Shown: in pieces, positions 1-64,000 of the stretch
Layout: the number at the start of each line of letters is the position of its first letter
Position numbering within the stretch: position 1 is the first letter of the stretch
Assembly: GCA_964419775.1 (NCBI GenBank)
Contig: CAYQRF010000002.1
Location: 7,837-71,836 of the forward strand
Direction: 5' to 3'
Length of the DNA: 64,000 nucleotides
Source: an uncultured Rikenellaceae bacterium
Lineage (GTDB): Bacteria; Bacteroidota; Bacteroidia; Bacteroidales; VadinHA17
The notes under the pieces: generated by a model
The model's database searches: none
Told to the model about the DNA's origin: nothing
The model's input: only the letters and a program-made list of their open reading frames with translations
Position numbers and translations under genes: made by a program

Positions 1-137
1 AAAAGAAGGTTTATGCGCTCCCGTGCGGTAAGCTTACCCTTGGAATGCTGCTTTTCCGCCTGTTTCGGACTGTACTGCTTTTTAAGGGCGTCCTGGCGTT
101 CTGTGAATGCCTTGTAGTTTTTACCTGACAGATCCAT
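1..137 (-). CDS. acyl-CoA carboxylase carboxyltransferase subunit (methylmalonyl-CoA decarboxylase alpha / propionyl-CoA carboxylase beta type), N-terminal fragment that runs off the window
   Basis: Hand translation of the minus strand from the ATG at 137 gives MDLSGKNYKAFTERQDALKKQYSPKQAEKQHSKGKLTARERINLL. KGKLTARERI is the conserved N-terminal motif of carboxyltransferase subunits. The ORF is absent from the track because it is truncated. Confidence 0.6.
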   Translation of the reverse strand, partial: MDLSGKNYKAFTERQDALKKQYSPKQAEKQHSKGKLTARERINLL

Positions 138-209
138 AAATTATATAATTTACATGACGCTGGCGGGAATTAACAGCCAGACCTTCTTTCCATGGCAATT
201 CTGAGGGCT

Positions 210-240
210 CAAAATTAGCCATAATCAGGTTATTTCCAAA
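210..240 (-). promoter_or_regulatory. Bacteroidota housekeeping-type promoter (TTTG N19 TAATTTTG) for the carboxyltransferase gene
   Basis: The plus strand reads CAAAATTA at 210-217 and CAAA at 237-240. On the minus strand this is TTTG, a 19-nt spacer, then TAATTTTG, about 70 nt upstream of the ATG at 137. Confidence 0.55.
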
Positions 241-334
241 TATTAATTTCGAACGATTAATTCGACGATCTGTTAAATAATTAACAAACAGCGAATTAAA
301 ATAAGATGTTTTTCGACTGCAACACTCTTGTCTC

Positions 335-1429
335 TCATGCCGAACGGGTTATTATTTCCTGCATTCTGCCATACTGTTCTTCCATACTTTCAACAAGACG
401 TATCTGAGCTCTTGTTCTCTGCAAATTATGGTGCTCATGATGTATCTTGTAGTAATTATCTCCATCGAGGTAATCGGTGAGGAACCTCACTGCCTGGACA
501 AACGTTATCAGTATGGGTGCAAAAGCAAGGTATTCCTTCTCCACCGTGTTCAGGGTAGCTCTTGTTTCAGAGAGATACCCTTCGGCGTAGGCTTTGAAAA
601 GGTTGATGTCCATCCTGATTTTTGACAGGTCTATTTCGTCTTCGGCAGCAACATTGGCAGCCGTTCTGATTGCATCCCCGAAGTCGTAATGAACATAGCC
701 CGGCATAACCGTGTCAAGGTCGATAAGACACAATGCCCTGTCATTCTTATCAAGAAGTATGTTATTGAATTTGGTGTCGTTGTGTGTTATCCGGAGCGGG
801 ATACTGCCCTCTCTTCCAAGCCTGCGGATGATTTTCATTTTCTCCGCTCTTTCCCTGACGAATTCAATCTCGCTTTTCAGGATTGCGGCCCTCTTTACCT
901 TATCCAGGGCAACGGCATTCTCAAACCATTCGAGGCGCTTCTCTGCATTGTGAAAATCGGGGATTGTTTCATGGAGAGGAGGTTCGGGCATATCGGCAAG
1001 CATGGCCTGAAACCGTCCCACGGCTCTTCCTCCTTCAAATGCCAGGGCAGGAGAGTCAACGATGTCATACGATCTGTGGTCTGTTATGTATATGAGTAGT
1101 CTCCAGTAGCTGCCCTCATCGTCGGTAATCCAGCTTTTACCATCCCTTGCGTGAATCATGTTAACACATTCCCGTTTCAGGTCGGCCCCCGGGATATTAA
1201 GAAGCTTGCTCCTGATGTGACTTGTAACCCTTTCGATATTTTCATGAAGTTCTGGTATTCTCCTGAAAATATTTGAATTGAGCCGCTGGAGAATGTAATC
1301 GTCCTTCTCCTTTTCCTTTGTGGTTACAAGGAAAGTATCATGAATATGACCGCTGCCGAAAGCTTCTGCCTTCTCAAATGAACCTTCGGCAAGAAAAGAG
1401 CCGAATAATCCACTAAGGTCAGGCTTCAT
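335..1429 (-). CDS. APH-fold phosphotransferase, NahK-like anomeric sugar (N-acetylhexosamine) 1-kinase family
   Basis: 364-aa ORF with GSGHIHDTF near the N-terminus, the catalytic loop ITHNDTKFNNILLD (HxDxxxxN) and the metal-binding IDLDTV. Its start overlaps the end of the upstream sugar transporter by 11 nt, which suggests an operon. Confidence 0.7.
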   Translation of the reverse strand: MKPDLSGLFGSFLAEGSFEKAEAFGSGHIHDTFLVTTKEKEKDDYILQRLNSNIFRRIPELHENIERVTSHIRSKLLNIPGADLKRECVNMIHARDGKSWITDDEGSYWRLLIYITDHRSYDIVDSPALAFEGGRAVGRFQAMLADMPEPPLHETIPDFHNAEKRLEWFENAVALDKVKRAAILKSEIEFVRERAEKMKIIRRLGREGSIPLRITHNDTKFNNILLDKNDRALCLIDLDTVMPGYVHYDFGDAIRTAANVAAEDEIDLSKIRMDINLFKAYAEGYLSETRATLNTVEKEYLAFAPILITFVQAVRFLTDYLDGDNYYKIHHEHHNLQRTRAQIRLVESMEEQYGRMQEIITRSA

Positions 1430-2771
1430 TTTTCAGACCTATTTTATAGCCTATGAATGCATAAAACATTATTACCAGGTAGCAGGGGATGCAAAGCCAG
1501 TATGCAGCCTGAGTGGATGACATGTCGGCAACTTTTCCGTAAACAAGCGGTATGATGGCTCCGCCGGCTATTGCCATGATAAGCATTGCAGAACCTGTTT
1601 TGGTGAATTTTCCAAGACTGTTCAGGGCAAGTGGCCACATTGCCGGCCACACAAGGGAATTGGCCAATCCCATCAGTGCGACGAACAATACGGTTACAGG
1701 CAGTACAAGTTCAAGGGGTTTTAAGGTAAGCAGGTCGATGAAAGGCATTGTAAATACCTTATCTGCAGGTGTTAGTAATGCTCCGAGGGAGAATATCACT
1801 CCGAGAATTGCACATATCTTTAATGCATTTCCCTGTTTCAGGTATTTGGGGATCAAGGCTATGCCAACGACATATCCGATTATCATGAATACCATTGTAA
1901 GGGAAGTGAAGTATTTGGCGGAATCCATTGAAATTCCAAGCGACTGACCGTACCTTATAATGGTATCGCCTGCAATTACCTCCACGCCGACATAAAAGAA
2001 GAGGGCGGTAACACCGAGAATTAGGTGAGGGAACTGCCATATGCTGGTTTTTTTCTCATTTGCCACGCCTACCGCTTCATCTTCTGCATCGGTGTCCACA
2101 TCGGGCAGATGAACAAATTTTATAAGAAGTCCGAGCAGGACAAGCACGACAGCCATTATTATATACGGTACAATTACACCTCTTGCCATTTCATCAAGCA
2201 AAAGAGCCCTTGAGCCTGCGTCGACTGCCTGGACAAGCTGCTCTTCAATAATATGCGAATCCTTCAGCAGTACACTGGCCAATATTATCGGTGCGATTAC
2301 TCCGGCAAACTTGTTGGCTATACCCATTATGCTTATTCGTTTTGCAGCGCTTTCACGGGGGCCGATGATTGTCACATATGGATTAACGGCAGTCTGAAGA
2401 AGTGCCAGCCCTGTTCCTTCAACAAACAGACCTGTGAGAAACAGCCAATAGGTTCTTGTGATCGCTGCCGGTATGAAAATAAGGGCACCCACAGCCATAA
2501 CCCAAAGCCCTACCGACATTCCCATTTTGAATCCGATCTTTTTAAGAATCAGGGATGATGGAAGCGCCATCACAAAATATGAAATATAAAAGGCAGCAGT
2601 TACGAAATATGCCTGAAAATCGTTCAGCTCACAGGCAGTTCTGAGGAAGGGGATCAGAACTCCGTTAAGCCAGGTGACAAAACCGAAAATGAAGAAGAAA
2701 AGACCGATGATTGTAATAGCGAATACATAGTCCTTCCTGCTGATGTCGCTTGAAGAGTTGCTTGTAGACAT
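1419..2771 (-). CDS. MFS sugar transporter, glucose/galactose (GluP) / FucP family
   Basis: 450-aa ORF with about 12 hydrophobic helices and a central hydrophilic loop (DVDTDAEDEAVGVANEKK). The N-terminal pattern is typical of the FucP/GluP family. Confidence 0.8.
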   Translation of the reverse strand: MSTSNSSSDISRKDYVFAITIIGLFFFIFGFVTWLNGVLIPFLRTACELNDFQAYFVTAAFYISYFVMALPSSLILKKIGFKMGMSVGLWVMAVGALIFIPAAITRTYWLFLTGLFVEGTGLALLQTAVNPYVTIIGPRESAAKRISIMGIANKFAGVIAPIILASVLLKDSHIIEEQLVQAVDAGSRALLLDEMARGVIVPYIIMAVVLVLLGLLIKFVHLPDVDTDAEDEAVGVANEKKTSIWQFPHLILGVTALFFYVGVEVIAGDTIIRYGQSLGISMDSAKYFTSLTMVFMIIGYVVGIALIPKYLKQGNALKICAILGVIFSLGALLTPADKVFTMPFIDLLTLKPLELVLPVTVLFVALMGLANSLVWPAMWPLALNSLGKFTKTGSAMLIMAIAGGAIIPLVYGKVADMSSTQAAYWLCIPCYLVIMFYAFIGYKIGLKNEA

Positions 2772-2844
2772 AATTATGAATTTAGGTTAGGTTTATCGGA
2801 ACAGTCAAAACTAATCTTTTTTTTAATTTCGTTGCAAAGCAAAA

Positions 2845-3465
2845 TTACTTTTCGATGGAATCGCGGCCTGATTTTTCCCTCGACCTGACACCAAGGTAAC
2901 CGCCATGATGCCGTTTTGAATAGTCCTGCGGGGTGAATCCTATCTTTTCCATCATAATCACCACCAGTGCATCGCCGATTGCCGTAAATACGGTTGTCGA
3001 AGTTGTGGGAGTGAGGCCCAGCGGACATACCTCTGACGGAGATCCTGTTGAAATGAAGTAATCGGCTTTGGCAGCAAGAGGACTTTGTTCATTTCCCGTT
3101 ATCACAATAACGGGCAGACCGGGGAACAGATTTTCCTTAAGGTCGATCAGTTCCACTATCTCTCGGGTCTTGCCCGAATTTGAAATTACAAGTATTACAT
3201 CGTTTTCCTGTAAGATTCCAAGGTCGCCGTGCTGAGCTTCGCTGGGATGAAGGAAAACTGCCGGAGTTCCCGTCGAACTGTATGTCGTGGCTATATTGTT
3301 GGCTATCTGTCCTGCCTTGCCCATGCCGCTCGTTATCAGTTTGCCCCTAAGCTCATGAACATGCCTGAAAATGATTTCGGTAACCGCTTCGTATGCATCG
3401 TTTACCGGAATATTTCTGATTGCAGATGCTTCCCTCTCAAATATTGCAGCTATTTTATCCTTCAT
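2845..3465 (-). CDS. SIS-domain sugar-phosphate isomerase/binding protein (KpsF/GutQ-like SIS domain only)
   Basis: Carries SGMGKAGQIANNIATTYSSTGTPAVFLHPSEAQHGDLG and VISNSGKTREI. The track start at 3486 is a TTG that lies inside a TACTTTTG -7-like motif, so the ATG at 3465 (MKDKIAAIF) is preferred. Confidence 0.7.
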   Translation of the reverse strand: MKDKIAAIFEREASAIRNIPVNDAYEAVTEIIFRHVHELRGKLITSGMGKAGQIANNIATTYSSTGTPAVFLHPSEAQHGDLGILQENDVILVISNSGKTREIVELIDLKENLFPGLPVIVITGNEQSPLAAKADYFISTGSPSEVCPLGLTPTTSTTVFTAIGDALVVIMMEKIGFTPQDYSKRHHGGYLGVRSREKSGRDSIEK

Positions 3466-3607
3466 ATCCGTCAGAATTACGCCCAAAAGTACAAAAAAAA
3501 CACCATGGTAAATTTCCTGTGGGGTTTGTTAGATTATCCGGAATTTTAAGAAAAGAAATTCTATTTTTGTATACAAGCTCTAATTTTAACCTGATCTCCC
3601 GAAAAGA

Positions 3608-4843
3608 ATGACCAGTTCTGACGCTTCACCGGAAAGCTCCGGTATTCGCGGATCAAAGCCCTACGTTGTAGCGACAGCATTTTTTGCATTACTGGCAATT
3701 GTAGGTTTTGCTCTTTACGGTCTTCCCTTTTTCTACGATTTTTTCGTGAAGGAGTTCGGATGGTCACGAACCGTTGTTACATCAGGAAACGCTCTTGGAA
3801 AACTGATCATCGCACCGCTTTTCGGATTCCTTGCCGGCTGGCTTATCGACCGGTACGGACCAAGGAAACTTATGCTTGCCGGATCGCTTCTTGCCGGATC
3901 GGCCCTTATCGGATTGAGCATGATGAACAACCTTGGGATGTTCTATTTTTTCTATATCCTGAACGCACTGGGATATGTAAGCGGTGGTCCGCTTCCCTGT
4001 CAGGTTCTGATATCCAGGTGGTTTGAGAAGAACAGGGGTAAGGCCATGGGAATTGCCTATCTTGGAATAGGAACAGGCGGGGCTATTGTTCCCCTGATCT
4101 CAACCACGCTTGAGAGGAACCTCGGCTGGCATCTGGCCCTTACCATGATAGGAGTATTGGTCATACTGTTCTCATTTCCCCTGGCATTTTTCTTAAAGGA
4201 GTCTCCCCGTAAGGTTGTAGCCGAAACCAAAAAGGAACCTGAAATTCCTCTATCCAAAATACTGAAAAACCGGAATTTTTATCTTCTTGCCGTAGGAAGC
4301 ATGTGTTCTATCGGGGCTGTTGGCGGTGTCAACCAGCATCTTAAGCTCTATCTCAGGGATCAGGATTTCTCACAGTCAGATTCAGCAACCATTATGTCGC
4401 TCGTGCTGCTTTCAAGTCTGGCAGGCAGGGTGTTGATGGGGATGCTTGCCGACCTTTTTCCGAGGAAATACATCATGATACTGATCTATTTAGTGGTAGG
4501 AGCATCTATTCCCTTGCTCCTGATGGCTGATTTTCCGGGAAGGCTGTACATTTTTGCAGTCATTTTCGGGATAGGTCTTGGTGGTGATTATATGATAATT
4601 CCACTGATGGCAGGTGACCTGTTCGGTGTGAAAATGCTGGGAAGGGTAATGGGCATTATCCTTGTGGCAGACGGAATTGCTGAATCGGTCTCACCTATGA
4701 TGGTGGGCGCCATGTACAATGAGGCTCTTAAGAGCTATACCCTCGGTTTTACAGTGCTTATCGTCATTGCTCTTACCGGGGCGCTGATAGTTTCATTTCT
4801 TCCAGGGCAGGGCATATTAGCAGAAAATAAACCTAAACAATAA
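3608..4843 (+). CDS. MFS transporter (OFA/MFS_1-like)
   Basis: 411-aa ORF with 12 predicted helices. It is divergent from the kinase/transporter/SIS operon. Substrate unknown. Confidence 0.75.
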   Translation: MTSSDASPESSGIRGSKPYVVATAFFALLAIVGFALYGLPFFYDFFVKEFGWSRTVVTSGNALGKLIIAPLFGFLAGWLIDRYGPRKLMLAGSLLAGSALIGLSMMNNLGMFYFFYILNALGYVSGGPLPCQVLISRWFEKNRGKAMGIAYLGIGTGGAIVPLISTTLERNLGWHLALTMIGVLVILFSFPLAFFLKESPRKVVAETKKEPEIPLSKILKNRNFYLLAVGSMCSIGAVGGVNQHLKLYLRDQDFSQSDSATIMSLVLLSSLAGRVLMGMLADLFPRKYIMILIYLVVGASIPLLLMADFPGRLYIFAVIFGIGLGGDYMIIPLMAGDLFGVKMLGRVMGIILVADGIAESVSPMMVGAMYNEALKSYTLGFTVLIVIALTGALIVSFLPGQGILAENKPKQ

Positions 4844-4856
4844 AACCATAACAATT

Positions 4857-6152
4857 ATGAAGAAGCTTATTTCAGGACTGTTCATTACGGCATGTTTACT
4901 CGTGTGCGGGACATTATATGCCCAGATGCCCGAGCAGATGGTTAAAATAATTGTATCGCCCGACCATGAAGACTGGCAATACAGGACAGGAGAAAAGGCC
5001 ACATTTACAATCCAGGTCTTCTATCATCAGAATCCCATGAAGGGAGTAATAGCGTATTATGAGGTAGGATCGGAAAAGATGGAGCCGGCGAAAAGAGATT
5101 CGGTTATGTTGAACGGCAAACCGTTTGAAGTGAATGGCGGTACAATGTCATCGCCGGGTTTTCTCCGTTGCATCGTGACTATTGATTTTGAGGGACGGAG
5201 ATACAGGGGTCTTGCCACAGCGGGTTTCAGTCCCCTGGCGATTCAGCCAACGGTGAAATACCCCGGCGACTTCAGGGCTTTCTGGGATGCGGCCAAAGCT
5301 GAGCTTGAAAAAGTCCCCCTGAATCCAAGGATGACGCTTATGCCTGAGCGATGCACAGAAAACACCAATGTGTATCATGTAAGTATTCAGAACATTGGCA
5401 ACTCGAGGATTTACGGGATTGTTTCAATACCGAGAAAGGAAGGAAAATATCCGGCAATACTGGAAGTTCCCGGGGCAGGGGTGAGGGGTTATTCGCCCGA
5501 TCTTAACCTTGCGGAGCGCGGTGTCATCACTTTCGTGATTGGAATTCACGGAGTTCCTGTGAATCTTGATCCTGGTGTATATCTTGACCTTGGAAGCGGA
5601 GGACTGAGGGAGTACTGGACCAACAATATGGACAACCGCGACAGGTATTATTATAAAAGGGTATATCTGGGTTGCGTGAGGGCAAATGACTTCATTGCCT
5701 CACTTCCCCAGTACGACGGATCGAGCCTGGCAGTAACAGGTGGAAGTCAGGGCGGCGCACTTTCTATAATAACAGCCTCACTCGACCCCAGGGTAAAATA
5801 CCTTGCTTCCCTGTATCCTGCACTTTCCGACGTGACGGGCTATTTGTCGGGAAGGGCAGGAGGATGGCCTCATTTCTTCGACAGGAATAATGTGAAGTAT
5901 CATAATCTCAAGGAAAAGCTTGAAACAATTCCATATTATGATGTGGTGAATTTTGCAAGGGAATTAAAGGCAACGGGTAATTATACCTGGGGGTTCAACG
6001 ACGAGACCTGCCCGCCGACATCAATGTATGCAGCCTACAATGTAATAAATGCCCCCAAGGAACTTCATCTGGCACTTGAAACAGGGCATTGGACATTCCA
6101 GGAGCAGAACATCCGTCTTCAAAACTGGCTGATTGAAGTGCTTAAGAAATAA
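4857..6152 (+). CDS. secreted acetyl esterase, CE7 (acetyl xylan esterase / cephalosporin-C deacetylase) family
   Basis: 431-aa ORF with an N-terminal signal peptide and the nucleophile elbow GGSQGGALS. It has a C-terminal alpha/beta-hydrolase region with a conserved His (ETGHW). Confidence 0.7.
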   Translation: MKKLISGLFITACLLVCGTLYAQMPEQMVKIIVSPDHEDWQYRTGEKATFTIQVFYHQNPMKGVIAYYEVGSEKMEPAKRDSVMLNGKPFEVNGGTMSSPGFLRCIVTIDFEGRRYRGLATAGFSPLAIQPTVKYPGDFRAFWDAAKAELEKVPLNPRMTLMPERCTENTNVYHVSIQNIGNSRIYGIVSIPRKEGKYPAILEVPGAGVRGYSPDLNLAERGVITFVIGIHGVPVNLDPGVYLDLGSGGLREYWTNNMDNRDRYYYKRVYLGCVRANDFIASLPQYDGSSLAVTGGSQGGALSIITASLDPRVKYLASLYPALSDVTGYLSGRAGGWPHFFDRNNVKYHNLKEKLETIPYYDVVNFARELKATGNYTWGFNDETCPPTSMYAAYNVINAPKELHLALETGHWTFQEQNIRLQNWLIEVLKK

Positions 6153-6317
6153 CAAGACCTGTTTTATAAGTTCAGTCGGGCTAAACAAAAAAGCATTTTT
6201 TGATCAATGGTTGCTAATCAGGCATCAAAAGGTTTTTTTCTTTTGACAGACGGCTTGTTTTAATGGTTTAATGATATAAAAATATCTCATTTTGAGACAC
6301 TTTGGAGTCATGTATGT

Positions 6318-6348
6318 TTTGTTGTCTAAGCTTTATTTGTTAAATTTG
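6318..6348 (+). promoter_or_regulatory. Bacteroidota promoter TTTG N19 TAAATTTG upstream of capD-like gene
   Basis: TTTG at 6318-6321, a 19-nt spacer, then TAAATTTG at 6341-6348, 54 nt before the ATG at 6402. Confidence 0.55.
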
Positions 6349-6401
6349 AAAGACAGATTGCTCAAGGGTTTGGTAGTGCAGTTTGAAAACTGAATTCTGA
6401 A

Positions 6402-8345
6402 ATGCGTATAATAAACACGGGGATAAAGGAAAAAATCAGGGGACTTGCATCCGGATTCTTCCATAAATATTCCGTACCCAGATGGACCCTTTTCATGCAT
6501 GACATGATTTCGGTCTTTCTTAGCTTCCTTCTTTCATATCTGCTGAGGTACAATTTTGTCCCGGGCGATTTTCCCATGGAATGGGCTGTTCTGCACGGTC
6601 TGATAACCTTGTTTGTTTATACTGTCTTTATTCTGTTGTTTCGCTCCTACGCGGGTCTTATTCGCCACACCACACTGACCGATATCACGATGGTTTTTCT
6701 GACTACATCGGTCTCGGCGATCGTAATGGTGATTTTCTCCGTTGTGAGTGAGAAGTTCCATTTTGGTCAGTACTTTAATATACCCATATCGGTTCTGCTT
6801 ATTCATTACGTACTGATAACCGTTTATCTCTTTTATATGAGGATTGCGGTAAAGGTGCTGTTCAGGTTTGCGCATCATTCCTACAAGGGACTAAATAAAA
6901 GGGTTCTTATATACGGGGCAGGAGAAATGGGATTTGTTGTGAAGCGTGTTCTTGTAAGCGACCCCAGGGGAGGCTTCAGTGTCAGCGGATTTATTGATGA
7001 TAACAGGCAGCTTCAGGGAAAGAAGATCAATGATATTACCGTATACAATTCAGATATCCTGAATCCGGGTTTTATTAATAAACACAGGATACAAACACTG
7101 GTTCTGGCTATTGCCAACCTTAACCCGGCGAAGAAAAGCGAGATAATAAAAAGGGCCATAACACTTAACATAGAGGTACTCGAAACACCTGCACTGGACA
7201 AATGGCTGAACGGACAACTGGAGGTCCGGCAGCTTCAGAAGGTAAAGCTTGAAGATCTTCTTGGAAGGGAACCCATAAAGCTCAATCTTGATGCCATCAG
7301 GAAGGGATTGTCCAAAAAAACCATACTTGTAACCGGAGCTGCCGGATCGATAGGTTCGGAGATCGTCCGCCAGCTTTCACGATTCGGGACTCAGAATGTA
7401 ATTCTTGTTGATCAGGCGGAGACACCAGTGTTTCACCTTGAAAATGAACTCAAAAAGAACTACGGGCACATGAAGTTCATAACAAGGCTGGCCGATGTCA
7501 CCAATATGGAAAAGATGGAGCAGATCTTCGCGACTTATCGTCCGGAGGTTGTTTTTCATGCGGCAGCCTACAAGCATGTTCCTCTTATGGAGGCAAATCC
7601 TCATGAGGCTTTGCGCGTAAATGTAGGAGGGACAAGAAATACGGTGGAACTCTCGGTTAAGTACGGAGTTAAGAAGTTTGTAATGATCTCCACCGATAAA
7701 TCGGTCAATCCAACCAACATAATGGGGGCATCGAAGAGGGTTTGTGAAATGCTGGTTCAGACAAAATCTATGAAGGAAGGAGTAAAGACCCAGTTTGTAA
7801 TTACAAGGTTCGGGAATGTGCTTGGATCAAACGGATCGGTAATACCCCTGTTTAAAAAGCAGATTGAAGAAGGCGGACCTGTAACTGTCACTCATCCCGA
7901 TATTACGCGCTATTTCATGACCATTCCTGAAGCATGTCAGCTTGTTCTGGAGGCTGGTTTCATGGGAAACGGGGGCGAGATTTTCGTGTTCGACATGGGC
8001 AAACCGGTCAGGATTGCAGATCTGGCAGTAAACATGATCAAACTTACCGGCCTTGAACCAGGCAAGGATATAAAAATAGAATACACAGGACTCAGACCGG
8101 GAGAAAAGCTTTATGAGGAACTTCTTTCTTCCGAAGAGGAAATACAGTCAACCCACCACGAAAAGATCAAGATTGCCAAAGTCGACAGGAAAGATTACAA
8201 GACTGAAGTCCTGCATGTTATTGCATCACTTAGGAATGTTTACGGACTCAGCGACATTGAGATAGTTGATTTCTTTGAGCTCCTTGTTCCCGAATACAAG
8301 TCCGCCAAGCAGGCTTTGAACGGCAGCCTTGAGAAGAAAAACTAA
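6402..8345 (+). CDS. membrane-anchored polysaccharide biosynthesis protein CapD/WbpM/PglF type (UDP-sugar 4,6-dehydratase)
   Basis: 647-aa ORF with four N-terminal TM helices, two Rossmann motifs (GAGEMG and VTGAAGSIGSE) and a YKHVPLME catalytic region. Confidence 0.85.
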   Translation: MRIINTGIKEKIRGLASGFFHKYSVPRWTLFMHDMISVFLSFLLSYLLRYNFVPGDFPMEWAVLHGLITLFVYTVFILLFRSYAGLIRHTTLTDITMVFLTTSVSAIVMVIFSVVSEKFHFGQYFNIPISVLLIHYVLITVYLFYMRIAVKVLFRFAHHSYKGLNKRVLIYGAGEMGFVVKRVLVSDPRGGFSVSGFIDDNRQLQGKKINDITVYNSDILNPGFINKHRIQTLVLAIANLNPAKKSEIIKRAITLNIEVLETPALDKWLNGQLEVRQLQKVKLEDLLGREPIKLNLDAIRKGLSKKTILVTGAAGSIGSEIVRQLSRFGTQNVILVDQAETPVFHLENELKKNYGHMKFITRLADVTNMEKMEQIFATYRPEVVFHAAAYKHVPLMEANPHEALRVNVGGTRNTVELSVKYGVKKFVMISTDKSVNPTNIMGASKRVCEMLVQTKSMKEGVKTQFVITRFGNVLGSNGSVIPLFKKQIEEGGPVTVTHPDITRYFMTIPEACQLVLEAGFMGNGGEIFVFDMGKPVRIADLAVNMIKLTGLEPGKDIKIEYTGLRPGEKLYEELLSSEEEIQSTHHEKIKIAKVDRKDYKTEVLHVIASLRNVYGLSDIEIVDFFELLVPEYKSAKQALNGSLEKKN

Positions 8346-8349
8346 TCCA

Positions 8350-8375
8350 TAAAAAAAAGCGCCGTTTAAGGCGCT
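8350..8375 (-). terminator. intrinsic terminator downstream of tRNA-Arg, also placed just after the capD stop
   Basis: Hairpin AGCGCC-GTTTAA-GGCGCT at 8358-8375. On the minus strand it is followed by a run of 8 T, the complement of A8 at 8351-8358. Confidence 0.6.
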
Positions 8376-8380
8376 TCTTG

Positions 8381-8454
8381 TGATCCCGACAGGATTCAAA
8401 CCTGTAACCTTCTGATCCGTAGTCAGATGCTCTATTCAGTTAAGCTACGGGACC
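8381..8454 (-). tRNA. tRNA-Arg (anticodon ACG)
   Basis: The reverse complement folds by hand as a 74-nt cloverleaf. Acceptor GGTCCCG/CGGGATC, D-arm GCTT..GAGC, anticodon stem TCTGA/TCAGA with loop CTACGGA, T-arm ACAGG-TTTGAAT-CCTGT, discriminator A. No CCA is encoded. Confidence 0.9.
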
Positions 8455-8583
8455 TCATTGTCAATTTCAGGTTGCAAATATAATAATTTTTTCTGCCTCT
8501 GTTAATGCTTATCTTTATTTGTCGAAAAACGTAAAATATTTCATATTTTATATCGTTGAAAATCATTAGACAAATTACTTAAA

Positions 8584-11406
8584 ATGAAGAAAGCAACATC
8601 AATAATACTGAAATCTCTTCTCGGACTGGTTCTTCTCATCCTGATACTCCTGTTCTCAGTTCCCCTTATTTTCAGGGATAAGATAAAGGAGAAGATTGTG
8701 AATGTGATCAACGAATCGGTTGAAGCCAGAGTAAGTTTTGGCGACTACAAGCTGGGATTCTTTAAAAACTTTCCCAACCTTACTTTTTCACTCGGAAACC
8801 TGTCGGTGGCAGGTGTGGGAAAGTTTGAAGGTGATACGCTTGCGGCTGCCAACTCGATTAATCTCGTGTTTAATCTGTCGAGTATTTTCGGAAAGGAAGG
8901 CTATGAAGTCAAATCGGTGATAATAGATGGCGCCGCCGTAAAGACTTTGGTCCTTGAAGATGGAAGCGCAAACTGGGATATAATGACCGACAGCGAGGAA
9001 GAAGAAGCGGAGGCGGAATCAGATTCCGGCGTGAAGATACTCCTGAAAGAGGTAAAAATGCTCACCAGCTCTGTTTCATATATTGACAGGGAATCGGATA
9101 TCTCAGCGTGGCTGGGTAATGTGAATGGTTCTCTGAGCGGCGATCTGGCCGGCAGCAAAAGCGACCTGGTCATAGCCCTTGAATCGGATGATTTTGATTT
9201 TGTAATGGAAGACATAAAGTATATCAGCAATGCAAAAGCAACTGCATTGGTGAATGTCCTGGCTGATATCGACAGTATGATATTCCGTCTGAAGGAAAAT
9301 TCAGTGACAATCAACGATCTGCTTCTTAATTTTGCCGGAACGGTAATCATGCCGGGTGATGATATAGAAACCGATCTGACATTCAGATCGGATAAGACCT
9401 CGTTCAAATCACTTATCTCCCTGATTCCTGCCTTGTATATGAAGGACTTTCAGGACCTGAAAGCCGAAGGCACATTTAATCTTTCAGGCCTGGCAAAAGG
9501 AATATACAGCAGCGCCGACAGCACCATGCCTGATATTTCCCTTGACCTGAATGTGAAAGATGGTCTTATCAGCTATCCTGCACTGCCTGAGCAGATAAAA
9601 AGAATAAACCTCGAATCTTCAATATTTGTTGATGGAAAGGATATGGACAAGACCAGGGTGGATGTTTCAGTCTTTCATTTTGAACTTGCAGGAAATCCAT
9701 TTGATATGAGGTTTTATCTCAGAACTCCGATGAGCGATCCCGATATCGATGGTTCAGCCAGGGGAAAAATTGATCTGACCGCACTCACAAAAGCAATCCC
9801 GATGGATAGTATAAAGTTGGAAGGGCTGATTGACATGTCGGTGGATCTGGCAGGAAGGATGTCGATGCTTGAACAATCACAATACGACAGGTTTAAGGCA
9901 TCGGGGAACATTAACCTGAAAGACATGCTGATTGCAATGACCGGATATCCCGAAGTGAACATCAGGGAAGCAGGAATGTCTATCACACCGGCATTTGCGG
10001 AACTTAAAAATGCAGAAATCAGCATCGGACAGGCCAGTGATTTCAACCTGGAAGGAAAACTGGAAAACTATATCCCATATGTACTTAAAGATGAGACCAT
10101 CAGGGGCAAGCTATCACTGCATTCCCGGCAGATCGATCTGACTGAAATTATGGCTGGCATGGCAACAGAGACAACTGATGAGGACACTGCATCGCTTGCA
10201 GTCATCAAAGTGCCGGGCAACATTGACTTCGATTTCAATGCTCAGGTTGACAGGTTCAAATACAATACTATTAATGCAAGCAATGTAACCGGTCACATTC
10301 TTGTAAAAGACGGGATTCTGACTTTGAAGGATACCGGTATGGACCTGCTTGGGGGCAAAGTGGCTTTCAATGCCGATTATGACACCCGCGACACACTCAA
10401 TCCGTTCGTAAAGGCTGACCTGAACGTTTTTGATCTTGGCATCAGGGATGCATTTGACGTTTTCAATACCATTAAGATGCTTGCTCCGACAGCAAAGGGT
10501 ATTGACGGCAAATTTGACTTTTCACTCAATTTCAGCAGTATGCTTCAGAATGATTTCATGCCCAGGATTTCAACAATAACCGGAGCCGGAAAAATGAAGT
10601 CAAGAGAAGTGACACTGGTCGAATCTGCAGTCTTTAACACCATGAAGGAGGTTCTCAGGATTGGCAAAGGCTATACCAATACGTTCAGGGATTTGAATAT
10701 AAGCTTCAAGGTCAGCGACGGACGCTTGTTCGTCAGTCCGTTCAATACCCGTGTCGGAAATATGAAAATGAACATCAGCGGTGACCAGGGTATGGACCAG
10801 ACGATTAACTATGCTATAAAGACAGAAATACCCAGGTCGGAACTGGGAAATGCGGCCAATTCACTTATTGAAAGCCTGTCGGCTCAGGCTTCTGCATTTG
10901 GCGTAGCGATTAAACCGTCTGAAATACTGAAAATCAATGTAAATGTATCCGGTACTTTCCTTAAACCGGTTGTAAAACCATTTTTTGGTGATAACCCGTC
11001 TGACAGCACCTCGGCTATGGACATCAGGGAAACAGCCAGGGAGGCAGTAAAGGAAGTTGCAAGGGAGAAGGTTGAAGAGGTCAGGGAGAATGTGAAGAGC
11101 GAAGCTGAAATTCAGGGCGACAAACTGGTTCAGGAGGCAGAAGGCCAGGCACAGCAGTTAAGGGATGAGGCTTCAAAGGCTGCGGAAAAGATCCGTCTTG
11201 AAGCCCGGGCCCAGGCCGACAAGCTGGTTAAAGAAGCAGAATCCAAAGGCCCTCTTGCCAGGCTGGGAGCCCAAAAGGCAGCCGACGGCCTGATAAAGGA
11301 AGCAGACCGGAAGGCCGATCAACTGGTAAAAGAGTCGGACGAAAAAGCTTTGAAACTTGTTGATGAGGCTAAGGCAAAGCGGGAAGTATTGCTTCAGAAG
11401 ATATAA
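8584..11406 (+). CDS. AsmA-family outer-membrane biogenesis protein with a C-terminal Lys/Glu/Ala-rich repeat tail
   Basis: 940-aa ORF with an N-terminal TM anchor and a long beta-rich body typical of AsmA-like proteins. The C-terminal roughly 130 aa hold repeated ADKLVKEAE-like motifs. Confidence 0.75.
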   Translation: MKKATSIILKSLLGLVLLILILLFSVPLIFRDKIKEKIVNVINESVEARVSFGDYKLGFFKNFPNLTFSLGNLSVAGVGKFEGDTLAAANSINLVFNLSSIFGKEGYEVKSVIIDGAAVKTLVLEDGSANWDIMTDSEEEEAEAESDSGVKILLKEVKMLTSSVSYIDRESDISAWLGNVNGSLSGDLAGSKSDLVIALESDDFDFVMEDIKYISNAKATALVNVLADIDSMIFRLKENSVTINDLLLNFAGTVIMPGDDIETDLTFRSDKTSFKSLISLIPALYMKDFQDLKAEGTFNLSGLAKGIYSSADSTMPDISLDLNVKDGLISYPALPEQIKRINLESSIFVDGKDMDKTRVDVSVFHFELAGNPFDMRFYLRTPMSDPDIDGSARGKIDLTALTKAIPMDSIKLEGLIDMSVDLAGRMSMLEQSQYDRFKASGNINLKDMLIAMTGYPEVNIREAGMSITPAFAELKNAEISIGQASDFNLEGKLENYIPYVLKDETIRGKLSLHSRQIDLTEIMAGMATETTDEDTASLAVIKVPGNIDFDFNAQVDRFKYNTINASNVTGHILVKDGILTLKDTGMDLLGGKVAFNADYDTRDTLNPFVKADLNVFDLGIRDAFDVFNTIKMLAPTAKGIDGKFDFSLNFSSMLQNDFMPRISTITGAGKMKSREVTLVESAVFNTMKEVLRIGKGYTNTFRDLNISFKVSDGRLFVSPFNTRVGNMKMNISGDQGMDQTINYAIKTEIPRSELGNAANSLIESLSAQASAFGVAIKPSEILKINVNVSGTFLKPVVKPFFGDNPSDSTSAMDIRETAREAVKEVAREKVEEVRENVKSEAEIQGDKLVQEAEGQAQQLRDEASKAAEKIRLEARAQADKLVKEAESKGPLARLGAQKAADGLIKEADRKADQLVKESDEKALKLVDEAKAKREVLLQKI

Positions 11407-11411
11407 AACAA

Positions 11412-11441
11412 AAAAGGCTGTTCCTTGCGGACAGCCTTTTT
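11412..11441. terminator. bidirectional intrinsic terminator between asmA and rplS
   Basis: Hairpin GGCTGT(T)CC-TTGC-GG-ACAGCC, flanked by an A-run upstream and a T-run downstream. Confidence 0.6.
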
Positions 11442-11456
11442 TGATATTAATATATT

Positions 11457-11804
11457 CTAGAATTTCTTCTCCTTGATTCGTGCTTTCTTTCCGGTAAGGT
11501 CGCGGAGGTAGAAAATCCTGGCCCTGCGCACTTTTCCATGCTTGTTTACTTCGATCTTGTCAATGAAAGGCGAGACCAGCGGGAATATTCTTTCAACACC
11601 GATATTACCCGACATTTTTCTGACAGTAAAGGTCTCAGTGTGGCCGCTACCACTCCGCTGGATCACTACGCCGCGGAATTGCTGAATTCTCTCCTTGTTC
11701 CCTTCCTTTATCTTATAGTGAACAGTAATAGTATCTCCGGCAATAAACCTCGGATATTCATTTTTTACTGCAAATTCCTTTTCAACAACGTCCATTAAAT
11801 TCAT
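11457..11804 (-). CDS. rplS: 50S ribosomal protein L19
   Basis: [11 protein letters not shown]...[28 protein letters not shown]...[55 protein letters not shown]. The track start at 11852 lies inside the promoter, so the ATG at 11804 (or 11795) is used. Confidence 0.95.
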
Positions 11805-11849
11805 TTCACAACAATTTTGTTTCAAACAACATGATCTAAAATCAGGGTG

Positions 11850-11880
11850 CAAAAATACAAATTTTCTTAATATTCACAAA
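11850..11880 (-). promoter_or_regulatory. Bacteroidota promoter TTTG N19 TATTTTTG for rplS
   Basis: The plus strand reads CAAAAATA at 11850-11857 and CAAA at 11877-11880, with a 19-nt spacer. Confidence 0.6.
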
Positions 11881-11921
11881 CACCGGAATTTAAATTTTGT
11901 CATTAATGGTCAAACAAACCA

Positions 11922-13655
11922 CTAATGTCCGCCTCCTGCCGGAACCAGCAGCTTGTTGCCCGTATCCTGGATGACCGATTTTTTCCACTTGTCGTCATAT
12001 CCCGGCTGCATAGGAAAATCAGGATATCCGTCCTCAGTAGTGGAGAACTTGCCGTCTTTTTCCTTTTTTATGTTGCCATCGATGTATTTGACGAGCAGGT
12101 ATTCACTGAGTTTTTTCCATTCTTTAAAGGTATTACCGGCTGTTTCAACTGAATACCTGGTAAGGTAATCACGCGCTTTCCATACATCGTTTTCATAAAG
12201 TTTCTTAGCTTCCTCATCGATTTTGGAAACAGTCTCCTTAATATATCTGGTTTCCAGTTCCCGCTGAACATCAAGAGCATCTTCGCTCATCATGTCGTAG
12301 CGAAGGTAGCACATGTTTGCCACCTGGTTAAACAGCCAGAAGGCGGAAGTGGGAGAGTAGGTGACCATGCTTCCGTTCCCTGTCTTGAAACATTCGGGTA
12401 TCTCGGTGATACCGCAGTACATCGGATTGAAAACAGTCGTTCCTGCATCGTCAACGCCGAACCAGAAGATACCGCCGATTGGATCAGGCAGCCAGTTGCG
12501 TGATTCTGCCACAAAGACAAAACCTGTCTGCTGTGTGCCTGTAGCTCTCTCGTTGCAGTAAGTGGGTGCGTTGGGGTCGTCTGATACTTTCCAGGAAAGT
12601 GGTCTCCATCGGTATGGCGAGCCGAAGGGGCCTGCGCCTATGTCTTTTCGCATGTCAAATTCGGTGCCTTCGAGATGATCGCGCATGAAATTCATGAGAT
12701 CGTAATTGGAGACTTTCCGGTTTGGTTTAATCCAGAGAGGCATTCTTTTACTGAGGTCATGTCCGGAAGCATATCCTTTAAATTGCTCCATTTCGTTGCT
12801 GACAGCCCTGAAAAATGCCCATACCCTCATTTCGCAGTATCTTGCACCGTCGAAGGTGATAGGATTATAGGTATCGGAGAAGCTGAATTCCTGGTCGGTT
12901 CCCTTGTAGAGCCCTTTTGTTCTTGCGAATTCAATTACATCCTGGGCATAAACGCATTCAACAACCGGATCAAATATCCTGCGGATATCCTTTGATGTGA
13001 TTGCATTGCTTGTCTTTTTGCCTGTGGCAAGCGGAAAAGTCTGAATCCTTGCCTGGTTGGCATGAGCGCTGACATATCCGTCGGGAATCAGGCGTGCTAC
13101 CCATACAGCTCCCTTGTTGCCCTGTCCTTTGCCAATTATTTCAAATATCCATGCCTCATTGGGATCGGCAATGGAAAATGACTCACCGGAACTTGCATAG
13201 CCGTATTCCGCAACGAGTTCTGAAATAACCTTGATGGCTTCCCTTGCATTTTTTGCCCTCTGAAGAGTGATGTAAATCAGGCTGCCGTAATCAACGATTC
13301 CATCAGGATCAACAAGACCGTCAACTCCGCCATAGGTGGTCTCACCTATCGACAGCTGGTGTTCATTCATATTCCCCACAACAGAGTAAGTATGTCTTGC
13401 CTGCTTGATTTTTCCAAGGAATTTTCCGGTATCCCATTCGTAAACATCCAGCCAGGCACCTTCAGGATAATCTCTTGAAGGCCAGTGGTAAAGCTCTCCA
13501 TAAAGAACGTGGGAGTCAGCTGAATATGTAATCATTACCGATCCGTTGGCAGATGCTCCTCTTGTTACGATAAAGTTAGTGCATGCGGCCGATTCAGGAG
13601 CCTGGATCATCCAGGCAAAAAATATCGCCGTTATTGTTGCAAATAGCTTCTTCAT
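11922..13655 (-). CDS. secreted dipeptidase, peptidase family C69
   Basis: 577-aa ORF with a signal peptide followed by ACTNFIVTRGASANGS. This is the N-terminal nucleophile Cys context of C69 / Ntn-hydrolase dipeptidases. Confidence 0.85.
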   Translation of the reverse strand: MKKLFATITAIFFAWMIQAPESAACTNFIVTRGASANGSVMITYSADSHVLYGELYHWPSRDYPEGAWLDVYEWDTGKFLGKIKQARHTYSVVGNMNEHQLSIGETTYGGVDGLVDPDGIVDYGSLIYITLQRAKNAREAIKVISELVAEYGYASSGESFSIADPNEAWIFEIIGKGQGNKGAVWVARLIPDGYVSAHANQARIQTFPLATGKKTSNAITSKDIRRIFDPVVECVYAQDVIEFARTKGLYKGTDQEFSFSDTYNPITFDGARYCEMRVWAFFRAVSNEMEQFKGYASGHDLSKRMPLWIKPNRKVSNYDLMNFMRDHLEGTEFDMRKDIGAGPFGSPYRWRPLSWKVSDDPNAPTYCNERATGTQQTGFVFVAESRNWLPDPIGGIFWFGVDDAGTTVFNPMYCGITEIPECFKTGNGSMVTYSPTSAFWLFNQVANMCYLRYDMMSEDALDVQRELETRYIKETVSKIDEEAKKLYENDVWKARDYLTRYSVETAGNTFKEWKKLSEYLLVKYIDGNIKKEKDGKFSTTEDGYPDFPMQPGYDDKWKKSVIQDTGNKLLVPAGGGH

Positions 13656-13740
13656 AAATGATTTATTTGTTTTACAATTATTTCGATTGATGATTTCAAG
13701 AAATGCAAAGGTAACAAGCCGGACAAAATTTCAAAGTGAT

Positions 13741-14493
13741 TCAGATCATTTTGACTGATTCAATGATTTTTTTTATCCTTTCGGGATCGGCGACTTTTCT
13801 TGTAAACTCGGGTAATCCGGTTTGACCTCCCAAAGAAATGCCATGACGGCGGAAGATCATTTCGCTATCAATTTCCATCCTTCCCGTCAGATGCAATTCA
13901 GTTGCCTTTGTAGCTGTAATTATCTGGGCTGCATTTGTCTCATCAATTCCTCCTCCCGGCATTACGATTAACCTGTCACCTGCCTGTATTATGAGCTGCC
14001 GGATCAGCTCGATCCCGTCACGGGCCTTGTTCCGCAATCCGGATGTCAGAAGCCGCGAAGCACCTGTGGCGATTACGTCTTCCAGTCCGCTGACCGGATC
14101 CCTGCAAAGATCGAATGCCCTGTGGAAAGTGGCACACATAGGGTAAGCAAATTCAATGAGCCTGCCTGTGCGTTCAACATCAATATTGCCACCTGGCAGC
14201 AGGATACCGGTTACAATCCCGTCAATACCGTTTTCAGCGCAGAGCTCGATATCCCTTCTCATTATGTCGTATTCGAGGTCGGAATACAGGAAGTCGCCAC
14301 CCCTTGGCCTGATCAGCACGTGAAGCCTGATGTCGAGGTTGCTTCTGGCTGAAATAATGGTTCCGTATCCGGGCGTGGTTCCTCCTTCGGACAGATTATC
14401 GCACAATTCGATCCTGTCTGCCCCAACCGATTGTGCATCGATTGCTGAAGCAACACTGTCGGTACAAATCTCAAGCTTGAACTTCATCTGCAA
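13741..14493 (-). CDS. cutC: copper homeostasis protein CutC family
   Basis: KLEICTDSVASAIDAQSVGADRIELCDNLSEGGTTPGYG, with length and TIM-barrel pattern typical of CutC. Confidence 0.85.
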   Translation of the reverse strand: MQMKFKLEICTDSVASAIDAQSVGADRIELCDNLSEGGTTPGYGTIISARSNLDIRLHVLIRPRGGDFLYSDLEYDIMRRDIELCAENGIDGIVTGILLPGGNIDVERTGRLIEFAYPMCATFHRAFDLCRDPVSGLEDVIATGASRLLTSGLRNKARDGIELIRQLIIQAGDRLIVMPGGGIDETNAAQIITATKATELHLTGRMEIDSEMIFRRHGISLGGQTGLPEFTRKVADPERIKKIIESVKMI

Positions 14494-14559
14494 AAAATAA
14501 TGCTGATAATAAAAGTAAGAATATTTTTGTATAATTGTGAATCATAAAAACATATTAGT

Positions 14560-15462
14560 ATGAAACCGACACTTTTAGTTCTTGCAGCCGGAATGGGCTC
14601 ACGTTACGGAGGTAACAAACAGCTTGATGAAGTTGGCCCCTCTGGTGAGACAATTATCGATTATTCAATATACGACGCCATACGTGCGGGTTTTGGCAGG
14701 ATTGTCTTCGTCATCCGAAGGGATATAGAGGAACAGGTAAAGGAAAGGTTCGTTGAAAAGCTTCGTGGAAAGATTGAGGTGGATTATGTATTTCAGGAAA
14801 TCACCAATCTTCCCGAAGGAGTGAAAGTTGCGCCTGACAGGGCCAAGCCGTGGGGAACCAGCCATGCCATCCTTGTGACCAAAGACAAGATCAGGGAACC
14901 GTTTGGCGTAATTAACGCTGACGACTATTATGGTGTCGATTCATTCAAAATACTAAGGGATTTCCTTGTTGACGACAAGGATCCAAACAATTTCTGCATT
15001 GTCGGATATAAGCTGGGTAACACGCTCTCTGAACACGGCCACGTTAACCGGGGCGTCTGCAAAGTTGATGAAAAAGGCTTTCTCAGTCATATTGTCGAGA
15101 CGCGTCAGATTGAAAAGACGAGGGATGGAGCCCTGGCTCCTGGATCGGACGGAAAACCGATTGTGTTCACAGGAAATGAAATTGTTTCAATGAATCTGTG
15201 GGGATTCAAGCCATCGTGCTTTGATTTTCTGGGTGAGGAATTCCGCAGTTTTATCAACAATTACGGAATGGACCTGAAATCGGAGCTTGATATTCCGACA
15301 TCTGTTGACAGGTATGTGAAAAGCGGTGAAATAACCATTCAGATACTTATGAGCAACGAACGGTGGTTTGGCGTTACCTACAGGGAAGACAAACCCTTTG
15401 TTGTGGAAAGTATCAAGAAGATGATCAGGAAGGGGATCTATCCGGCAAGGATCTACTCATAG
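14560..15462 (+). CDS. sugar-phosphate nucleotidyltransferase family protein
   Basis: N-terminal LVLAAGMGSRYGGNKQL nucleotide-binding signature in a 300-aa ORF. A TATTTTTG -7-like motif sits at 14522-14529. Confidence 0.7.
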   Translation: MKPTLLVLAAGMGSRYGGNKQLDEVGPSGETIIDYSIYDAIRAGFGRIVFVIRRDIEEQVKERFVEKLRGKIEVDYVFQEITNLPEGVKVAPDRAKPWGTSHAILVTKDKIREPFGVINADDYYGVDSFKILRDFLVDDKDPNNFCIVGYKLGNTLSEHGHVNRGVCKVDEKGFLSHIVETRQIEKTRDGALAPGSDGKPIVFTGNEIVSMNLWGFKPSCFDFLGEEFRSFINNYGMDLKSELDIPTSVDRYVKSGEITIQILMSNERWFGVTYREDKPFVVESIKKMIRKGIYPARIYS

Positions 15463-15463
15463 G

Positions 15464-17194
15464 TCACCATACAAATTCACAATCCCAGGTGCTCTGATTA
15501 TTGCAGTTATCCGTCACTCTGACTGAAAGCCTGTGCTTTGTGCCTTTCTGAATCCTGTCGGAATCAAAGGTGTGAATCAAGACATCATTCTTCTGATCAT
15601 ATTCGAACAATGCCCATTTGCCGTCAATAAGCGGTTCGTATGATTTTATGCCGGCAAGGTCATCGCTGATCTTTATTCGCATGCCGGATTTGCCCGTAAG
15701 GTTTGCACCGGCAGAAAAACCGTTCGGAGTGATCCGTGGGGGAACTGTATCAATGCCTATAAAGAATGTCCCGAATGTCCTTGGATTGGCAGTGACAAAA
15801 CCATTATCCCACGAACTGCTGACCGGAGTCTTCCTTCCGATGTTGTCAAGCTGCAGAATAAGCAGTTTGGATTCTTTTCCCGCGGGTACTCTAACAGGCC
15901 TGAGTGAAAGGCTGTATGGTTTGTGAAGGGGAGTGTAGATATTATGGATGTCAAATACCTCGGAGTACATTTCAGGCAGCCCCGGCTTTCTTCCGAATTC
16001 AAACCACAGTGTGTCATAAAGGGTGCCGGTGGAAAAACTGACAGCCACATCCTTTGTGACGAACCTGTTGTTCCTGTTGAAGGGCATCATTATCCCGCGA
16101 TCGGTTTTTACCTGATTCGCTGAATTCTCCTGATTTGGGGAGCCGGCGACAGACGTGACATTAAACGTCAGAACCGATTTGTTTCCATGTATGTCCGACA
16201 CTGTGATCTCGATGGTGTGTCTGGCATTGTCAGAAAAGGTTATTATTCCCCTGTCCGTCAGATTTCTGTAAACACTTAGCCTGTCGTTTGGCAGCCTGTA
16301 TGCCCTTTGAATATAGATGTTTTCCTTCTTGTAGGTTTCGTAATCGATATGGCTGTTGACATACCTGGTTTCGTTGAATGAAAATTCATCCATAACATAG
16401 TTGAAGACCTGTCTGTTGTCAACTTTCAGCTGGATGGAATGAACCGAGAACCTGCTCCCTGAATTGTTAATGAGGTCGTACGACTTGAATCCGAATCCTG
16501 CAGGTCCGCTTATTGTAATCTCGTTATTTGAGGATAATCCGAATTTCCCGTTTCCGCCGGAAACATTCAGATTAAGCATTTTATTTCTGTTGTTGATAAA
16601 TGTCTTTTCTGAAAGCGGAAAAATGACCAGTTTTTCGATTACCGGTCTGATGTTGTCATCAATGCCGAATTCGAAAAGGAGGGGATTGACTGGTATTTCC
16701 CCTTCGGTTTTTCTTATTTCATAATGAAGATGTGGCCCCGATGAGCTTCCTGAGTTTCCTGAGTATGCAATGATGTCGCCCTGTTCGAAGCGGAATCTTT
16801 CCCTGGGCGGCCACAGTGTCACCATGAAGCTTTTTTCCTCATACTGTCTGGATACTACATACTCTTCTATTTCAGGGGTAAACCTGTCAAGATGGCCGTA
16901 TACAGTTGAGTATCCGTTCGGATGGCGTACGTAAATGGCTTTCCCGAATCCTCCGGGTGAGACGCTTATCCGGTAAACATAACCCCGTGCCGCTGCAACA
17001 ATCTCTTTGCCAATCACTCCCTGAGTCCTGATATCGAGTCCTGAATGAAAATGATCTGTTCTGATTTCGCCGAAATTTGAAGAAAGTGACAAGGGGATTT
17101 TAACAGGCGAAATAAACACTGAACGATCGCCCGGTTCTTCGGGCATGGGCCCCGCAAGCATCAGTTTAAGCAGGATTGTCAGGAGTACTGTCAT
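15464..17194 (-). CDS. M23 family metallopeptidase (LytM/peptidoglycan endopeptidase type) with a large C-terminal extension
   Basis: HFHSGLDIRTQ and SSGPHLHYEIR zinc-ligand motifs in a 576-aa ORF. Confidence 0.85.
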   Translation of the reverse strand: MTVLLTILLKLMLAGPMPEEPGDRSVFISPVKIPLSLSSNFGEIRTDHFHSGLDIRTQGVIGKEIVAAARGYVYRISVSPGGFGKAIYVRHPNGYSTVYGHLDRFTPEIEEYVVSRQYEEKSFMVTLWPPRERFRFEQGDIIAYSGNSGSSSGPHLHYEIRKTEGEIPVNPLLFEFGIDDNIRPVIEKLVIFPLSEKTFINNRNKMLNLNVSGGNGKFGLSSNNEITISGPAGFGFKSYDLINNSGSRFSVHSIQLKVDNRQVFNYVMDEFSFNETRYVNSHIDYETYKKENIYIQRAYRLPNDRLSVYRNLTDRGIITFSDNARHTIEITVSDIHGNKSVLTFNVTSVAGSPNQENSANQVKTDRGIMMPFNRNNRFVTKDVAVSFSTGTLYDTLWFEFGRKPGLPEMYSEVFDIHNIYTPLHKPYSLSLRPVRVPAGKESKLLILQLDNIGRKTPVSSSWDNGFVTANPRTFGTFFIGIDTVPPRITPNGFSAGANLTGKSGMRIKISDDLAGIKSYEPLIDGKWALFEYDQKNDVLIHTFDSDRIQKGTKHRLSVRVTDNCNNQSTWDCEFVW

Positions 17195-17272
17195 GTCGGT
17201 AAAATGGTCTTTTTAGCTTCTTGTGCAAAACTAGGCTTATGAGTTGTTCTTCCAAACTATTTATGTTAAATT

Positions 17273-17303
17273 TTTGAAAATAATATTATCTGTGCTACCT
17301 TTG
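17273..17303 (+). promoter_or_regulatory. Bacteroidota promoter TTTG N19 TACCTTTG for the coiled-coil/zapA/rny unit
   Basis: TTTG at 17273-17276, a 19-nt spacer, then TACCTTTG at 17296-17303, 17 nt before the ATG at 17320. Confidence 0.6.
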
Positions 17304-17319
17304 CATTAAAGATGTTAAT

Positions 17320-17613
17320 ATGTCGGTTCAGGGTCTTGAGGAGCTTAATTTACTGAACAAAAAGCTCGAAGAGTTGTTTGAAAGGTATAAGGATCTCAAA
17401 ACAAAAATCAGGGATCTTAAGAACGAAAATGATGTATTGAAACGTTATATTGAAGAACGTGACAATAAAATAACAGAACTGGAAAGCAAATACGAAAGGA
17501 TCAAGATATCAGGAGCACTAACGGGTAACGGAGGAGGAGCCGATGAGGCAAGGGGAAGGATCAATGAGCTGGTGCGGGAAATAGACAGATGTGTTGCTCT
17601 TTTGAACAGATAA
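17320..17613 (+). CDS. small coiled-coil protein, possible ZapB-like cell-division protein
   Basis: 97-aa ORF with heptad-rich sequence (LEELNLLNKKLEELFERYKDLKTKIRDLKNENDVLKRYIEE), located immediately upstream of zapA. Confidence 0.6.
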   Translation: MSVQGLEELNLLNKKLEELFERYKDLKTKIRDLKNENDVLKRYIEERDNKITELESKYERIKISGALTGNGGGADEARGRINELVREIDRCVALLNR

Positions 17614-17622
17614 GATATAGCA

Positions 17623-17916
17623 ATGGATGATAAGCTTTCGATCAGGGTCAATGTAGCTGACAGATATTATCCATTGAAGGTGGAAAGGGATAACGAGGAA
17701 AGGATCAGAAAAGCTGCCAGGATGATCAACGAGAAAGTGCTGCAATACAAGCAGCGCTATTCTGACAAGGATGTACAGGATTTTCTGGCGATGGCTTCTC
17801 TGCAGTATGTGATCAAGCTGAATGAGGATGAAGAGAAGCTGGTCACAGATGAAATTCCGGAAGCCCTGAGGGAGCTGGTGAGGAAAATTGATGATGTTCT
17901 TGGAGAAAAAGAGTAA
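17623..17916 (+). CDS. zapA: cell division protein ZapA
   Basis: LSIRVNVADRYYPLKVERDNEERIRKAARMINEKVLQYKQRY in a 97-aa ORF, with the conserved zapA-rny neighbourhood. Confidence 0.85.
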   Translation: MDDKLSIRVNVADRYYPLKVERDNEERIRKAARMINEKVLQYKQRYSDKDVQDFLAMASLQYVIKLNEDEEKLVTDEIPEALRELVRKIDDVLGEKE

Positions 17917-17974
17917 CAGCGTTCTTTCAAATAGCAAAACTTATTGCCCGCATTGTTTCTTCATTCGTTTTTGA

Positions 17975-18150
17975 AACTCAACACTTAAAACTTTGGAGTC
18001 ATCCTTAGTGTAGTAAGGACAGGCCTCGTCCCGGTTCGCCGGGAAACCCTCCTTCGGGAGAGTCAGTGGAAGTTCAAGCTGTATTAGAGGCTCCAGCCAT
18101 GTAGATATGGGGTTTTATAAAAGTTGAAGAGACTTTGCGGGTTTTTTTAT
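17975..18150 (+). ncRNA. candidate structured RNA (rny 5' leader or small RNA, with a 6S-like position after zapA); identity not established
   Basis: The 257-nt non-coding gap holds three consecutive hairpins: TCCTTA-GTGTAG-TAAGGA at 18002-18019, TCCCGG-TTCG-CCGGGA at 18029-18044, and CTCC-TTCG-GGAG at 18049-18060. Possible enclosing pairings are GGAGTC (17995-18000) with GGCTCC (18089-18094), and AAAAC with GTTTT. The region ends in a T-run at 18141-18148. Confidence 0.35.
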
Positions 18151-18173
18151 ATATATAATTTAACACTTTGCAT

Positions 18174-19709
<1,536 letters not shown>

Positions 19710-19742
19710 ACACAGAGGACAAATTACTTTTTCCAGGGGATA

Positions 19743-20903
19743 ATGTCAAAGATAAAACTGCTGAATATCGTAGGGGCAAGGCCTCAGATAATAAAGTCTT
19801 CAGCAATCAGCAGAGCGATACGGACAGGTTTTTCTGACCAGATAACTGAAATTACGCTTCATACAGGCCAGCACTATGACAAGGAAATGTCGGATGTGTT
19901 TTTCGATGAACTCGAAATCCATAAACCCGACTTTAATCTGGGTGTGGGATCTGCCAGACATGGACGCCAGACTGCAGCCATGATAACAGGTATTGAAGAA
20001 GTGCTTCTGGACGAAAAACCTGACGGGTTACTGCTTTACGGAGATACGAATTCAACCCTTGCCGGAGCAATAGCAGCATCAAAACAGCATTTTCCGGTGA
20101 TTCATATCGAAGCCGGCCTCAGATCGTTCAACAAGGCTATGCCTGAGGAGCTTAACAGGATCATAAGCGATCATGCATCGACCCTTCTTTTTGCCCCGAC
20201 CAATGCTGCTTTCAAGAATTTGATACATGAGGGTTTCCGGCCCGAGAACAGTCCGCCCTATACGATCGATAATCCCAAGATCTACCTTACGGGCGATATT
20301 ATGTATGACAATTCACTGTTTTTTGCCGAACTTGCCGAACGTAAAAAGGGCGAGCTGCTGGAGTCACTGTCACTGGAGAGAGGAAAGTTTGTACTTGCCA
20401 CCATTCACAGGGATATGAACACTGACGATCCCAAAAGGCTTGAAGCAATTCTTTCAACGCTTAAGAACCTGGCCGAGGAGTACAGGATCCCATTTGTACT
20501 GCCATTCCATCCGCGTACCATGAATTCGCTTAAGACGGGCCTTGTGAGTCTTCTCGAGGATCTGCGCAAATCGAAGTATATCAGGATAATTCCGCCGGTC
20601 TCTTATCTCACCATGACTTTCCTCGAAAAGAACTGCTACATGATAGTGACTGATTCGGGTGGTGTACAGAAGGAATCCCATTTTTTCAGAAAGCCCTGTA
20701 TAGTTCTTCGAAAAGAGACCGAATGGATAGAACTTGTTGCAAATGGAACTGTTATGCTGGCTGATGCCAATCCCGACCTTATTCATCATGCTTTTGAGGG
20801 GTATTTTCAGTCAGGCATAAATCTTGAGTATCCGGGCTTCTATGGAGATGGCAAAACGTCCGAATTCATACTCAGGGAGATACTGTTGCTTCTGGAACGA
20901 TGA
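19743..20903 (+). CDS. wecB: UDP-N-acetylglucosamine 2-epimerase (non-hydrolysing)
   Basis: VGARPQIIKSSAI...HTGQHYD...YGDTNSTLAGA...IHIEAGLRS motif series. Confidence 0.85.
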   Translation: MSKIKLLNIVGARPQIIKSSAISRAIRTGFSDQITEITLHTGQHYDKEMSDVFFDELEIHKPDFNLGVGSARHGRQTAAMITGIEEVLLDEKPDGLLLYGDTNSTLAGAIAASKQHFPVIHIEAGLRSFNKAMPEELNRIISDHASTLLFAPTNAAFKNLIHEGFRPENSPPYTIDNPKIYLTGDIMYDNSLFFAELAERKKGELLESLSLERGKFVLATIHRDMNTDDPKRLEAILSTLKNLAEEYRIPFVLPFHPRTMNSLKTGLVSLLEDLRKSKYIRIIPPVSYLTMTFLEKNCYMIVTDSGGVQKESHFFRKPCIVLRKETEWIELVANGTVMLADANPDLIHHAFEGYFQSGINLEYPGFYGDGKTSEFILREILLLLER

Positions 20904-20963
20904 TTTCATTGTTCCGGGAGAAATAAAAACCGGCTGAAACCGTTCTTTTTCTAAAGTTTTCCA

Positions 20964-21947
20964 ATGAATCGCAGATTAAGCGGCTTTAAGGTACTGGTAA
21001 CAGGAGGTGCAGGCTTCATCGGATCGAACCTGGTTGAATCCCTGCTCGCTTCGGACAATTACGTAGTATGCCTCGATAATTTTTCGACCGGAAAAAGAGA
21101 AAACATTTCCGGTTTCATTAACAATCCCCGTTTTGAGCTTATCGAAGGAGATATACGCAACTATTCCGACTGTGAGAAGGCAGTTAAGGGTGCGGATTTT
21201 GTATTTCACCAGGCTGCACTGGGCTCGGTGCCCCGATCGATAAAGGATCCGGTAACATCGACCGATGTCAATATAGGTGGCTTTGTAAAGATGATCAATG
21301 CGTCGAGGGAGGCAGGTGTCAGAAGATTTATCTATGCAGCCAGTTCTTCAACATATGGTGATCATCCGGGGCTTCCGAAGGTGGAAGACAAGATAGGCAA
21401 GCCGCTCTCACCATATGCTATTACAAAATATGTAGATGAACTGTATGCTGCTAACTTTGCGTCTACCTATGGCACCGAATCCATAGGTCTCAGGTATTTC
21501 AACGTCTTTGGCCGCCGTCAGGATCCATTGGGAGCATACGCAGCCGTAATTCCCCTTTTCGTTAAGAAACTTATGAGCCATGAAGCTCCTGTTATTAACG
21601 GTGACGGGACTTACTCAAGGGATTTCACCTATGTCGATAACGTTGTTCAGGCCAATCATCTTGCTGCACTGGCTGCCGACGCTGATGCTGTCAACCAGGT
21701 TTACAATGTGGCTCACGGAGAACGGACAAACCTGAATGAGTTGTTTGAGATGATAAAGCAGCTGATTGGCCTGTTTGACAAGGATGTATTGAATTTAACT
21801 CCTTCATTTGGTCCGGTAAGGGCAGGTGATATACCTCATTCCCTTGCTTCAATAGAAAAGGCCGTGAGATTGCTCGGATACAAACCAACTCATACTGTCA
21901 GGGAAGGAATGGAAGAAGCGATAGGCTGGTACCGTGCCAATTTGTAA
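20964..21947 (+). CDS. NAD-dependent nucleotide-sugar epimerase (SDR; WbpP/TviC/CapI-like)
   Basis: [12 protein letters not shown] Rossmann motif and the SPYAITK (YxxxK) catalytic motif in a 327-aa ORF. Confidence 0.85.
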
Positions 21948-21968
21948 CATTTGTTACATTTTTTCACT

Positions 21969-22832
21969 TTAAATGATTCTCATTACCACAGCGGCAAGAT
22001 TCATCATAGCCGGCTTGTAATCGTTTATAAATTCACCTGTAACCCTGTTTCCAATCACCAGGCATACCGTAATGGCTTTGTGTCCCAGCAGGCCTGACAG
22101 ACCATAGATGGCGGAACTTTCCATTTCGTAGTTGCTGATTGTCCTGCCACGGAAAGAGAATTCCGCCAGTTTGCCGTTAATTTCATTATCGAAGGTCTCA
22201 AGCCGGAGTTTTCTTCCCTGCGGGCCGTAAAAACCGGGAGCAGAAATGGTGATACCCCTGATGAAATTTTCTCCGCGGAATAGCTCAGCAAGGTCCTTGT
22301 TGGCATTTACGGCATAGGGGAAGGGGAGAGTATCGGGCCACTCAAGATATTCAGCCATCACCGACGACAGAATGTTGTCAAGAATCCAGTCGTAGCCCTC
22401 GTAAAAATGAATCAGGCCGTCGAAGCCAACAGCAGTCTCGGCAAGCACATAAGATCCGGTTGGAACATCCGCCCTCAAACCTCCGGAGGTGCCTATCCTG
22501 ACCAGTGTCAGCGAAACCGGTTCAGCTTTTGGTTCGCCGGTGGCAAGGTCAATATTGACGAGGGCATCAAGCTCGTTTATCAGAATGTCAATGTTGTCGG
22601 TTCCGATGCCTGATGAAATAATTGTAATCTCAGTTCCTCCGTAGAATCCGGTCACAGTTTTGAATTCCCTGTTTTCCTTTCTGACACGAATGTCGGTAAG
22701 AAGGGATGACATCATATCAACCCGTCCGGGATCCCCGACGATGATTATTTTGTCAGCTATGTCGCCCGGGAGAAGATTCAGATGGAAAATACTTCCGTCT
22801 CTGTTTGTTATCAGTTCGGTCTTCTTCTGCAT
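21969..22832 (-). CDS. nucleoside phosphorylase (PNP/UDP_1 family)
   Basis: 287-aa ORF containing GDPGRVDMM, SSGIGTDN, RIGTSGG and EMESSAIYG, which are typical of uridine/purine nucleoside phosphorylases. Confidence 0.75.
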   Translation of the reverse strand: MQKKTELITNRDGSIFHLNLLPGDIADKIIIVGDPGRVDMMSSLLTDIRVRKENREFKTVTGFYGGTEITIISSGIGTDNIDILINELDALVNIDLATGEPKAEPVSLTLVRIGTSGGLRADVPTGSYVLAETAVGFDGLIHFYEGYDWILDNILSSVMAEYLEWPDTLPFPYAVNANKDLAELFRGENFIRGITISAPGFYGPQGRKLRLETFDNEINGKLAEFSFRGRTISNYEMESSAIYGLSGLLGHKAITVCLVIGNRVTGEFINDYKPAMMNLAAVVMRII

Positions 22833-22877
22833 AATGAAAATTTGATGACCAAAGATAGCAAATCCGGGTGAACCATT

Positions 22878-24203
22878 TTACTGATAATACTCCATTATCC
22901 TTCCGGAAATAAGCATAAGCGATATTTCCGCCAGCTTCGCCTGATACTCGACTGAGAGCAGGCTTTCGCGGGCGTCGAGGAGGCTTTTCTGAACTTCCCT
23001 CAGGTCAATTCCCGACAAACTTCCAAGCTTATACCTTTCCATTGCGATCTCGAGGTTCTCGCTTGCGGTCTGAAGGTTCTGGTTCTCGAGGGTAATCAGT
23101 CTCAGGTAATTGCTGTAAGCGCTGTAGAGAGTGATCAGGTCAGCTCTCACACCCTGCTCAACTTCCTGGTACCTCAGTTCCCTGTTCTGAATTTCAATTT
23201 CAGCGTTTTTTATGCTTCTCCTCTGGTTCAGACCGTCGAAAATATTCATGCCAAGAGTAAGTCCGTAGTTCATTCCGTTGGTGTTCTGACGCTCCATGGT
23301 CCCTGCAGAGTAATTGTTCAGGGTGGTTGTATATCCCGAGGATGCATTAAGATAAGGATAACTTCTTGAAACTACCAGTTTCCGGTCAAACTCCGAAATC
23401 GTTTTGTTTTTTAAGGCAATCAGGAGGCTGGTATTATTTGTAAGTGTCTCATCAAGCAGCTTCTCAAAAAGAAGCTCGGGATTTACTGAGATGGCGGTGT
23501 CGCTGGTGGAAAACAACTGACTCAGGTCTTCAACTGCCATCAGCTCATTAAGGCGGATCTGGGCAGCCCTGACCACTTCGGTCTGACGCGAAAGCCTTGA
23601 ACTGTCGGCATTGAGGTAAACCCTCGACTGCAATACCTGAAGTTTTGAGCTGGATCCAAGAAGATAGCGGTCCTCGTCAATCCTTAGTCGTTCCTTGGAA
23701 AGAGTTACGGCATACTGAAGATTTTTCAGGAGCATCGTCTGCTCAATATAATTATAGTATGCTGAAATTATGCCCGAGACAAGGTTCTCAACCGAAAACT
23801 GGGTGTTAAGCTCTCCGATCTGTTTCAGTTCATTGAGCTTTTTATAGGTAGTCTGAACATTGAAACCGTTGAAAATCGTCATTCCCATTGAAAGGCCGGC
23901 ATTTGCAGTTGCTGTATGCTCCCCGTTTGACTCTGTTTCAGTTCCGTCGGTGAAGTTTCTTCTGGTGCTGTTAATATTTCCGCCGTATCTGCCTGAAAGG
24001 TCAAGAGAGGGAAGAAACCCGGCATTTCCAAGGGTGAAGTTGTTAAGCGCCACTTCCTCGCTGTTTTTGGAAATCAGCAGTGAGTAGTTCTTTTCGAGTC
24101 CTATACTGATACATTCATTGAGATCGTAAACGATCTGGGCACCGGAATTTATGCTGACTGCCAGGAACAGCAGGCTAGGCAACAGCAGTTTTAGTTTCAT
24201 CAT
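22878..24203 (-). CDS. TolC-family outer membrane efflux protein
   Basis: Signal peptide MMKLKLLLPSLLFLAVS, then two OEP repeats. It is the last gene of the RND operon. The track start at 24254 overlaps the RND gene, so the ATG at 24203 or 24200 is preferred. Confidence 0.85.
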   Translation of the reverse strand: MMKLKLLLPSLLFLAVSINSGAQIVYDLNECISIGLEKNYSLLISKNSEEVALNNFTLGNAGFLPSLDLSGRYGGNINSTRRNFTDGTETESNGEHTATANAGLSMGMTIFNGFNVQTTYKKLNELKQIGELNTQFSVENLVSGIISAYYNYIEQTMLLKNLQYAVTLSKERLRIDEDRYLLGSSSKLQVLQSRVYLNADSSRLSRQTEVVRAAQIRLNELMAVEDLSQLFSTSDTAISVNPELLFEKLLDETLTNNTSLLIALKNKTISEFDRKLVVSRSYPYLNASSGYTTTLNNYSAGTMERQNTNGMNYGLTLGMNIFDGLNQRRSIKNAEIEIQNRELRYQEVEQGVRADLITLYSAYSNYLRLITLENQNLQTASENLEIAMERYKLGSLSGIDLREVQKSLLDARESLLSVEYQAKLAEISLMLISGRIMEYYQ

Positions 24204-27200
24204 CTTTATTTTTTGGTTCACTTGAGATGTAAGTATAAATGGCGGGCACCACAAACAGCGTAAGAAATGTTGAAAACATCATTCCTCCTACAACAGTAAT
24301 ACCCATAGCTACACGGCTTTGGGCACCTTCGCCCAGTCCGAGAGCCAGCGGCAGCAGTCCGAAGATGGTTGCTAGACTTGTCATCAGGATCGGCCGGAAC
24401 CTTGAGGCAGCTGCACTCTTGATAGCATCCACTTTGTTGAGACCTGCGGCTTTTCTCTGGTTGGCAAATTCGACAAGCAATATTCCGTTCTTTGATACAA
24501 GCCCGATCAGCATGATCAGACCGATCTGGCTGAAAATATTCATGGTGATATTAAAATACCACATGAAAATCAGAGCTCCGGTAAGGGCAAGCGGTACTGT
24601 CATCATGACGATGAACGGATCCTTGAAGCTTTCAAACTGAGCAGCAAGCACAAGGAAAATAAGAATAAGTGCAAGCATAAATGCAAACATGAGGCTTGAA
24701 GAGCTTTCAGTATAATCTTTTGAGTCACCGGCCAGAGCCGTTCTGAACGACTCATCGAGCACCTCATCGGCAATCCTGTCCATTTCTTCGATCCCTTCAC
24801 TTATCGTCTTTCCTGGTACCAGTCCTGCAGATACGGTCGCAGCAACGAACCTGTTGTAACGATAGAGCTGCGGAGGTGCAGTTTCTTCCGAAAGGGTAAC
24901 CAGGTTGTCGAACTGAATCATTTCTCCCTTATTGCTTCTGACGTACAACGATTTAAGGTCAAGCGGCTTGTTTCTGTTCTCACGGGCAAGTTCGCCAAGT
25001 ATCTGGTATTGTTTTCCGTTCATAAAGAAGTAACCGAACCTCTGACCGCTGAGAGCAAGCTGCAGGGTTTGACCAATATTCTGAGTCGAAACACCCAGTG
25101 TAATGGCTTTTTCCCTGTTTATATGGATTCTGAGTTCAGGCTTGGTGAATTTCAGGTTCACGTCAGCCATTTGAAGGACCTCGCTGTCATTGACTTTGTT
25201 CATAAAGGGAGGTATAACTTCCCTTAGCTTCTCAATATCGGTAGCCTGCAGAACATACTGCACGGGCATCCCCATACGTCTCTGTCCGAATGTTGACTGT
25301 TGCTGAACAAAGGCTCTTGCCTTGGTTTTGCTCCTTACATCAATGGAAAGCCGATCGGCAATTTCCTGCTGCGACCGGCTCCTTTCATCCGGACCTACAA
25401 GGTTAATCCTTATGTTGGCGAATGTCCCGCCGCGTACCATTGATGTATAGGAGAGCCTTTCCGGGACTCTATCTTCAACCAGCTCAGCCAGGTCATCCAC
25501 ATAGGCAAGCATGTATTCGTAAGTGGCTCCTTCGGCAGCAGATGTATTTATTGTAATCTGCGACCTGTCCTCCAATGGAGCCATTTCTCCCGGGATTGTA
25601 AACCAGAGCAAGCCAATCAGACCAATTGATACGACAAGGATAATAAGTGCAAATCTGCGGTTTTTAAGAAAAGTTTCCAGGTTCCTTCTGTACCATTCAT
25701 TCATCCCTATGAAAAACGGCTCCGTTTTCCTGAAAATCCAGGTGTGGCTCTTTTCCTGCCTCAGGAGCTTTGTGGAAACCATTGGCGTCAGCGAAAGCGC
25801 GAGGAAGGCTGAAATTGTTACAGTTCCGGCCATTACCATTCCAAACTCCCTGAACAACCGGCCGGTGATGCCCTCCAGAAATACGATAGGGAAGAATACC
25901 GAGACAAGGGTTATAGTGGTAGAAATAATTGCAAAATAGATCTCCTTTGAACCCGTCAACCCTGCTTCAAGGGGAGGCATCCCCGATTCCACCTTTACAA
26001 ATATATTCTCCATTACAACAATTGCATCGTCCACGACGATCCCGATTGCAAGAACGAGTGCAAGAAGAGTAAGGACGTTTATTGTGAAACCGGCCAGGTA
26101 CATTATGAAAAATGCTCCGACCAGTGAGACCGGGATCACCAGGATGGGTATTATTGTTGCCCTCCAGCTTCTGAGGAAGAAATAGATGATAACAACCACG
26201 AGTGCGAAAGCAATGAAAATAGTGTCCTCAACCTCTTTTATTGATGAACGTATATAGGCTGTATTGTCGTAGTTCACATTTACCTGTACATCATCCGGCA
26301 GATCTTTTCTGATATATTCAAGCCGTCTGAATATCTCATCGACTATTTCAATATGATTTGATCCGGGCTGGGGTATTATGGCAATCATGGCCATGGGAAC
26401 ACCATTGTTTTTTAATATCCCCCGTATGTCTTCAGGACCAAGTTCGGCCCTTCCTACATCCTGGAATCTGACGATCTGATCTCCGGTCTGTTTGATTATA
26501 AGGTCGTTGAATTGTTTAGGAGTCGTCATCAGTCCCAATGTCCTTATAGTGAGCTGGGTTGTCGTTCCTTCTATGCTTCCCGACGGCAATTCAACATTTT
26601 CACGCGAAATGGCATCCCTCACATCCATTGGTGTTAGTCCATAACCTGCAAGTTTCACGGGATCGATCCACAAGCGCATTGAATATCTCTTTTCACCGAA
26701 AATATTTACCGCACTCACACCTGAAACAGTCTGGAGTTGTTCCTTCAGGGTAAGGTCAGCAATCTCGGAAAGCTGAAGCAGAGATCTCTTATTACTCTCA
26801 ACCGTCAGGAAGAGAATAGGGTTTGCATCTGCGTCGGCCTTGGTGACTGTCGGAGGGTCGCAGTCGCGCGGCAGCCTTCTCTGTGCCTGCGAAACCTTGT
26901 CCCTTACATCATTGGCTGCGGTTTCCAGATCGACTGAAAGCTCGAATTCAACAGTTATCCTGCTCGATCCCTGGCTGCTGACGCTGGTCAGGGTACGAAC
27001 TCCGGGAATACCGTTGATCGATTGCTCGAGAGGTTCCGTTATCTGTGTTTCAATAACATCAGAATTTGCTCCCGGGTATGATGTATTGACAGATATTATA
27101 GCCGGATCAACACTTGGAAATTCACGGATACCAAGGAATGTTGCACCTACTATACCGAACAGTACAATTACAATGGCAAAAACCGTTGCAAGGACCGGCC

Positions 27201-27228
27201 GGTTTATACTTGTCGATGATAGACTCAT
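24175..27228 (-). CDS. RND multidrug efflux permease (AcrB/HAE1 family)
   Basis: 1017-aa ORF with 12 TM helices and two large periplasmic loops. N-terminal INRPVLATVFAIVIVLFG. Confidence 0.95.
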   Translation of the reverse strand: MSLSSTSINRPVLATVFAIVIVLFGIVGATFLGIREFPSVDPAIISVNTSYPGANSDVIETQITEPLEQSINGIPGVRTLTSVSSQGSSRITVEFELSVDLETAANDVRDKVSQAQRRLPRDCDPPTVTKADADANPILFLTVESNKRSLLQLSEIADLTLKEQLQTVSGVSAVNIFGEKRYSMRLWIDPVKLAGYGLTPMDVRDAISRENVELPSGSIEGTTTQLTIRTLGLMTTPKQFNDLIIKQTGDQIVRFQDVGRAELGPEDIRGILKNNGVPMAMIAIIPQPGSNHIEIVDEIFRRLEYIRKDLPDDVQVNVNYDNTAYIRSSIKEVEDTIFIAFALVVVIIYFFLRSWRATIIPILVIPVSLVGAFFIMYLAGFTINVLTLLALVLAIGIVVDDAIVVMENIFVKVESGMPPLEAGLTGSKEIYFAIISTTITLVSVFFPIVFLEGITGRLFREFGMVMAGTVTISAFLALSLTPMVSTKLLRQEKSHTWIFRKTEPFFIGMNEWYRRNLETFLKNRRFALIILVVSIGLIGLLWFTIPGEMAPLEDRSQITINTSAAEGATYEYMLAYVDDLAELVEDRVPERLSYTSMVRGGTFANIRINLVGPDERSRSQQEIADRLSIDVRSKTKARAFVQQQSTFGQRRMGMPVQYVLQATDIEKLREVIPPFMNKVNDSEVLQMADVNLKFTKPELRIHINREKAITLGVSTQNIGQTLQLALSGQRFGYFFMNGKQYQILGELARENRNKPLDLKSLYVRSNKGEMIQFDNLVTLSEETAPPQLYRYNRFVAATVSAGLVPGKTISEGIEEMDRIADEVLDESFRTALAGDSKDYTESSSSLMFAFMLALILIFLVLAAQFESFKDPFIVMMTVPLALTGALIFMWYFNITMNIFSQIGLIMLIGLVSKNGILLVEFANQRKAAGLNKVDAIKSAAASRFRPILMTSLATIFGLLPLALGLGEGAQSRVAMGITVVGGMMFSTFLTLFVVPAIYTYISSEPKNKDDETKTAVA

Positions 27229-27247
27229 TATTTGATTTGTGTTTAAA

Positions 27248-28354
27248 TTAATTTACAACAAGGGTATCAAGCACCACGGGAAGATTTTGTCTCAACTGAA
27301 GTATGCCTGAAGTAAGAAGCGTGTCGCCGAACTTGAGGCCGCTTGTTATCTGAACCTGTGATTCCGTTCTGAGTCCGACACCCACTTTCAGGACTTCTGC
27401 CTTGCCATTACGGTACACGTAAACCATTTCTCCCTCCATTTCAGGAGTGATTGCTTCGGTCGGAACAGAAATGGCATCATCGATCTGTGAAAGCAAAAGA
27501 GTAACCGATGTGAAACGTCCGGGTTTCAGTTCTTCATTGTTGTTAGGATAAAGAGCACGCAGAACAATTGACCGTGTTGCTATATCAACCTGCGGATCGA
27601 CAGCATATACTTTTGCATTGTATACATCGTTTGAACCGTCCATCGTAAATGTCACGGGATAACCGATTTTAATCTGATTTGCATAACGTTCGGGAATCGT
27701 GAATTCAATTTTTATGGGTTTGATCTTTACCAGCCTTGCAATTTTTGTCGATGGATTGGTATAGCTTCCTTCACTTACGTACCTGAGACCAATTATGCCG
27801 TCAAACGGGGCACGAAGCTCAGTCTCTGCAATCCTGGCACCCACAAGGTTGATATCAGCCTGAATGGTCTGAAGCTCCGTTACAATCTGATCGTAACTTT
27901 CCTGGCTTATTGCATCCTTGTCGAGCAGGCTGCGCTGGCGGAATTCCTTTTCTTCTATGAGTTTTTTCTGGGCCTGCAGTTTTTCGAGCTGGGCCTGAAG
28001 GGGTCTGTCATTGATTTTTGCAAGCAGATCACCCTTTTTTACACGGGTTCCTTCGGTAAAATTGATGCCCACAATTTTCCCTGAAGTTTCAAAAGCAAGC
28101 TCTACAGTCTCGTCAGGCTTTAATGTACCGGTACTCACATAGAGGTCGCTCATTTGCTGAGGTTTTATTAAATACCCGCTGACATTGAGAACTTGCCGTC
28201 CTGCCCCTCCGGGTCCTCCTCCGGCAGTCATTCCCGGTCCGCCCGGACCACCTGACTTCGACGAGAAGATTGGTTTTATTTTAGGATAGAATACAATTAC
28301 TGCAGCCACAAGGATAAGCAGAATTGTTATGATCAGTCTGTTTCTTTTCTTCAT
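27248..28354 (-). CDS. RND efflux periplasmic adaptor (membrane fusion protein)
   Basis: 368-aa ORF with a TM anchor, a Gly/Pro-rich linker (GGPGGPGMTAGGGPGGAG), and biotinyl-lipoyl-like and beta-barrel segments. It is the first gene of the operon. Confidence 0.9.
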   Translation of the reverse strand: MKKRNRLIITILLILVAAVIVFYPKIKPIFSSKSGGPGGPGMTAGGGPGGAGRQVLNVSGYLIKPQQMSDLYVSTGTLKPDETVELAFETSGKIVGINFTEGTRVKKGDLLAKINDRPLQAQLEKLQAQKKLIEEKEFRQRSLLDKDAISQESYDQIVTELQTIQADINLVGARIAETELRAPFDGIIGLRYVSEGSYTNPSTKIARLVKIKPIKIEFTIPERYANQIKIGYPVTFTMDGSNDVYNAKVYAVDPQVDIATRSIVLRALYPNNNEELKPGRFTSVTLLLSQIDDAISVPTEAITPEMEGEMVYVYRNGKAEVLKVGVGLRTESQVQITSGLKFGDTLLTSGILQLRQNLPVVLDTLVVN

Positions 28355-28637
28355 ACCGGTCTGTGCTAATAGAATTTACTGTTGATTTGAAAACGTACAT
28401 GAAAGATAATTGTTCATGTCTGATTCCATTTTTCCGGAACCGACACAAAAGTAGATTAATTCACGATGATTAAACAGCATGGAATTTTTAAAATATGTTA
28501 AAACAAAGTTCGCCCAATATTTCCGCTTTTATAATGCAAAATTTCACTAAAGCATATCAGGATTTTGTGGTTTCTTGATATTTTCGCAGATGCTTTCCGT
28601 GAAGTTGCGGTCAGCTTAATCAAAGTCATTAAATATT

Positions 28638-29105
28638 ATGATACAAAGAATTCAGTCTATATATCTGTTATTGACATCCATTGCATCAGTATTATTCCTT
28701 AGCGGAAACTTTTTAAGCTTTTTTAATGATTCAGGGTCACGGATATTCATGAATTACCGGGGAATCTGGACGGCTGTGCAGGAAGGGGCACCTCAAAATC
28801 TTGAAAGTCAGATAATCATACCGGTTGTTACTTTGCTGATAATCATCCTTTCAGTTGCAGCCATCTTTTTTTACAAAAACAGGAAAATTCAGATCAGGTT
28901 TACTCTTGCAACAATTATTCTTTCTGTTGCGTTAATTGCCCTGACAACCTGGTTTGCCTGGTCAGCAGGTGAGAAGTATCAGGCAGTTCTGAGTCCCGGA
29001 ATCCGTACATTTCTTCCGCTGATAATTCTTCTTTTCAGTATACTGGCATATCTTGGGATAAGGAAGGATGAAAACCTGGTCAGGTCGTACGACAGGCTCA
29101 GGTAA
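28638..29105 (+). CDS. DUF4293 family membrane protein
   Basis: MIQRIQSIYLLL N-terminus and four TM helices in a 155-aa ORF. Confidence 0.7.
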   Translation: MIQRIQSIYLLLTSIASVLFLSGNFLSFFNDSGSRIFMNYRGIWTAVQEGAPQNLESQIIIPVVTLLIIILSVAAIFFYKNRKIQIRFTLATIILSVALIALTTWFAWSAGEKYQAVLSPGIRTFLPLIILLFSILAYLGIRKDENLVRSYDRLR

Positions 29106-29128
29106 TATAGCGGGTTGATATTCCCTGA

Positions 29129-29587
29129 TCAGATTATATGCAGATTTTCCTGATCGGTTATCTTTTCACAATAATGGCATTTAAGGGCCACGCTTTTCTT
29201 TGATACAACCCTGAAACGGGTGATGACACGTTCAAAATTGGTTATGCATTTTGGGTTCATGCATTTTGCAATCCCGACAATTTGTTCAGGTACTTCAACC
29301 ACCTTCTTTTCAACCACTTCATAGTCCCTTATAATATTGAGCTTTGCATCGGGAGCAACCAGTGCTATCCTGTTGATGTCGGTGTCCTCAAAGTACTTCT
29401 CCGATATCTTGATAATGGCTTTTTTCCCCAGTTTCTTACTTTCAAGGTTTGTGCCGAAAGTGATCTGGCTGTCGATGTGGTCGAGTCCAAGGATTGAAAT
29501 GACCTTAAACAGATTCTTAGCAGGGATATGGTCGATAACTGTCCCGTTCTCGATTGCACTAACGCTGAGTTGTTTTGGTTCTTTCAT
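29129..29587 (-). CDS. pyrI: aspartate carbamoyltransferase regulatory subunit
   Basis: AIENGTVIDHIPA and the C-terminal zinc motif CMNPKCITN...LKCHYCEK. Located downstream of pyrB. Confidence 0.95.
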   Translation of the reverse strand: MKEPKQLSVSAIENGTVIDHIPAKNLFKVISILGLDHIDSQITFGTNLESKKLGKKAIIKISEKYFEDTDINRIALVAPDAKLNIIRDYEVVEKKVVEVPEQIVGIAKCMNPKCITNFERVITRFRVVSKKSVALKCHYCEKITDQENLHII

Positions 29588-29600
29588 TTCAGCCTCCGGA

Positions 29601-30509
29601 TTATTTAATTCCTAATAGTGAACACAATATTGCCTGCCTTGTAAAAACACCGTTCAGTGCCTGCTCAAAATAGTAAGCCTTAGGATTGGAATCCACATCC
29701 GTATGTATCTCGTTCACCCTTGGAAGGGGATGGAGTATCCTCATGTTTGGCTTTGTATTGGCAAGCATGGCGTTTTTAAGGACGTATACATTCTTGACTT
29801 TTTCATATTCAATGGGATCAGAGAACCTTTCCCGCTGGACCCTTGTCATGTAAATTATGTCAGCCCTTGAAATTATATCTGTAAAATCGAGGTGCTCATA
29901 GTATTTCAGGCCAAGGTTGTCGAGGTACAGCTTGAATTCTTCAGGCATCTTGAGTTCTTCGGGTGAAATGAAGTTAAAGGTAGTGTTCCACCTCGACATT
30001 GCCATCATGAGTGAATGAACAGTCCTGCCGTACTTCAGGTCGCCAACCATGAAGAGATTAAGGTTGTCGAGTGTTCCCTGGGTTTTTCTTATAGAATAGA
30101 GATCAAGCATAGTCTGGGTGGGATGCTGATTTGCACCGTCACCAGCATTGATAACCGGTACCGAAGAAATTTCGCTTGCAAATCTGGCGCTGCCCTCGAT
30201 CGGATGTCTCATTACAATAAGGTCGCTGTAGCTGCTTACCATCCTAATGGTGTCGTGCAGGGTTTCTCCCTTGGAGACGCTTGTTACACCGGAATCGGAG
30301 AACCCTACGATCTTTCCTCCCAGACGGTTTATGGCGCTTTCGAAGCTTAGCCTGGTTCGGGTCGACGGCTCAAAAAAGAGCGTTGCAATCACCTTGCCTT
30401 CGAGAAGCCTGCTGACAGGGTTCTTTTCAAATTCGACGGCATGGTCAAGGATTTTCAGGATCTCCTCGGTGCTTAAATCATCTATGGAAACCAAACTTCT
30501 GTTTTTCAT
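29601..30509 (-). CDS. pyrB: aspartate carbamoyltransferase catalytic subunit
   Basis: [17 protein letters not shown] and HPLPR motifs in a 302-aa ORF. Confidence 0.95.
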
Positions 30510-30621
30510 TGCTTTGGCTGATTAGGGAGTGTGTGAAATGCCTGAAACAAATTTATTCAAGAAGAGCCTTGGGAAGGATGCGTGTTGATAATTAACTAAC
30601 AACTTTCAGGGCAGCAATTTA

Positions 30622-31233
30622 TCAGAAAGTGCCTTTCAGAACATACCTCAGATCGCTTATCCTGTCGAGGGATGAAAGTATCCTTTCTCCCGAGGCACGT
30701 CTGAAACTAATCGTCAAACGGCATTCCAGACCAAATGACTGTTCCGACTGGCCTGCCTCCTCTTCTTTTACAAGCTTCATCACCTCGTTCATTGCAGAGT
30801 AGGGAAACGTCAGTACATAATGATCCAGGACATGATGCTCAAGTATTTCATTGTTAATAAGGGCGGATCCGGCTGCCATCCGGTAGGCATTTATCAATCC
30901 GCTGACCCCAAGAAGCTTGCCTCCGAAATACCTTACCACAATAATCAGAATATTGGTTACCTGAAAGGCATTTATTTGTCCAAGGATAGGTTTTCCTGCG
31001 CTGCCTGAGGGTTCTCCGTCATCATTAACCCTGTAATTGATCCGTTCGTGGCCGATCATCCAGGCGAAGCAATGATGCCTGGCTGAGTGGTGTTCCTTTT
31101 TTACCTGTGAAAGAATGCCTTTGATTTCTTCCTGATCCGTGACAGGGAAAGCCAGTGAAATGAACCTGCTTCCTTTTTCCTTGTAGAGGCCTTCTGAAAA
31201 TGATTTGATGGTAAGGTAGGTATCCGGTTCCAT
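30622..31233 (-). CDS. YigZ / IMPACT family protein
   Basis: KGSRFISLAFPV...HHCFAW...DDGEPSGSAGKPIL signature in a 203-aa ORF. Confidence 0.85.
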   Translation of the reverse strand: MEPDTYLTIKSFSEGLYKEKGSRFISLAFPVTDQEEIKGILSQVKKEHHSARHHCFAWMIGHERINYRVNDDGEPSGSAGKPILGQINAFQVTNILIIVVRYFGGKLLGVSGLINAYRMAAGSALINNEILEHHVLDHYVLTFPYSAMNEVMKLVKEEEAGQSEQSFGLECRLTISFRRASGERILSSLDRISDLRYVLKGTF

Positions 31234-31302
31234 GAATAAAATAAAGCTGAAGAACTGCCGTTGATACTATGGTGCAATATTAGCCATATTATGTCAGGAA
31301 GG

Positions 31303-31333
31303 TTTCCGTGTAATACGAAAAATGATACTTTTG
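31303..31333 (+). promoter_or_regulatory. probable promoter (TTTC N19 TACTTTTG) for the GroES-like gene
   Basis: Exact TAnnTTTG at 31326-31333. The -33 element is the variant TTTC at 31303-31306 with a 19-nt spacer. Confidence 0.4.
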
Positions 31334-31352
31334 TTTAAAAAAGAAATCAGAG

Positions 31353-31736
31353 ATGGGCGTGTTACTGGATGAAAAAGACCTTGGCAAACTGATAGTTATA
31401 GGCGACAGGATCCTTATAAAACCGAAGGTTCCGCAGGCAAAGACAAAGAGCGGACTGTACCTGCCGCCTGGTGTTAATGAGAATGAAAAAGTTCAGATTG
31501 GCTATGTTGTCAAGGTTGGACCGGGTTATCCGATACCATCGGTAACCGATGCCGATGAACCCTGGAAAGGCAGAACAGAGGATCCGAAATATGTTCCGCT
31601 GCAGCCCAAAGAGGGAGATCAGGCGGTCTACCTTCAGAACAGCGCCATTGAAATTGAGTTCAACAAGGAAAAATATATTGTCGTTCCGCAATCAGCAATT
31701 CTACTGCTTTTAAGGGATGACGGACTTTTTGAATAA
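31353..31736 (+). CDS. GroES/Cpn10-family co-chaperone-like protein with an insertion, not next to groEL
   Basis: IVIGDRILIKPKVPQAKTKSGLYLP mirrors the GroES mobile-loop region. At 127 aa it is longer than canonical GroES. Confidence 0.6.
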   Translation: MGVLLDEKDLGKLIVIGDRILIKPKVPQAKTKSGLYLPPGVNENEKVQIGYVVKVGPGYPIPSVTDADEPWKGRTEDPKYVPLQPKEGDQAVYLQNSAIEIEFNKEKYIVVPQSAILLLLRDDGLFE

Positions 31737-32133
31737 AACCGGGCAAATGGAAAATGAATACCTGAGCACAAAAAAGATTCTTATTGTCGAGGATGACGTG
31801 TCGAGCAGGCTCTATCTTAACAAGATTCTTGAAAAGACCGGGGCATCGCTTTTAAGCGCCTGCGATGGAAAAGAAGCCATTGAAGCAGCCAAGGCAAATC
31901 CCGACATCGATATAATCCTCATGGATATTCAGCTTCCCCTTATCGATGGCTACGGAGCGGCAAAGGTTATCAGGGAATTAAGGAAGAATGTTATTATCAT
32001 AGCCCAGACTGCCTACAGTCTTCTTGGCGACCGTGAGAAAATAATTGCATCAGGTTTTGATGATTATGTAGTCAAACCCATATTTCCCCAGCAGCTGATA
32101 GAGAAGCTTGCGAAATTTTCCCGGAAGACCTGA
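31717..32133 (+). CDS. single-domain response regulator (CheY-like receiver)
   Basis: KILIVEDD, the phospho-acceptor context ILMDIQLP, AQTA and VVKP, so all receiver hallmarks are present. The ATG at 31717 overlaps the upstream gene by 20 nt. An alternative ATG is at 31747. Confidence 0.85.
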   Translation: MTDFLNKTGQMENEYLSTKKILIVEDDVSSRLYLNKILEKTGASLLSACDGKEAIEAAKANPDIDIILMDIQLPLIDGYGAAKVIRELRKNVIIIAQTAYSLLGDREKIIASGFDDYVVKPIFPQQLIEKLAKFSRKT

Positions 32134-32150
32134 ATACAAGGAATTGCGAT

Positions 32151-33326
32151 CTACTCAGGATAAGCCGATAGCTGCCTGAATTCATATTCAAACTGCTCAA
32201 TCTCGCCTTTCCATCTCTCCCTTTCAATCCTCGCAGGAACACCATTAAGCAGGGCACTTCTCATAATTGAATCACCTGACAGTATGTCAAAGGGCATCAG
32301 TTTATATTCATATTCATACGGCGGATCGTTAAATCTGAGCGATCCGGGAGGAGAAGTCTCAATTACTGCCGAAAAAACCTCGTAGGCAGTCAGTACCGGC
32401 AGAAATTCTTCCGGTTCAGTAACATGTATCTGGAGGCCGTTGCATGCCTGGCCGGCATATTTGTTGAATGTCGGAATGAAATTATGAACCCTGAATATGC
32501 ACCCCGGAATTTTTCTTCCGTCAAGGTTATTCTTCAGCTTATCTGCATCAATATAAGGAGCTCCTGATAACTCGAAGGGTATTGTGGTTCCCCTTCCTTC
32601 CGACATATTGAGCGCTTCTGCAAGAACCATCCCCGGATAAACAATTGCTGTCCTGAGGGTGGGCATGTTGGGCGATGGAAGTATCCAGGGCAAACCAGTC
32701 TGATCGAACAATGATTGCCTTTTCCAGTTCTTCATCCATACAATTTTAAGCAAACAGTTTATGCTGTGATTTTCCCTGATCCATAAAGCCATTTCGCCAA
32801 GTGTCATCCGGTGGCATAGGGGAATGGAAGCGCCGCCGACGAATGTGAAGTAATCCTCCTTAAGCACCGGCCCGTCGAACTGAATCAGTCCTATAGGGTT
32901 TGGCCTGTCAAGTATCCATACGGGTATCCCGGCTTCGGCACATGCTTCCATGCAAAGCTTAACGGTCCAGACATAAGTGTAGAGACGGGCTCCCACGTCC
33001 TGGAGATCAACAACAAACGCATCGAGCCCGGCAAGCATTTCCGGGGTGGGTTTCCTGTGTTCTCCGTACAGGCTGTAAACCGGAATTCCATACAGTGGAT
33101 GAACCGAACTGCTCCATTCTATCATATTGTCCTGTGTCTGTCCGTAAAGACCGTGCTGGGGACCGAACACTGATGCCAGGGTACAATCAGCTTTGCTTCT
33201 GAAAATTGTAGTTATGTGGGTATAGTCGGATGCAACGCTTGGCGCATGGCATAGTATTCCAACTCTTTTCCCGGTGAGTTCCAATGGAGTATGATGCCTT
33301 ATCTGGTCGAGTCCGGTTTGAGTCAT
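32151..33326 (-). CDS. DUF1343 protein (NamZ-type exo-beta-N-acetylmuramidase family)
   Basis: 391-aa ORF with a GKRVGILCHAPSV N-terminus and FVVDLQDVGARLYTY, which are typical of DUF1343. Confidence 0.75.
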   Translation of the reverse strand: MTQTGLDQIRHHTPLELTGKRVGILCHAPSVASDYTHITTIFRSKADCTLASVFGPQHGLYGQTQDNMIEWSSSVHPLYGIPVYSLYGEHRKPTPEMLAGLDAFVVDLQDVGARLYTYVWTVKLCMEACAEAGIPVWILDRPNPIGLIQFDGPVLKEDYFTFVGGASIPLCHRMTLGEMALWIRENHSINCLLKIVWMKNWKRQSLFDQTGLPWILPSPNMPTLRTAIVYPGMVLAEALNMSEGRGTTIPFELSGAPYIDADKLKNNLDGRKIPGCIFRVHNFIPTFNKYAGQACNGLQIHVTEPEEFLPVLTAYEVFSAVIETSPPGSLRFNDPPYEYEYKLMPFDILSGDSIMRSALLNGVPARIERERWKGEIEQFEYEFRQLSAYPE

Positions 33327-33455
33327 GGTATTAATTAATGATGCTGTGCATATTTAACTATCTTTAACTGGCAACCCGATAATTGCCCTTTCAAAATTAA
33401 GCTAAAGTAAATATTCTTTTTTAAGTTTATAACCCCGTTTATACTGATCTGCCTT

Positions 33456-36269
33456 ATGAGAAAATTTCTTCTTTTTGTATTCATTACCATCCAATTGTCT
33501 GTGACCGGTCAAAAGCAGCCTCTCGACCATTCGGTTTACGACAGATGGAAAAGCATCACCCAGTCGGTTATCTCACCCAACGGCAGCTTGGTTGCATTCA
33601 CTGTCAATCCGCAGGAAGGGGATGGCTGGCTTTATATTGCCGATATCCGGAATGGACTGAAGGACTCCGTGGCACGCGGCGGTTCTCCCCGCTTTTCACC
33701 GGGCTCTGACTTTGTTGCTTACACCATAGCGCCCGCAGCAGCTGAAACAAGGCAGGCGAAGCGGAAGAAGCTCAAGGAGGATATGATGCCAAAACAGGGT
33801 CTGGAGATCAGAAAACTGCCCGGAAATGAAATTACTCATGCAAAGAGGATAAAATCTTTCTCTTTAGCGGAAGAAACATCTCCCTGGATGGCATATCACA
33901 TGGAAAAGCCCATTCCCGCAAAGGAGAGTGCTGATTCAACTAAGACAGCCAACGGTAATTCTGATGTAAAGAACAGTAAGAAAAACTTGAAGGGCAGTGA
34001 ACTGGTTGTATTTAATCCGTTGTCCAACACCAGTTTCAACTTTCCTGATGTTACAGAGTTTGTAGTGGCAAAAGGAGGAAATTCAATAAGTTTTATCCAG
34101 GAACTTCCCGATACATCCCTGATAACCGGTTACAGGGTGAGCTCATTTGATTGCAGTAAGGGGATTCCGGTGACGCTTTTTGAAGGCAGGGGCAGTGTTA
34201 TAAAAATAACAACCGACAGACCCGGTTTTCAGACATCATTCCTTTATTCGGCCGATACTTCAAAAACGAAAGTCTATACTCTTTTTCTTTCACGGTCATT
34301 TGCGCCTTCGGTTTCCATAGTGGATACGGTCAACAGGTCGATGCCGCGAGGATGGTCAGTCAGCGAAAACAGCGATATGGCTTTCTCAGACAATGGAAAG
34401 AGATTGTTTTTCGGCACTTCCCCAAAACCTGTCAAAGAGCCTGAAGACACCCTTCTTGCAGAGGAGAAATACAAACTCGATGTGTGGTCATGGACCGACG
34501 GCCAGATTCAGCCGCAGCAGAAGAAACAGCTAGATAGGGAAATCAAGAGAGTCTACCAGGCTGTTTATCATACGGATAAGAATACGATGTATCAGCTTGC
34601 CGATAAGACAATGCCTGAACTCAGGCTGAATACCAGATCCGATTGCGATTTTGCACTTGGTATGTCTGGTCTCGAATATCAGAAATTGTCTTCATGGGAT
34701 TCAAGAAACTATGCTGACTACTTCATTGTCAGTCTGGAGACCGGCGAGAAACGGCTCATCCTCAAAGAATATCCTTCACAGGTTCAGTTATCTCCGGATG
34801 GCAATTTTCTGGCAGCATGGTCGCCCGGCGAAAAGAGCTGGAACCTTTTGTCGAGGGAGGGAGAACTGATTCGTAAGGTTATTTTGCCGGAAAATGTACC
34901 CCAGTATGATGAGCTTCATGACAGTCCGTCTGATCCTTCGCCATACGGTCTTGCAGGATGGACGGAAAAGGACAGGAACCTTATGATCTATGACAGATTC
35001 GATATCTGGTCGGTAAATACAGCAAAATCAGAGGAGCCGGTGAACATCACCAACGGTTATGGCAGGTTGAAGAATATCCGGTTCCGTTATGTAAAAACTG
35101 ATCCTGAGAAAGAATTTATTCCAGCCGGGGAACGAATGCTACTTTCGGCTTTTGACAATAACAGCAAGGAGGCCGGATTCTTTTCGGTAAGGCCCTTCAG
35201 TAAGGATATCCCTTCAGACCTGATAATTGAAAAGGCCGTGTTCTCAGGCGGAGTAACGAAAGCAAAGAAAAGCGACATGATAATATGGAGGAAGGAGTCG
35301 GTTGATGTTTCTCCTGAACTTTTCATAAGTGATATGAAGTTCAGCCGGCCGGTGAGGCTGTCTGTAACAAATCCGCAGCAGAAAAATTTCAACTGGATGA
35401 CTGCCGAACTTGTTGCATGGACTTCCTTCGACAACCAGACGCTAAGCGGAGTATTGTATAAACCCGAAAACTTTGATCCCTCCGGCAAGTATCCCATGAT
35501 TGTTTATTTCTACGAGCGCAGTTCAGACGGATTGTACAGCTATTTCCAGCCTGCACCCAGTGCTTCAATAATTAACAGATCCTTTGCGGTGAGCAACGGC
35601 TATCTGCTTTTCGTACCGGACATAATCTACACTACAGGTTACCCGGGTGAGAGCTGCTATAATGCCGTGGTTAGCGGCACACAGGCTCTTCTCGACAGGT
35701 ATGATTTCATCGACAGGAACAGGCTGGGCCTTGATGGTCAGAGCTGGGGCGGTTATCAGATAGCCTGGCTTGTAACCAGGACCAACATGTTCAGATGTGC
35801 CTATGCAGGAGCCCCTGTAAGCAACATGACAAGTGCCTATGGAGGCATCAGATGGGAATCGGGAATGAGCAGGATGTTTCAGTACGAAAAAACCCAGAGC
35901 AGGATAGGGGGCACATTGTGGGAGAGACCGATGCAGTACATCGAAAATTCACCTTTGTTCTACGTTCCAAAAATAAACACACCATTGCTCTTAATGCATA
36001 ATGATGCTGACGGAGCCGTCCCCTGGTACCAGGGCATTGAATTGTTCATGGCCCTCCGGCGGCTGGAAAAACCGGCATGGATGCTGTCGTATAATGATGA
36101 GGCCCACAATCTGGTAAGAAGACCAAACAGGAAAGACCTGTCGATAAGAAAAATGCAGTTCTTTGACCATTACCTTAAAGATAAGGATATGCCTTACTGG
36201 ATGAAAAACGGATTAACCCAGACTGAGAAAGGGAAGATCGACGGATATGAACTGATTGAAAATAAATGA
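33456..36269 (+). CDS. S9 family serine peptidase (prolyl oligopeptidase/DPP type) with N-terminal beta-propeller region
   Basis: 937-aa ORF with a signal peptide, the nucleophile GLDGQSWGGYQ, the Asp context HNDADGAVP and the His context YNDEAHNL. Confidence 0.85.
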   Translation: MRKFLLFVFITIQLSVTGQKQPLDHSVYDRWKSITQSVISPNGSLVAFTVNPQEGDGWLYIADIRNGLKDSVARGGSPRFSPGSDFVAYTIAPAAAETRQAKRKKLKEDMMPKQGLEIRKLPGNEITHAKRIKSFSLAEETSPWMAYHMEKPIPAKESADSTKTANGNSDVKNSKKNLKGSELVVFNPLSNTSFNFPDVTEFVVAKGGNSISFIQELPDTSLITGYRVSSFDCSKGIPVTLFEGRGSVIKITTDRPGFQTSFLYSADTSKTKVYTLFLSRSFAPSVSIVDTVNRSMPRGWSVSENSDMAFSDNGKRLFFGTSPKPVKEPEDTLLAEEKYKLDVWSWTDGQIQPQQKKQLDREIKRVYQAVYHTDKNTMYQLADKTMPELRLNTRSDCDFALGMSGLEYQKLSSWDSRNYADYFIVSLETGEKRLILKEYPSQVQLSPDGNFLAAWSPGEKSWNLLSREGELIRKVILPENVPQYDELHDSPSDPSPYGLAGWTEKDRNLMIYDRFDIWSVNTAKSEEPVNITNGYGRLKNIRFRYVKTDPEKEFIPAGERMLLSAFDNNSKEAGFFSVRPFSKDIPSDLIIEKAVFSGGVTKAKKSDMIIWRKESVDVSPELFISDMKFSRPVRLSVTNPQQKNFNWMTAELVAWTSFDNQTLSGVLYKPENFDPSGKYPMIVYFYERSSDGLYSYFQPAPSASIINRSFAVSNGYLLFVPDIIYTTGYPGESCYNAVVSGTQALLDRYDFIDRNRLGLDGQSWGGYQIAWLVTRTNMFRCAYAGAPVSNMTSAYGGIRWESGMSRMFQYEKTQSRIGGTLWERPMQYIENSPLFYVPKINTPLLLMHNDADGAVPWYQGIELFMALRRLEKPAWMLSYNDEAHNLVRRPNRKDLSIRKMQFFDHYLKDKDMPYWMKNGLTQTEKGKIDGYELIENK

Positions 36270-36297
36270 TATTAATCCTTCAAAACCGAACCTATCA

Positions 36298-38055
36298 ATG
36301 AGAACAAGAATATCATTCACCTGCTGGGCAGTAGTTGTTCTGACAGCTTTTTTTATTTCATGCACGGGTGGCGGGGCAGAAGGGGATTTGATAATCCTCG
36401 AGACAACCGACCTCCACGGTGTTGTTCTTCCGTACGATTACATGGAACAGCAGAAAATGGAGGTCTCACTTGCTTCAATCGCTTCATATGTTAAAAAGGC
36501 ACGGAGCGGCCCTGCTCCGGTGATTCTGCTCGATAATGGCGATAACCTTCAGGGACAGCCATCGGTTTATTATTATAATTTCATCGACACGGTATCTCCT
36601 CATATAAATGCTGTGGCTTTCAATTCGATGGAATATGATGCCATTACAGTCGGAAACCATGATATTGAGGCCGGTCATGCCGTATACGACAGGCTGGTCA
36701 GGGAATACAATTTCCCGCTGCTGGCGGCCAATGCAGTTAATCTGTCAACCGGCAAGCCCTATTTCAAGCCATTCACCATAATAGAAAAGAAAGGTATAAG
36801 GGTTGCTGTATTCGGAATGGTGACTCCGTCAATCCCTCAATGGCTGCCTCCGGAACTGTATTCGGGAATGGAATTCAGGGATATGCTCGAAACCGCGGAA
36901 AAATATATGCCGTTGATAAAGAAAGAAAAACCCGATCTGATAGTGGGACTGATTCATTTGGGTTGGGATGGAAGGGATGATGACAGCGACAACCGTTATG
37001 ACAAAAATGGCGTGGCAGCCATAGCTTATAATGTACCTGGTTTTGATGTGATTCTCTGCGGTCATAACCACAACGTTGTAAATACATCGATTATCAATTC
37101 CGAAGGCGATAGTGTGCTTATTCTTGAAGGAGGCAGCAGGGCCCAGAAGATCGCCAGGGTCGACGTACGTTTAGTCAGGAATTCCAGCGGCAAAGTGCGG
37201 CCGGCAGCCAGGGGTTCTATCGTGGATGTCAGGGATTACAGTCCTGATCCTGAGTTCATGGGTAATTTCAAAGGTCACGACGCTGATGTAAAGGAATACG
37301 TCAGCAAGGTAATAGCCCATTCGGAGGCGAACATGTCATCGAGGGATTCATATTTTGGCTCATCTCCATTTGTGGATATGGTGCATTCAATTCAGCTTGA
37401 GATCACCGGAGCTGACATTTCGTTTTCAGCTCCTCTTTCATTCGATGTAAGTATTCCTGCAGGCCCTGTAACGGTGGGTGACATGTTCAAGCTTTACCGA
37501 TTCGAGAACATGCTCTATACGATGTGGATGACAGGTGCGGAAATACAAAAGTATCTTGAGTATTCTTATTCGGACTGGCTTAATACTATGAAGAGTCCGG
37601 GGGATAATCTCCTGAAATTCCAGATGACAAAAGACGGGAAGATCCTTATCAGGAACGGCGAAGCCTGGCTTAAGAATCAGCCATACAATTTTGACTCGGC
37701 AGCCGGTATCGATTACATTGTGGATGCCAGCAAGCCTGAGGGCAAAAGAGTTACAATAAAGTCATTTTCGGATGGCACGCCGTTTGAGATGAACAAGAGA
37801 TATAACGTAGCCGTAAATTCATACCGGGGAAACGGGGGAGGAGGCCATTTTACATCAGGAGCCGGAATTCAGGCCGGAAAACTTCCGGAAAGGCTTGTAA
37901 GCTCGACCGATAAGGACCTGAGGTACTATATACTGGTTAATCTTGAAAACCGGAAGACAATCAGGCCGGTGGCTCTCAATAACTGGAAGATAGTCCCGGA
38001 AGCCTGGGTAAAGCCGGCAATGATAAGGGATTATGAGTTGTTGTTTGGAAAATAA
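36298..38055 (+). CDS. bifunctional metallophosphatase / 5'-nucleotidase (UshA-like)
   Basis: TTDLHG, DNGDNLQG, GNHD and CGHNH metallophosphatase motifs, plus a C-terminal 5'-nucleotidase domain. The start is taken at the ATG at 36298, just before the signal/TM segment. Confidence 0.85.
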   Translation: MRTRISFTCWAVVVLTAFFISCTGGGAEGDLIILETTDLHGVVLPYDYMEQQKMEVSLASIASYVKKARSGPAPVILLDNGDNLQGQPSVYYYNFIDTVSPHINAVAFNSMEYDAITVGNHDIEAGHAVYDRLVREYNFPLLAANAVNLSTGKPYFKPFTIIEKKGIRVAVFGMVTPSIPQWLPPELYSGMEFRDMLETAEKYMPLIKKEKPDLIVGLIHLGWDGRDDDSDNRYDKNGVAAIAYNVPGFDVILCGHNHNVVNTSIINSEGDSVLILEGGSRAQKIARVDVRLVRNSSGKVRPAARGSIVDVRDYSPDPEFMGNFKGHDADVKEYVSKVIAHSEANMSSRDSYFGSSPFVDMVHSIQLEITGADISFSAPLSFDVSIPAGPVTVGDMFKLYRFENMLYTMWMTGAEIQKYLEYSYSDWLNTMKSPGDNLLKFQMTKDGKILIRNGEAWLKNQPYNFDSAAGIDYIVDASKPEGKRVTIKSFSDGTPFEMNKRYNVAVNSYRGNGGGGHFTSGAGIQAGKLPERLVSSTDKDLRYYILVNLENRKTIRPVALNNWKIVPEAWVKPAMIRDYELLFGK

Positions 38056-38080
38056 AGCTGTAACTATCACGTTCTGAAAT

Positions 38081-38710
38081 ATGGATAAAGTGCAAGAAAT
38101 GAGTTCTGACGGACTTGAGTTGCCGCTGGTTGAAGAGTTCTTTACGATTCAGGGAGAGGGATATCACTCAGGAGAGGCAGCGTGGTTCATCAGGCTGGGT
38201 GGCTGTGATGTTGGTTGCAACTGGTGCGATTCGCGCTTTTCATGGGATCCGGCCATGCATCCTCTGGTTCCGACGGAAAGGATTATTGACCACGCACTTG
38301 GTTCAGGTTCAGGATCAGTGATTGTTACCGGTGGTGAACCCCTGATGTGGAATCTTGATCTCCTGTGCAACGGGCTTAAAAATGCAGGCCTGCGCACTTT
38401 CATTGAGACCTCGGGTGCTTACAGGCTTAGCGGGGCGTGGGACTGGATATGTCTGTCGCCAAAGAAGAACATGCCGCCGACAGGAGATATCTGCCTTAAA
38501 GCAGATGAACTTAAAGTAATTATTGAAAACACAGATGATTTTGAATGGGCGGAGAAATACAGGAATCTGGTCGGACCCCGGTGCCGGCTCTACCTCCAGC
38601 CGGAATGGAGCAGGTTCAGGACAGTCATTCCTGATATCGTCAGCTATGTTAAAGCGAATCCCGTCTGGAAAATCTCCCTGCAGATACACAAATACATGCA
38701 TATTCCCTAG
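38081..38710 (+). CDS. queE: 7-carboxy-7-deazaguanine synthase (radical SAM)
   Basis: EEFFTIQGEGYHSGEAAWFIRLGGCDVGCNWCDS, which has the CxxxCxxC cluster in QueE context. 209 aa. Confidence 0.85.
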   Translation: MDKVQEMSSDGLELPLVEEFFTIQGEGYHSGEAAWFIRLGGCDVGCNWCDSRFSWDPAMHPLVPTERIIDHALGSGSGSVIVTGGEPLMWNLDLLCNGLKNAGLRTFIETSGAYRLSGAWDWICLSPKKNMPPTGDICLKADELKVIIENTDDFEWAEKYRNLVGPRCRLYLQPEWSRFRTVIPDIVSYVKANPVWKISLQIHKYMHIP

Positions 38711-38711
38711 G

Positions 38712-40655
38712 ATGAAACAAGGGCTGATCTTAATTATTGCATTCGTTCTGGTATTATTTATATCTGAGAATCAGTGCTATTCACAGAAATACCACACAAC
38801 TTCCGTAAAAGCCCTCAAGTTCTACAAGGCTGGAATGACTGCCTTTGACTATATCGATTACATAAATGCCGAAAGCTACTTCAATCAGGCGATTGAAACG
38901 GATGGAAACTTTTTTGAGGCTTATATGATGCTGGGTGAACTTCTCTCCAAGCAGAGGAGATACGGCGAGGCAGCCAGTAACTTCCAGAAAGCGGTCAGTC
39001 TCGATTCCACAGCCTACATGCCTGTCTTTTTCAACATGGCCACAGCTGAACTGATGTCGGGCAATTACGAAAGGGCACTAGTTCATTACAAAGTTTATCT
39101 GGCCCAGGATAAGATATCGGAAAAGAATAAGGCGCTTGCAATCAGAAATATAATAAACTGTGAGTATGCAATAGAAGCAGTTAAGAATCCTGTCCCCTTC
39201 AGCCCCGAAAGCGTTGGCAATGGCATAAACACCATACATGACGAATACTGGCCCTCTATTACCGCCGACGGACAGACTCTGATGTTTACTCGTCAGACTA
39301 AACCGGGTGAAAATGTCCTCAGGAGAGGTATTTCACAGGAGGATTTCTATGTCAGCTTCATGCAGGAGTCAGTCTGGAAGGAAGCGGTCAATGCTGGCAG
39401 TCCGCTGAATACAAGTCAGAATGAGGGAGCCCAGAGTCTGTCATCCGATGGTAACTACATGTATTTCACCGCATGCGACCGTTCCGGAGGATTGGGAAGC
39501 TGCGACATATTCTTTTCAGCTTTAAACAATGGCCGCTGGTCAATACCTGTCAACCTGGGAAGTCCTGTCAATACATCCTTCTGGGAAAGCCAGCCCTCTG
39601 TCAATGCCGACGGGCGGATGTTGTTCTTCTCGAGCAACAGACCAGGGGGCATCGGCGGGAAGGATCTTTATTTTTCAGTCTGGAAATCGAACGGAAAATG
39701 GAGTTTTCCCCGGAATATGGGAGACAAGGTAAATACACCGGGCGACGAGATGTCGCCGTTTATTCATTTTGACGGGAGGACTCTTTATTTTGCTTCTGAC
39801 GGGCGGCCGGGGATGGGCGGATCTGATATTTATTTCACCAGGATGCTTGAAGATACAACCTGGACGGAGCCGGTGAACCTGGGTTATCCCATTAATACCT
39901 ACAATGATGAGATGGGGCTCACAATCGAATCAGGAGGAGAGAAAGCCTATTTTTCATCCAGAAGGGACGACAGGGGAGGCAAGGATATCTTTTCTTTCAG
40001 GCTTCATGAGGCTGTGCAGCCCGACCCTGTGGCATATATCAAGGGAAAAGTCACCGACAAGGTAACCGGTCAGATGCTTGTTGCAGAATATGAGCTGGTA
40101 AACCTTACAACCGGTAAATCAGTATTCAATAACCAGACTGACACCAGGGGGAATTTTCTGGTTTGTCTGCCGTCAGGGAATAATTACGGCCTCAATATCA
40201 GCAAGGACGGTTACCTCTTTTATTCCGAAAATTTCATGCTGGAGGGAACTCATTCAGTATTGCAGCCTTTCATTAAAAACATTATGCTCAGCCCGTTCAG
40301 GGTAGGTGAAAGGATGCTTCTTTCCAATGTGTTCTTTGAAGTCGATTCGTGGCAGCTTAAAAAGGAATCCGTTGCCGAACTTAACATGCTGTCTGATTTA
40401 CTAAAGAACAACGGGGAACTAAGGGTTGAAATAGGCGGATACACTGATTCCACGGGTTCGGAAGAACACAATCTGGACCTTTCTGAGAAGAGGGCTCTTG
40501 CCGTGGTGGATTTCCTTGTGAGCAGCGGTATTCCTCAGGCGAGGCTGACTTACAGGGGATATGGAAATGCCTCACCTGTGGGAGATAATGTTACTTCCGA
40601 AGGCCGAAAACTCAACCGCCGTACTGAGGTTCAGATCACAGGGTACAAAAAATAG
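38712..40655 (+). CDS. OmpA-family protein with N-terminal TPR repeats and TolB-like (PD40) beta-propeller repeats
   Basis: Start taken at MKQGLILIIAFVLVLF (ATG at 38712). It has TPR-like helices and repeated W.E..N....N....E..PS...DG...FF.S.R.GG.G..D.. units. The C-terminal OmpA motif is GYTDSTGSEEHNLDLSEKRA. Confidence 0.85.
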   Translation: MKQGLILIIAFVLVLFISENQCYSQKYHTTSVKALKFYKAGMTAFDYIDYINAESYFNQAIETDGNFFEAYMMLGELLSKQRRYGEAASNFQKAVSLDSTAYMPVFFNMATAELMSGNYERALVHYKVYLAQDKISEKNKALAIRNIINCEYAIEAVKNPVPFSPESVGNGINTIHDEYWPSITADGQTLMFTRQTKPGENVLRRGISQEDFYVSFMQESVWKEAVNAGSPLNTSQNEGAQSLSSDGNYMYFTACDRSGGLGSCDIFFSALNNGRWSIPVNLGSPVNTSFWESQPSVNADGRMLFFSSNRPGGIGGKDLYFSVWKSNGKWSFPRNMGDKVNTPGDEMSPFIHFDGRTLYFASDGRPGMGGSDIYFTRMLEDTTWTEPVNLGYPINTYNDEMGLTIESGGEKAYFSSRRDDRGGKDIFSFRLHEAVQPDPVAYIKGKVTDKVTGQMLVAEYELVNLTTGKSVFNNQTDTRGNFLVCLPSGNNYGLNISKDGYLFYSENFMLEGTHSVLQPFIKNIMLSPFRVGERMLLSNVFFEVDSWQLKKESVAELNMLSDLLKNNGELRVEIGGYTDSTGSEEHNLDLSEKRALAVVDFLVSSGIPQARLTYRGYGNASPVGDNVTSEGRKLNRRTEVQITGYKK

Positions 40656-40683
40656 AACAGCTGCATTGGCAGGGCAGCTGTTC
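40655..40683. terminator. 10-bp hairpin between the convergent ompA-like and kinase-like genes
   Basis: GAACAGCTGC-ATTGGCAGG-GCAGCTGTTC. On the minus strand it is followed by TATTTTTT. Confidence 0.55.
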
Positions 40684-40736
40684 CGGACTCATGCATTGGC
40701 ATGCAGACATTGAAAAATTGACTTTTCTCTTCTTTA

Positions 40737-41573
40737 TCAGGTAGGACTCATAGTACTCGAAAATTCGTTGATTGAATTATCGCGGTTTACAGCTGCCGCG
40801 ACAGGTATGGAGAAAAAGATGGAAGAACCTGTTCTTCCGTTGTTCTCAATCCAGAGCGATCCGTCCATCATCCGGATCAGTTTGCGTGCAAGGGCCATGC
40901 TTACAGCCATATGGATGTCGTTAAACTTCGCAAGTGATTCTGATATATCCCTGCTGTGAAGAAATTCCCTGCATTTCAGGTAACCCTGACCCGAATCAGT
41001 GATGCAGAACCTGAGATGGCCATCAGCAATGTTATAGCCGACTTTAATATACCCTGATTCAGTGTTGCTCAAAGCGATCTGGAATAAATTGCGAATTACC
41101 CTTGTCACCCTGTTGGCATCAAAGAGGCAGTCAGGACTCTGGCAGGTCAAATTGTCGGATACAAGAAGCAGATCCTTGTATCTTTCCTTTTGAAGTATTT
41201 CCCTGAACTCTGAAAAAAGACCAGCGAACATCTCACCCGTATGCACTACTCCCGGTTCCGAAATTGAATTACCCGTATCAATGATTGCGGAATCCAGGAA
41301 ATTGTCAAAAAGTGAAATAATCTGTTCGCATGAATTATATATGTGATTGCTGAATTCTTCCCGCTCGGCTTCGCAATATTCCTTCTTGTTCATCATGAAT
41401 GAAAATGCAACTATTGCGTTCATCCGGGTCCTCATTTCGCGCGACAGCTCAGTCAGCACTGTGGAACAGCCCGATACCGGTTCAATCAAATGATCTCCGT
41501 TTCTGGCCTGATCCCTTTTTACAGGAACCGGATCACCCGAATCACCCCTCATATGCCCAAAAAGGTCGAACAT
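40737..41573 (-). CDS. cytoplasmic histidine-kinase-like protein lacking the phospho-acceptor His (degenerate HisKA + HATPase_c)
   Basis: The H-box position reads LSREMRTRMNAIVAFSFMM, against the canonical SHELRTPLNAI, so Arg replaces His. An N-box-like NLFQIALSN and a G1-like DSGQGY are present. The G2 region (MAVSMALARKL) has no glycines, and there is no TM segment. Confidence 0.65.
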   Translation of the reverse strand: MFDLFGHMRGDSGDPVPVKRDQARNGDHLIEPVSGCSTVLTELSREMRTRMNAIVAFSFMMNKKEYCEAEREEFSNHIYNSCEQIISLFDNFLDSAIIDTGNSISEPGVVHTGEMFAGLFSEFREILQKERYKDLLLVSDNLTCQSPDCLFDANRVTRVIRNLFQIALSNTESGYIKVGYNIADGHLRFCITDSGQGYLKCREFLHSRDISESLAKFNDIHMAVSMALARKLIRMMDGSLWIENNGRTGSSIFFSIPVAAAVNRDNSINEFSSTMSPT

Positions 41574-41601
41574 TTTAATCCTGTTAAGGTTAGATGGACA
41601 A

Positions 41602-42357
41602 TTATTTCAGGTATCTGAGAATTTTCCTTGCTTCTTTTCTGTAGATGGTCCTTGAATCTTCAATTGTTGCCAGCTGGCTGACTGCCTTGACTGTCTCACC
41701 TGTCTTCAGATAACAAAGGGCAAGGTACCACTGTGCATGGTCAATATAGAAGTTGTTATTATCTTCTATGACTTTTGAGAATGAATCGCTTGCTTCAGGA
41801 TAATTCTGTGTTTCAAATTTTGAAATGCCATTAAGCAGTTCGGTATGCATGTCGCCCGGATTTTCTGCCAGGACCCTGGAGAAGTAGATTGCGGCGTTCC
41901 TGTAATCCCTTACGTTGTAGTATTCCACGCCAAGCCTGAAATTATCCGAATTTGATGCCATGTTTGCCGAACGCGATATTGTCGCCACTTCATAAGGTTT
42001 GTAGTAGCGGCTTATTATCTCGTCGGTCTCAGGCTTTCCCCGCGACAGCAATGCGATGCTTCCTATTATTACCAGGCTGGCTATCGCGGCAGCGAATCTT
42101 ATATTAAGCGGCTTCCGTGGTTTTACTTCGGGCACCGGCTCTTTACGCTGCTTCTCAATAGCATTCAGCTTGTTGCGCAGATTCATTATATCCCGGTCCT
42201 TCAGAATCATATCGGTCCTGCTGCGCAACTCAACCTCCCGGCGAAGCTTCTCATTGCCTTCCAGCTCTTTTCTGAACCATTCCTTTTCAGCTTCATCCAT
42301 CTCACCGGCATTGTACCGTTCGATAAAGTATGAAAAATCAATTGTCTTCATAGCCAT
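41602..42357 (-). CDS. single-pass membrane protein with cytoplasmic anti-sigma-like N-domain and extracytoplasmic TPR domain
   Basis: The start is MAMKTIDFSYFIERYNAGEMDEAEKEWFRKEL (ATG at 42357 or 42351). A TM helix FAAAIASLVIIGSIALL sits near residue 100, and TPR-like repeats follow (YYNVRDYRNAAIYFSRVL, YLALCYLKTGE). Confidence 0.6.
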   Translation of the reverse strand: MAMKTIDFSYFIERYNAGEMDEAEKEWFRKELEGNEKLRREVELRSRTDMILKDRDIMNLRNKLNAIEKQRKEPVPEVKPRKPLNIRFAAAIASLVIIGSIALLSRGKPETDEIISRYYKPYEVATISRSANMASNSDNFRLGVEYYNVRDYRNAAIYFSRVLAENPGDMHTELLNGISKFETQNYPEASDSFSKVIEDNNNFYIDHAQWYLALCYLKTGETVKAVSQLATIEDSRTIYRKEARKILRYLK

Positions 42358-42564
42358 ATAATGTTTAAGTATATATCCAATTATCATCCATTCAGACTGA
42401 TAGCATGTACATACCTGATGCACGGGCTACAGCACTCCGAATGCAATTCCACTGCCGGGAAAAAATTCTTCCAGCCCGGCTGAAATTCAATCAACCAAAA
42501 ACAACCTTCTGCCGTTTAAACAGAACCCTGCCTTCACTAAGACAGAACCGGCAGCTATATTTTT

Positions 42565-42699
42565 TCAGATCTGAACAGGAGGCAATGAGGGTTTCAGAAT
42601 AGGATCGGCATCACCGCCTTTCACACAAATCATTTCTTCAACTGTCAGAGCATAGACATCAAGAGTCACATCGTGGTTTTTTACGTTCAGGGAGTTCAT
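42565..42699 (-). CDS. double-glycine (GG) leader peptide precursor, 44 aa; predicted mature 15-mer DADPILKPSLPPVQI
   Basis: Hand translation gives MNSLNVKNHDVTLDVYALTVEEMICVKGG/DADPILKPSLPPVQI, then a stop. It has GG at -2/-1, hydrophobic residues at -4, -7, -12 and -15, and EE at -9/-8. It falls below the size cut-off of the ORF track. A C39-ABC exporter and HlyD partner are in the same locus. Confidence 0.7.
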   Translation of the reverse strand: MNSLNVKNHDVTLDVYALTVEEMICVKGGDADPILKPSLPPVQI

Positions 42700-42946
42700 A
42701 GTGCTGATTTTTTTACATTGATACTTATTTCGGGTAATTCGCAATTTTTAAGTCAAATTCTATGTATCATGTCGGAATACCCCGTTTTGTGACAATGAAA
42801 ATTGAATTATTTTTAATAAATTTTCTTATATCAAGATAATCAGCAATATACAAAACAGGAAAAACGGGCACACAGACCTTCATAATAACATTTTTTGTAA
42901 ACTTGCGTTTTGGCACTGGGGAGAGACAAATAAATCAGCGACCTTA

Positions 42947-45900
42947 ATGTTTTCAGGCATCTTCATAAAGTCATTATTGGTATTTTTCATTTCTGCTGTC
43001 AGTATTCAACTGGAATCTGGAGTTACGGATACCAGTCAGGAGCTTGCCCGATTGAATGAGGCCTTTCATGCAACTATTGCAGCCGGCGACACCGCCGGAT
43101 CGAGGGATATTCTTAATTCAATCCTGAAGATGCTCAGTGAGGATAGTGCTGAAAATATCACCGTCGCAAATTCACAGTATTATATCGGTGTCTATTATCT
43201 GCTGAACGGCAGGAACAAGGAAGCTGTCAACTGGCTGGGTTCGTCGGTATCGATCCGTGAACAGACAAAGACTGTTGACGAGGTGTATGCAAAGAGCCTC
43301 TTTAATCTGGCCCTGGCACATTCCCGGCGCGGAGATTTCAAAAAGATGGAGGAAAGCATACTCAAATCTCTTGATGCTAAAAAGTCCATGTATGGCGGGA
43401 ACAGTCCCAGACTGCTCGACGGATATTCCGCATTGACGGGAGCCTGCATCAGCCTGAAGGATTACAGCCGGGCAATAGAATACGGGAATAAGGCACTCGA
43501 CCTTATAGGGGATGACAGGAATGAACATATTAACGAACTGGCGATCCTTTATGTGAATATCGGCATAAGCCATGCCTTTATGTCAGATTATGCAAAAGCG
43601 GTAATGTTCCTTGAAAGGGCAGAAGCATTGTACCGGACCAGCTCCCTTCCCGGGGATGAAAACTATATTAACCTGCTTAACAGCCTTGCCTCCAATTACC
43701 ATTTCCTGGGACAGCGCGAAAAATCCGAACAATATTTCAACAAAGGTTTCAGTTTGATAAGCTCGGCAAATTCCGATTTGTCGCTGAATTTTCTGAACAG
43801 CTTTGCAATAAACATGGGAAACGCCGGAGAGGTGTTAAAAGGGGAGAAACTCCTGGCCGGATCACTTGACAAGGCCGGAAAGATATTTGGTCAAAGATCG
43901 AGGGAATACTGCGAGATGCTCAGGAATTACGCCGAATATTACAGAAGTTTCAATCTGAATATAGGTAAATCAATTGCATTATTTGAAAAGTGCAATGAAT
44001 TGCTTAAGGACAACGCAGAGGATCTTGCATTGAAAGAATCTGTTCTGCTCGGATATGCCCAGGCTCTTTCAGAAAACGGGGAGAATGTAAAAGCTCTTGG
44101 GATAATTCAAAATCTTCTTTTCGAAGGCCGGGAAGGGACAAACGGAGGTTCGGGACTTGAAAATCCCGATCCGGCTTTAATTGAACCTACTCAATGGTCG
44201 CTAAGGCTGCTCAGGGCAAAATACCGCATACTCCATGGGATCTACAGGAAAGAGCCTGATCAGAGCTACCTTCTGGCTGCAGCCGGGACGTCCGAACTGA
44301 TAGTATCCCTGATTGAAAAGGTCAGGATAAGCATCAGTGAGGAAGAGAGCAGGCTTGTGCTCGGCGACAGGTTCAGGGATTCCTATCTTCACGCCATCCG
44401 CGATCTTGACCGGTGTTACCGTATAACCGGCGACATCAGATATCTGCACAAGGCTTTTGAATATTCCGAAAAATCGAAGGCTGCCGGCCTTCTGGCTTCA
44501 ACAAGGGAACTAAGGGCAACAGAGTTTCATATTCCTGAAGAAACTGCGGAACTGGAACGAAGGCTTAAAATGGAAATTGGATTTTATGAAGCCAGAATAA
44601 ATGAGGAAGAATCAAAAAAAGAAGGTGATGTCTCCCTTATAGAGGAATGGAAGGACCTTCTGCTGACGGCCACACAGCGGCGGGATTCTCTGATTGCTGT
44701 CTTCGAGCGTATGTATCCCGGTTATTATCATATCAAATACAATACTGAGGTTATTTCACCCGAAAAGATCCCGGGCATTTCGGGAAGGAACACCAACTAC
44801 CTCAATTATGTTGTGTCCGACAGCCTCCTTCATATTTTTGTTGTAAACCGGAAGCACTTCCGGCTTGTCACGGTAAACATTGACTCAACTTTTTTCAGTG
44901 ATATCCGGCAATTCCGGACTCTTCTGTCGGAACCTGACAATAATGCCCGTACAGGTTTCAACAGATACCTTTCAACAGGCTACAGGCTTTACCGGACTGT
45001 CATTGAGCCTGTGAAGGAATATCTGATTTCAAACAGCCTGCTGATCTCTCCCGACAACATTCTTTCCTACATACCATTTGAAGCACTTCCTGTCAGCGCT
45101 GAAGCCGGGAACCTTGCCATGTTCACCCGGATTCCATATCTCCTGAGGGATTACATGGTCTCCTATACCTATTCCGCCACAATGCTCGCTGAATCAGTCA
45201 CCAGCGATCACAGTTTTTCAAACTCACTTGTAGCCTTTGCCCCAAGCTATAACGGGAGGATCGATGTTGACTCACTTATGAAGTCAAGGCAATCAAGGGT
45301 GTCAACCCTGTACGACCTTAAATTTGCCAGGACCGAGGCTGAATATGTTGCGGAACTCACAGGAGGCAGGCTTTATCTCGACAATGACGCGAAAGAATCG
45401 GTTTTTAAAACCGTTGCATCTGAATATGATATTATTCATCTTGCAATGCATACCTTGCTGAACGACCAGGATCCGATGCATTCAAAGATGATTTTTTCGC
45501 AGGATGACGATACTCCGGAGGACGGCAACCTTAATACCTGGGAGGTTTATGGGATTCCGCTCAAGGCAAAAATGGTTATACTAAGCTCCTGCAATACCGG
45601 AAGCGGTTCCCTGAATTCAGGCGAAGGCATACTGAGCCTTGCCAGGGGCTTTGTTTACTCAGGATCCAGGTCAGTTGTCATGTCAATGTGGGAAATAGAA
45701 GACAGGTCGGGTGCCGAGATAGTGAATAAATACTACAGGAACATCAAACATGGAGCGTCCAAAAGCATGGCGTTGCGAAAGGCAAGGCTTGACTATCTTA
45801 AAAATTCCGACATGCTGCGATCTCATCCGTATTACTGGTCGTCGCTGGTTGTTTACGGAAACAATACACCAATTTATTTTTCAGTATGGCTGAAAGTTGG

Positions 45901-45964
45901 AGCGGTAATGCTTCTCCTTGTTATTTCTGTCCTGCTGTTCCTGATTTATCGGAAATCAAGGTAA
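42947..45964 (+). CDS. TPR-repeat CHAT-domain (caspase-like) protease with N-terminal signal/anchor and C-terminal TM helix
   Basis: 1005-aa ORF with many TPR-like repeats in the first 400 aa or so. The CHAT His motif is YDIIHLAMHT and the Cys motif is MVILSSCNTGSG. The C-terminal TM helix VGAVMLLLVISVLLFLIY is followed by RKSR. Confidence 0.85.
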   Translation: MFSGIFIKSLLVFFISAVSIQLESGVTDTSQELARLNEAFHATIAAGDTAGSRDILNSILKMLSEDSAENITVANSQYYIGVYYLLNGRNKEAVNWLGSSVSIREQTKTVDEVYAKSLFNLALAHSRRGDFKKMEESILKSLDAKKSMYGGNSPRLLDGYSALTGACISLKDYSRAIEYGNKALDLIGDDRNEHINELAILYVNIGISHAFMSDYAKAVMFLERAEALYRTSSLPGDENYINLLNSLASNYHFLGQREKSEQYFNKGFSLISSANSDLSLNFLNSFAINMGNAGEVLKGEKLLAGSLDKAGKIFGQRSREYCEMLRNYAEYYRSFNLNIGKSIALFEKCNELLKDNAEDLALKESVLLGYAQALSENGENVKALGIIQNLLFEGREGTNGGSGLENPDPALIEPTQWSLRLLRAKYRILHGIYRKEPDQSYLLAAAGTSELIVSLIEKVRISISEEESRLVLGDRFRDSYLHAIRDLDRCYRITGDIRYLHKAFEYSEKSKAAGLLASTRELRATEFHIPEETAELERRLKMEIGFYEARINEEESKKEGDVSLIEEWKDLLLTATQRRDSLIAVFERMYPGYYHIKYNTEVISPEKIPGISGRNTNYLNYVVSDSLLHIFVVNRKHFRLVTVNIDSTFFSDIRQFRTLLSEPDNNARTGFNRYLSTGYRLYRTVIEPVKEYLISNSLLISPDNILSYIPFEALPVSAEAGNLAMFTRIPYLLRDYMVSYTYSATMLAESVTSDHSFSNSLVAFAPSYNGRIDVDSLMKSRQSRVSTLYDLKFARTEAEYVAELTGGRLYLDNDAKESVFKTVASEYDIIHLAMHTLLNDQDPMHSKMIFSQDDDTPEDGNLNTWEVYGIPLKAKMVILSSCNTGSGSLNSGEGILSLARGFVYSGSRSVVMSMWEIEDRSGAEIVNKYYRNIKHGASKSMALRKARLDYLKNSDMLRSHPYYWSSLVVYGNNTPIYFSVWLKVGAVMLLLVISVLLFLIYRKSR

Positions 45965-46545
45965 TCCTTGTATTCCGGGTCGGATTTCACCAGCTCCATC
46001 AGCGCTTCTTTACTTAGGTATTTCTTGCGCCTTGCGTAGGTTTCATTCTTCAGATTCATTTTTTCAGCAATCTCCGGGTATGAAAATCCCTCTGAGAACA
46101 GTGAAAGAATAGTCTGCGCATCATCGCTCAGCTTTCTGAAAGCACGGCTGACAATGCTTTCAAGCAGCAAACCCGGATCATCACCTTCGTCATCATCAGG
46201 ATAATCACTATCAATTCCGGTATTTCTCATCCTTTTTCTCAGCTGTGCATTCCATACATTCCGTGCAATTCCGTAAAAATAACCCCTGAGGTCAGTCGTG
46301 AGCTTAAAACCATCTGACGTAATCTGACGATAAAGTGTAATAATGGATTCCTGGAACACATCGGCGACATCGGACTCCGACCCGCTGTTCCTGAGCACAT
46401 GATGCCTTACAGTCTCAAGGTAATTATCATAGAGCCAGTTCAGTATCTGATCATCCTGTTGCCGGATTCCATCTACTATCGTACTATCTGAGATTCTTCG
46501 GAACAATTGCTGATTTTTTGCCCGGATAAATTGACAAATATACAA
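45946..46545 (-). CDS. sigma-70 family (ECF-type) RNA polymerase sigma factor
   Basis: Region 2-like DVADVFQESIITLY...YFYGIARNVW and a region 4 HTH (FSEGFSYPEIAEKMNLKNETYARRKKYLSKEAL). There is no in-frame ATG near the 5' end; candidate TTG starts are at 46545 and 46506. The 3' end overlaps the CHAT gene by 19 nt. Confidence 0.8.
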   Translation of the reverse strand: MYICQFIRAKNQQLFRRISDSTIVDGIRQQDDQILNWLYDNYLETVRHHVLRNSGSESDVADVFQESIITLYRQITSDGFKLTTDLRGYFYGIARNVWNAQLRKRMRNTGIDSDYPDDDEGDDPGLLLESIVSRAFRKLSDDAQTILSLFSEGFSYPEIAEKMNLKNETYARRKKYLSKEALMELVKSDPEYKDYLDFR

Positions 46546-46667
46546 TTTCCCGCGACCGAAAGTATCGAACTGTCAGCGCTGGAGGTACTCAAATTAACAA
46601 TTTAAGGCATTTCTGATAAATAATAAATATATTTACTCCTCTTAATTAAACGGTTAGGTACTGGAAA

Positions 46668-48854
46668 ATGTTATTCCCCTTTGTAAAACAACATGATGCA
46701 ATGGATTGTGGCCCCGCCTGCCTCAAGATGATAGCGGCGTATCACGGGAAAAACTTTTCAATGGATTACCTGCGAAAGAAATGTTACATAACGAAGGAGG
46801 GTGTATCCTTCCTGGGTTTGTCAGAGGCTGCAGATTCTGCAGGATTCAGGACAATGGGGATTAAAATACCCTTTGAGGTGCTCCGGGAAAAAATCGCACT
46901 CCCATGTATAGTTCACTGGCGTCAGAAACACTTCGTGGTTGTTTACCGGATCAGGAAAGGAAAAATATATGCAGCGGACCCTGCGACCGGACTTGTAACC
47001 TATACTCAGGATGAATTCGAAAAGAACTGGGCAGTCACAATGGTCGACGGTAAGCCTGCCGGCCTGGCTCTGACCGTTGAACCGACTCCCTCGCTTTACA
47101 GCCTCGATGACCAGCCGGAAAAGACAGGAGGCTTCAGGTTCCTTCTGAAATACTTCAGGCTGTACAGGAAATATTTCGGTCAGCTTCTCCTGGGGCTGCT
47201 GATCGGTAGTTGCATCCAGCTGATTTTCCCTTTCCTCACCCAGTCAATAATTGACATCGGGATCAACAATAATGACCTGGGATTCATTTACCTGATACTG
47301 TTTGCCCAGCTGGCCCTGATACTTGGCCGAATGTCGGTTGAATTCATCCGCGGATGGCTGCTCCTTCATATCGGATCGAGAGTTAACGTTGCCGTGGTTT
47401 CCGGATTTCTGAACAAGCTGATGTCGCTTCCCGTGGCTTTTTTTGACACCAGGCTCACAGGCGATATAATCCAGCGAATTGACGATAACCACAGGATAGA
47501 GGATTTTCTTACATCAGCCAGTCTCAGTATATTGTTTTCATTTGTAAATCTTGTTGTGTTCGGCATAGTGCTCGCCGCCTTCAGCCTGAAAATATTCCTG
47601 ATTTTCCTTGCGGGAACAGGCCTGTATATTCTGTGGGTTTCGCTGTTTCTCAAACCAAGGGCGAAGCTGGATGATCTACGATTCAGGGAAATGTCAGTAT
47701 CAGGTTCGAAGCTGATTAATATCATCAACGGAATGCAGGAGATAAAACTGACCCAGAGCGAAACAAGCAAGCGCTGGGACTGGGAAGTCCATCAGGCATC
47801 CCTGTTTTCCCTTAAGGTTAAAGGTCTGGGGCTTATTCAGTACCAGTCGGCCGGTGCCACCCTTGTCAACGAGGTAATGAATATTTTCATAACGATTTTT
47901 GCGGCAACAGCTGTTCTGAAGGGACAAGTGACGCTGGGTATGATGCTTGCAGTTCAGTTTATAATCGGACAGCTCAATATTCCTGTTAACCAGATCATCG
48001 GCTTCTTTCGCATGTCGCAGGATGCCAGGATCAGTCTCGACCGTCTCGCTGAGGTTCATAATATGGAAGATGAGGAACCTTTGCCTGAGGAAAAGCTTCA
48101 GCAAATGCCGGACGACCGGACCATCAGGATTAACAATCTTGCGTTTCAGTATGAGGGTCCCCGTTCGCCCTATGCCCTGAAGGATATCACTCTGGATATT
48201 GAACCGGGAAGGACTGTGGCAATTGTTGGCACAAGCGGCAGCGGTAAGACAACTCTACTGAAGATGCTTCTTGGATTCTATCAGCCGGTTAACGGAAACA
48301 TAACTGTTGGAGGCATCAGTCTGTCGGACATAAGCTTGCGGCTCTGGAGGAATAAGACAGGAGCGGTAATGCAGGATGGATTCCTGTTTCCCGACACTAT
48401 AGCCGGCAATCTTGCCCCGGGGGCTGCGGCAATTGATGAAGCCAGGCTTCGTGAAGCGGTTGAAACAGCCAACATAAGGGAATTCATAGAATCTCTCCCC
48501 CTGGGATACAATACCAGGATCGGTGCAAATGGCCACGGCCTCAGTGAAGGCCAGAAACAAAGGCTGCTGATAGCCCGGATTGTATACAAGGACCCGGAGA
48601 TAGTCCTGTTCGATGAAGCCACAAATTCACTCGATGCAAATACTGAAAAGGCAATCGTTGAAAACCTGTCAGGATTCTTCAGAAACAAAACGGTTGTCAT
48701 TGTAGCCCATCGTTTGAGTACAGTCAGGAATGCTGACAAAATAGTGGTTCTTGAGGGAGGCCGGATCATTGAAACCGGAAACCACCGGGAACTTGTCGAA
48801 AGCAGAGGTGCTTATTACAACCTGGTAAAAAACCAGCTGGAACTGGGGAATTGA
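46668..48854 (+). CDS. peptidase C39 domain-containing ABC transporter (PCAT; GG-leader peptide cleavage/export)
   Basis: The N-terminal C39 domain has Gln/Cys (KQHDAMDCGPACL), His (RQKHFVVV) and Asp (AADPATG). It also has six TM helices, Walker A GTSGSGKTT, signature LSEGQKQR, Walker B IVLFDEAT and H-loop VAHRLS. Confidence 0.9.
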   Translation: MLFPFVKQHDAMDCGPACLKMIAAYHGKNFSMDYLRKKCYITKEGVSFLGLSEAADSAGFRTMGIKIPFEVLREKIALPCIVHWRQKHFVVVYRIRKGKIYAADPATGLVTYTQDEFEKNWAVTMVDGKPAGLALTVEPTPSLYSLDDQPEKTGGFRFLLKYFRLYRKYFGQLLLGLLIGSCIQLIFPFLTQSIIDIGINNNDLGFIYLILFAQLALILGRMSVEFIRGWLLLHIGSRVNVAVVSGFLNKLMSLPVAFFDTRLTGDIIQRIDDNHRIEDFLTSASLSILFSFVNLVVFGIVLAAFSLKIFLIFLAGTGLYILWVSLFLKPRAKLDDLRFREMSVSGSKLINIINGMQEIKLTQSETSKRWDWEVHQASLFSLKVKGLGLIQYQSAGATLVNEVMNIFITIFAATAVLKGQVTLGMMLAVQFIIGQLNIPVNQIIGFFRMSQDARISLDRLAEVHNMEDEEPLPEEKLQQMPDDRTIRINNLAFQYEGPRSPYALKDITLDIEPGRTVAIVGTSGSGKTTLLKMLLGFYQPVNGNITVGGISLSDISLRLWRNKTGAVMQDGFLFPDTIAGNLAPGAAAIDEARLREAVETANIREFIESLPLGYNTRIGANGHGLSEGQKQRLLIARIVYKDPEIVLFDEATNSLDANTEKAIVENLSGFFRNKTVVIVAHRLSTVRNADKIVVLEGGRIIETGNHRELVESRGAYYNLVKNQLELGN

Positions 48855-48864
48855 ACCTTGGAAT

Positions 48865-50193
48865 ATGGAAGAGCCGGAAAAAGATGAGATAGTATATTCA
48901 GAACCCGTTAGAGATCTGATGGGAGCTGTGCCTGGCAGGATACTGAGGTGGGGCACAGGAATTATCATGGCAGTAATGGCCCTGTTTATTTTCTTCCTGT
49001 GGCTTGTGAAATATCCCGACAGGATCCCCGCACCGGTTGAAATTACTACGGTTAACCCGCCTGCCATACTTGTTTCAAAAATATCCGGAAGAATTAACAA
49101 TCTTTATGTGAACGACAGGGACGAGGTCGGGGAGGGCCAGTTGCTTGCAGTGATGGAAACTGCGGCTTCGATAAGCGAAATCAACCATCTCAAATCAATT
49201 GTCGACACTGTCGGTGACCCGGGAAGGTTGCTTCAGAATTCACTCCCCGTTTTTTCAGAGCTCGGAGAGCTGCAGAGTTACTGGAGCTCCTTTCTTAAAA
49301 GCCTGTCTGATTACAGCAACTACAATATCAATGACTTTTACGGCAATAAGATCCTTTCGCTTACAGATGAGATAAACGCTATTCTGGCTTATATCGGAAA
49401 AGTAAAGGTGAAGGAGGATTTGTACTCCGAGAACCAGATGCTTGAAACCAGGAAGTACCGAAGGGATTCGCTGCTTTATTCTGAAGGAGTATACTCTGAA
49501 AGCGAGCTGGAGAAATCACTCCAGGCTCTGATCAGGCTTAACATAGAACTTCAGCAGGTACGGCTCGATCACTCCCAGAAATCAATCGAACTTGCTGAAA
49601 AAAGGCAGTTGCTTCAGGATTACAGAATCAGGGGACTGGAGGACCGGGAAAAGTATTATTCGGTTCTTAGTGAATCTTTTATGAATCTCAGGGCTCAGTT
49701 AAGGATATGGGAAAATACCTATTTGCTTGTATCTCCTGTCGCGGGAACGGTAACACTTACCAGGTTCTGGAGCGAAAATCAGACAGTTGGCAAAGATGAA
49801 CCTGTCATGAGTGTTATTCCCACGGAAACCGGAGACTATGTCGGCAGGATAAGCCTTAAAATGAACCGTTCAGGCAAGGTCAAACCCGGTCAGGATGTCC
49901 ATATCAAATTAAGCGGATATCCGTACCTGGAATATGGGATGGTAAGGGGAGTCGTGAAATCAAAGTCCCTGGTTCCTTCAGCCGATTCGTATATAATAGA
50001 AATATTCCTGCCTCAGGGCCTGACTACCCTGTATGGGAAAAATCTCGATTTTACACAAAATATGCAGGGTACTGCAGAGATAATCACAGAGGACCTTCGT
50101 CTGCTTGAGAAAATTCTCAATCCGGTCAGGCATCTTGTTTCCCGGAACCAGAGCCGGGCTGTTTCCCTGAATAAGGCTCATAGGTATCCCTGA
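48865..50193 (+). CDS. HlyD-family membrane fusion / secretion accessory protein
   Basis: 442-aa ORF with an N-terminal TM helix (GIIMAVMALFIFFLWLV), a long coiled-coil middle and a C-terminal beta domain. It starts 10 nt after the PCAT stop. Confidence 0.85.
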   Translation: MEEPEKDEIVYSEPVRDLMGAVPGRILRWGTGIIMAVMALFIFFLWLVKYPDRIPAPVEITTVNPPAILVSKISGRINNLYVNDRDEVGEGQLLAVMETAASISEINHLKSIVDTVGDPGRLLQNSLPVFSELGELQSYWSSFLKSLSDYSNYNINDFYGNKILSLTDEINAILAYIGKVKVKEDLYSENQMLETRKYRRDSLLYSEGVYSESELEKSLQALIRLNIELQQVRLDHSQKSIELAEKRQLLQDYRIRGLEDREKYYSVLSESFMNLRAQLRIWENTYLLVSPVAGTVTLTRFWSENQTVGKDEPVMSVIPTETGDYVGRISLKMNRSGKVKPGQDVHIKLSGYPYLEYGMVRGVVKSKSLVPSADSYIIEIFLPQGLTTLYGKNLDFTQNMQGTAEIITEDLRLLEKILNPVRHLVSRNQSRAVSLNKAHRYP

Positions 50194-50615
50194 CCGAGTG
50201 CAACGATCCTGTGCCTGCCGGCTTCTGGAAAGGCTGGATTCCTTTTTGTTTTTTTAAATACTTGCGGTACAGGCTTATGCCTACTCCTGCCAATATCGCA
50301 ACTGCAAGGATTATATCGTTGTTTTTCATCTTCTGGTGATTTGAAATTCCGGATATTCCATAAAATTAAATTCCGAATTCAAATATATCAATTATTCCTT
50401 GAACCATTAACCATATTTACACATACTGCCAACTTCTCCGCTACCCCTTGTCATTTCATCAGTTACTGTATTTGTGCCTCATCTGGGTACAATTCTTATT
50501 TTTACATAATAGTTTGAGTTTTAATAAATAATTCAATATTTTCGTAGTCTGAAAAAATCATGGGTTACCATGGTGTGATTTTTTATTGAAGATATTGAAC
50601 CTTAAAGGATTGGAT

Positions 50616-52730
50616 ATGATTAAAGATAATCCGGATGACACTGTTCGGGAAGAGCAGAACGAAGCGGAAATGACTGCTTCGGGTACTGAGACCGCTTTTA
50701 ATATTGAACCGGAAGAACCAGAAAAGGCTGTCGGGGACAAGGAAGAGGATACAGGGGAAGACACAGAGTTGAATACTGCGGAGGCAGATCAGGAAACAGC
50801 TGAAGATGGCGACACAAAAGCTAATATTGACGATGAAACACCTATATCTGTCGACGAAACGCCTTTGACTGTCGACGAAACGGCTGAACCAGATCAGGAA
50901 GAGGTAACAGACGGTGAAAAATCACAGGTTGTGAAAGCAGAGGAAGGCACCAATAGTAAGGAAGAAGACACCGATAAGAAAGAAGAAGACACCGAACTGC
51001 CGCCTGTGGATTATTCGGGATTTTCAAAAAACGAGCTTGTAGAGACTCTGGGGTTGATTATCGAGAACAGGCCTCCTTCTGAGATACGTGAGGATGTTGA
51101 AAGGATCAAGACCTTCTTTTACAAAAAGATCAGGCAGGAAGCAGAGGAACGCAAGACTAAATTCCTTGAAGGTGGGGGTAAAATCGAAGATTATAAGATC
51201 TGGGTTGATCCTCTTGATTACCAGGTGAAAGAGCTGCTCGACAAGTACAGGGAGAAGAAAAATGATTATTCCCGTGTTCAGGAAGCCGAGAAATATGACA
51301 ACCTTAAAAGGAAATACGATATAATCGATAAGATAAAGGATCTTGTTAACCGTGAAGAGTCGATAAACAAGACCTTTCACGATTTCAGATCGCTTCAGAA
51401 TGAATGGCATTCCATAGGTGTTGTTCCGCAGGCCTCCTTAAAGGATCTGTGGGAAAACTATCACCACAGTGTGGAAATCTTCTACGATTATATTAAGATC
51501 AACAAGGAACTGAGAGACCTTGATTTGAGGAAAAACCTCGAGCTTAAGGTCCTCCTTTGTGAAAAGGCTGAGGAGCTCATGCTGGAGCCAAATCCGGTGA
51601 ATGCGTTCAGAATGCTTCAGGATTTTCACGACCAATGGCGCGAAATAGGCCCAGTGCCGCCGGAATCCAAGAATGAAATATGGGAGCGCTTCAAGGAAGC
51701 CACCAGCGAGGTAAACAAAAGACACCATGAATACTTCGAGAAGCAGAAGGACGACCAGAGAAAGAACCTGGAAGCCAAAATAGCGTTGTGCGAAGAGGTT
51801 GAAGCCATCAACCTTCTCGAAATGAAGAACTTCAGGGATTTCGACGAAAAAGCCGAAAAGATCGTTTCCCTTCAGAAAATGTGGAGAACGGTCGGTTTTG
51901 CTCCCAAAAAGCAAAACAACAAGGTTTATCAGCGCTTCAGGGAAGCGTGTGATGCCTTTTTTGAGAAAAAGCGGACCTTCTATGCCGATAACAAGGAAAC
52001 CCAGCTTAACAATCTGCAGCTTAAGACAGAACTTTGCGTTCAGGCGGAGGCCCTGCAGGAAAGCACCGACTGGAAAGCCACTTCCGACGCTCTGATCAAA
52101 CTTCAGAGAGAATGGAAGGAAATCGGACCAATACCCAGAAAACTGTCGGAGAAAACCTGGAAAAGATTCAGGAAAGCCTGCGATCATTTCTTCAACAGGA
52201 AAGCTGAACACTTCTCCACCCTTGATTCATCATATGAAGACAACCTCAAGGCCAAAATAGCAATTATAGAGGAACTTGAGAAGTTTGAACCGGGTAATGA
52301 CGTGCACAGGGCATTCGAAAAGCTCAAGGACCTTCAGCGGAAATGGACTGAAATAGGCTTTGTTCCTTTCAATAAAAAGGAAGAGATTACCAACAGGTAC
52401 CGAAACGCGCTTAACAAGGAATTTGATAAGCTGAAGATTGCAGATGAGGACAAGACCATCCTGAAATACAGGACCAAGCTCGACAGTCTCAGGACTAATC
52501 CCAAGGCTTCCAGGAAAGTCCAGAACGAACGCGACAAGTTCTTTACAAAAATAAAACAGCTTGAAGGCGATATTGTACTCTGGGAAAATAACATAGGCTT
52601 TTTTGCCAAGTCGACTAATGCAGAAGCAATGATCCGGGAAGTGCAAAACAAGATAGAGAGCGCAAAGAAAATGATCAAAACGCTGGAGGAAAAAGTCAGA
52701 ATGATTGACCAGTCAGGTCTTGACGAATAA
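50616..52730 (+). CDS. DUF349 repeat protein with acidic N-terminal region
   Basis: At least five repeats of the W..IG.VP......LW.RF..A.D.FF.rk pattern. The N-terminal 130 aa are rich in Asp, Glu and Thr. The ATG at 50616 is preferred over the TTG at 50586. Confidence 0.8.
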   Translation: MIKDNPDDTVREEQNEAEMTASGTETAFNIEPEEPEKAVGDKEEDTGEDTELNTAEADQETAEDGDTKANIDDETPISVDETPLTVDETAEPDQEEVTDGEKSQVVKAEEGTNSKEEDTDKKEEDTELPPVDYSGFSKNELVETLGLIIENRPPSEIREDVERIKTFFYKKIRQEAEERKTKFLEGGGKIEDYKIWVDPLDYQVKELLDKYREKKNDYSRVQEAEKYDNLKRKYDIIDKIKDLVNREESINKTFHDFRSLQNEWHSIGVVPQASLKDLWENYHHSVEIFYDYIKINKELRDLDLRKNLELKVLLCEKAEELMLEPNPVNAFRMLQDFHDQWREIGPVPPESKNEIWERFKEATSEVNKRHHEYFEKQKDDQRKNLEAKIALCEEVEAINLLEMKNFRDFDEKAEKIVSLQKMWRTVGFAPKKQNNKVYQRFREACDAFFEKKRTFYADNKETQLNNLQLKTELCVQAEALQESTDWKATSDALIKLQREWKEIGPIPRKLSEKTWKRFRKACDHFFNRKAEHFSTLDSSYEDNLKAKIAIIEELEKFEPGNDVHRAFEKLKDLQRKWTEIGFVPFNKKEEITNRYRNALNKEFDKLKIADEDKTILKYRTKLDSLRTNPKASRKVQNERDKFFTKIKQLEGDIVLWENNIGFFAKSTNAEAMIREVQNKIESAKKMIKTLEEKVRMIDQSGLDE
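50829..50891 (+). repeat. three tandem 21-nt coding repeats inside the DUF349 gene
   Basis: GACGATGAAACACCTATATCT / GTCGACGAAACGCCTTTGACT / GTCGACGAAACGGCTGAACCA, encoding DDETPIS/VDETPLT/VDETAEP. Confidence 0.7.
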
Positions 52731-52738
52731 CGGAATAA

Positions 52739-54370
<1,632 letters not shown>

Positions 54371-54402
54371 GTGGAGCGGAAAGATAAAATTAATTTAATA
54401 GA

Positions 54403-56370
54403 ATGGACAGGAATACTATTACCGGACTGATTCTGATCTTCGCAATATTTATCGGATTCAGCATTTATAACGGCAGCAGGATGAACAAGGCCTATGACTC
54501 GGTCGTTGAAGTGGCCGACTCATTGTACAATGCCGGTGATCTTGAAAATGCAAGGGCTGAATATATCAATGCACTCCGCTTTAAGCCGAACCAGGCTGAT
54601 GCAGTAGCTAAAGTCAACGAAATTAACAGAATACTGGGTTTCGCTCCGGCCTCGCAGACTGCCGATACAATGCCTGCCGCTGATGTCCCTGCAGGATCAC
54701 TTGCCCCGGTTCCGGCCGCTGCTGTTGCCGATTCGGGCCGATATGGTGCTTTCGGAGCTGCTGTTTCAGGAAATAATGAGTTCATTACTCTTGAAAACAA
54801 CAGGATTGAACTTAAAATTGCTACCAGGGGAGGGAAGGTCTATTCGGCAAGGGTTAAGGATTATACAACCCACGACTCCCTGCCGCTGATCCTCTTCTCA
54901 GGCGATTCAACCGTATTTGGCTTCAATTTCTACACAGCCGACAACAAGGCAATTCAGACCAATGATCTGTTTTTCACACCGGTTGGAGACGACAATCATG
55001 TGACGGTTACCGATGGTCCCCGAAGTGTTTTTCTGAGGCTTCTTGCAGGCGATGACAAATATATTGAGTATAGATACACACTGGAGCCCGACCGGTACAT
55101 GGTCGATTTTGACGTTTCATTCAAATCGCTTGATGGTGTTGTTGCCCCGAACCTGAGCAGCATAACCCTCGACTGGCGGATGTACCTTCCGCAGCAGGAA
55201 AAAGGGAGGCAGAATGAGGAATATTATACTACAATCAAATACAAGTATTACCAGGACGATGTGGAAGGCATACGGCTCCGGCAGTCAAAAGATGTAGAAA
55301 CCTCCGACCTTCCCACAAAGCTTAGCTGGATAGCCTTCCAGGATCAGTTTTTCTCATCAGTTCTGATAAGCAAGGATCACTTCCTGAACGGTTTGGTGGT
55401 CTCCACAAAGACACCGGGCTCTGAAAAGCATATAAGGTATTATACAGCAGAGGTTGGGGTGCCTTACACTCCCGGAACCGATAATAATGTCGGCATGAAG
55501 CTTTATTATGGTCCGAATCATATTTCGACCCTGAAAAAAGAAGGACTCGAGCTTGACCAGCTTGTCTTTCTTGGAAAAAATATAATAGGCTGGATCAACA
55601 GGTTTATGATAATTCCTGTATTCAACTGGCTCGAAAAATACATTGGCAGTTATGGACTGATAATACTGATCCTTACAATCCTGATCAAGATTGTTTTATT
55701 TCCGCTGACCTTTAAATCGTACCAGTCAACGGCCAAGATGCAGGTATTGAAGCCCATGGTTGAAGAGATTGGCAAAAAATTCCCCAAGCAGGAAGATGCA
55801 ATGAAAAAACAGCAGGCCACCATGGACCTGTACAAGCGGGCAGGAATTAATCCGATGGGAGGGTGTCTGCCTATGCTGCTTCAGATGCCTATTCTTTTTG
55901 CCATGTTCCGGTTTTTCCCGGTTTCCATTGAATTGAGGCAGGAGGCCTTTCTCTGGGCGACAGACCTTTCCACATATGATTCAATACTTACTCTTCCGTT
56001 TAAGATACCTATATATGGTGCCCATGTCAGCCTTTTCACCCTGCTGATGACGGCTTCAACCCTTCTTACAATGAAGATGACAAGCCAATCGCCGGGTCAG
56101 GATCAGCCAGGAATGAAAATGATGATGTACATGATGCCCGTTATGTTCATGTTCATGCTTAATAACTTTTCCGCCGGTCTGACTTATTATTACTTCCTTG
56201 CAAACATCCTCACATATTTGCAGAACATAATCTCGAAGAGATTCATAGATGAAAAGAAGGTTCTGGCCACACTTGAGGAAAACAGGAAGAAGCCTCTGAA
56301 GAAATCAAAATGGCAGCAGAGGCTTGAGGAAGCAGCTAAACAGAGAGGAATACAGCCTCCAAAAAAATAA
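54403..56370 (+). CDS. yidC: membrane protein insertase YidC
   Basis: 655-aa ORF with an N-terminal TM helix, a large periplasmic domain and the conserved C-terminal core (GINPMGGCLPMLLQMPILFAMF). Confidence 0.9.
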   Translation: MDRNTITGLILIFAIFIGFSIYNGSRMNKAYDSVVEVADSLYNAGDLENARAEYINALRFKPNQADAVAKVNEINRILGFAPASQTADTMPAADVPAGSLAPVPAAAVADSGRYGAFGAAVSGNNEFITLENNRIELKIATRGGKVYSARVKDYTTHDSLPLILFSGDSTVFGFNFYTADNKAIQTNDLFFTPVGDDNHVTVTDGPRSVFLRLLAGDDKYIEYRYTLEPDRYMVDFDVSFKSLDGVVAPNLSSITLDWRMYLPQQEKGRQNEEYYTTIKYKYYQDDVEGIRLRQSKDVETSDLPTKLSWIAFQDQFFSSVLISKDHFLNGLVVSTKTPGSEKHIRYYTAEVGVPYTPGTDNNVGMKLYYGPNHISTLKKEGLELDQLVFLGKNIIGWINRFMIIPVFNWLEKYIGSYGLIILILTILIKIVLFPLTFKSYQSTAKMQVLKPMVEEIGKKFPKQEDAMKKQQATMDLYKRAGINPMGGCLPMLLQMPILFAMFRFFPVSIELRQEAFLWATDLSTYDSILTLPFKIPIYGAHVSLFTLLMTASTLLTMKMTSQSPGQDQPGMKMMMYMMPVMFMFMLNNFSAGLTYYYFLANILTYLQNIISKRFIDEKKVLATLEENRKKPLKKSKWQQRLEEAAKQRGIQPPKK

Positions 56371-56480
56371 TTACTTTAGGAGTTAAATAACTTAATAATC
56401 TCTTCTAAATAACATATCCAAGTATTGAATTATTCCTATAAGTTAAAATTACTTAATGAGTTCCCCTTGTATTAAAAAAG

Positions 56481-56495
56481 GTTCTAATTTAGAAC
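56481..56495. promoter_or_regulatory. 15-bp near-perfect palindrome upstream of the LacI-family gene, a possible auto-operator
   Basis: GTTCTA-ATT-TAGAAC at 56481-56495, 20 nt before the ATG at 56515. Confidence 0.3.
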
Positions 56496-56514
56496 ATCCA
56501 AATTTTAGGGGAAA

Positions 56515-57549
56515 ATGGGGAAAAAAGTTAAGAATAAAGATTTAGCTGAAAGGCTGGGTGTATCCAGTACTTTGGTTTCGCTGGTCCTTAATAACAAGGC
56601 TGACCAGCATGGGATCCGCAGGGATACCCAGGAAAAGGTGCTTGCCCTCGCAAGACAAATGGGATATTTTGATCTGCAAAGAGATCCCGCGGAAAGCTCT
56701 TCCGTCGAAGAAAAACCCGGAATTATCGGAATGATAGTTCCGTCTCTTCACGATCCGTTCGTTTATGGAATAACTCCTTATCTTCAGAGAGCTTTCGGCA
56801 GTATCGGGGTCGGATTCTCGATAATGACCAAGGATCCGGATGACGGGAGGTACAACAGGATGGTGGGAGCCTTCAAGAAGTTTTACAGCGGACTGATCCT
56901 TGCCGGTGATGCGGCGGATGATTACACCATCAGATCGCTCAGGGCTATGGGATATCCTTTCGTTTTGCTTGAGAAATCGGTAAGGAACCTCCGGTTAAAT
57001 ACGGTCTGTACCGATTATACCGACGGTGCCCGGAAGGTGATCGATCACATTGCGAAGCTTGGGTATAAGAACATCCTTATAGCCGCCGACAAGGCTTCTG
57101 CTCCGGCTGATCGTCAGGTTATTGAACTGCTGAAGGACAGCATTGCTTCGAAAGCAGGAATGAATAAACCTCTGGTCATTGAGTTCGATATTCCGGTTGA
57201 CGGCAGGGAAATAGAGCAGGGACAGATTGATCAGTACCTCCGGCCGCCATACAGTGCTGAAATCATGATCGTCATTCAGGCCGACCTTGTCTATTGCATA
57301 ATGAGCTACCTCAGAAGAAAGAATCTTCGGGTACCTCAGGACGTTGCAATAGTATCAATGGAAGAAGGAATAGGCTTCGACCTGATGTTCTCACCTGTGA
57401 CATGCCTGAGAAAACCTCTTTCAGGAATGGCGCTTAAGGTATCGAACATGATCTGGTCGGAAGTGCGAAATGCAGGCAAGTCAAAATACAAGAGACAGGT
57501 CAGCATTGCTCCCGAACTTATAGTTAGGAATTCCTGCGGAACTATTTAA
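56515..57549 (+). CDS. LacI-family transcriptional regulator
   Basis: N-terminal HTH (NKDLAERLGVSSTLVSLVLNNKA) plus a periplasmic-binding-protein-like sugar-binding fold. 344 aa. Confidence 0.85.
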   Translation: MGKKVKNKDLAERLGVSSTLVSLVLNNKADQHGIRRDTQEKVLALARQMGYFDLQRDPAESSSVEEKPGIIGMIVPSLHDPFVYGITPYLQRAFGSIGVGFSIMTKDPDDGRYNRMVGAFKKFYSGLILAGDAADDYTIRSLRAMGYPFVLLEKSVRNLRLNTVCTDYTDGARKVIDHIAKLGYKNILIAADKASAPADRQVIELLKDSIASKAGMNKPLVIEFDIPVDGREIEQGQIDQYLRPPYSAEIMIVIQADLVYCIMSYLRRKNLRVPQDVAIVSMEEGIGFDLMFSPVTCLRKPLSGMALKVSNMIWSEVRNAGKSKYKRQVSIAPELIVRNSCGTI

Positions 57550-57571
57550 AAGCCTTCCTGACTCGTTTGCA

Positions 57572-57601
57572 GCCGGGGAGATTCTTCCCCGGCAAGGTTT
57601 T
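57572..57601 (+). terminator. intrinsic terminator after the LacI-family gene
   Basis: GCCGGGG-AGATTCTT-CCCCGGC, followed by AAGGTTTT. Confidence 0.6.
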
Positions 57602-57659
57602 CAACACTTGTTGATATCTGTTTCATTTCATTTCGAAAAAATAGCATACTTTTGTAATG

Positions 57660-57860
57660 CTTTGGTGTTGCAATGATATCTTTTTGTCATTGCAATGAAA
57701 AGGGAACGCGGTTGGAATCCGCGACAGTACCCGCTGCTGTGATGCCTGATCACGCAAAGCGTGATGATGGTTTCGGGATAACCTGCCACTGTGAGCTCAT
57801 CGCCATGGGAAGGCTTCCTGAAATCGGGACAAGTCAGAAGACCTGCCAGACATATTAATA
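57660..57860 (+). promoter_or_regulatory. cobalamin (B12) riboswitch
   Basis: Conserved core AAAAGGGAACGCGGTTGGAATCCGCGACAGTACCCGCTGCTGTGA, then GCCACTG, then the B12 box AGTCAGAAGACCTGCC at 57832-57847. It is preceded by an exact TACTTTTG -7 motif at 57647-57654, and a TonB receptor/BtuFCD-like operon lies downstream. Confidence 0.85.
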
Positions 57861-57944
57861 TTCAACGCTTTCGGGAAGAAAAGCTAAGAATCATCTTGTG
57901 ATTCACGTCTTTCCCAACCCGTCAGCAAAAAATTAGTAAGTGCC

Positions 57945-59861
57945 TTGAATAAAGTCTTTCTGTTTTTTGCTTTGATGCTGTCACTTCAGATGAACGGCCA
58001 GACCTGGAGCCAGGATGATGCAATACTCATCGGTGAGGTAAGGGTGAGGGCTGAATCTGACAAGCGCGATTACGTTGGTTTCAAGTCAACCCACCTCGAT
58101 TCTGCCCTTCTGTCACAGTATAATCATCATACAATTGCCGATCTGCTGTCGGGCAACTCGGTGATCCATATAAAATCATATGGCTCGGGTGGTCTTGCAA
58201 CACCATCGTTCAGGGGAACCGGACCCAGTCATACCAGGGTCTCCTGGAATGATGTGAATATCAACTCTCCGATGCTGGGCCAGTTCGATCTGTCACTCAT
58301 TCCCGCCGGCTTCATCGACGGAGTGAATATTTACTATGGAGCAGGATCAATGGGCATTAACAGCGGAGGCTTCGGCGGGGTAATCGACCTGGAAACAGAA
58401 GTAAAATCATCTGACAACAACGGAATCACAATCAATCCCGGTCTGGGAAGTTACGGACGATTTACCGGCCTTATTAAGGCCGGAACCGGAAATGACAGAT
58501 TCCGGTCGGTCACAAAGGCTTTCCTGAGCGATGCAAAAAACAATTATCCCTACACAAACAACGTCTCGGAAGATTCTCCGAAAAAGGAAAGAAGGGAAAA
58601 CAACGAAGTGAGCTCGGCCGGTTTTATCCAGGAACTGTATCTTTTAAACCCCGATAACACCCTTTCGGCAAGGATCTGGTACCAGTCGGCATCAAGGAAC
58701 CTGCCTGTGCCGATAATAAGTCCCTCACAGAATCCTCCCGAAAAACAGGATGATGAATCGCTGCGGGCCATGATTTCATACACCGGCGACCTTAAGGAAG
58801 CCGACATCGGCATTACAGCTGCATTCATTGCCGACAGGCTCCGGTATAACAATGAGCTTGCTTCGATAAGGTCTGTTAATAATTCCCGGACGTTCACGCT
58901 GAAAGGCAGTTATAAAAGGAGAATCAACAGGTTTATTTTAATGGAGGCTGCATTCAATGATGAACTGAGCCATGTCAGCACTAGTAATTATAATGGTAAC
59001 AAGTCAAGAAATCTTGCCTCTTTCGACCTTCTGGCAGAGTCAATGCCGGCGTCATGGCTTTCGGCCAGACTTCTTGTCAGGGAACTGCTTCATGATGACA
59101 TACTGCTGAGTCCTGATTTCTCGCTGAGTACTGAATTCAGACCCTTTTCCCGGAAATATTACTTTTTCAAGGCAAGTGTTTCAAAAAACTCAAAGGTACC
59201 CACCCTGAACGATATGTACTGGTCGCCCGGCGGCAATCCTGACCTGAGGAACGAAACCGGCTGGTCAACCGAACTGACCTGGGAAATGACCAGTTTTCAT
59301 AATGGCCCGTTCAAGGTTAAAAACGACATTACCTTCTTCAGGAATGATATCAGCAACCTCATACAATGGCGCCCCGGTGAATTCTCCTTCTGGGAAGCCG
59401 TCAATCTTGGCTCTGCCCTTACAACCAGCCTTGAAACCGGAGCCGACGTAAGCTATTCATCAGGTAAAGCAGATCTCAGGCTGATCGCCAATTATGTTCA
59501 CACCTTAGCCAGGTCGCGCGAATCTTACCCTGAAAACTACACATCGGATAGGGCGCAGCTGATATATGTACCTGAAAATCAGTTGAATTTTCTTTTCAGA
59601 TTGAACTGGCTTAATTTCTTTGCTTCTTTCAGGACCGATTATACAGGCAGAAGATATATCACTGCCGACAACTCCGCTTATCTTCCTCACTATGCCGTAA
59701 GCGGTATTAATGCCGGCACCAGGATCGAGGGGAATCATCATTCAGTAGATATTTCCATTTCAGTTGATAACCTGTTCAATGCCGCGTACCAGAACATTGC
59801 ATACTATCCGATGCCCGGCAGAAACTTTTCTTTATCTCTCGCATATCAGTTTAAAAAATAA
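57945..59861 (+). CDS. TonB-dependent receptor (BtuB-like, B12-riboswitch controlled)
   Basis: Signal peptide, plug domain (GGLATPSFRGTGPSHTRVSWNDVNINSP) and a C-terminal beta-barrel ending in YYPMPGRNFSLSLAYQF. The start is probably the TTG at 57945, because the next ATG would remove the signal peptide. Confidence 0.85.
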   Translation: MNKVFLFFALMLSLQMNGQTWSQDDAILIGEVRVRAESDKRDYVGFKSTHLDSALLSQYNHHTIADLLSGNSVIHIKSYGSGGLATPSFRGTGPSHTRVSWNDVNINSPMLGQFDLSLIPAGFIDGVNIYYGAGSMGINSGGFGGVIDLETEVKSSDNNGITINPGLGSYGRFTGLIKAGTGNDRFRSVTKAFLSDAKNNYPYTNNVSEDSPKKERRENNEVSSAGFIQELYLLNPDNTLSARIWYQSASRNLPVPIISPSQNPPEKQDDESLRAMISYTGDLKEADIGITAAFIADRLRYNNELASIRSVNNSRTFTLKGSYKRRINRFILMEAAFNDELSHVSTSNYNGNKSRNLASFDLLAESMPASWLSARLLVRELLHDDILLSPDFSLSTEFRPFSRKYYFFKASVSKNSKVPTLNDMYWSPGGNPDLRNETGWSTELTWEMTSFHNGPFKVKNDITFFRNDISNLIQWRPGEFSFWEAVNLGSALTTSLETGADVSYSSGKADLRLIANYVHTLARSRESYPENYTSDRAQLIYVPENQLNFLFRLNWLNFFASFRTDYTGRRYITADNSAYLPHYAVSGINAGTRIEGNHHSVDISISVDNLFNAAYQNIAYYPMPGRNFSLSLAYQFKK

Positions 59862-59863
59862 CC

Positions 59864-60910
59864 ATGAACAAGTATTTTATTTTTTTCGCTTTAGCCTTGC
59901 TTTCATCCTGCATAAAGGATAGTGATCCCGTTGTCACAGGACTGGAACGCGCTTATCTTTCCGGGAATGGAGTATTCATAATGAACGAAGGAAATTTCAG
60001 ATCGGGAAACGGCTCCCTGTCTTTCTTTTCTTACGATTCAATGAAGATCTACAACAATATTTTCAGGGAGGCTAACGACCGGCCGCTGGGAGATGTTCCT
60101 TATTCCATTGGTCTTAACGGTAATACGGCTTTTATTCTTGTAAATAACTCGGATAAGGTTGAAGTGGCCAGTCTTTCCGGCATGAAGTCGGTTACTACCA
60201 TTGAAAAAATTGTTTCTCCCAGGTACATTTCTTTCATCAATAGTCAAAAGGCCTATGTTACAAGCCTTTATTCCGACTCAATAAGGATTATTGACCTCCA
60301 TTCCAAAACTGCAACAGGGTATATACCTCTTGAAAACACCTCTGAATCGATTGTTACAGCTTCATCAAGGGCTTATGCAGCCAACTGGACCGGAGGCAGC
60401 AAGATTTTTGTTATCAATACTCTTACCGATGAGGTCACCGATTCGATTGATGTTGGCATCGAACCTGAAAGCATGGTGGTTGACAGAAATAACACGCTGT
60501 GGGTTTTGTGCAACGGAGGGTGGAAAAGAGAAAATTACGCCGAACTCGTCGCAGTTAATACATCAACAAATACCATTAACAGACGACTGACCTTTCCTTC
60601 ACTGAGCGATTCCCCGACCTGCCTCCAGATTGACGGAAGCGGTCAGTTCCTCTACTATCTTCATGATGGTGTCAGACGGATGGACATTGGTTCGGAAGCA
60701 CTTCCTGCAACGGCATTTATTCCCCAGTCAGGTTACTTCTTCTACAGGATGGGTGTCAACCCGTTCAATAACGAGATCTTTGTTACCGACGCCCGTGATT
60801 ATCTCCAGAAGGGAATTGTGCTGAGATATTCCCCTGATGGTTCCTTGCTTTCGTTACTGGAGGCAGATTTAATTCCCGGGAACTTGTTTTTTAAATCAGC
60901 CACTGAATAA
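59864..60910 (+). CDS. surface/periplasmic beta-propeller lipoprotein (YncE/DUF5074-like), in the position of a B12-binding accessory protein
   Basis: Lipoprotein signal MNKYFIFFALALLSSC, the motif NEGNFRSGNGSLSF, and repeated blade-like segments. It starts 2 nt after the receptor stop. Confidence 0.55.
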   Translation: MNKYFIFFALALLSSCIKDSDPVVTGLERAYLSGNGVFIMNEGNFRSGNGSLSFFSYDSMKIYNNIFREANDRPLGDVPYSIGLNGNTAFILVNNSDKVEVASLSGMKSVTTIEKIVSPRYISFINSQKAYVTSLYSDSIRIIDLHSKTATGYIPLENTSESIVTASSRAYAANWTGGSKIFVINTLTDEVTDSIDVGIEPESMVVDRNNTLWVLCNGGWKRENYAELVAVNTSTNTINRRLTFPSLSDSPTCLQIDGSGQFLYYLHDGVRRMDIGSEALPATAFIPQSGYFFYRMGVNPFNNEIFVTDARDYLQKGIVLRYSPDGSLLSLLEADLIPGNLFFKSATE

Positions 60911-60918
60911 AACTTCTG

Positions 60919-62100
60919 ATGAATTACCCTCCCCGCAGGATAAAAACCGGACCCGGGAGCTTCATGAGCGCCCTTATTCTGATTTCAGTTGTGCTCGCTT
61001 CATGTCAGGGCTCAGGAAGCAATACTGTCAGAATCCCTGAAAAGCCTGAAGTGACCGGTATTTCGTATGCGAAGAGACTTAGGATTGAAAGTGCCGACGG
61101 GTATTCGCATGTTTCCGTCATCGGTCCCTGGCAGGGTTCCGGCGGTGTTATCCAGGATTGGTACCTGCTTCCCCGGGGGACCAGTATTCCTTCCCATATC
61201 GACTCTGCCAAAGTGATTCGTATTCCTGTTGAAAGGGTAATATGCATGTCGACTACTCATATTGCAATGATAAAGGCTCTTGGACGATCTGCATCCGTCA
61301 GGGGCTTTTCAGGCACCGCCTTCATCTATGATGAGCAGGTAAGGAAACTGGTCTCAGAAGGTGAAATAAGCGAAACAGGATATGAGGACAATCTGAATAA
61401 AGAGTTGATTCTTAGTCTCCTTCCCGATATTGTGATAGCATATGGCATAGGAAGTGAATCGGCGGCTTATCTTGGGAAACTTAAGGAAATGGGGGTAAAG
61501 GTTTTATTCAATGCCGACTATCTTGAGGAAGATCCTCTCGGGAAGGCTGAATGGATAAGGCTTTTCGGTGCTCTTTATGACTGCAGGCCTGTTGCCGATT
61601 CATTGTTTCAACACATTGAACATGAATATAACTCCTGCAAGTCGCTGATAGCCGAAAAGGCAGTCAGCAAACCCAGGGTACTTCTTGGACTGCCATTCAG
61701 GGATACCTGGTTCGTCTCTCCGGGCAACTCCTACATTTCGCGGCTGATAAGCGATGCAGGCGGAGAATATCTGTGGGAGGATTCCGTTTCGGACGTGTCG
61801 ATGCCAATGGGGCTTGAAAATGTTTTCATAAAGGCTGTTTCAGCCGATTACTGGCTGAACACCGGATCAGCAAGTTCAGTGCAGGAGATTGCTGCCGTGG
61901 ATCCGAGGCTCACCCGGCTTCCCTGTTTCATCAGCGGCCGGCTTTATAACAACAACAGGAGAATGAGCCCGGGCGGAGGTAACGATTACTGGGAAAGCGG
62001 TTGCCTTAATCCGCATATTATCCTGAGGGATATTGCATCAGTCATTCACCCAGGACTGTTTGAAGAAGACGAATTGTACTACTATATTAAACTTAAGTAA
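60919..62100 (+). CDS. ABC transporter substrate-binding protein (BtuF/FhuD-like, Peripla_BP_2)
   Basis: Lipoprotein-like signal SALILISVVLASC (alternative ATG at 60964). The two-lobe binding-protein pattern is followed by a FecCD permease. Confidence 0.75.
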   Translation: MNYPPRRIKTGPGSFMSALILISVVLASCQGSGSNTVRIPEKPEVTGISYAKRLRIESADGYSHVSVIGPWQGSGGVIQDWYLLPRGTSIPSHIDSAKVIRIPVERVICMSTTHIAMIKALGRSASVRGFSGTAFIYDEQVRKLVSEGEISETGYEDNLNKELILSLLPDIVIAYGIGSESAAYLGKLKEMGVKVLFNADYLEEDPLGKAEWIRLFGALYDCRPVADSLFQHIEHEYNSCKSLIAEKAVSKPRVLLGLPFRDTWFVSPGNSYISRLISDAGGEYLWEDSVSDVSMPMGLENVFIKAVSADYWLNTGSASSVQEIAAVDPRLTRLPCFISGRLYNNNRRMSPGGGNDYWESGCLNPHIILRDIASVIHPGLFEEDELYYYIKLK

Positions 62101-62105
62101 TCGGG

Positions 62106-63170
62106 ATGGTGGCAGTATCTCACCTGGTCAAAACCGAACGGGCATCAGCAGCCAGGTACAGCCTCCTGTTTTCAGGACTGCTGATCGTTCTTGCATTTCT
62201 GTTTCTTCTCGATATCTTTCTTGGTTCTGTATCTATAAGTCCGTCTGAAATATTCAAGGCGTTCCTGAATGACACCGAAGGAACAACAAGGACTATCCTG
62301 ATCCGTTTCAGGCTGCCCAAAGCCATCACCGCTGTTCTGGCCGGTATTGCATTATCGGTGAGCGGTCTTCAGATGCAGACATTATTCCGGAATCCGATGG
62401 CCGGACCCTATGTGCTGGGATTGAGTTCGGGAGCCAGCCTGGGTGTTGCATTCGTCATTCTCGGATTTACATCCCGGATTCCTCCCGAGGCAATCACAGG
62501 CATCGGTAACTGGGCTCTCGCAGCGGCGGCCTGGACCGGAGCCGGACTGGTCATGCTTCTCGTAATGATGATCTCATCGAAGGTGAAGAATATTATGACT
62601 GTTCTTATCCTGGGAATAATGCTCTCTGCCGGAGTATCCGCAATAGTCAGCATAATGCAGTATTTTTCCAGCGAAACCATGCTGAAGGCCTATGTGATCT
62701 GGACAATGGGCAGTCTGGGTAATCTTACGGCATCACAGCTTAATGTAATGCTGATCTCTGTAGTGGTGGGGATAGCAGCATGCCTTATATCGGTCAAGAT
62801 GCTCAATGCTCTTTTGCTGGGAGAGGATTATGCCAGGAGCATCGGACTCGATATTAAGCGGGCCAGGTTTGTTGCCATTGCCGGGACCAGCATTCTTGCC
62901 GGTACCGTGACGGCATTTTGCGGGCCGATAGGGTTTATTGGAATAGCAGTTCCCCATATTGCCCGGATAATTTTCAGGACCTCCGACCATCGTATACTTG
63001 TTCCGGCAACCATTATCACGGGTGCGGCAATTATGCTGGCGAGCGACATTATATCCCAGGTTCCGGGCTCCGACAGTGTGCTTCCGGTTAACTCCGTGAC
63101 GGCGCTGATTGGCATTCCGATAGTTATCTGGGTGATACTACGGAATCAAAGGAATTTGGATATCTTCTGA
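62106..63170 (+). CDS. FecCD-family ABC permease (BtuC-like)
   Basis: 354-aa ORF with about 10 TM helices, RLPKAITAVLAGIALSVSGLQMQTLFRNPMAGPYVLG and GPIGFIGIAVPHIAR. Confidence 0.9.
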   Translation: MVAVSHLVKTERASAARYSLLFSGLLIVLAFLFLLDIFLGSVSISPSEIFKAFLNDTEGTTRTILIRFRLPKAITAVLAGIALSVSGLQMQTLFRNPMAGPYVLGLSSGASLGVAFVILGFTSRIPPEAITGIGNWALAAAAWTGAGLVMLLVMMISSKVKNIMTVLILGIMLSAGVSAIVSIMQYFSSETMLKAYVIWTMGSLGNLTASQLNVMLISVVVGIAACLISVKMLNALLLGEDYARSIGLDIKRARFVAIAGTSILAGTVTAFCGPIGFIGIAVPHIARIIFRTSDHRILVPATIITGAAIMLASDIISQVPGSDSVLPVNSVTALIGIPIVIWVILRNQRNLDIF

Positions 63171-63172
63171 CA

Positions 63173-64000
63173 ATGAATGAAATAGCTGACAGATTGTCCT
63201 TCACTGACCTTGGAATAGGATTTTCGACCGGCAAAACCGGAGGATCGCTTATCCTTCCTCCTATAACAGGTACTGCCGGAAGGGGCGAACTGATAGCAGT
63301 TATAGGCCGCAACGGTATCGGCAAAAGCACACTTCTGAGATCCCTGGCAGGACTTCAGCCACAATTGTCAGGCCATCTTATTGTGGAAGGGACGGATATA
63401 AACTCATATTCCAGAAAAGGTCTTTCTGCAAAAGTGGGATATATTTCCACCGAAATAGTGAGGGTGAGCAACATGAGGGTTTACGACCTTGTGTCGCTGG
63501 GAAGATTCCCTCATACAAACTGGATGGGAAGGATTGATGACACTGACCGTGAATATATTGCCTCAGCACTCAGCATGACCGGCATGACGGGCTTCAGCGA
63601 ACGGCCCGTCACGGAGCTTTCCGACGGGGAGCGTCAGCGGGCGATGATAGCCATGGTGCTGGCTCAGGATGCCGGGATCATGATCATGGACGAGCCTACG
63701 GCCTTCCTTGATATCACAGGAAGATACGGGATCATTCACCTCCTGCACGAACTGACACGGGAACGCACCAAAACAATAGTTTTCTCCACTCACGACCTTC
63801 CGATGGCTGTCAGGCTTTCCGACAAGATATGGCTGATGAATGAGCATGGTCTTATTGAAGGGGCTCCCGAGGACCTCATGCTTGCCGGATCATTCAATAC
63901 CCTTTTTGATGATTCAAAGGTCATCTTCGACCCTGTGAAAGGGACTGTTTCGTTCCGGAACCCCGAAACGGGAAGGATCAGCATCAAGGGTGAAGGTATT
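63173..64000 (+). CDS. ABC transporter ATP-binding protein (BtuD/FepC-like), truncated by the window end
   Basis: Hand translation from the ATG at 63173 gives MNEIADRLSFTDLGIGF...GELIAVIGRNGIGKSTLLRSLAGLQ (Walker A). Later come the signature LSDGERQRAMIAMVLA and Walker B IMIMDEPTAFLD. The frame stays open to position 64000. Confidence 0.85.
   Translation, partial: MNEIADRLSFTDLGIGFSTGKTGGSLILPPITGTAGRGELIAVIGRNGIGKSTLLRSLAGLQPQLSGHLIVEGTDINSYSRKGLSAKVGYISTEIVRVSNMRVYDLVSLGRFPHTNWMGRIDDTDREYIASALSMTGMTGFSERPVTELSDGERQRAMIAMVLAQDAGIMIMDEPTAFLDITGRYGIIHLLHELTRERTKTIVFSTHDLPMAVRLSDKIWLMNEHGLIEGAPEDLMLAGSFNTLFDDSKVIFDPVKGTVSFRNPETGRISIKGEGI

Follow-up and report, generated by a model that had tools for sequence, protein, structure and literature searches.

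The seven adjacent genes examined here belong to a wider Bacteroidota family, the invariant core of which is an ECF-type sigma factor, a zinc-less single-pass anti-sigma-like protein (ASl) and a membrane-anchored, periplasm-facing TPR-CHAT protease; the PCAT exporter and its HlyD partner lie outside this core. As the best explanation, to which we give about an even chance of being right, the locus is an envelope-signalling module corresponding to a split DdvA/DdvS system coupled to an exported peptide. If true, this would be a peptide-signalling route so far undescribed in Bacteroidota, and our literature search found no paper describing the module. In the window (the whole stretch of 64,000 nucleotides that was analysed) all seven open reading frames of the original prediction were present at the claimed coordinates with the claimed domains, and its overall interpretation was partly supported. 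The features of the locus are:

40737-41573, minus strand: soluble histidine-kinase-like protein with DHp and CA domains, 278 aa (HATPase_c 2e-08; HisKA 3.5e-05, below cutoff)
41602-42351, minus strand: ASl, 249 aa (TPR_2 1.3e-08; NF052375 'antisigma' 0.0058)
42528-42545, minus strand: stem-loop, consensus CCTGYTTT-AGCG-AAARCAGG, 20-40 nt past the peptide stop codon
42565-42699, minus strand: GG-leader peptide precursor, 44 aa (ORF called on metagenome contigs)
42769-42794, minus strand: bipartite motif resembling a promoter, TGTCACAAAAC-N8-CCGACAT(G), some 70 nt before the ATG of the peptide gene
42947-45964, plus strand: TPR-CHAT protease, 1005 aa (TPR_12; CHAT E 1.8e-54)
45946-46506, minus strand: ECF-type (group 4) sigma factor with sigma2 and sigma4, 186 aa (TIGR02937 3.6e-14; Sigma70_r2/r4_2)
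46535-46542, minus strand: -7 box of the Bacteroidetes housekeeping type, TATATTTG, 28 nt before the start codon of sigma
46628-46636, plus strand: -7-like box, TATATTTAC, 31 nt before the start codon of PCAT, a conserved block in 69 loci
46668-48854, plus strand: PCAT with C39 peptidase, TMD and NBD, 728 aa (Peptidase_C39 1.8e-37, ABC_membrane, ABC_tran)
48865-50193, plus strand: HlyD-family membrane-fusion/accessory protein, 442 aa (HlyD_3 6e-06; TIGR01843 9e-22)
50126-50329, minus strand: 67-aa single-TM protein (ORF called on metagenome contigs)

We surveyed 80 species-representative Bacteroidales genomes, in 59 of which the DNA was long enough for the whole module. CHAT, sigma, PCAT and HlyD were each present in 59/59 of these complete loci, the peptide ORF in at least 57 and the kinase-like gene in 54 (missing from 5), and gene order and strands were the same in 54/54 loci. 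The same arrangement was found around an identical CHAT protein on 21 metagenome contigs. This arrangement is far beyond chance. The flanking genes (5'-nucleotidase, QueE-like, OmpA-family and DUF349) are kept across these 80 loci with a similar degree of identity, and since these housekeeping flanks are syntenic too, the main-clade loci amount to little independent evidence. The module is, by best explanation, vertically inherited in uncultured Bacteroidales. No defence island lies near the window locus, which gave zero PADLOC matches, and no outer-membrane factor is encoded within the module.

The decisive evidence for a functional unit is that remote relatives in which flanks and gene order differ still keep sigma, ASl and TPR-CHAT together; the joint recurrence of these three in distant Bacteroidota bears out the conserved co-occurrence implied by the original prediction. 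At least six other lineages carry sigma, ASl and CHAT, usually with peptide, kinase or PCAT, in differing flanks, orders and strands. In L092 and L093 there is a sigma gene and a CHAT gene divergent from a peptide-ASl-kinase-PCAT run, the PCAT of L092 lying directly 3' of the kinase-like gene, unlike the window order. In L094 (Puteibacter caeruleilacunae) sigma and ASl converge on CHAT, which is followed by a divergent peptide gene, and the flanks are unrelated; L095 has sigma convergent with CHAT and then the peptide-ASl pair twice, and in L096 and L097 CHAT converges on ASl and sigma. L092 and L096 have kinase homologues adjoining the core. In four lineages other than that of the window, the sigma and ASl genes share 8-17 nt; such an overlap is seen in L090, L091 and L098. 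Sigma orthologues lie beside ASl in every context with enough DNA, whereas the two genes are neither adjacent nor co-oriented in the window. The GG-leader peptide joins sigma, ASl and CHAT in Bacteroidales and Marinilabiliales. In two distant lineages, L096 and L097, the core has no detectable GG peptide, and P0260 has sigma and ASl without CHAT, so a sigma/ASl pair requires neither the peptide nor CHAT.

The presence of the ECF-type sigma gene was confirmed, and its placement had to be corrected: it lies on the minus strand, converging with CHAT and pointing away from PCAT, and starts with TTG at 46506. In the PDB it comes closest to E. coli sigmaE and M. tuberculosis SigL; sigma4 and the ASl N-domain are the best-conserved parts. 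For ASl the predicted domains stood, and the start was moved to MKTIDFSY (42351), giving 249 aa. The protein comprises a three-helix, zinc-less, ASD-like cytoplasmic domain (1-68), a basic linker, a TM helix (84-102) and a periplasmic TPR domain (about 103-249), with a conserved juxtamembrane motif, YYxPYE...SRS, just before the TPRs. The net charge of +2 to +6 before the TM helix indicates an N-in topology. We found 911 homologues, with 255 representatives at E<1e-30. The N-domain, best-conserved part of ASl (74%), was modelled by AF2 as three helices (pLDDT 79); Foldseek against the PDB returned RslA and RsiW only, at a non-significant E of 3-8, and by sequence it is a Nif11 domain that it matches best in the PDB. 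A weak zf-HC2 match occurs in 3/12 members. In Marinilabiliales the N-domain of ASl is repeated 3-4 times in tandem, not what one would expect of an anti-sigma factor. Taken as a whole, ASl is a putative anti-sigma factor.

The TPR-CHAT protein combines about 570 aa of TPR/helical repeats with a caspase-fold CHAT domain, of which the catalytic His/Cys dyad (H835/C882) is invariant (66/66). Its predicted orientation towards the periplasm was upheld by three features in agreement: an N-terminal hydrophobic signal-like segment in 63/63 orthologues after start correction, a C-terminal TM helix in all of them, and a net positive tail beyond this helix in 63/64 (RKSR in the window). The AF2 model (pLDDT 82) matched separase, Csx29 and DdvA (8rw5/8rot) in Foldseek with E 1e-12 to 1e-13, and the N-terminus gave a sub-threshold AimR match (E 3.7e-4). 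The PCAT matches TIGR01193 (1.5e-124) and has an intact catalytic site, Gln8 and Cys14 being invariant in 61/61; the HlyD protein has one N-terminal TM helix (30-48). The 67-aa ORF is convergent with the HlyD gene and overlaps its end; tblastn located it at this position in the loci of at least 40 species, and it is possibly an eighth component. The description of the kinase as 'His-less' holds for the window (SREMRTRMNAI) but not generally, as this is the derived state of a sub-clade: the H-box His is present in 48/70 orthologues and replaced by Arg in 22/70. In the window protein the N-box Asn, lost in a subset of orthologues, is changed to Ile as well, and the G2 box is absent, as in every orthologue examined. 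It contains no hydrophobic segment, and its best PDB relative is RetS. The kinase-like protein is an accessory component: in most relatives it is an ordinary kinase that has the His, and some can dispense with it.

The peptide precursor consists of a 29-aa leader ending in ...LTVEEMICVKGG (V-15, L-12, E-8, M-7, V-4, G-2, G-1) and a 15-aa core, DADPILKPSLPPVQI. Orthologous peptide ORFs were found in 73/80 loci, with 71 distinct cores of 13-17 aa (10-25 in other lineages) and a net charge of -1 or 0. The C-terminal pattern …P-x-x-P-P-[IV]-x-[IL]-COOH is kept, with Pro at -5 and the C-terminal Ile/Leu invariant. Judged by its sequence, this short, acidic, Pro-rich core, the C-terminus of which is kept, has the look of a signal and not of a bacteriocin; a related peptide in L087 scores above the TIGR01847 bacteriocin_sig cutoff. 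Leader distances correlate with those of the C39 domain (partial r=0.27, 0/500 permutations), without covariation with ASl or CHAT, and the core shows the opposite pattern; these Mantel tests are inflated by phylogeny and cannot assign the peptide to a particular TPR domain, if any.

Between the peptide and ASl genes, the stem-loop shows compensatory changes in most loci and a median folding z-score of -2.0 (below -2 in 37/73 loci versus 13/73 for a control window), which makes it a candidate attenuating terminator or RNA stabiliser. The bipartite motif upstream of the peptide gene, which can also be written TGTCAC-N17-CATG(T/A)A, recurs at a fixed spacing in at least 67 loci; the 64-kb window contains no other good copy, and the motif is absent elsewhere in the 20-kb loci. 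In distant lineages a T-tract and a G(T/C)(C/T)AC element precede the peptide genes. The motif is a candidate target promoter of the locus sigma, with a spacing that departs from the canonical ECF AAC-N16-CGT geometry. The consensus of Bacteroidetes sigmaA promoters is TAnnTTTG. The original claim that the sigma factor drives the locus did not gain support: the boxes before sigma and PCAT both look to be of this housekeeping type, and the non-housekeeping motif precedes only the peptide operon. The sigma box lies inside a longer sigma ORF, and a conserved block, GGAAATACTATATTTGCCAATTG, is found there in 69 loci. A sigma factor without autoregulation is unusual among ECF systems.

The preferred mechanism would run as follows. 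Domain content and leader-C39 covariation suggest that PCAT cleaves the precursor behind its Gly-Gly pair and that the exported product is a linear peptide, unmodified and about 15 residues long. The sigma factor would be made constitutively and kept at the membrane by the N-domain of ASl, as the gene overlap elsewhere and the fold suggest. In the periplasm the peptide might be read by the TPR domain of ASl or of CHAT, and by analogy with DdvA and RseA this reading would license a site-1-type cut by CHAT in ASl, perhaps at the conserved juxtamembrane motif, with intramembrane proteolysis next. On the basis of the promoter-like motif, the freed sigma would transcribe the peptide-ASl-kinase operon from TGTCAC-N17-CATGTA, whereby peptide output could give positive and fresh anti-sigma negative feedback. 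The soluble kinase-like protein, degenerate here and lost in some species, may serve as a cytoplasmic modulator. Both peptide sensing and the cleavage of ASl by CHAT are inferred steps.

Among the other readings, the one that deserves most attention, although we consider it unlikely, treats the peptide as output only: the core would sense another envelope cue (damage, phage or a secreted protein) without peptide feedback, and the sigma factor would turn on a secreted peptide acting on other cells or surfaces. This would fit the location of the sole local candidate target promoter before the peptide gene, the peptide-free cores of L096 and L097, in which a gene for a T9SS-tailed protein or an S8 peptidase precedes CHAT, the phage-related protein cue that DdvA is thought to sense, and the one sigma/ASl pair that adjoins a CBASS/TIR-STING island. 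However, in most lineages the peptide gene lies directly upstream of ASl and in the same orientation, and this pair is duplicated in L095; core distances follow ASl, CHAT and sigma, not PCAT (a weak signal); and the locus offers two periplasmic TPR domains, TPRs being classic peptide binders, and no other ligand candidate. It is less probable still that CHAT targets the peptide or other periplasmic proteins instead of ASl, by a second maturation cut of the propeptide or by degradation as quorum quenching, with ASl inactivated in another way, for instance by a ligand binding to it directly or by a DegS-like protease whose gene lies elsewhere. The N-terminal TPR region of CHAT is the most variable large domain (42% identity), as expected if it tracked a variable peptide, cores often carry Lys or Arg at -9 and -2, and even with ASl at another place, as in L094, CHAT and the peptide gene form a divergent pair. 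Yet CHAT remains with sigma and ASl where no GG peptide was found, a core of 13-17 residues leaves scant room for extra processing, and separase, Csx29 and, as proposed, DdvA cut protein regulators and thereby release a factor (PMC10028731).

A bacteriocin locus, in which a GG antimicrobial peptide with its PCAT/HlyD exporter and a small immunity protein would be regulated by sigma/anti-sigma, seems to us very improbable. GG leader, PCAT and HlyD are the classic export set of class II bacteriocins and microcins, the 67-aa protein beside the exporter could confer immunity, and the peptide gene is amplified in some genomes (L072, L075 and L095). The core is nevertheless short, acidic or neutral, proline-rich, non-amphipathic and Cys-free, and the scaffold is kept in about 70 species as a single-copy core-genome gene at a fixed position, unlike fast-turnover toxin/immunity islands; moreover, neither an exporter nor a small TM gene lies within 10 kb in the Marinilabiliales loci with peptide, sigma, ASl and CHAT. 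That the genes form no functional unit and are neighbours merely through regional synteny in the clade would agree with the equally conserved housekeeping flanks, but is hardly credible given the joint recurrence in at least six rearranged lineages, overlapping sigma-ASl genes included. This reading is contradicted by those rearranged contexts.

The closest precedent, overlooked in the original prediction, is DdvA/DdvS of Myxococcus xanthus, a transmembrane anti-sigma factor with a periplasmic TPR-CHAT and its ECF sigma (PMC11506125, PMC6061681), for which CHAT has been proposed as the site-1 protease (PMC11506125). In both systems an ECF-type sigma is under control at the inner membrane, and both have a small, helical anti-sigma domain in the cytoplasm and a large periplasmic TPR-CHAT of the separase/craspase type with a His-Cys dyad (Foldseek 8rw5/8rot E about 2-3e-12). 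In the window locus, in contrast, anti-sigma and TPR-CHAT are two proteins: ASl has its own small TPR domain and an ASD without the CHCC zinc site, and CHAT is anchored by a C-terminal helix, its dyad invariant where that of DdvA is described as incomplete or resting. Zero sequence-level similarity was detected between DdvA and the window proteins, fused DdvA-like proteins are reported only in Myxococcota and one Comamonas, not in Bacteroidota, and the GG peptide and PCAT are an additional coupling of the window module.

In the type III-E CRISPR Craspase, the TPR-CHAT protease Csx29 cleaves Csx30 and frees the RpoE-like CASP-sigma (PMC10028731). A TPR-CHAT (Foldseek Csx29 E about 3e-13) is again linked genetically to an ECF-like sigma and its inhibitor, which is cut to free the sigma, whereas the window has no Cas7-11/gRAMP or CRISPR context, its inhibitor is a transmembrane TPR protein instead of Csx30, its protease is membrane-anchored and periplasm-facing, and its trigger cannot be RNA. 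With RseA/sigmaE the module shares a single-pass N-in anti-sigma, a proposed extracytoplasmic site-1 trigger cut and a sigma factor closest in the PDB to E. coli sigmaE; here, however, the site-1 protease would be a caspase-fold CHAT instead of the serine protease DegS, the trigger a self-made exported peptide instead of OMP C-termini, and the sigma lacks autoregulation.

On the side of the peptide, ComC/ComAB and BlpC/BlpAB of streptococci and CvaAB/colicin V of E. coli likewise have a GG-leader precursor, a PCAT with active C39, an HlyD-type accessory protein, a short unmodified mature peptide and a probably auto-induced precursor gene. ComC is sensed by a membrane histidine kinase and response regulator, whereas sensing is proposed here via a sigma/anti-sigma/protease route in a diderm's periplasm and the kinase-like protein is soluble, degenerate and without receiver partner; the module also lacks an outer-membrane factor. 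The RRNPP receptors (Rap, NprR, PlcR, PrgX, AimR) parallel the proposed binding of a short linear, ribosomally made peptide by TPRs, but they are cytoplasmic proteins of Firmicutes and their phages, with Opp-mediated peptide re-import and HTH or phosphatase fusions, and none of these traits holds for the module. Finally, ECF54 sigma factors occur near carboxypeptidase, subtilase and CHAT proteins (PMC8999054); the conserved CHAT neighbour and the proposed proteolytic control are common to both, and whereas ECF54 is described without an anti-sigma factor, the module presented here has ASl.

The arrangement of genes at 40737-50193, which the original prediction had read as a sensing and regulated-proteolysis module, was confirmed as an observation: all seven open reading frames are present as listed and their domain calls stand. 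Its interpretation, in which the peptide gates cleavage of an anti-sigma-like protein by a CHAT protease and the freed sigma factor drives the locus, is partly supported. Two gene models were corrected: the sigma gene lies on the minus strand with its start at 46506, and the anti-sigma-like protein (ASl) starts at MKTIDFSY. The start of the peptidase-containing ABC transporter (PCAT) was placed at 46668 because Gln8 is invariant, and one small ORF absent from the earlier list was added, giving the following features:

40737-41573, minus strand: soluble kinase-like protein, HisKA match weak, HATPase_c match clear
41602-42351, minus strand: ASl, 249 aa, helical N-domain, one transmembrane (TM) helix and TPRs
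42565-42699, minus strand: peptide gene, 44 aa, 29-aa leader ending in GG (double glycine) and 15-aa core
42794-42769, minus strand: promoter-like motif upstream of the peptide gene
42947-45964, plus strand: TPR-CHAT protease, 1005 aa, CHAT E 1.8e-54
45946-46506, minus strand: ECF-type sigma factor, 186 aa
46668-48854, plus strand: PCAT with Peptidase_C39 (C39) domain, E 1.8e-37
48865-50193, plus strand: HlyD-family protein
50126-50329, minus strand: single-TM ORF of 67 aa (MKNNDIILAVAILAGVGISLYRKYLKKQKG...), kept at the same position in at least 40 species loci

The 67-aa ORF runs towards the HlyD gene, whose 3' end it overlaps, and may be accessory or immunity-like. Base composition is unremarkable, the flanks of the module are housekeeping genes (5'-nucleotidase, QueE-like radical SAM, OmpA-family, DUF349, CTP synthase, YidC), and an identical CHAT protein in the same arrangement was found on 21 metagenome contigs. 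Rfam gave no match in the module locus. Elsewhere in the window, an ordinary cobalamin riboswitch (RF00174, 94.9 bits; 57647-57864, plus strand) precedes the gene of a TonB-dependent receptor (57945-59861).

The leader of the window precursor (MNSLNVKNHDVTLDVYALTVEEMICVKGGDADPILKPSLPPVQI) reads ...V(-15)YAL(-12)TVEE(-8)M(-7)ICV(-4)KGG and shows the GG-leader pattern of hydrophobic residues at -4, -7, -12 and -15, Glu at -8 and Gly-Gly at -2/-1, which is conserved in 73 loci. A species-level scan with one genome per species yielded 80 loci, 59 of them with room for the whole module, and orthologues of the peptide ORF were found in 73 of the 80, with a leader of 29 aa in 65/73 ending in ...EEMIxV(K/R)GG. 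The core, the part after the GG, measures 13-17 aa and joins an acidic N-terminus to a tail of the form [KL]-P-x-x-P-P-[IV]-[KIR]-[IL]-COOH, in which Pro at -5 and the terminal Ile/Leu never vary; its net charge is -1 or 0, Cys almost never occurs, and 71 distinct cores were counted among the 73 loci. Peptides of other lineages keep a MKTLFAN...L(T/S)xxEL..KGG leader and have unrelated, short, acidic cores, examples from elsewhere being YGRDADVLVDPDKR, KSADAYMDLN and a poly-Pro 25-mer. The window peptide had no match in NCBIfam or Pfam, including the GG-leader model TIGR01847, whose cutoff is passed by the related peptide of locus L087. Peptide genes have also been multiplied: L072 carries five identical tandem copies (8993-9905, plus strand, period 196 bp), L075 two divergent copies (9486-9802), and in L095 the peptide and ASl pair is duplicated (7407-11530), with identical peptides and ASl copies that are 94% identical. 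The promoter-like motif is kept in L059, where the peptide ORF appears degenerate (9558-9668, core DSQRSNT), and in L071 (~9872), where no peptide ORF was found; both cases may reflect a decaying peptide gene or errors in the sequence.

Besides its peptidase domain, the PCAT contains ABC_membrane (1.4e-27) and ABC_tran (1.3e-32), and the oxyanion residue Gln8 and the catalytic Cys14 are invariant in 61/61 orthologues. As originally noted, the module encodes no outer-membrane factor. The only one seen in the window is a TolC-family OEP, 16 kb from the PCAT, in an RND efflux operon (22878-28354, minus strand) that also encodes a membrane-fusion protein and an AcrB-family pump.

The expectation that the protease would face the periplasm agrees with the features of its orthologues. 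An N-terminal signal-like hydrophobic segment is present in 63/63 after start-codon correction, a C-terminal TM helix in all, and the tail beyond this helix is net positive in 63/64, so that the bulk of the protein should be periplasmic. All 66 orthologues share the dyad residues His835 and Cys882. An AF2 model (pLDDT 82) matched separase, Csx29/Craspase and DdvA (8rw5, 8rot) in Foldseek at E 1e-12 to 1e-13, with values of 2-3e-12 for DdvA, and phmmer against PDB sequences matched only kinesin-light-chain TPRs. The relation to DdvA, Csx29 and separase is thus seen in the fold and not in the sequence.

The sigma factor is a two-domain group-4 sigma, consisting of Sigma70_r2 and Sigma70_r4_2 only (TIGR02937, 3.6e-14); among PDB entries it is closest to sigmaE and SigL, and sigma4 is its best-conserved region. 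In ASl, a net charge of +2 to +6 over the 15 residues preceding the TM helix argues for a cytoplasmic N-terminus and external TPRs. The cytoplasmic N-domain of ASl is the best conserved part (74% vs 56% for the periplasmic part), and its AF2 model has three helices (pLDDT 79). A Foldseek search with this domain against 350,542 PDB chains returned four at E<=10, with E values of 3-8 that are not significant; all four are class I anti-sigma domains (RslA 3hug, RsiW 5wuq), the two best with an rmsd of 1.2-1.4 A (41 and 47 columns) and the other two with 6.3 A. Weak matches were obtained to zf-HC2 in 3/12 ASl members (best E 0.003) and to the 'antisigma' model NF052375 (E 0.0058 for the window ASl, 2.5e-4 for the ASl-like protein of L097). 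The HxxxCxxC zinc motif is absent, and since the corresponding positions (F-R-K-E-L-E-G-N-E-K-L) hold no His or Cys, ASl falls outside the ZAS subclass; class I anti-sigmas without zinc are known, e.g., RseA. In the window, the sigma and ASl genes are split by the CHAT gene and do not form one operon, and in four other lineages they overlap by 8-17 nt. The predicted N-domain fold, the sequence matches and these overlaps make an anti-sigma role of ASl likely but unproven.

When the N-domain profile was searched against PDB sequences, no anti-sigma was among the matches. The best was the Nif11-domain protein 9zn4_A (E 9e-4). Nif11 domains are leaders of GG-cleaved peptides, and we took the match not as homology but as what may be no more than a shared helical pattern. 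ASl variants of ~500 aa with 3-4 tandem N-domain repeats before the TM helix also exist. They are of Marinilabiliales type (proteins P0145, P0154 and P0272; loci L087, L090 and L094) and occur in Puteibacter caeruleilacunae, Sunxiuqinia and Prolixibacteraceae, and such repeats are unexplained for an anti-sigma.

The kinase-like protein is best seen as an accessory part. The window protein has Arg in place of the H-box His and Ile in place of the N-box Asn, and it keeps the G1 box (DSGQG); the description of a His-less kinase is therefore right for this protein but not for the family, in which 48/70 orthologues have the H-box His and 22/70 Arg. Most orthologues keep the N-box Asn and a subset lacks it, G2 is absent in all 70, five complete loci lack the gene, and the homologue in L096 is far more canonical. 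A classical two-component sensor kinase was rejected, as the window protein has no H-box His, N-box Asn or G2 and the locus has no receiver domain. The protein is soluble and its closest solved relative is RetS, which signals by heterodimerising with another kinase, not by phosphotransfer.

In a count of co-occurrence across genomes, which had been proposed as a check, CHAT, sigma, PCAT and HlyD are each present in 59/59 complete loci, the kinase-like gene in 54/59 and the peptide ORF in at least 57/59; gene order and strands are identical in 54/54 loci, with median identities from 48% (CHAT) up to 74% (PCAT). All 80 loci belong to MAGs of Bacteroidales, recovered from fens, sediments, digesters and biofilms. 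The housekeeping flanks are equally syntenic, so this layer of 80 loci reflects vertical inheritance of a core-genome locus and not functional linkage. A view of the module as mere synteny, which such inheritance might favor, is however very improbable when the distant contexts are considered, since their rearrangements leave an invariant core of sigma and ASl, nearly always with TPR-CHAT. ASl homologues (n=911) are constant in length, and a profile search of 1.8 billion representatives (50% clustering) gave 255 ASl-family clusters at E <1e-30, the ~500-aa repeat variants among them. In L092/L093 the layout is sigma, CHAT and a divergent run of GG-peptide, ASl, kinase-like gene and PCAT, with the exporter on the opposite side of the module from that in the window. 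In the cultured P. caeruleilacunae (L094), sigma, a 132-aa ORF and ASl converge on CHAT, followed by the GG-peptide, between rhamnose-biosynthesis and RlmL genes, and no PCAT lies within 10 kb. L095 has sigma convergent with CHAT and then the duplicated pair. The sigma gene and the ASl start overlap by 11 nt in L090/L091, where CHAT is convergent, and the two genes overlap by 8 nt in L098. A kinase, a T9SS-tailed protein and CHAT face sigma and ASl (overlap 17 nt) in L096, and an S8 peptidase and CHAT face an ECF sigma and an ASl-like gene (overlap 10 nt) in L097; a scan of L096 and L097 for the GG-ORF pattern found none. L099 has both the layout and the promoter motif of the window. The GG peptide joins the core in Bacteroidales and Marinilabiliales, and the core also exists without it; the kinase and the PCAT/HlyD pair are often found beside the core but can be absent. 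One context, that of P0260 (JGI 3300075153), has ASl and sigma without CHAT. This pair lies directly beside an island of CD-NTase, TIR-STING, GmrSD, TIR and Mrr genes, which recalls the control of CBASS by DdvS/DdvA and may be a coincidence.

A promoter-like motif, TGTCACAAA(A/T)Y-N8-CYGACATGTA, also readable as TGTCAC-N17-CATGTA, lies ~50-70 nt upstream of the peptide ATG with a spacing that is fixed in at least 67 loci; the 64-kb window holds a single good copy and the 20-kb loci none elsewhere. In distant lineages a T-tract and a G(T/C)(C/T)AC element precede the peptide genes. Apart from a loose resemblance before the sigma gene of L098, no peptide-type motif was found upstream of sigma, CHAT or PCAT in the window and the distant lineages, and the claim that sigma drives the whole locus was therefore dropped. 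In front of sigma and of PCAT there are instead -7 boxes of the TAnnTTTG type, that of sigma (TATATTTG) being conserved and lying inside the longer ORF, and boxes of this type are typical of the Bacteroidetes housekeeping sigma. We infer constitutive production of sigma, with control after translation; within the locus, the peptide-ASl-kinase operon would be its target. In most loci a stem-loop follows the peptide stop codon (median folding z -2.0; below -2 in 37/73 loci vs 13/73 for the control window), which suggests high peptide and lower ASl and kinase expression from one promoter.

The computation provides the parts, their topology, intact catalytic sites, a conserved association and a dedicated promoter-like element, and from these we infer the key steps of the mechanism. 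The PCAT/HlyD pair would cut and export the peptide, ASl would hold sigma at the membrane, and a periplasmic TPR domain would read the peptide. CHAT would then make a site-1-type cut in ASl. A conserved periplasmic juxtamembrane motif of ASl at residues ~116-130, YYxPYE-x5-(S/V)RS(G), whose Tyr, Arg and Ser are invariant in the family and in distant relatives, is a speculative candidate for the site of cleavage or recognition. A site-2 protease would complete the release of sigma, which would transcribe the peptide operon with positive feedback via the peptide and negative feedback via new ASl. This would amount to a peptide-pheromone (quorum-sensing-like) circuit of Gram-negative Bacteroidota, in which an unmodified ~15-mer causes a transmembrane anti-sigma to be cut in trans, the ECF sigma auto-induces the peptide operon, and the species-specific cores are pherotypes. 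We regard the module-level reading as evenly balanced, the full peptide-gated cleavage loop as tentative, and the pheromone circuit likewise as one possibility.

Among the alternatives, the peptide might be an output only, a somewhat unlikely reading. In partial Mantel tests, run as a control, leader distances correlated with those of C39 after removal of the rest of the PCAT (r 0.27, 0/500 permutations) and were uncorrelated with ASl or the CHAT TPR region, and core distances correlated with ASl, CHAT and sigma (r 0.2-0.3), not with C39. This pattern fits a PCAT that reads the leader and a sensor set that follows the core, in tests of a kind that phylogeny inflates; as trackers of the core, all module proteins gave similar r (0.2-0.3), so that the TPRs of ASl and of CHAT were not told apart. 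It is unlikely that CHAT acts on the peptide or on other substrates. A bacteriocin with its immunity protein is improbable, because the pattern of the cores fits a signal that varies between species and not a pore-forming bacteriocin.

Peptide-based cell-cell signalling is textbook knowledge for Firmicutes, and we know of no established case in Bacteroidota; our literature searches turned up no account of this Bacteroidota module. Should the model hold, regulated proteolysis of an anti-sigma by a periplasmic caspase-like enzyme would be a third way to read a peptide signal, next to histidine kinases in the membrane and RRNPP receptors in the cytoplasm. The hypothesis is testable, since the broad family includes the cultured P. 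caeruleilacunae, and the conserved core motif with its 71 species-specific variants offers ready-made synthetic peptides.

The logic of the module is shared with Csx29/Csx30/RpoE, RseA/DegS and RRNPP systems, but membership is not. Craspase (type III-E), which is cytoplasmic and associated with Cas7-11/gRAMP, was rejected: the CHAT protein carries a signal sequence and a TM anchor, and none of the genes called in the 10 kb to each side is cas-like. RRNPP membership was rejected as well, because the two TPR domains are expected in the periplasm and no HTH was detected; a match to AimR stayed below threshold (20.2 vs 26.7 bits). PADLOC reported no defence system, only generic ABC-ATPase matches for the PCAT, and a defence-island reading of the window locus was therefore rejected. 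CHAT proteins near ECF54 sigmas have been noted before (PMC8999054). The closest known system is DdvA/DdvS of Myxococcus, a published precedent for the sigma/anti-sigma/TPR-CHAT idea, in which a transmembrane anti-sigma with a periplasmic TPR-CHAT part holds an ECF sigma, self-cleavage being proposed as the site-1 step (PMC11506125). Its reported distribution is confined to Myxococcota plus one Comamonas (PMC11506125). The window CHAT resembles DdvA in its predicted periplasmic separase/craspase-like TPR-CHAT fold with a His-Cys dyad. It differs in that ASl and TPR-CHAT are separate genes in 59/59 complete loci and all distant contexts, and in that the module has no zinc site, no sequence similarity and no defence island and belongs to another phylum; these differences led us to reject DdvA membership. 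The module would rather work like a split DdvA and, if the model holds, would supply the DdvA field with a candidate ligand encoded beside the sensor and with a naturally split system that allows a direct test of trans-cleavage. Its export half probably belongs to the PCAT/GG-peptide class and is ComC/ComAB-like, and the module as a whole is real, widespread and uncharacterised, combining two known kinds of system.

Follow-up and report, generated by a model that had tools for sequence, protein, structure and literature searches.

Does the short open reading frame at window:42565-42699(-), which falls below a 60-aa ORF floor, encode a genuine exported peptide, and if so, what might that peptide do? 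The window is the whole 64,000-nucleotide stretch of DNA that was analyzed, from an uncultured Rikenellaceae bacterium (contig CAYQRF010000002.1). An earlier note made from the sequence alone had proposed that this frame is a missed gene for a double-glycine leader peptide with a 15-aa proline-rich core, closer in size to a linear pheromone than to a bacteriocin. Our analysis confirmed the gene and supported the proposed type of product, although its role as a signal remains an inference and nothing is shown experimentally. The frame translates exactly as the note described, as MNSLNVKNHDVTLDVYALTVEEMICVKGG/DADPILKPSLPPVQI, with 4 Pro, no Cys and a side-chain charge of -1 in the core, and with L(-12), E(-9), E(-8), M(-7), V(-4) and the GG at the positions claimed. 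Two points required correction, however. The hydrophobic residue that the note counted at -15 (Val here) is not a feature of the family, in which -15 is mostly Glu; the conserved hydrophobic positions are -4, -6, -7, -12, -14, -17 and -18. In addition, the gene is missed only by the 60-aa floor, since several public pipelines call orthologs as hypothetical proteins.

We first asked whether such a motif could arise by chance. The frame is the only ORF in the window that fits a GG-leader pattern. A loose pattern appears about 0.47 times per random 64-kb window, whereas the published consensus L[ST]xxE[LM]xx[IV]xGG in a short ORF appeared in 0 of 200 Markov simulations. Conservation, rather than the motif count, is the decisive evidence. 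Searches with tblastn and HMMs identified the ORF with its GG motif in 12 species-representative genomes and in hundreds of metagenome contigs, always in syntenic loci. Across 15 distinct orthologous sequences the dN/dS was 0.23, with values of 0.027 in the last 14 leader codons (16-29) and 0.19 in the core, and 40 of 45 third codon positions varied compared to 15 of 45 second positions. The flanking 3' spacer is poorly conserved, while the ORF is conserved. In total we found 19 close homologs and at least 343 wider ones, counted as protein clusters, all 42-52 aa in length or with upstream start extensions, and all ending at the same C-terminal residue. These have a 29-aa double-glycine leader and a 12-21-aa acidic-to-neutral, proline-rich, Cys-poor core ending PP[IV][KR]I. 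All are labelled hypothetical or unnamed, and no member reaches a curated Pfam or NCBIfam model. An antisense 65-aa ORF at 42405-42602 is broken in relatives and was rejected as a gene, and Rfam found nothing at 42200-43100.

The leader conforms to the known requirements for recognition by C39 peptidases. L(-12) is present in 170 of 172 members, E(-8) in 171 of 172, and V or I at -4 in all, and 171 of 172 have the GG. The pattern used to select these members fixed M(-7) and G(-2), allowed only G or S at -1, and limited the residues at -2 to -4, -8 and -9, so that only -12 was left wholly free. However, M(-7) and G28 are also invariant, and G29 near-invariant, among 63 sequences selected independently by HMM. 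These features match the published L(-12)xxxE(-8)L(-7)...GG consensus, with M in place of L at -7, and the Val-4/Leu-7/Leu-12 groove contacts (PMC6363468). Curated GG-leader models (TIGR01847, TIGR04149, PF03047, PF10439 and others) nevertheless do not recognize the peptide of the window, which had no NCBIfam hit at E up to 1 and no Pfam hit at E up to 10. Eleven of the 63 family members gave only weak matches, the best with an E of 7.5e-4, to TIGR04149 and to a lantibiotic leader model. These matches leave open the remote possibility that the peptide is a RiPP precursor whose core is modified by enzymes encoded elsewhere, as in the Bacteroidota GG-leader radical-SAM peptides of TIGR04149. However, only 4 of 154 distinct cores have one Cys and none has two, no maturase lies in the conserved block, and the only radical-SAM gene nearby is QueE-like, though below NCBIfam cut-offs.

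The peptide gene lies within a fixed block of genes (Table 1). Every locus examined has the same block, comprising HlyD, the C39 ABC exporter (PCAT), the ECF sigma factor, the TPR-CHAT protease, the peptide, the single-pass TPR protein and the histidine-kinase-like protein, and every peptide locus whose contig reaches far enough carries the PCAT and HlyD. The C39 domain of the PCAT aligns to LahT150 (6mpz) and PCAT1 (4ry2), with its Cys, His and Asp matched. It should be noted that the whole region, including unrelated flanking genes, is syntenic, and co-location within this clade is therefore weak evidence of function by itself. Four related CHAT loci without the peptide have no PCAT within the 8-10 kb fetched on each side, or within the whole 8.9-kb contig in one case. 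We are confident that the ORF is a real gene for a PCAT-exported peptide. It is inferred that the PCAT cuts after Gly29 and exports the product together with the HlyD adaptor, releasing a 15-residue, unmodified, slightly acidic linear peptide with a free ...PPV(Q/K)I carboxyl end.

Table 1. Features of the peptide locus, in window coordinates.
Feature	Coordinates	Strand	Size	Description
Precursor peptide gene	42565..42699	-	44 codons plus stop	Leader, codons 1-29 (42613-42699); core, codons 30-44 (42568-42612); stop, 42565-42567; ATG at 42699
Bipartite element	42763..42795	-		TTGTCACAAAAC-N9-CGACATGATACA, with the core TGTCAC-N14-[CT]G[AT]CA[CT], about 95 nt upstream of the ATG; candidate alternative-sigma (ECF-type) promoter
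First stem-loop	42510..42553	-		Just 3' of the stop codon; possible terminator, attenuator or stabilizer
Second stem-loop	42455..42479	-		Between the peptide gene and the TPR-protein gene
Single-pass membrane TPR protein	41602..42351	-	249 aa	Start at the conserved MKTIDF; cytoplasmic N-terminus, membrane helix at about 81-105 (105-129 of the longer 273-aa ORF), periplasmic TPR domain; proposed anti-sigma factor
Histidine-kinase-like protein	40737..41573	-	278 aa	Cytoplasmic; DHp plus CA domains, no membrane or sensor domain; phospho-acceptor His replaced by Arg in this subclade, G2 box absent
TPR-CHAT caspase-like protease	42947..45964	+	1005 aa	N-terminal signal or anchor helix (1-23), C-terminal membrane helix (about 980-1003), bulk predicted periplasmic; catalytic dyad H835/C882
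ECF-type sigma factor	45946..46506	-	186 aa	Likely TTG start at 46506; the mechanical ORF runs on to 46545, with a perfect TATATTTG -7 box at 46535-46542 inside it
PCAT	46668..48854	+		Intact C39 domain (Gln8, Cys14, His88, Asp104)
HlyD-type periplasmic adaptor	48865..50193	+	442 aa	N-terminal membrane helix

Is the product a toxin? A GG leader with a PCAT and a HlyD adaptor is the classic Gram-negative microcin export layout (PMC6363468), some members show the weak similarity to bacteriocin and lantibiotic leader models noted above, and proline-rich peptides can be antimicrobial. It is therefore still possible that the peptide is a microcin, a class II bacteriocin-like peptide or a proline-rich peptide with an intracellular target, and that the sigma/anti-sigma/CHAT genes only regulate its production or provide self-protection. 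However, we consider this unlikely. Class II bacteriocins and microcins have a cationic or amphipathic core of about 25-60 aa, often with a disulfide, whereas the 154 distinct cores here have a side-chain charge of -3 to +1, 27.5% Pro and almost no Cys, and lack aromatic residues. No conserved small immunity-like membrane ORF lies next to the peptide, and PADLOC gave only generic ABC ATPase hits. Furthermore, the locus is single-copy, vertically inherited with fixed flanks and present in every member of a wide clade rather than strain-variable, and the core motif is conserved rather than diversifying. These properties and the regulatory neighbors favor an autoinducer-like signal over a killing function, but only by a modest margin.

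The regulatory neighbors were examined in more detail. The ECF sigma factor scored 52.7 bits against TIGR02937 (cut-off 42.9), and its shorter start is in keeping with orthologs called at 186-187 aa. The assignment of the single-pass TPR protein as its anti-sigma factor rests on architecture and gene order. Its cytoplasmic N-terminus is its most conserved part, but this region contains no Cys or His in its first 80 residues and lacks any Cys/His zinc motif. Pfam and PDB profile searches of the N-terminus returned only TPR matches or nothing, with a single weak NCBIfam hit to the 'antisigma' model NF052375 (E 0.007), and a single-sequence AlphaFold model was unusable (pLDDT 50). In three of five distant TPR-CHAT loci (designated L023, L024 and L027), the sigma gene is followed directly by a homologous TPR protein (27-30% identity, E 1e-30), converging on a TPR-CHAT gene, with no GG ORF in L023 and L024 and no PCAT in any of the three. 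The peptide and its exporter therefore look like an add-on to an older sigma/anti-sigma/CHAT module. The TPR-CHAT protein matched Pfam CHAT at 1.8e-54, its His-Cys dyad is invariant in 51 sequences, and its predicted structure (pLDDT 84) matched Csx29, separase and DdvA in a Foldseek search. The best solved relative of the histidine-kinase-like protein is RetS (6dk8, E 6e-9).

The region upstream of the peptide gene offers a further clue. No TAnnTTTG -7 box (consensus from PMC9723704) was found within 200 nt upstream of the peptide gene in any locus, although the sigma gene has this box and the PCAT gene nearly has it. Instead, the peptide gene carries a bipartite element, TGTCAC-N14-CGACAT, whose blocks are invariant in 15 or more loci, including distant ones, and which has no second copy in the window. 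Its function is inferred; it has a 14-nt spacer and CGAC/TGAC in place of the usual ECF CGT box, and could instead be a repressor or activator site. Downstream, an RNAalifold consensus over 11 loci supported both stem-loops with compensatory changes; in the second, pairs 95/118 and 96/117 each change on both sides in 3 of 11 sequences. These hairpins, together with the conserved PP motifs near the stop, could suggest that the ORF is a cis-acting upstream ORF in which ribosome pausing controls read-through into the TPR-protein and kinase-like genes, and that the peptide itself has no role. This seems very improbable, since the strongest selection falls on the exporter-recognition half of the leader, which an arrest peptide would not need, and the PCAT co-occurs with the ORF.

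Taken together, the peptide is somewhat more likely than not to be a self-produced envelope signal for the regulatory module kept with it. In the sequence of events that we propose, the peptide accumulates and is bound by one of the two periplasmic TPR domains, and the CHAT protease then acts as, or helps, the site-1 protease that removes the periplasmic domain of the anti-sigma factor. The freed sigma factor would transcribe from the bipartite element in front of the peptide/TPR-protein/kinase-like operon, giving positive feedback. The CHAT site-1 step is tentative. A distance-matrix co-variation test was uninformative, as correlations with the core, corrected for background proteins, were 0.1-0.5 for all domains with no outlier, and neither TPR domain was singled out as the receptor. 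A peptide exported across both membranes would also have to re-enter the periplasm to be sensed there, and no outer-membrane channel gene lies in the block. Alternatively, the peptide may be a substrate of the CHAT protease rather than its activator, either trimmed after the penultimate Lys/Arg to mature or inactivate it, or acting as a competitive decoy that keeps CHAT off the anti-sigma factor. The adjacent, divergent genes, the intact dyad, the fixed C-terminus and the common basic penultimate residue (K in 100 and R in 20 of 154 cores) are in accord with this idea. However, it appears unlikely, as the cleavage specificity of this protease is unknown, 34 of 154 cores have a non-basic penultimate residue, including Gln in the window itself, and distant CHAT/sigma modules do without any such peptide.

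Peptide pheromones with GG leaders are well known in Firmicutes, but we found no described case in Bacteroidota; no paper in the library searched holds these leader sequences, and searches for CHAT, ECF and GG peptide systems in Bacteroidota found nothing specific. If the doubtful CHAT step were correct, this would be a previously undescribed kind of cell-cell signaling in Bacteroidota, in which a peptide autoinducer sensed in the periplasm through its conserved free C-terminus is wired to regulated proteolysis instead of a two-component system, and it would supply the missing signal class for DdvA-type CHAT anti-sigma systems.

Among known systems, the streptococcal competence pheromone ComC/CSP with ComAB, and the related BlpC and plantaricin A-type pheromones, share with this locus a ribosomal precursor with a double-glycine leader, the leader determinants L(-12), E(-8), hydrophobic -7 and -4 and GG, a dedicated C39 ABC exporter with an accessory protein, and a short linear unmodified product encoded next to regulatory genes. 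However, the host here is a diderm Bacteroidales with a HlyD-type adaptor, the core is acidic to neutral and proline-rich instead of cationic and amphipathic, and there was no ComC Pfam match. No membrane sensor kinase or response regulator lies in the block, and in their place are the ECF sigma factor, the anti-sigma-like TPR protein, the TPR-CHAT protease and the soluble degenerate kinase-like protein. Colicin V (CvaC/CvaAB) and the Bacteroidetocins likewise combine a GG leader, a PCAT and a HlyD-family adaptor in a diderm, but here the core is much shorter, is not cationic and has no disulfide, no immunity gene is present, and the chromosomal position is conserved across a wide clade. In heterocyst patterning of Nostoc, a diderm, the PCAT HetC, the PatS/HetN peptides and the CHAT protease HetF act in one developmental signaling process (PMC10986499, PMC4133259), although those genes are dispersed, the peptides appear unrelated and no ECF sigma/anti-sigma pair is involved. 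The DegS/RseA/sigma-E envelope stress pathway offers a functional analogy only, in that a periplasmic protease activated by the free C-terminus of a peptide cleaves a single-pass anti-sigma factor, and the conserved C-terminus of the cores would fit recognition of a free end; DegS, however, is a PDZ serine protease with no homology to this TPR cysteine protease. Finally, DdvS/DdvA of Myxococcus xanthus (PMC11506125) pairs an ECF sigma factor with a transmembrane anti-sigma factor carrying a periplasmic TPR-CHAT domain with a His-Cys dyad, and its authors proposed that CHAT acts as the site-1 protease on the anti-sigma factor. The predicted fold of the TPR-CHAT protein matches DdvA (8rot_A, E 1.6e-11), although sequence similarity is undetectable. 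In DdvA the anti-sigma domain, with its CHCC zinc-binding motif, and the TPR-CHAT domain lie on one polypeptide, whereas here the anti-sigma-like protein and the protease are separate membrane proteins and no such motif is present. The signal for DdvA is unknown, whereas this locus carries a candidate signal and its exporter.

We first re-examined the short minus-strand ORF of the window, which translates to MNSLNVKNHDVTLDVYALTVEEMICVKGGDADPILKPSLPPVQI and is the only short ORF in the 64-kb window that fits a GG-leader pattern. A loose pattern would turn up about 0.47 times per random window, so the motif alone proves little. However, the published consensus form L[ST]xxE[LM]xx[IV]xGG in a short ORF appeared in 0 of 200 first-order Markov simulations. 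The earlier note had also placed a PCAT and a HlyD partner nearby, and both are present. The PCAT carries Peptidase_C39, ABC_membrane and ABC_tran domains, and its C39 domain aligns to the active solved domains LahT150 (6mpz) and PCAT1 (4ry2), with Cys14, His88 and Asp104 on the catalytic positions.

Coordinates of the features discussed, in the window and in related loci
Locus	Feature	Position	Strand
Window	Kinase-like protein	40737-41573	-
Window	Antisense 65-aa ORF	42405-42602	
Window	Stem-loop 3' of the peptide stop	42455-42479	
Window	Stem-loop 3' of the peptide stop	42510-42553	
Window	Peptide ORF	ATG 42699 to TGA 42567-42565	-
Window	Core residues SLPPVQI	42568-42591	-
Window	Block upstream of the TPR-CHAT start	42888-42908	
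Window	Sigma factor, mechanical ORF	45946-46545	-
Window	Sigma factor, likely TTG start	46506	-
Window	Predicted -7 box of the sigma gene	46535-46542	
Window	PCAT	46668-48854	
Window	HlyD-type adaptor	48865-50193	
L019	59-aa gene	2301-2480	
L021	59-aa gene	2274-2453	
L022	59-aa gene	2290-2469	
L022	TPR-CHAT gene, called in three pieces	6644-9747	
L019	Kinase-like protein	11165-11962	
L021	Kinase-like protein	11250-12086	
L022	Kinase-like protein	11150-11986	
L023	Secreted S8 peptidase or type IX tail protein region before TPR-CHAT	8455-9813	
L024	Secreted S8 peptidase or type IX tail protein region before TPR-CHAT	8519-9739	
L026	Secreted S8 peptidase or type IX tail protein region before TPR-CHAT	4901-7994	
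L027	59-aa ORF with Sec-type signal peptide	319-498	+
L027	Element upstream of the 59-aa ORF	near 156	

Conservation shows that the ORF is a real gene. A search of 5.8 billion proteins found 19 homologues at 60-98% identity, all 44-52 aa, which share an invariant ...L-T-x-E-E-M-I-x-V-K-G-G-D...P-I...P-P..I and stop at the same residue. A scan of species-representative genomes found it in 12 uncultured Bacteroidales MAGs, some labelled Rikenellaceae. Across 15 distinct orthologous nucleotide sequences, 40 of 45 third codon positions vary, against 15 of 45 second positions. The overall dN/dS is 0.23, with values of 0.76 in the N-terminal part of the leader, 0.027 in leader codons 16-29 and 0.19 in the core. 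The ATG is the conserved start, and upstream in-frame extensions differ between loci. The spacer 3' of the stop is poorly conserved in sequence but holds two stem-loops with compensatory changes; that the ORF is a cis-acting upstream ORF has not been excluded by experiment. An antisense 65-aa ORF is broken in relatives and is not a gene.

The peptide belongs to a large, unnamed family. A profile of the first hits, run against 1.84 billion cluster representatives, found about 60 clusters that match over the whole peptide, and a 63-sequence profile found 343 proteins at E up to 0.001. Every name given by a source is "hypothetical protein". Two family hits look degenerate: P0056 keeps the leader but loses GG and the core, so it may be a frameshift, whereas P0071 has the core behind an unrelated N-terminus. 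Among 172 listed members with 154 distinct cores, the leader is about 29 aa (MKTLNxxxxxxxFxxFxL[ST]xEEMIxV[RK]GG) and the core is 12-21 aa (median 16), with a side-chain charge of -3 to +1 and a proline content of 27.5%. One Cys is found in 4 cores and none has two, the first core residue is Asp or Glu in 134 of 154, and the C-terminus is P-P-[IV]-[KR]-[I]. The selection pattern used for this compilation fixed M at -7 and G at -2 and limited the residues allowed at -1, -3, -4, -8 and -9, although M(-7) is independently invariant in the 63 HMM-selected sequences. The leader fits the experimentally defined rules for C39 recognition, L(-12)xxxE(-8)L(-7) plus GG, with -4, -7 and -12 packing into the protease groove (PMC6363468). 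However, the hydrophobic residue that the earlier note counted at -15 is not a family feature, because that position is mostly Glu; positions -14 and -17 are aromatic instead. The SLPPVKI of L001 (the locus of a close orthologue) and other close orthologues contains the LPPVK motif by which IscU binds the Hsp70 HscA, but the residue before PP varies across the family, so this is probably coincidence.

No curated model covers the family. The window's peptide has no NCBIfam or Pfam hit, and 11 of 63 members give weak matches, best E 7.5e-4, to TIGR04149 and to a lantibiotic leader model. A RiPP precursor modified by enzymes encoded elsewhere is one alternative that experiment has not excluded. 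No paper in the literature searched contained the leader sequences.

Every locus that we could read has the same gene order, including those whose peptides are only 28-45% identical to the window's: from a flanking DUF349 gene, HlyD, PCAT, ECF sigma, TPR-CHAT (convergent with sigma), the peptide (divergent from TPR-CHAT), a 249-aa TPR protein and a 278-aa kinase-like protein, followed by a flanking OmpA/PorE-like gene. In the distant loci L019, L021 and L022, a 59-aa gene is called between DUF349 and HlyD. In the MAG carrying L022 the TPR-CHAT gene is split into three called pieces, which could reflect a pseudogene or an assembly error, while the peptide and the other genes are intact. The locus is single-copy, chromosomal and vertically inherited, unlike a typical strain-variable bacteriocin island. 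This also means that synteny within the clade is weak evidence of function on its own.

The TPR-CHAT protein (1005 aa) has a hydrophobic N-terminal helix and a C-terminal membrane helix with a basic tail, so its bulk should be periplasmic. His835 and Cys882 are invariant in 51 sequences, and a model built with 51 sequences (pLDDT 84, pTM 0.79) matches Csx29, separase and the Myxococcus anti-sigma factor DdvA (8rot_A, E 1.6e-11). The 249-aa protein has a cytoplasmic N-terminus that is its most conserved part, one membrane helix and a periplasmic TPR domain. The kinase-like protein is soluble, and its best solved relative is RetS. In the window's subclade Arg replaces the phospho-acceptor His (SREMRT), while more distant members of the same clade keep His (SHEVRT/SHEMRT), and all of them lack the G2 box; this looks like stepwise decay of a kinase into a RetS-like pseudokinase. 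The sigma factor passes the curated ECF cut-off. Its mechanical ORF starts at a TTG that overlaps its own predicted -7 box, a perfect TATATTTG, and the real start is probably a TTG downstream of this box, giving 186 aa, as called in related contigs.

We also looked beyond the clade. The TPR-CHAT search shows orthologues down to 44% identity, then a gap to relatives at 33% or less, of which five (L023 to L027) were looked up. In L023, L024 and L027 an overlapping or near-abutting sigma-then-TPR-protein operon converges on the CHAT gene. The TPR proteins of L023 and L027 are 27-30% identical to the window's 249-aa protein over their full length (E about 1e-30), and the sigma factors of L023, L024 and L027 are 25-32% identical. 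L023 also has a nearby true histidine kinase, 29% identical to the window's kinase-like protein, which has the G2 box. L026 has two unassigned 207-aa and 267-aa genes upstream, then two S8 peptidases, and the 267-aa protein is only weakly similar to the window's TPR protein. L025 has no such context. In L023, L024 and L026 the distant TPR-CHAT genes are preceded by secreted S8 peptidases or by a protein with a type IX secretion tail, and those modules may sense or control secreted proteases. None of the four loci other than L025 has a PCAT within the DNA examined (10 kb on each side for L023 and L024, 8 kb for L026 and the whole 8.9-kb contig for L027), and L023 and L024, the two scanned for it, have no GG-leader ORF. 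The one small gene called in L027 encodes 59 aa with a Sec-type signal peptide instead. It is preceded by an A/T-rich block (TAAAAATAATTCATTTTT) almost identical to the one upstream of the window's peptide, followed by GGTAAC where the window has TGTCAC, which hints that small exported peptides may accompany such modules more widely.

Sigma directly followed by the single-pass TPR protein is the usual sigma/anti-sigma layout. Therefore, we read the 249-aa protein as a candidate anti-sigma factor, and the sigma/anti-sigma/TPR-CHAT (plus kinase) set as an older module to which the window's clade appears to have added the peptide, PCAT and HlyD, with the proposed anti-sigma gene moved to sit behind the peptide gene. 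Within the limits of the DNA examined, peptide and exporter appear together and are absent together.

Upstream of the peptide, every locus has TGTCAC-N14-[CT]G[AT]CA[CT] at -87 to -98, preceded by an A/T-rich block, and the element is unique in the window. No locus has the Bacteroidota housekeeping -7 box TAnnTTTG (PMC9723704) within 200 nt upstream of the peptide, although the sigma gene has a perfect box of that type and the PCAT gene has a near-match. An invariant block, ACGCAAGTTTACAAAAAATGT, also lies about 45 nt upstream of the TPR-CHAT start in the closer relatives but not in distant ones; on the CHAT strand it reads TTTG...TAAACTTG, close to a housekeeping promoter. The arrangement at the peptide fits transcription of the peptide/anti-sigma/kinase-like operon by an alternative sigma factor. 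However, the 14-nt spacer and the CGAC/TGAC block are not the textbook ECF form, so this step is inferred.

It is a strong inference that the PCAT cleaves after Gly29 and, with HlyD, exports a 15-aa unmodified peptide, although no outer-membrane channel gene is in the block. We infer with moderate confidence that the peptide is a signal for the sigma/anti-sigma module and not a toxin: the cores are short, non-cationic and share a conserved motif with a fixed free C-terminus, there is no immunity gene, and the neighbours are regulators. A small antimicrobial peptide nevertheless is not excluded by experiment. More tentatively, a periplasmic TPR domain may bind the peptide, after which the CHAT protease would cleave the anti-sigma factor and the released sigma factor would drive the peptide operon. 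This weakly supported step follows the proposal for DdvA (PMC11506125) and appears to resemble the activation of DegS by peptide C-termini, but it is unclear how an exported peptide would reach the periplasm, and a co-variation test did not identify the receptor. It is still possible that the peptide is instead a substrate or decoy of the CHAT protease, which experiment likewise does not exclude.

In this reading the peptide would work like a ComC-type GG pheromone at the production end, and like a DdvA-type or DegS/RseA-type switch at the proposed reception end. It is a member of the broad class of PCAT substrates by every sequence feature that we could test, but it is not a member of any curated family. 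It lacks defining features of ComCDE systems, because there is no membrane kinase and no response regulator, and of class II bacteriocins, on core size, charge and the lack of an immunity gene. It also differs from TIGR04149 RiPPs, because there is no Cys and no maturase, and from DdvA proper, because here the proteins are separate and there is no zinc motif.

Follow-up and report, generated by a model that had tools for sequence, protein, structure and literature searches.

A predicted periplasmic TPR-CHAT protease and its possible place in a split, DdvA-like sigma-factor module of Bacteroidota

The stretch of DNA analysed here (64,000 nucleotides from an uncultured Rikenellaceae bacterium, hereafter the window) carries a gene that joins a TPR array to a CHAT caspase-fold domain and lies beside genes for a sigma factor, a second TPR protein and a small peptide. 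This raises the question of where such a protease would sit in the cell and what it would act on. The open reading frame (42947..45964, + strand) encodes 1005 aa, exactly as given in a preliminary description of the locus, and its assignment is supported by Pfam CHAT and TPR matches and by homologues. The CHAT domain (PF12770) spans aa 678-972 (44979..45862, +) and covers profile positions 4-289 of 289 (E=1.8e-54, 185.6 bits for a cut-off of 24); a domain model and Foldseek comparisons agree with this assignment. Several TPR families were also detected by Pfam (e.g. TPR_12, E=1e-24), and together with an AlphaFold2 model they define a TPR/helical scaffold array at about aa 28-600 (43028..44746, +). 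The segment IIHLAMHT contains His831 and His835, and LSSCNTG contains Cys882. The codons of His835 (45449..45451, +) and Cys882 (45590..45592, +) were verified, and both residues are invariant in an 84-sequence alignment reaching down to 22% identity, in keeping with the earlier claim of an intact catalytic dyad. The sequence thus supports a caspase-fold protease with an intact dyad and predicted peptidase activity. Its relatives are numerous: 14,246 representative clusters were found at E<1e-30, and 100 of 251 sampled Bacteroidota genomes (~40%), belonging to 53 of 126 genera, contain one.

The location of the protein was assessed from hydropathy, charge distribution and conservation. A Kyte-Doolittle scan detected two hydrophobic segments only, at aa 2-20 (FSGIFIKSLLVFFISAVSI, 2.08) and aa 982-1000 (LKVGAVMLLLVISVLLFLI, 2.83). 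The first forms part of a Sec-type signal peptide of about aa 1-22 (42947..43012, +; h-region SLLVFFISAVSI) that is also recognisable in homologues, and an A-V-S motif stands ahead of a putative cleavage site. The second, a C-terminal transmembrane (TM) helix, is followed by a basic tail (helix and tail, 45890..45961, +), the last residues of the protein being RKSR. Both terminal features were kept in relatives down to 27% identity: the C-terminal helix in 115/115 close full-length homologues and 115/130 distant representatives, the Sec-like N-terminus in 88/115 and 114/130, respectively. At least two Lys/Arg were present in 99% of 227 C-terminal tails, with a mean of 3.6 in about eight residues as against 1.2 in the 15 residues before the helix. 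These data strongly support a type I topology, as predicted from sequence, in which the TPR-CHAT part is periplasmic and tethered to the inner membrane from outside, and they favour the extracytoplasmic placement that had been proposed. The signal peptide would direct export, a tail of 4-10 basic-rich residues would remain in the cytoplasm, and the helix, which begins about 10 residues past the end of the CHAT fold, would keep the catalytic domain at the periplasmic surface of the inner membrane.

We considered whether most of the protein could instead be cytoplasmic, with both termini outside, or whether its hydrophobic ends might not be membrane segments at all. The n-region of the window protein's own signal peptide has a single Lys, which would fit such an arrangement; homologues, however, have a mean of two Lys/Arg before the h-region and textbook Sec signal peptides in which n-, h- and c-regions are all canonical. 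The acidic residues that come after the N-terminal h-region and the strongly basic C-terminal tail likewise argue against a cytoplasmic bulk, as does the periplasmic location of the closest solved full-length structure, DdvA (PMC11506125). We regard this alternative as very improbable. A reading of the C-terminus as a sortase/exosortase-type sorting signal (motif, helix and basic tail) was not adopted: the conserved G[DN]xxP[LIV] is a short linker after the last CHAT strand, and a cognate sorting enzyme was not linked to the gene.

Sequence searches of the CHAT half against the PDB gave no match, and profile search A1 returned TPR proteins as its sole matches, so that a comparison of folds was needed. 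The full-length AlphaFold2 model was all-helical over aa 28-597, with pLDDT mostly 80-92, and weak at the active site (pLDDT <50 at aa 878-923). The region aa 560-981 was therefore refolded using a more diverse alignment, which gave a CHAT domain model with a pLDDT of 89.2. Against the PDB, the full-length model matched DdvA best (8rot_A, E=3.6e-9). At the level of the domain, by contrast, Foldseek placed the CHAT model closer to Csx29 (best match, E=1.6e-14, TM 0.59) and separase (about E=2e-10, TM 0.53) than to DdvA (E=4e-11, TM 0.46); gingipain R was also matched (E=1.2e-5). Three helices follow Cys882 in the model (aa 893-905, 919-934 and 939-952), and the DdvA active site is reported to be without a three-helix element (PMC11506125).

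The match to DdvA changes the background against which the locus must be read. The preliminary description had held that characterised CHAT proteases are cytoplasmic, a premise overtaken in 2024 by DdvA of Myxococcus xanthus, an anti-sigma factor with a periplasmic TPR-CHAT part (PDB 8rot and 8rw5; PMC11506125). DdvA combines in one chain a zinc anti-sigma domain, a TM helix, a linker and TPR-CHAT, with an N-terminal anchor; in the published DdvA-DdvS model its proposed CHAT activity cuts the juxtamembrane linker, after which RseP acts, and the system controls a CBASS/CRISPR island (PMC11506125). The reported distribution of DdvA-like proteins is limited to Myxococcota and one Comamonas (PMC11506125). 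The window protein and DdvA share a periplasmic TPR-CHAT part (predicted here), a His-Cys dyad, a single membrane anchor and a linked ECF sigma factor. Unlike DdvA, the window protein begins with a signal peptide, is anchored at its C-terminus and has no N-terminal cytoplasmic domain, an anti-sigma-like domain being found on a separate protein (41602-42357). No defence genes were found around the window gene either: PADLOC gave no defence-system match for the CHAT module, its only matches being to generic ABC ATPases. The module therefore looks like a split cousin of DdvA and not a wholly new invention. To our knowledge, DdvA is the single periplasmic example, all other known CHAT proteases (separase, Craspase, SAVED-CHAT) being cytoplasmic. 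Our literature search on periplasmic or Bacteroidota CHAT proteins returned the DdvA work only, and CHAT is not mentioned in the main text of the ECF classification paper; the split arrangement, with CHAT, anti-sigma-like protein and ECF sigma factor encoded separately, apparently has not been described. The window locus is thus one member of a Bacteroidota family, very large and so far unstudied, with DdvA-like parts on separate proteins. Such a split system should be easier to dissect, as the protease, its proposed substrate and a clade-specific candidate ligand are separate and each can be made. Because the parts are separate, whether a periplasmic caspase-fold enzyme is the site-1 protease of an ECF sigma pathway could be tested directly.

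The neighbours named in the preliminary description are real: the sigma factor gene (45946..46545), the TPR protein gene (41602..42357) and the peptide gene (42565..42699) all lie on the - strand. The sigma factor is of the ECF type (Pfam Sigma70_r2, Sigma70_r4_2 and Sigma70_ECF; TIGR02937, E=3.6e-14). The sigma and CHAT genes converge, with a 19-nt overlap at the CHAT 3' end; the true start of the sigma gene is probably downstream of the listed TTG. The TPR protein is a single-pass, anti-sigma-like protein, assigned by profiles, an alignment and a TM helix at aa 86-104, with a conserved and predicted cytoplasmic N-terminus of about 85 aa, a linker after the helix and a predicted periplasmic TPR domain. 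Its N-terminal domain gave no anti-sigma domain in Pfam or PDB profile searches, and a weak match to NCBIfam NF052375 (E=0.0058). In an alignment of 23 anti-sigma-like sequences (14-26% identity), Arg129 in the predicted periplasmic linker (codon 41971-41973, -) was the sole near-invariant residue outside the TM helix. The genome also encodes an RseP-type Peptidase_M50 protein, in a 445-aa open frame on contig C160 (E=1.7e-52), which is weak evidence since this family is near-universal.

The association of these genes was followed in a distant set of 60 Bacteroidota loci containing 41 anchored and 23 unanchored CHAT genes. An anti-sigma-like gene was present within 1.5 kb of 26 of the 41 anchored genes and of none of the 23 unanchored ones (Fisher p=1.2e-7, a value that ignores phylogenetic kinship). 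It often lay 20 bp or less from the CHAT gene, with an ECF sigma gene alongside and in several gene orders, so that the link to a sigma factor, first remarked in the window, recurs in unrelated arrangements across the phylum. This statistical association supports a three-part module, comprising an anchored CHAT protein, an ECF sigma factor and an anti-sigma-like protein, that is widespread in Bacteroidota. One could object that the CHAT protein is a general periplasmic protease with no functional link to its neighbours, which would have been kept together by the shared ancestry of close relatives. Indeed, synteny in the 80 close loci extends to the unrelated genes for QueE and for an OmpA/PD40 protein, the latter among the neighbours that were scanned, and neither a sigma nor an anti-sigma-like gene lies within about 9 kb of seven of the 41 anchored distant genes. 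We nevertheless consider this improbable, as the adjacency recurs in many genera and in varied orientations and orders, and is absent for the unanchored paralogues.

Taken overall, the explanation that we find best, held with somewhat less than even confidence, is that of a type I periplasmic TPR-CHAT protein within a split DdvA-like sigma module, for which we propose regulated proteolysis. The mechanism by itself is put forward more tentatively. A periplasmic signal would bind a TPR surface and activate the CHAT protease; the latter would cut its anti-sigma-like partner in the juxtamembrane linker, either at the almost invariant Arg129 or close to it, and an RseP-type site-2 protease would then release the sigma factor. 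The published DdvA model, with linker cleavage by CHAT ahead of RseP, is a precedent for this order of events (PMC11506125). Arg129 is a lead for the cleavage site because separase and gingipain R, structural relatives of the CHAT domain, cut after Arg. In its working logic this route would resemble the DegS-RseA-RseP pathway of sigma-E, in which an anchored periplasmic protease with a peptide-binding sensor acts on a single-pass anti-sigma substrate before a site-2 protease does. DegS differs in that it is anchored at its N-terminus, senses through a PDZ domain and belongs to the serine proteases, whereas the window protein has a Cys-His caspase fold, a putative TPR sensor and a C-terminal anchor. 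The TPR-plus-CHAT architecture is shared with Csx29 of the type III-E Craspase, whose pathway, by way of Csx30 cleavage, reportedly also leads to an ECF-type sigma factor. Csx29, however, works in the cytoplasm, depends on RNA-bound Cas7-11 for its activation and has neither signal peptide nor membrane anchor, and no cas genes (Cas7-11/gRAMP, Csx30/Csx31) were found among the scanned neighbours of the window gene.

By gene association alone, CHAT can be read equally well as the input or the output of the sigma factor. If it were the output, the sigma/anti-sigma pair would sense envelope stress by other means and induce an anchored protease, which would break down or process proteins of the envelope or of foreign origin. 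It is common for ECF operons to contain members of their regulon, and an order of sigma, anti-sigma-like and CHAT genes on one strand, as seen in several distant loci (e.g. L092, L108 and L127), would suit an autoregulated operon with its effector; moreover, this phylum uses extracytoplasmic clan CD proteases, such as the gingipains, as effector enzymes, and gingipain R is among the structural matches. In the window and in many loci, however, the CHAT gene and the sigma or anti-sigma-like genes face each other in convergent orientation, and the CHAT gene has a housekeeping-type promoter box of its own. A catalytic domain kept at the membrane by a short tether, together with the adjacency to anti-sigma-like genes that only anchored CHAT genes display, suits a membrane-protein substrate better, and a role as output would leave the near-invariant linker Arg unexplained. 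We therefore judge CHAT as an output to be rather unlikely.

What the activating signal might be is suggested, in this clade, by the peptide gene. It has 44 codons (42565..42699, -) and encodes a GG-leader peptide with a predicted exported core, DADPILKPSLPPVQI, recognised from synteny and from conservation of leader and core. Of 78 syntenic loci, 73 encode such a peptide. Its leader, ...EEMIxV[KR]GG (here ...EEMICVKGG), is conserved, and so is its core, in which a variable acidic stretch after the GG is followed by a conserved (E/D)P-I motif and a fixed C-terminal end, PP[IV][KR]I. A Peptidase-C39 ABC exporter (PCAT) is encoded at 46668..48854 (+; Peptidase_C39, E=1.8e-37; ABC_membrane; ABC_tran; TIGR01193, E=1.5e-124), and a HlyD-type periplasmic adaptor at 48865..50193 (+; TIGR01843, E=9e-22; TM helix at aa 30-48). 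The peptide that the preliminary description had called exported is thus indeed encoded beside this CHAT gene; as a general partner of the family it did not hold up, since neither a GG peptide nor a C39 domain was found in any of the 60 distant loci. The genes for the peptide, the PCAT and HlyD were added to the CHAT module in this clade specifically. As the synteny of the close clade includes housekeeping genes (QueE), the linkage of peptide and PCAT could reflect relatedness alone.

Upstream of the peptide gene, a two-block motif, TGTCACAAA-N11-CGACATG (42768..42794, -), was at least 80% conserved across 75 loci and occurred once in the window. Genomes of relatives contain one or two further copies each, compared with no control matches; an extra genomic match (C22), inside a coding region, is probably due to chance. 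We take the motif as a candidate alternative-sigma promoter, which the ECF sigma factor of the module may read. A search upstream of 37 sigma genes from distant loci did not detect it.

These features allow a more specific model, in which the signal in this Bacteroidales clade may be the module's own proline-rich, PCAT-exported peptide. The free and fixed C-terminus, ...PP[IV][KR]I, would be recognised on the periplasmic side by a TPR surface of the CHAT protein, much as DegS is activated by C-terminal peptides although here with a caspase fold, and would trigger a cut after Arg129; the freed sigma factor would then drive TGTCACAAA-N11-CGACATG, and with it the peptide/anti-sigma-like operon, as well as one or two loci whose products are secreted or reside in the outer membrane. 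Such a self-induced circuit would be a transduction route not yet demonstrated anywhere, and we consider it speculative and, as a whole, unlikely. The module could nonetheless show whether Bacteroidota use exported peptides as signals. A precedent for induction by an exported peptide is the feed-forward model for microbisporicin, in which the peptide inactivates the anti-sigma factor MibW and the ECF sigma factor MibX is freed (PMC4203916); unlike the proposed CHAT route, it involves no protease. The pairing of a GG-leader peptide gene with a C39 ABC exporter recalls ComC/ComAB. Unlike the window module, both the ComC/ComAB and the MibX-MibW systems are Gram-positive.

The same precedent can be cited for another reading. 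CHAT might act on the peptide itself, trimming its acidic N-terminus or destroying it, or might be no more than a TPR receptor or scaffold without catalysis; the sigma factor would then be controlled through direct contact of the peptide with the TPR domain on the anti-sigma-like protein. The variable acidic stretch preceding the (E/D)P-I motif would be a plausible object of trimming, the anti-sigma-like protein does have its own, predicted periplasmic, TPR domain, and inactivation of MibW by peptide export needs no dedicated protease (PMC4203916). Against this, the trio of CHAT, sigma and anti-sigma-like genes is widespread without the GG peptide or PCAT, so the core role of the protease is not peptide processing, and the invariant dyad argues against a purely scaffolding role. 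We hold these peptide-directed readings to be unlikely and, for the module at large, retain signal-activated cleavage of the anti-sigma-like linker as the working model.

The last gene of the peptide/anti-sigma-like unit (40737..41573, -) encodes a soluble histidine-kinase-like protein with Pfam HisKA and HATPase_c domains and no TM segment. Peptides of the ComC type are sensed by a histidine kinase in the membrane, whereas the kinase-like protein of the window is soluble and lacks the acceptor His: its H-box residue is Arg, as in 16 orthologues, and is His in 29 others.

The open reading frame at 42947-45964 (+), for which a preliminary description had claimed a TPR-CHAT caspase-like protease with an intact catalytic dyad, encodes 1005 aa, and that observation was confirmed. 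Pfam searches matched its N-terminal half to several TPR families and aa 678-972 to CHAT, a domain present in full (profile positions 4-289 of 289, E=1.8e-54). The quoted His and Cys motifs are present, with His831, His835 and Cys882 invariant in an alignment of 23 family sequences. In a larger alignment of 84 sequences, which takes in CHAT relatives with (anchored) and without (unanchored) a C-terminal membrane helix and reaches down to 22% identity, only seven positions were invariant, the His835/Cys882 dyad among them.

The same description placed the TPR array and the CHAT domain outside the cytoplasm, and this proposal gained good support when topology was judged from hydropathy, conservation and charge. 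A hydropathy scan detected only two hydrophobic stretches, at aa 2-20 and aa 982-1000, in a protein that ends in RKSR. The C-terminal helix and basic tail were kept in all 115 full-length homologues of 46-89% identity; 88 of these passed a strict N-terminal hydropathy threshold, and in most of the others the start codon seems to have been mis-called. When 1.8 billion representatives were searched exhaustively with HMMER, 14,246 proteins came out at E<1e-30. Among the best 130 full-length proteins of this set (27-47% identity), 115 kept the C-terminal helix and 114 a Sec-like N-terminus. Many of these N-termini have the classic signal-peptide layout of a basic n-region and an h-region, with small residues ahead of the probable cleavage site. 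In 227 proteins taken together, the predicted cytoplasmic tail averaged 8 residues with 3.6 Lys/Arg (at least two in 99%), compared with 1.2 Lys/Arg in the 15 residues preceding the helix. This helix starts about 10 residues past the last CHAT-fold strand, and it is exactly at that strand that unanchored paralogues end (...YWAPFILIG). Given the conserved N-terminus and helix, the charge bias of the tail and the short helix spacing, the best reading, well supported at the sequence level, is a type I membrane protein with periplasmic TPR array and CHAT domain, the catalytic domain probably sitting close against the membrane surface.

AlphaFold2 modelled the full-length protein with moderate confidence (pLDDT 73.5), the active-site region coming out poorly. 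In a PDB comparison this model ranked the anti-sigma factor DdvA first (8rot_A, E=3.6e-9), ahead of TPR proteins, separase and the Craspase TPR-CHAT protein. Remodelling of aa 560-981 using a more diverse alignment gave a pLDDT of 89.2 and a pTM of 0.87. This model matched Csx29 (E=1.6e-14, TM-score 0.59), DdvA (E=4e-11, 0.46), separases (E about 2e-10, about 0.53), SAVED-CHAT proteins (E=2.4e-7 and weaker, 0.30-0.35) and gingipain R (E=1.2e-5, 0.40). By sequence, no PDB match to the CHAT domain was found. The modelled domain is a genuine caspase fold of the separase/Craspase type.

DdvA, from Myxococcus xanthus, is a single-pass anti-sigma factor whose periplasmic region of about 900 residues is a TPR-CHAT module with a His-Cys dyad (PMC11506125). 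Its authors proposed that a signal induces the CHAT domain to cut the linker adjoining the membrane helix, after which RseP frees the ECF sigma factor DdvS; they described it as the only characterised anti-sigma factor of its type, with similar proteins known to them only from Myxococcota and one Comamonas (PMC11506125). The preliminary description had taken characterised CHAT proteases to reside in the cytoplasm, a premise that is therefore outdated (PMC11506125). Besides the DdvA work, we found nothing in the literature on periplasmic or Bacteroidota CHAT proteins. The different input logic suggested for the locus is plausible, and DdvA partly anticipates it.

CHAT relatives (E≤1e-30) were present in 100 of 251 sampled Bacteroidota genomes and in 53 of 126 genera. 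We fetched 60 distant loci from many genera and detected sigma and anti-sigma-like genes by HMMs built from their orthologues. An anti-sigma-like gene lay within 1.5 kb of 26 of the 41 anchored CHAT genes and of none of the 23 unanchored ones (Fisher's exact p=1.2e-7, a statistic that ignores kinship). The gap between CHAT and the adjacent anti-sigma-like gene was often 0-20 bp, and an ECF sigma gene was also present. At some distant loci all three genes were on one strand; at others the sigma/anti-sigma-like pair was convergent with CHAT, or the genes lay on either side of it. Because arrangements vary in this way, selection on proximity, rather than inherited order, is argued for. The sigma and anti-sigma-like genes mostly abut or overlap, like classic sigma/anti-sigma pairs. 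These data support an association of the anchored CHAT protein with such a pair across the phylum.

Closer relatives were defined by the motifs [IV]LSSCNTGxG and [ED]D[GR]xL[NK]T[YWF]E[VI], both carried by a relative in 474 species genomes. The best 80 loci, all from uncultured Bacteroidales or Bacteroidia, had one gene order in common: QueE, an OmpA/PD40/TPR protein, a kinase-like protein (-), the anti-sigma-like TPR protein (-; 41602-42357 in the window), a GG peptide (-), CHAT (+), the ECF sigma factor (-; 45946-46545), the Peptidase-C39 ABC exporter PCAT (+; 46668-48854) and the HlyD adaptor (+; 48865-50193). Such synteny alone is no proof of a functional link, as housekeeping neighbours are conserved too.

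All these anti-sigma-like proteins share a conserved N-terminus of about 50-80 residues, of the form xxYLxGxLSxEExxxFExxL, then one membrane helix, a linker and a periplasmic TPR domain. Pfam and PDB searches recognised the TPR part alone and the NCBIfam 'anti-sigma factor' match was weak (NF052375, E=0.0058), so the anti-sigma role is one that we infer from architecture and position. In an alignment of 23 of these proteins (14-26% identity), one Ala of the membrane helix was invariant, and the sole near-invariant residue outside the helix was Arg129 (window numbering; codon 41971-41973, -), some 25 residues past the helix within a motif like YxPYPNxxxPxxR[GS]. An 'RS' pair was at least 90% conserved among 74 sequences. 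Separase and gingipain R cleave after Arg. In the DdvA model the juxtamembrane linker faces the active site, and Arg129 is likewise in the linker; this likeness, the near-invariance of the residue and the specificity of these relatives make Arg129 a concrete candidate cleavage site, offered as a lead. The genome also encodes an M50 protease of the RseP type.

Sequence and conservation support an exported, C-terminally anchored CHAT protein with an intact fold. It could act as a signal-activated site-1 protease that cuts the linker of the anti-sigma-like protein; the main rival reading is that CHAT is an output of the sigma factor, not its input. The locus is best classed as a new variant of DdvA-type ECF sigma control, with the parts split between proteins. 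In this clade the activating ligand may be the exported peptide; the microbisporicin MibX-MibW loop is a model of an exported peptide freeing an ECF sigma factor (PMC4203916). The 44-codon gene at 42565-42699 (-) encodes MNSLNVKNHDVTLDVYALTVEEMICVKGG then DADPILKPSLPPVQI, with a counterpart in 73 of 78 syntenic loci. The leader (...LSxEEMIxV[KR]GG) is conserved, as is the core, a short acidic stretch followed by (E/D)P-I-x-x-P-x-x-P-P-[IV]-[KR]-I, the final residue always being that I. A conserved core with a fixed C-terminus suits a ligand better than a diversifying toxin. Neither a GG peptide nor a C39 domain was found in the 60 distant loci, so the peptide/PCAT/HlyD set is a clade-specific addition and no general CHAT-family partner. 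The CHAT locus is part of a very large, uncharacterised family in Bacteroidota and carries a clade-specific peptide-export add-on.

Upstream of the peptide gene, a two-block motif, TGTCACAAA-N11-CGACATG, was at least 80% conserved over 75 loci and may be the promoter read by the sigma factor. Relatives carry one or two further copies per genome, some upstream of secreted or outer-membrane proteins, and the reversed control gave 0 matches. By contrast, the sigma, CHAT and PCAT genes carry TAnnTTTG-like boxes of the housekeeping type, and the sigma promoter appears to be of this kind. A terminator-like hairpin with a T-rich tail, at 42469-42485 (-) in the 207-nt spacer between the peptide and anti-sigma-like genes, could determine how much peptide transcript is made relative to regulator transcript.

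The TTG annotated as the start codon of the sigma gene is overlapped by a conserved TATATTTG box on the minus strand (46500-46560), so the true start is probably further downstream. The genome itself has a second copy of the peptide promoter (TGTCACAAAACGACCATTTCCGACATG plus flanks) at a contig edge (C15:1-60). At two related loci (L144, L148) further copies lie in front of genes for a porin-like outer-membrane protein and for secreted proteins, and one secreted protein behind such a copy has a YPNP motif resembling a type IX secretion tail.

Just upstream of the module, conserved in 65 of the 80 loci, 38523-40655 (+) encodes a protein of 710 aa that combines TPR, four PD40 repeats and a weak match to CarboxypepD_reg with an OmpA domain at the C-terminus. 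PG1058, a component of type IX secretion in Porphyromonas, has this domain order. At the end of the peptide/anti-sigma-like unit, 40737-41573 (-) encodes a soluble HisKA/HATPase_c protein whose H-box, S-R-E-M-R-T, has Arg where the acceptor His is expected; orthologues have Arg in 16 cases and His in 29. In some genomes unanchored TPR-CHAT paralogues, ending ...YWAPFI[VL][IV]G, occur in tandem pairs, with a sigma/anti-sigma-like pair 2.7-7.6 kb away (L106, L110, L113). At another locus (L115), a tandem pair of anchored TPR-CHAT genes adjoins one sigma/anti-sigma-like pair.
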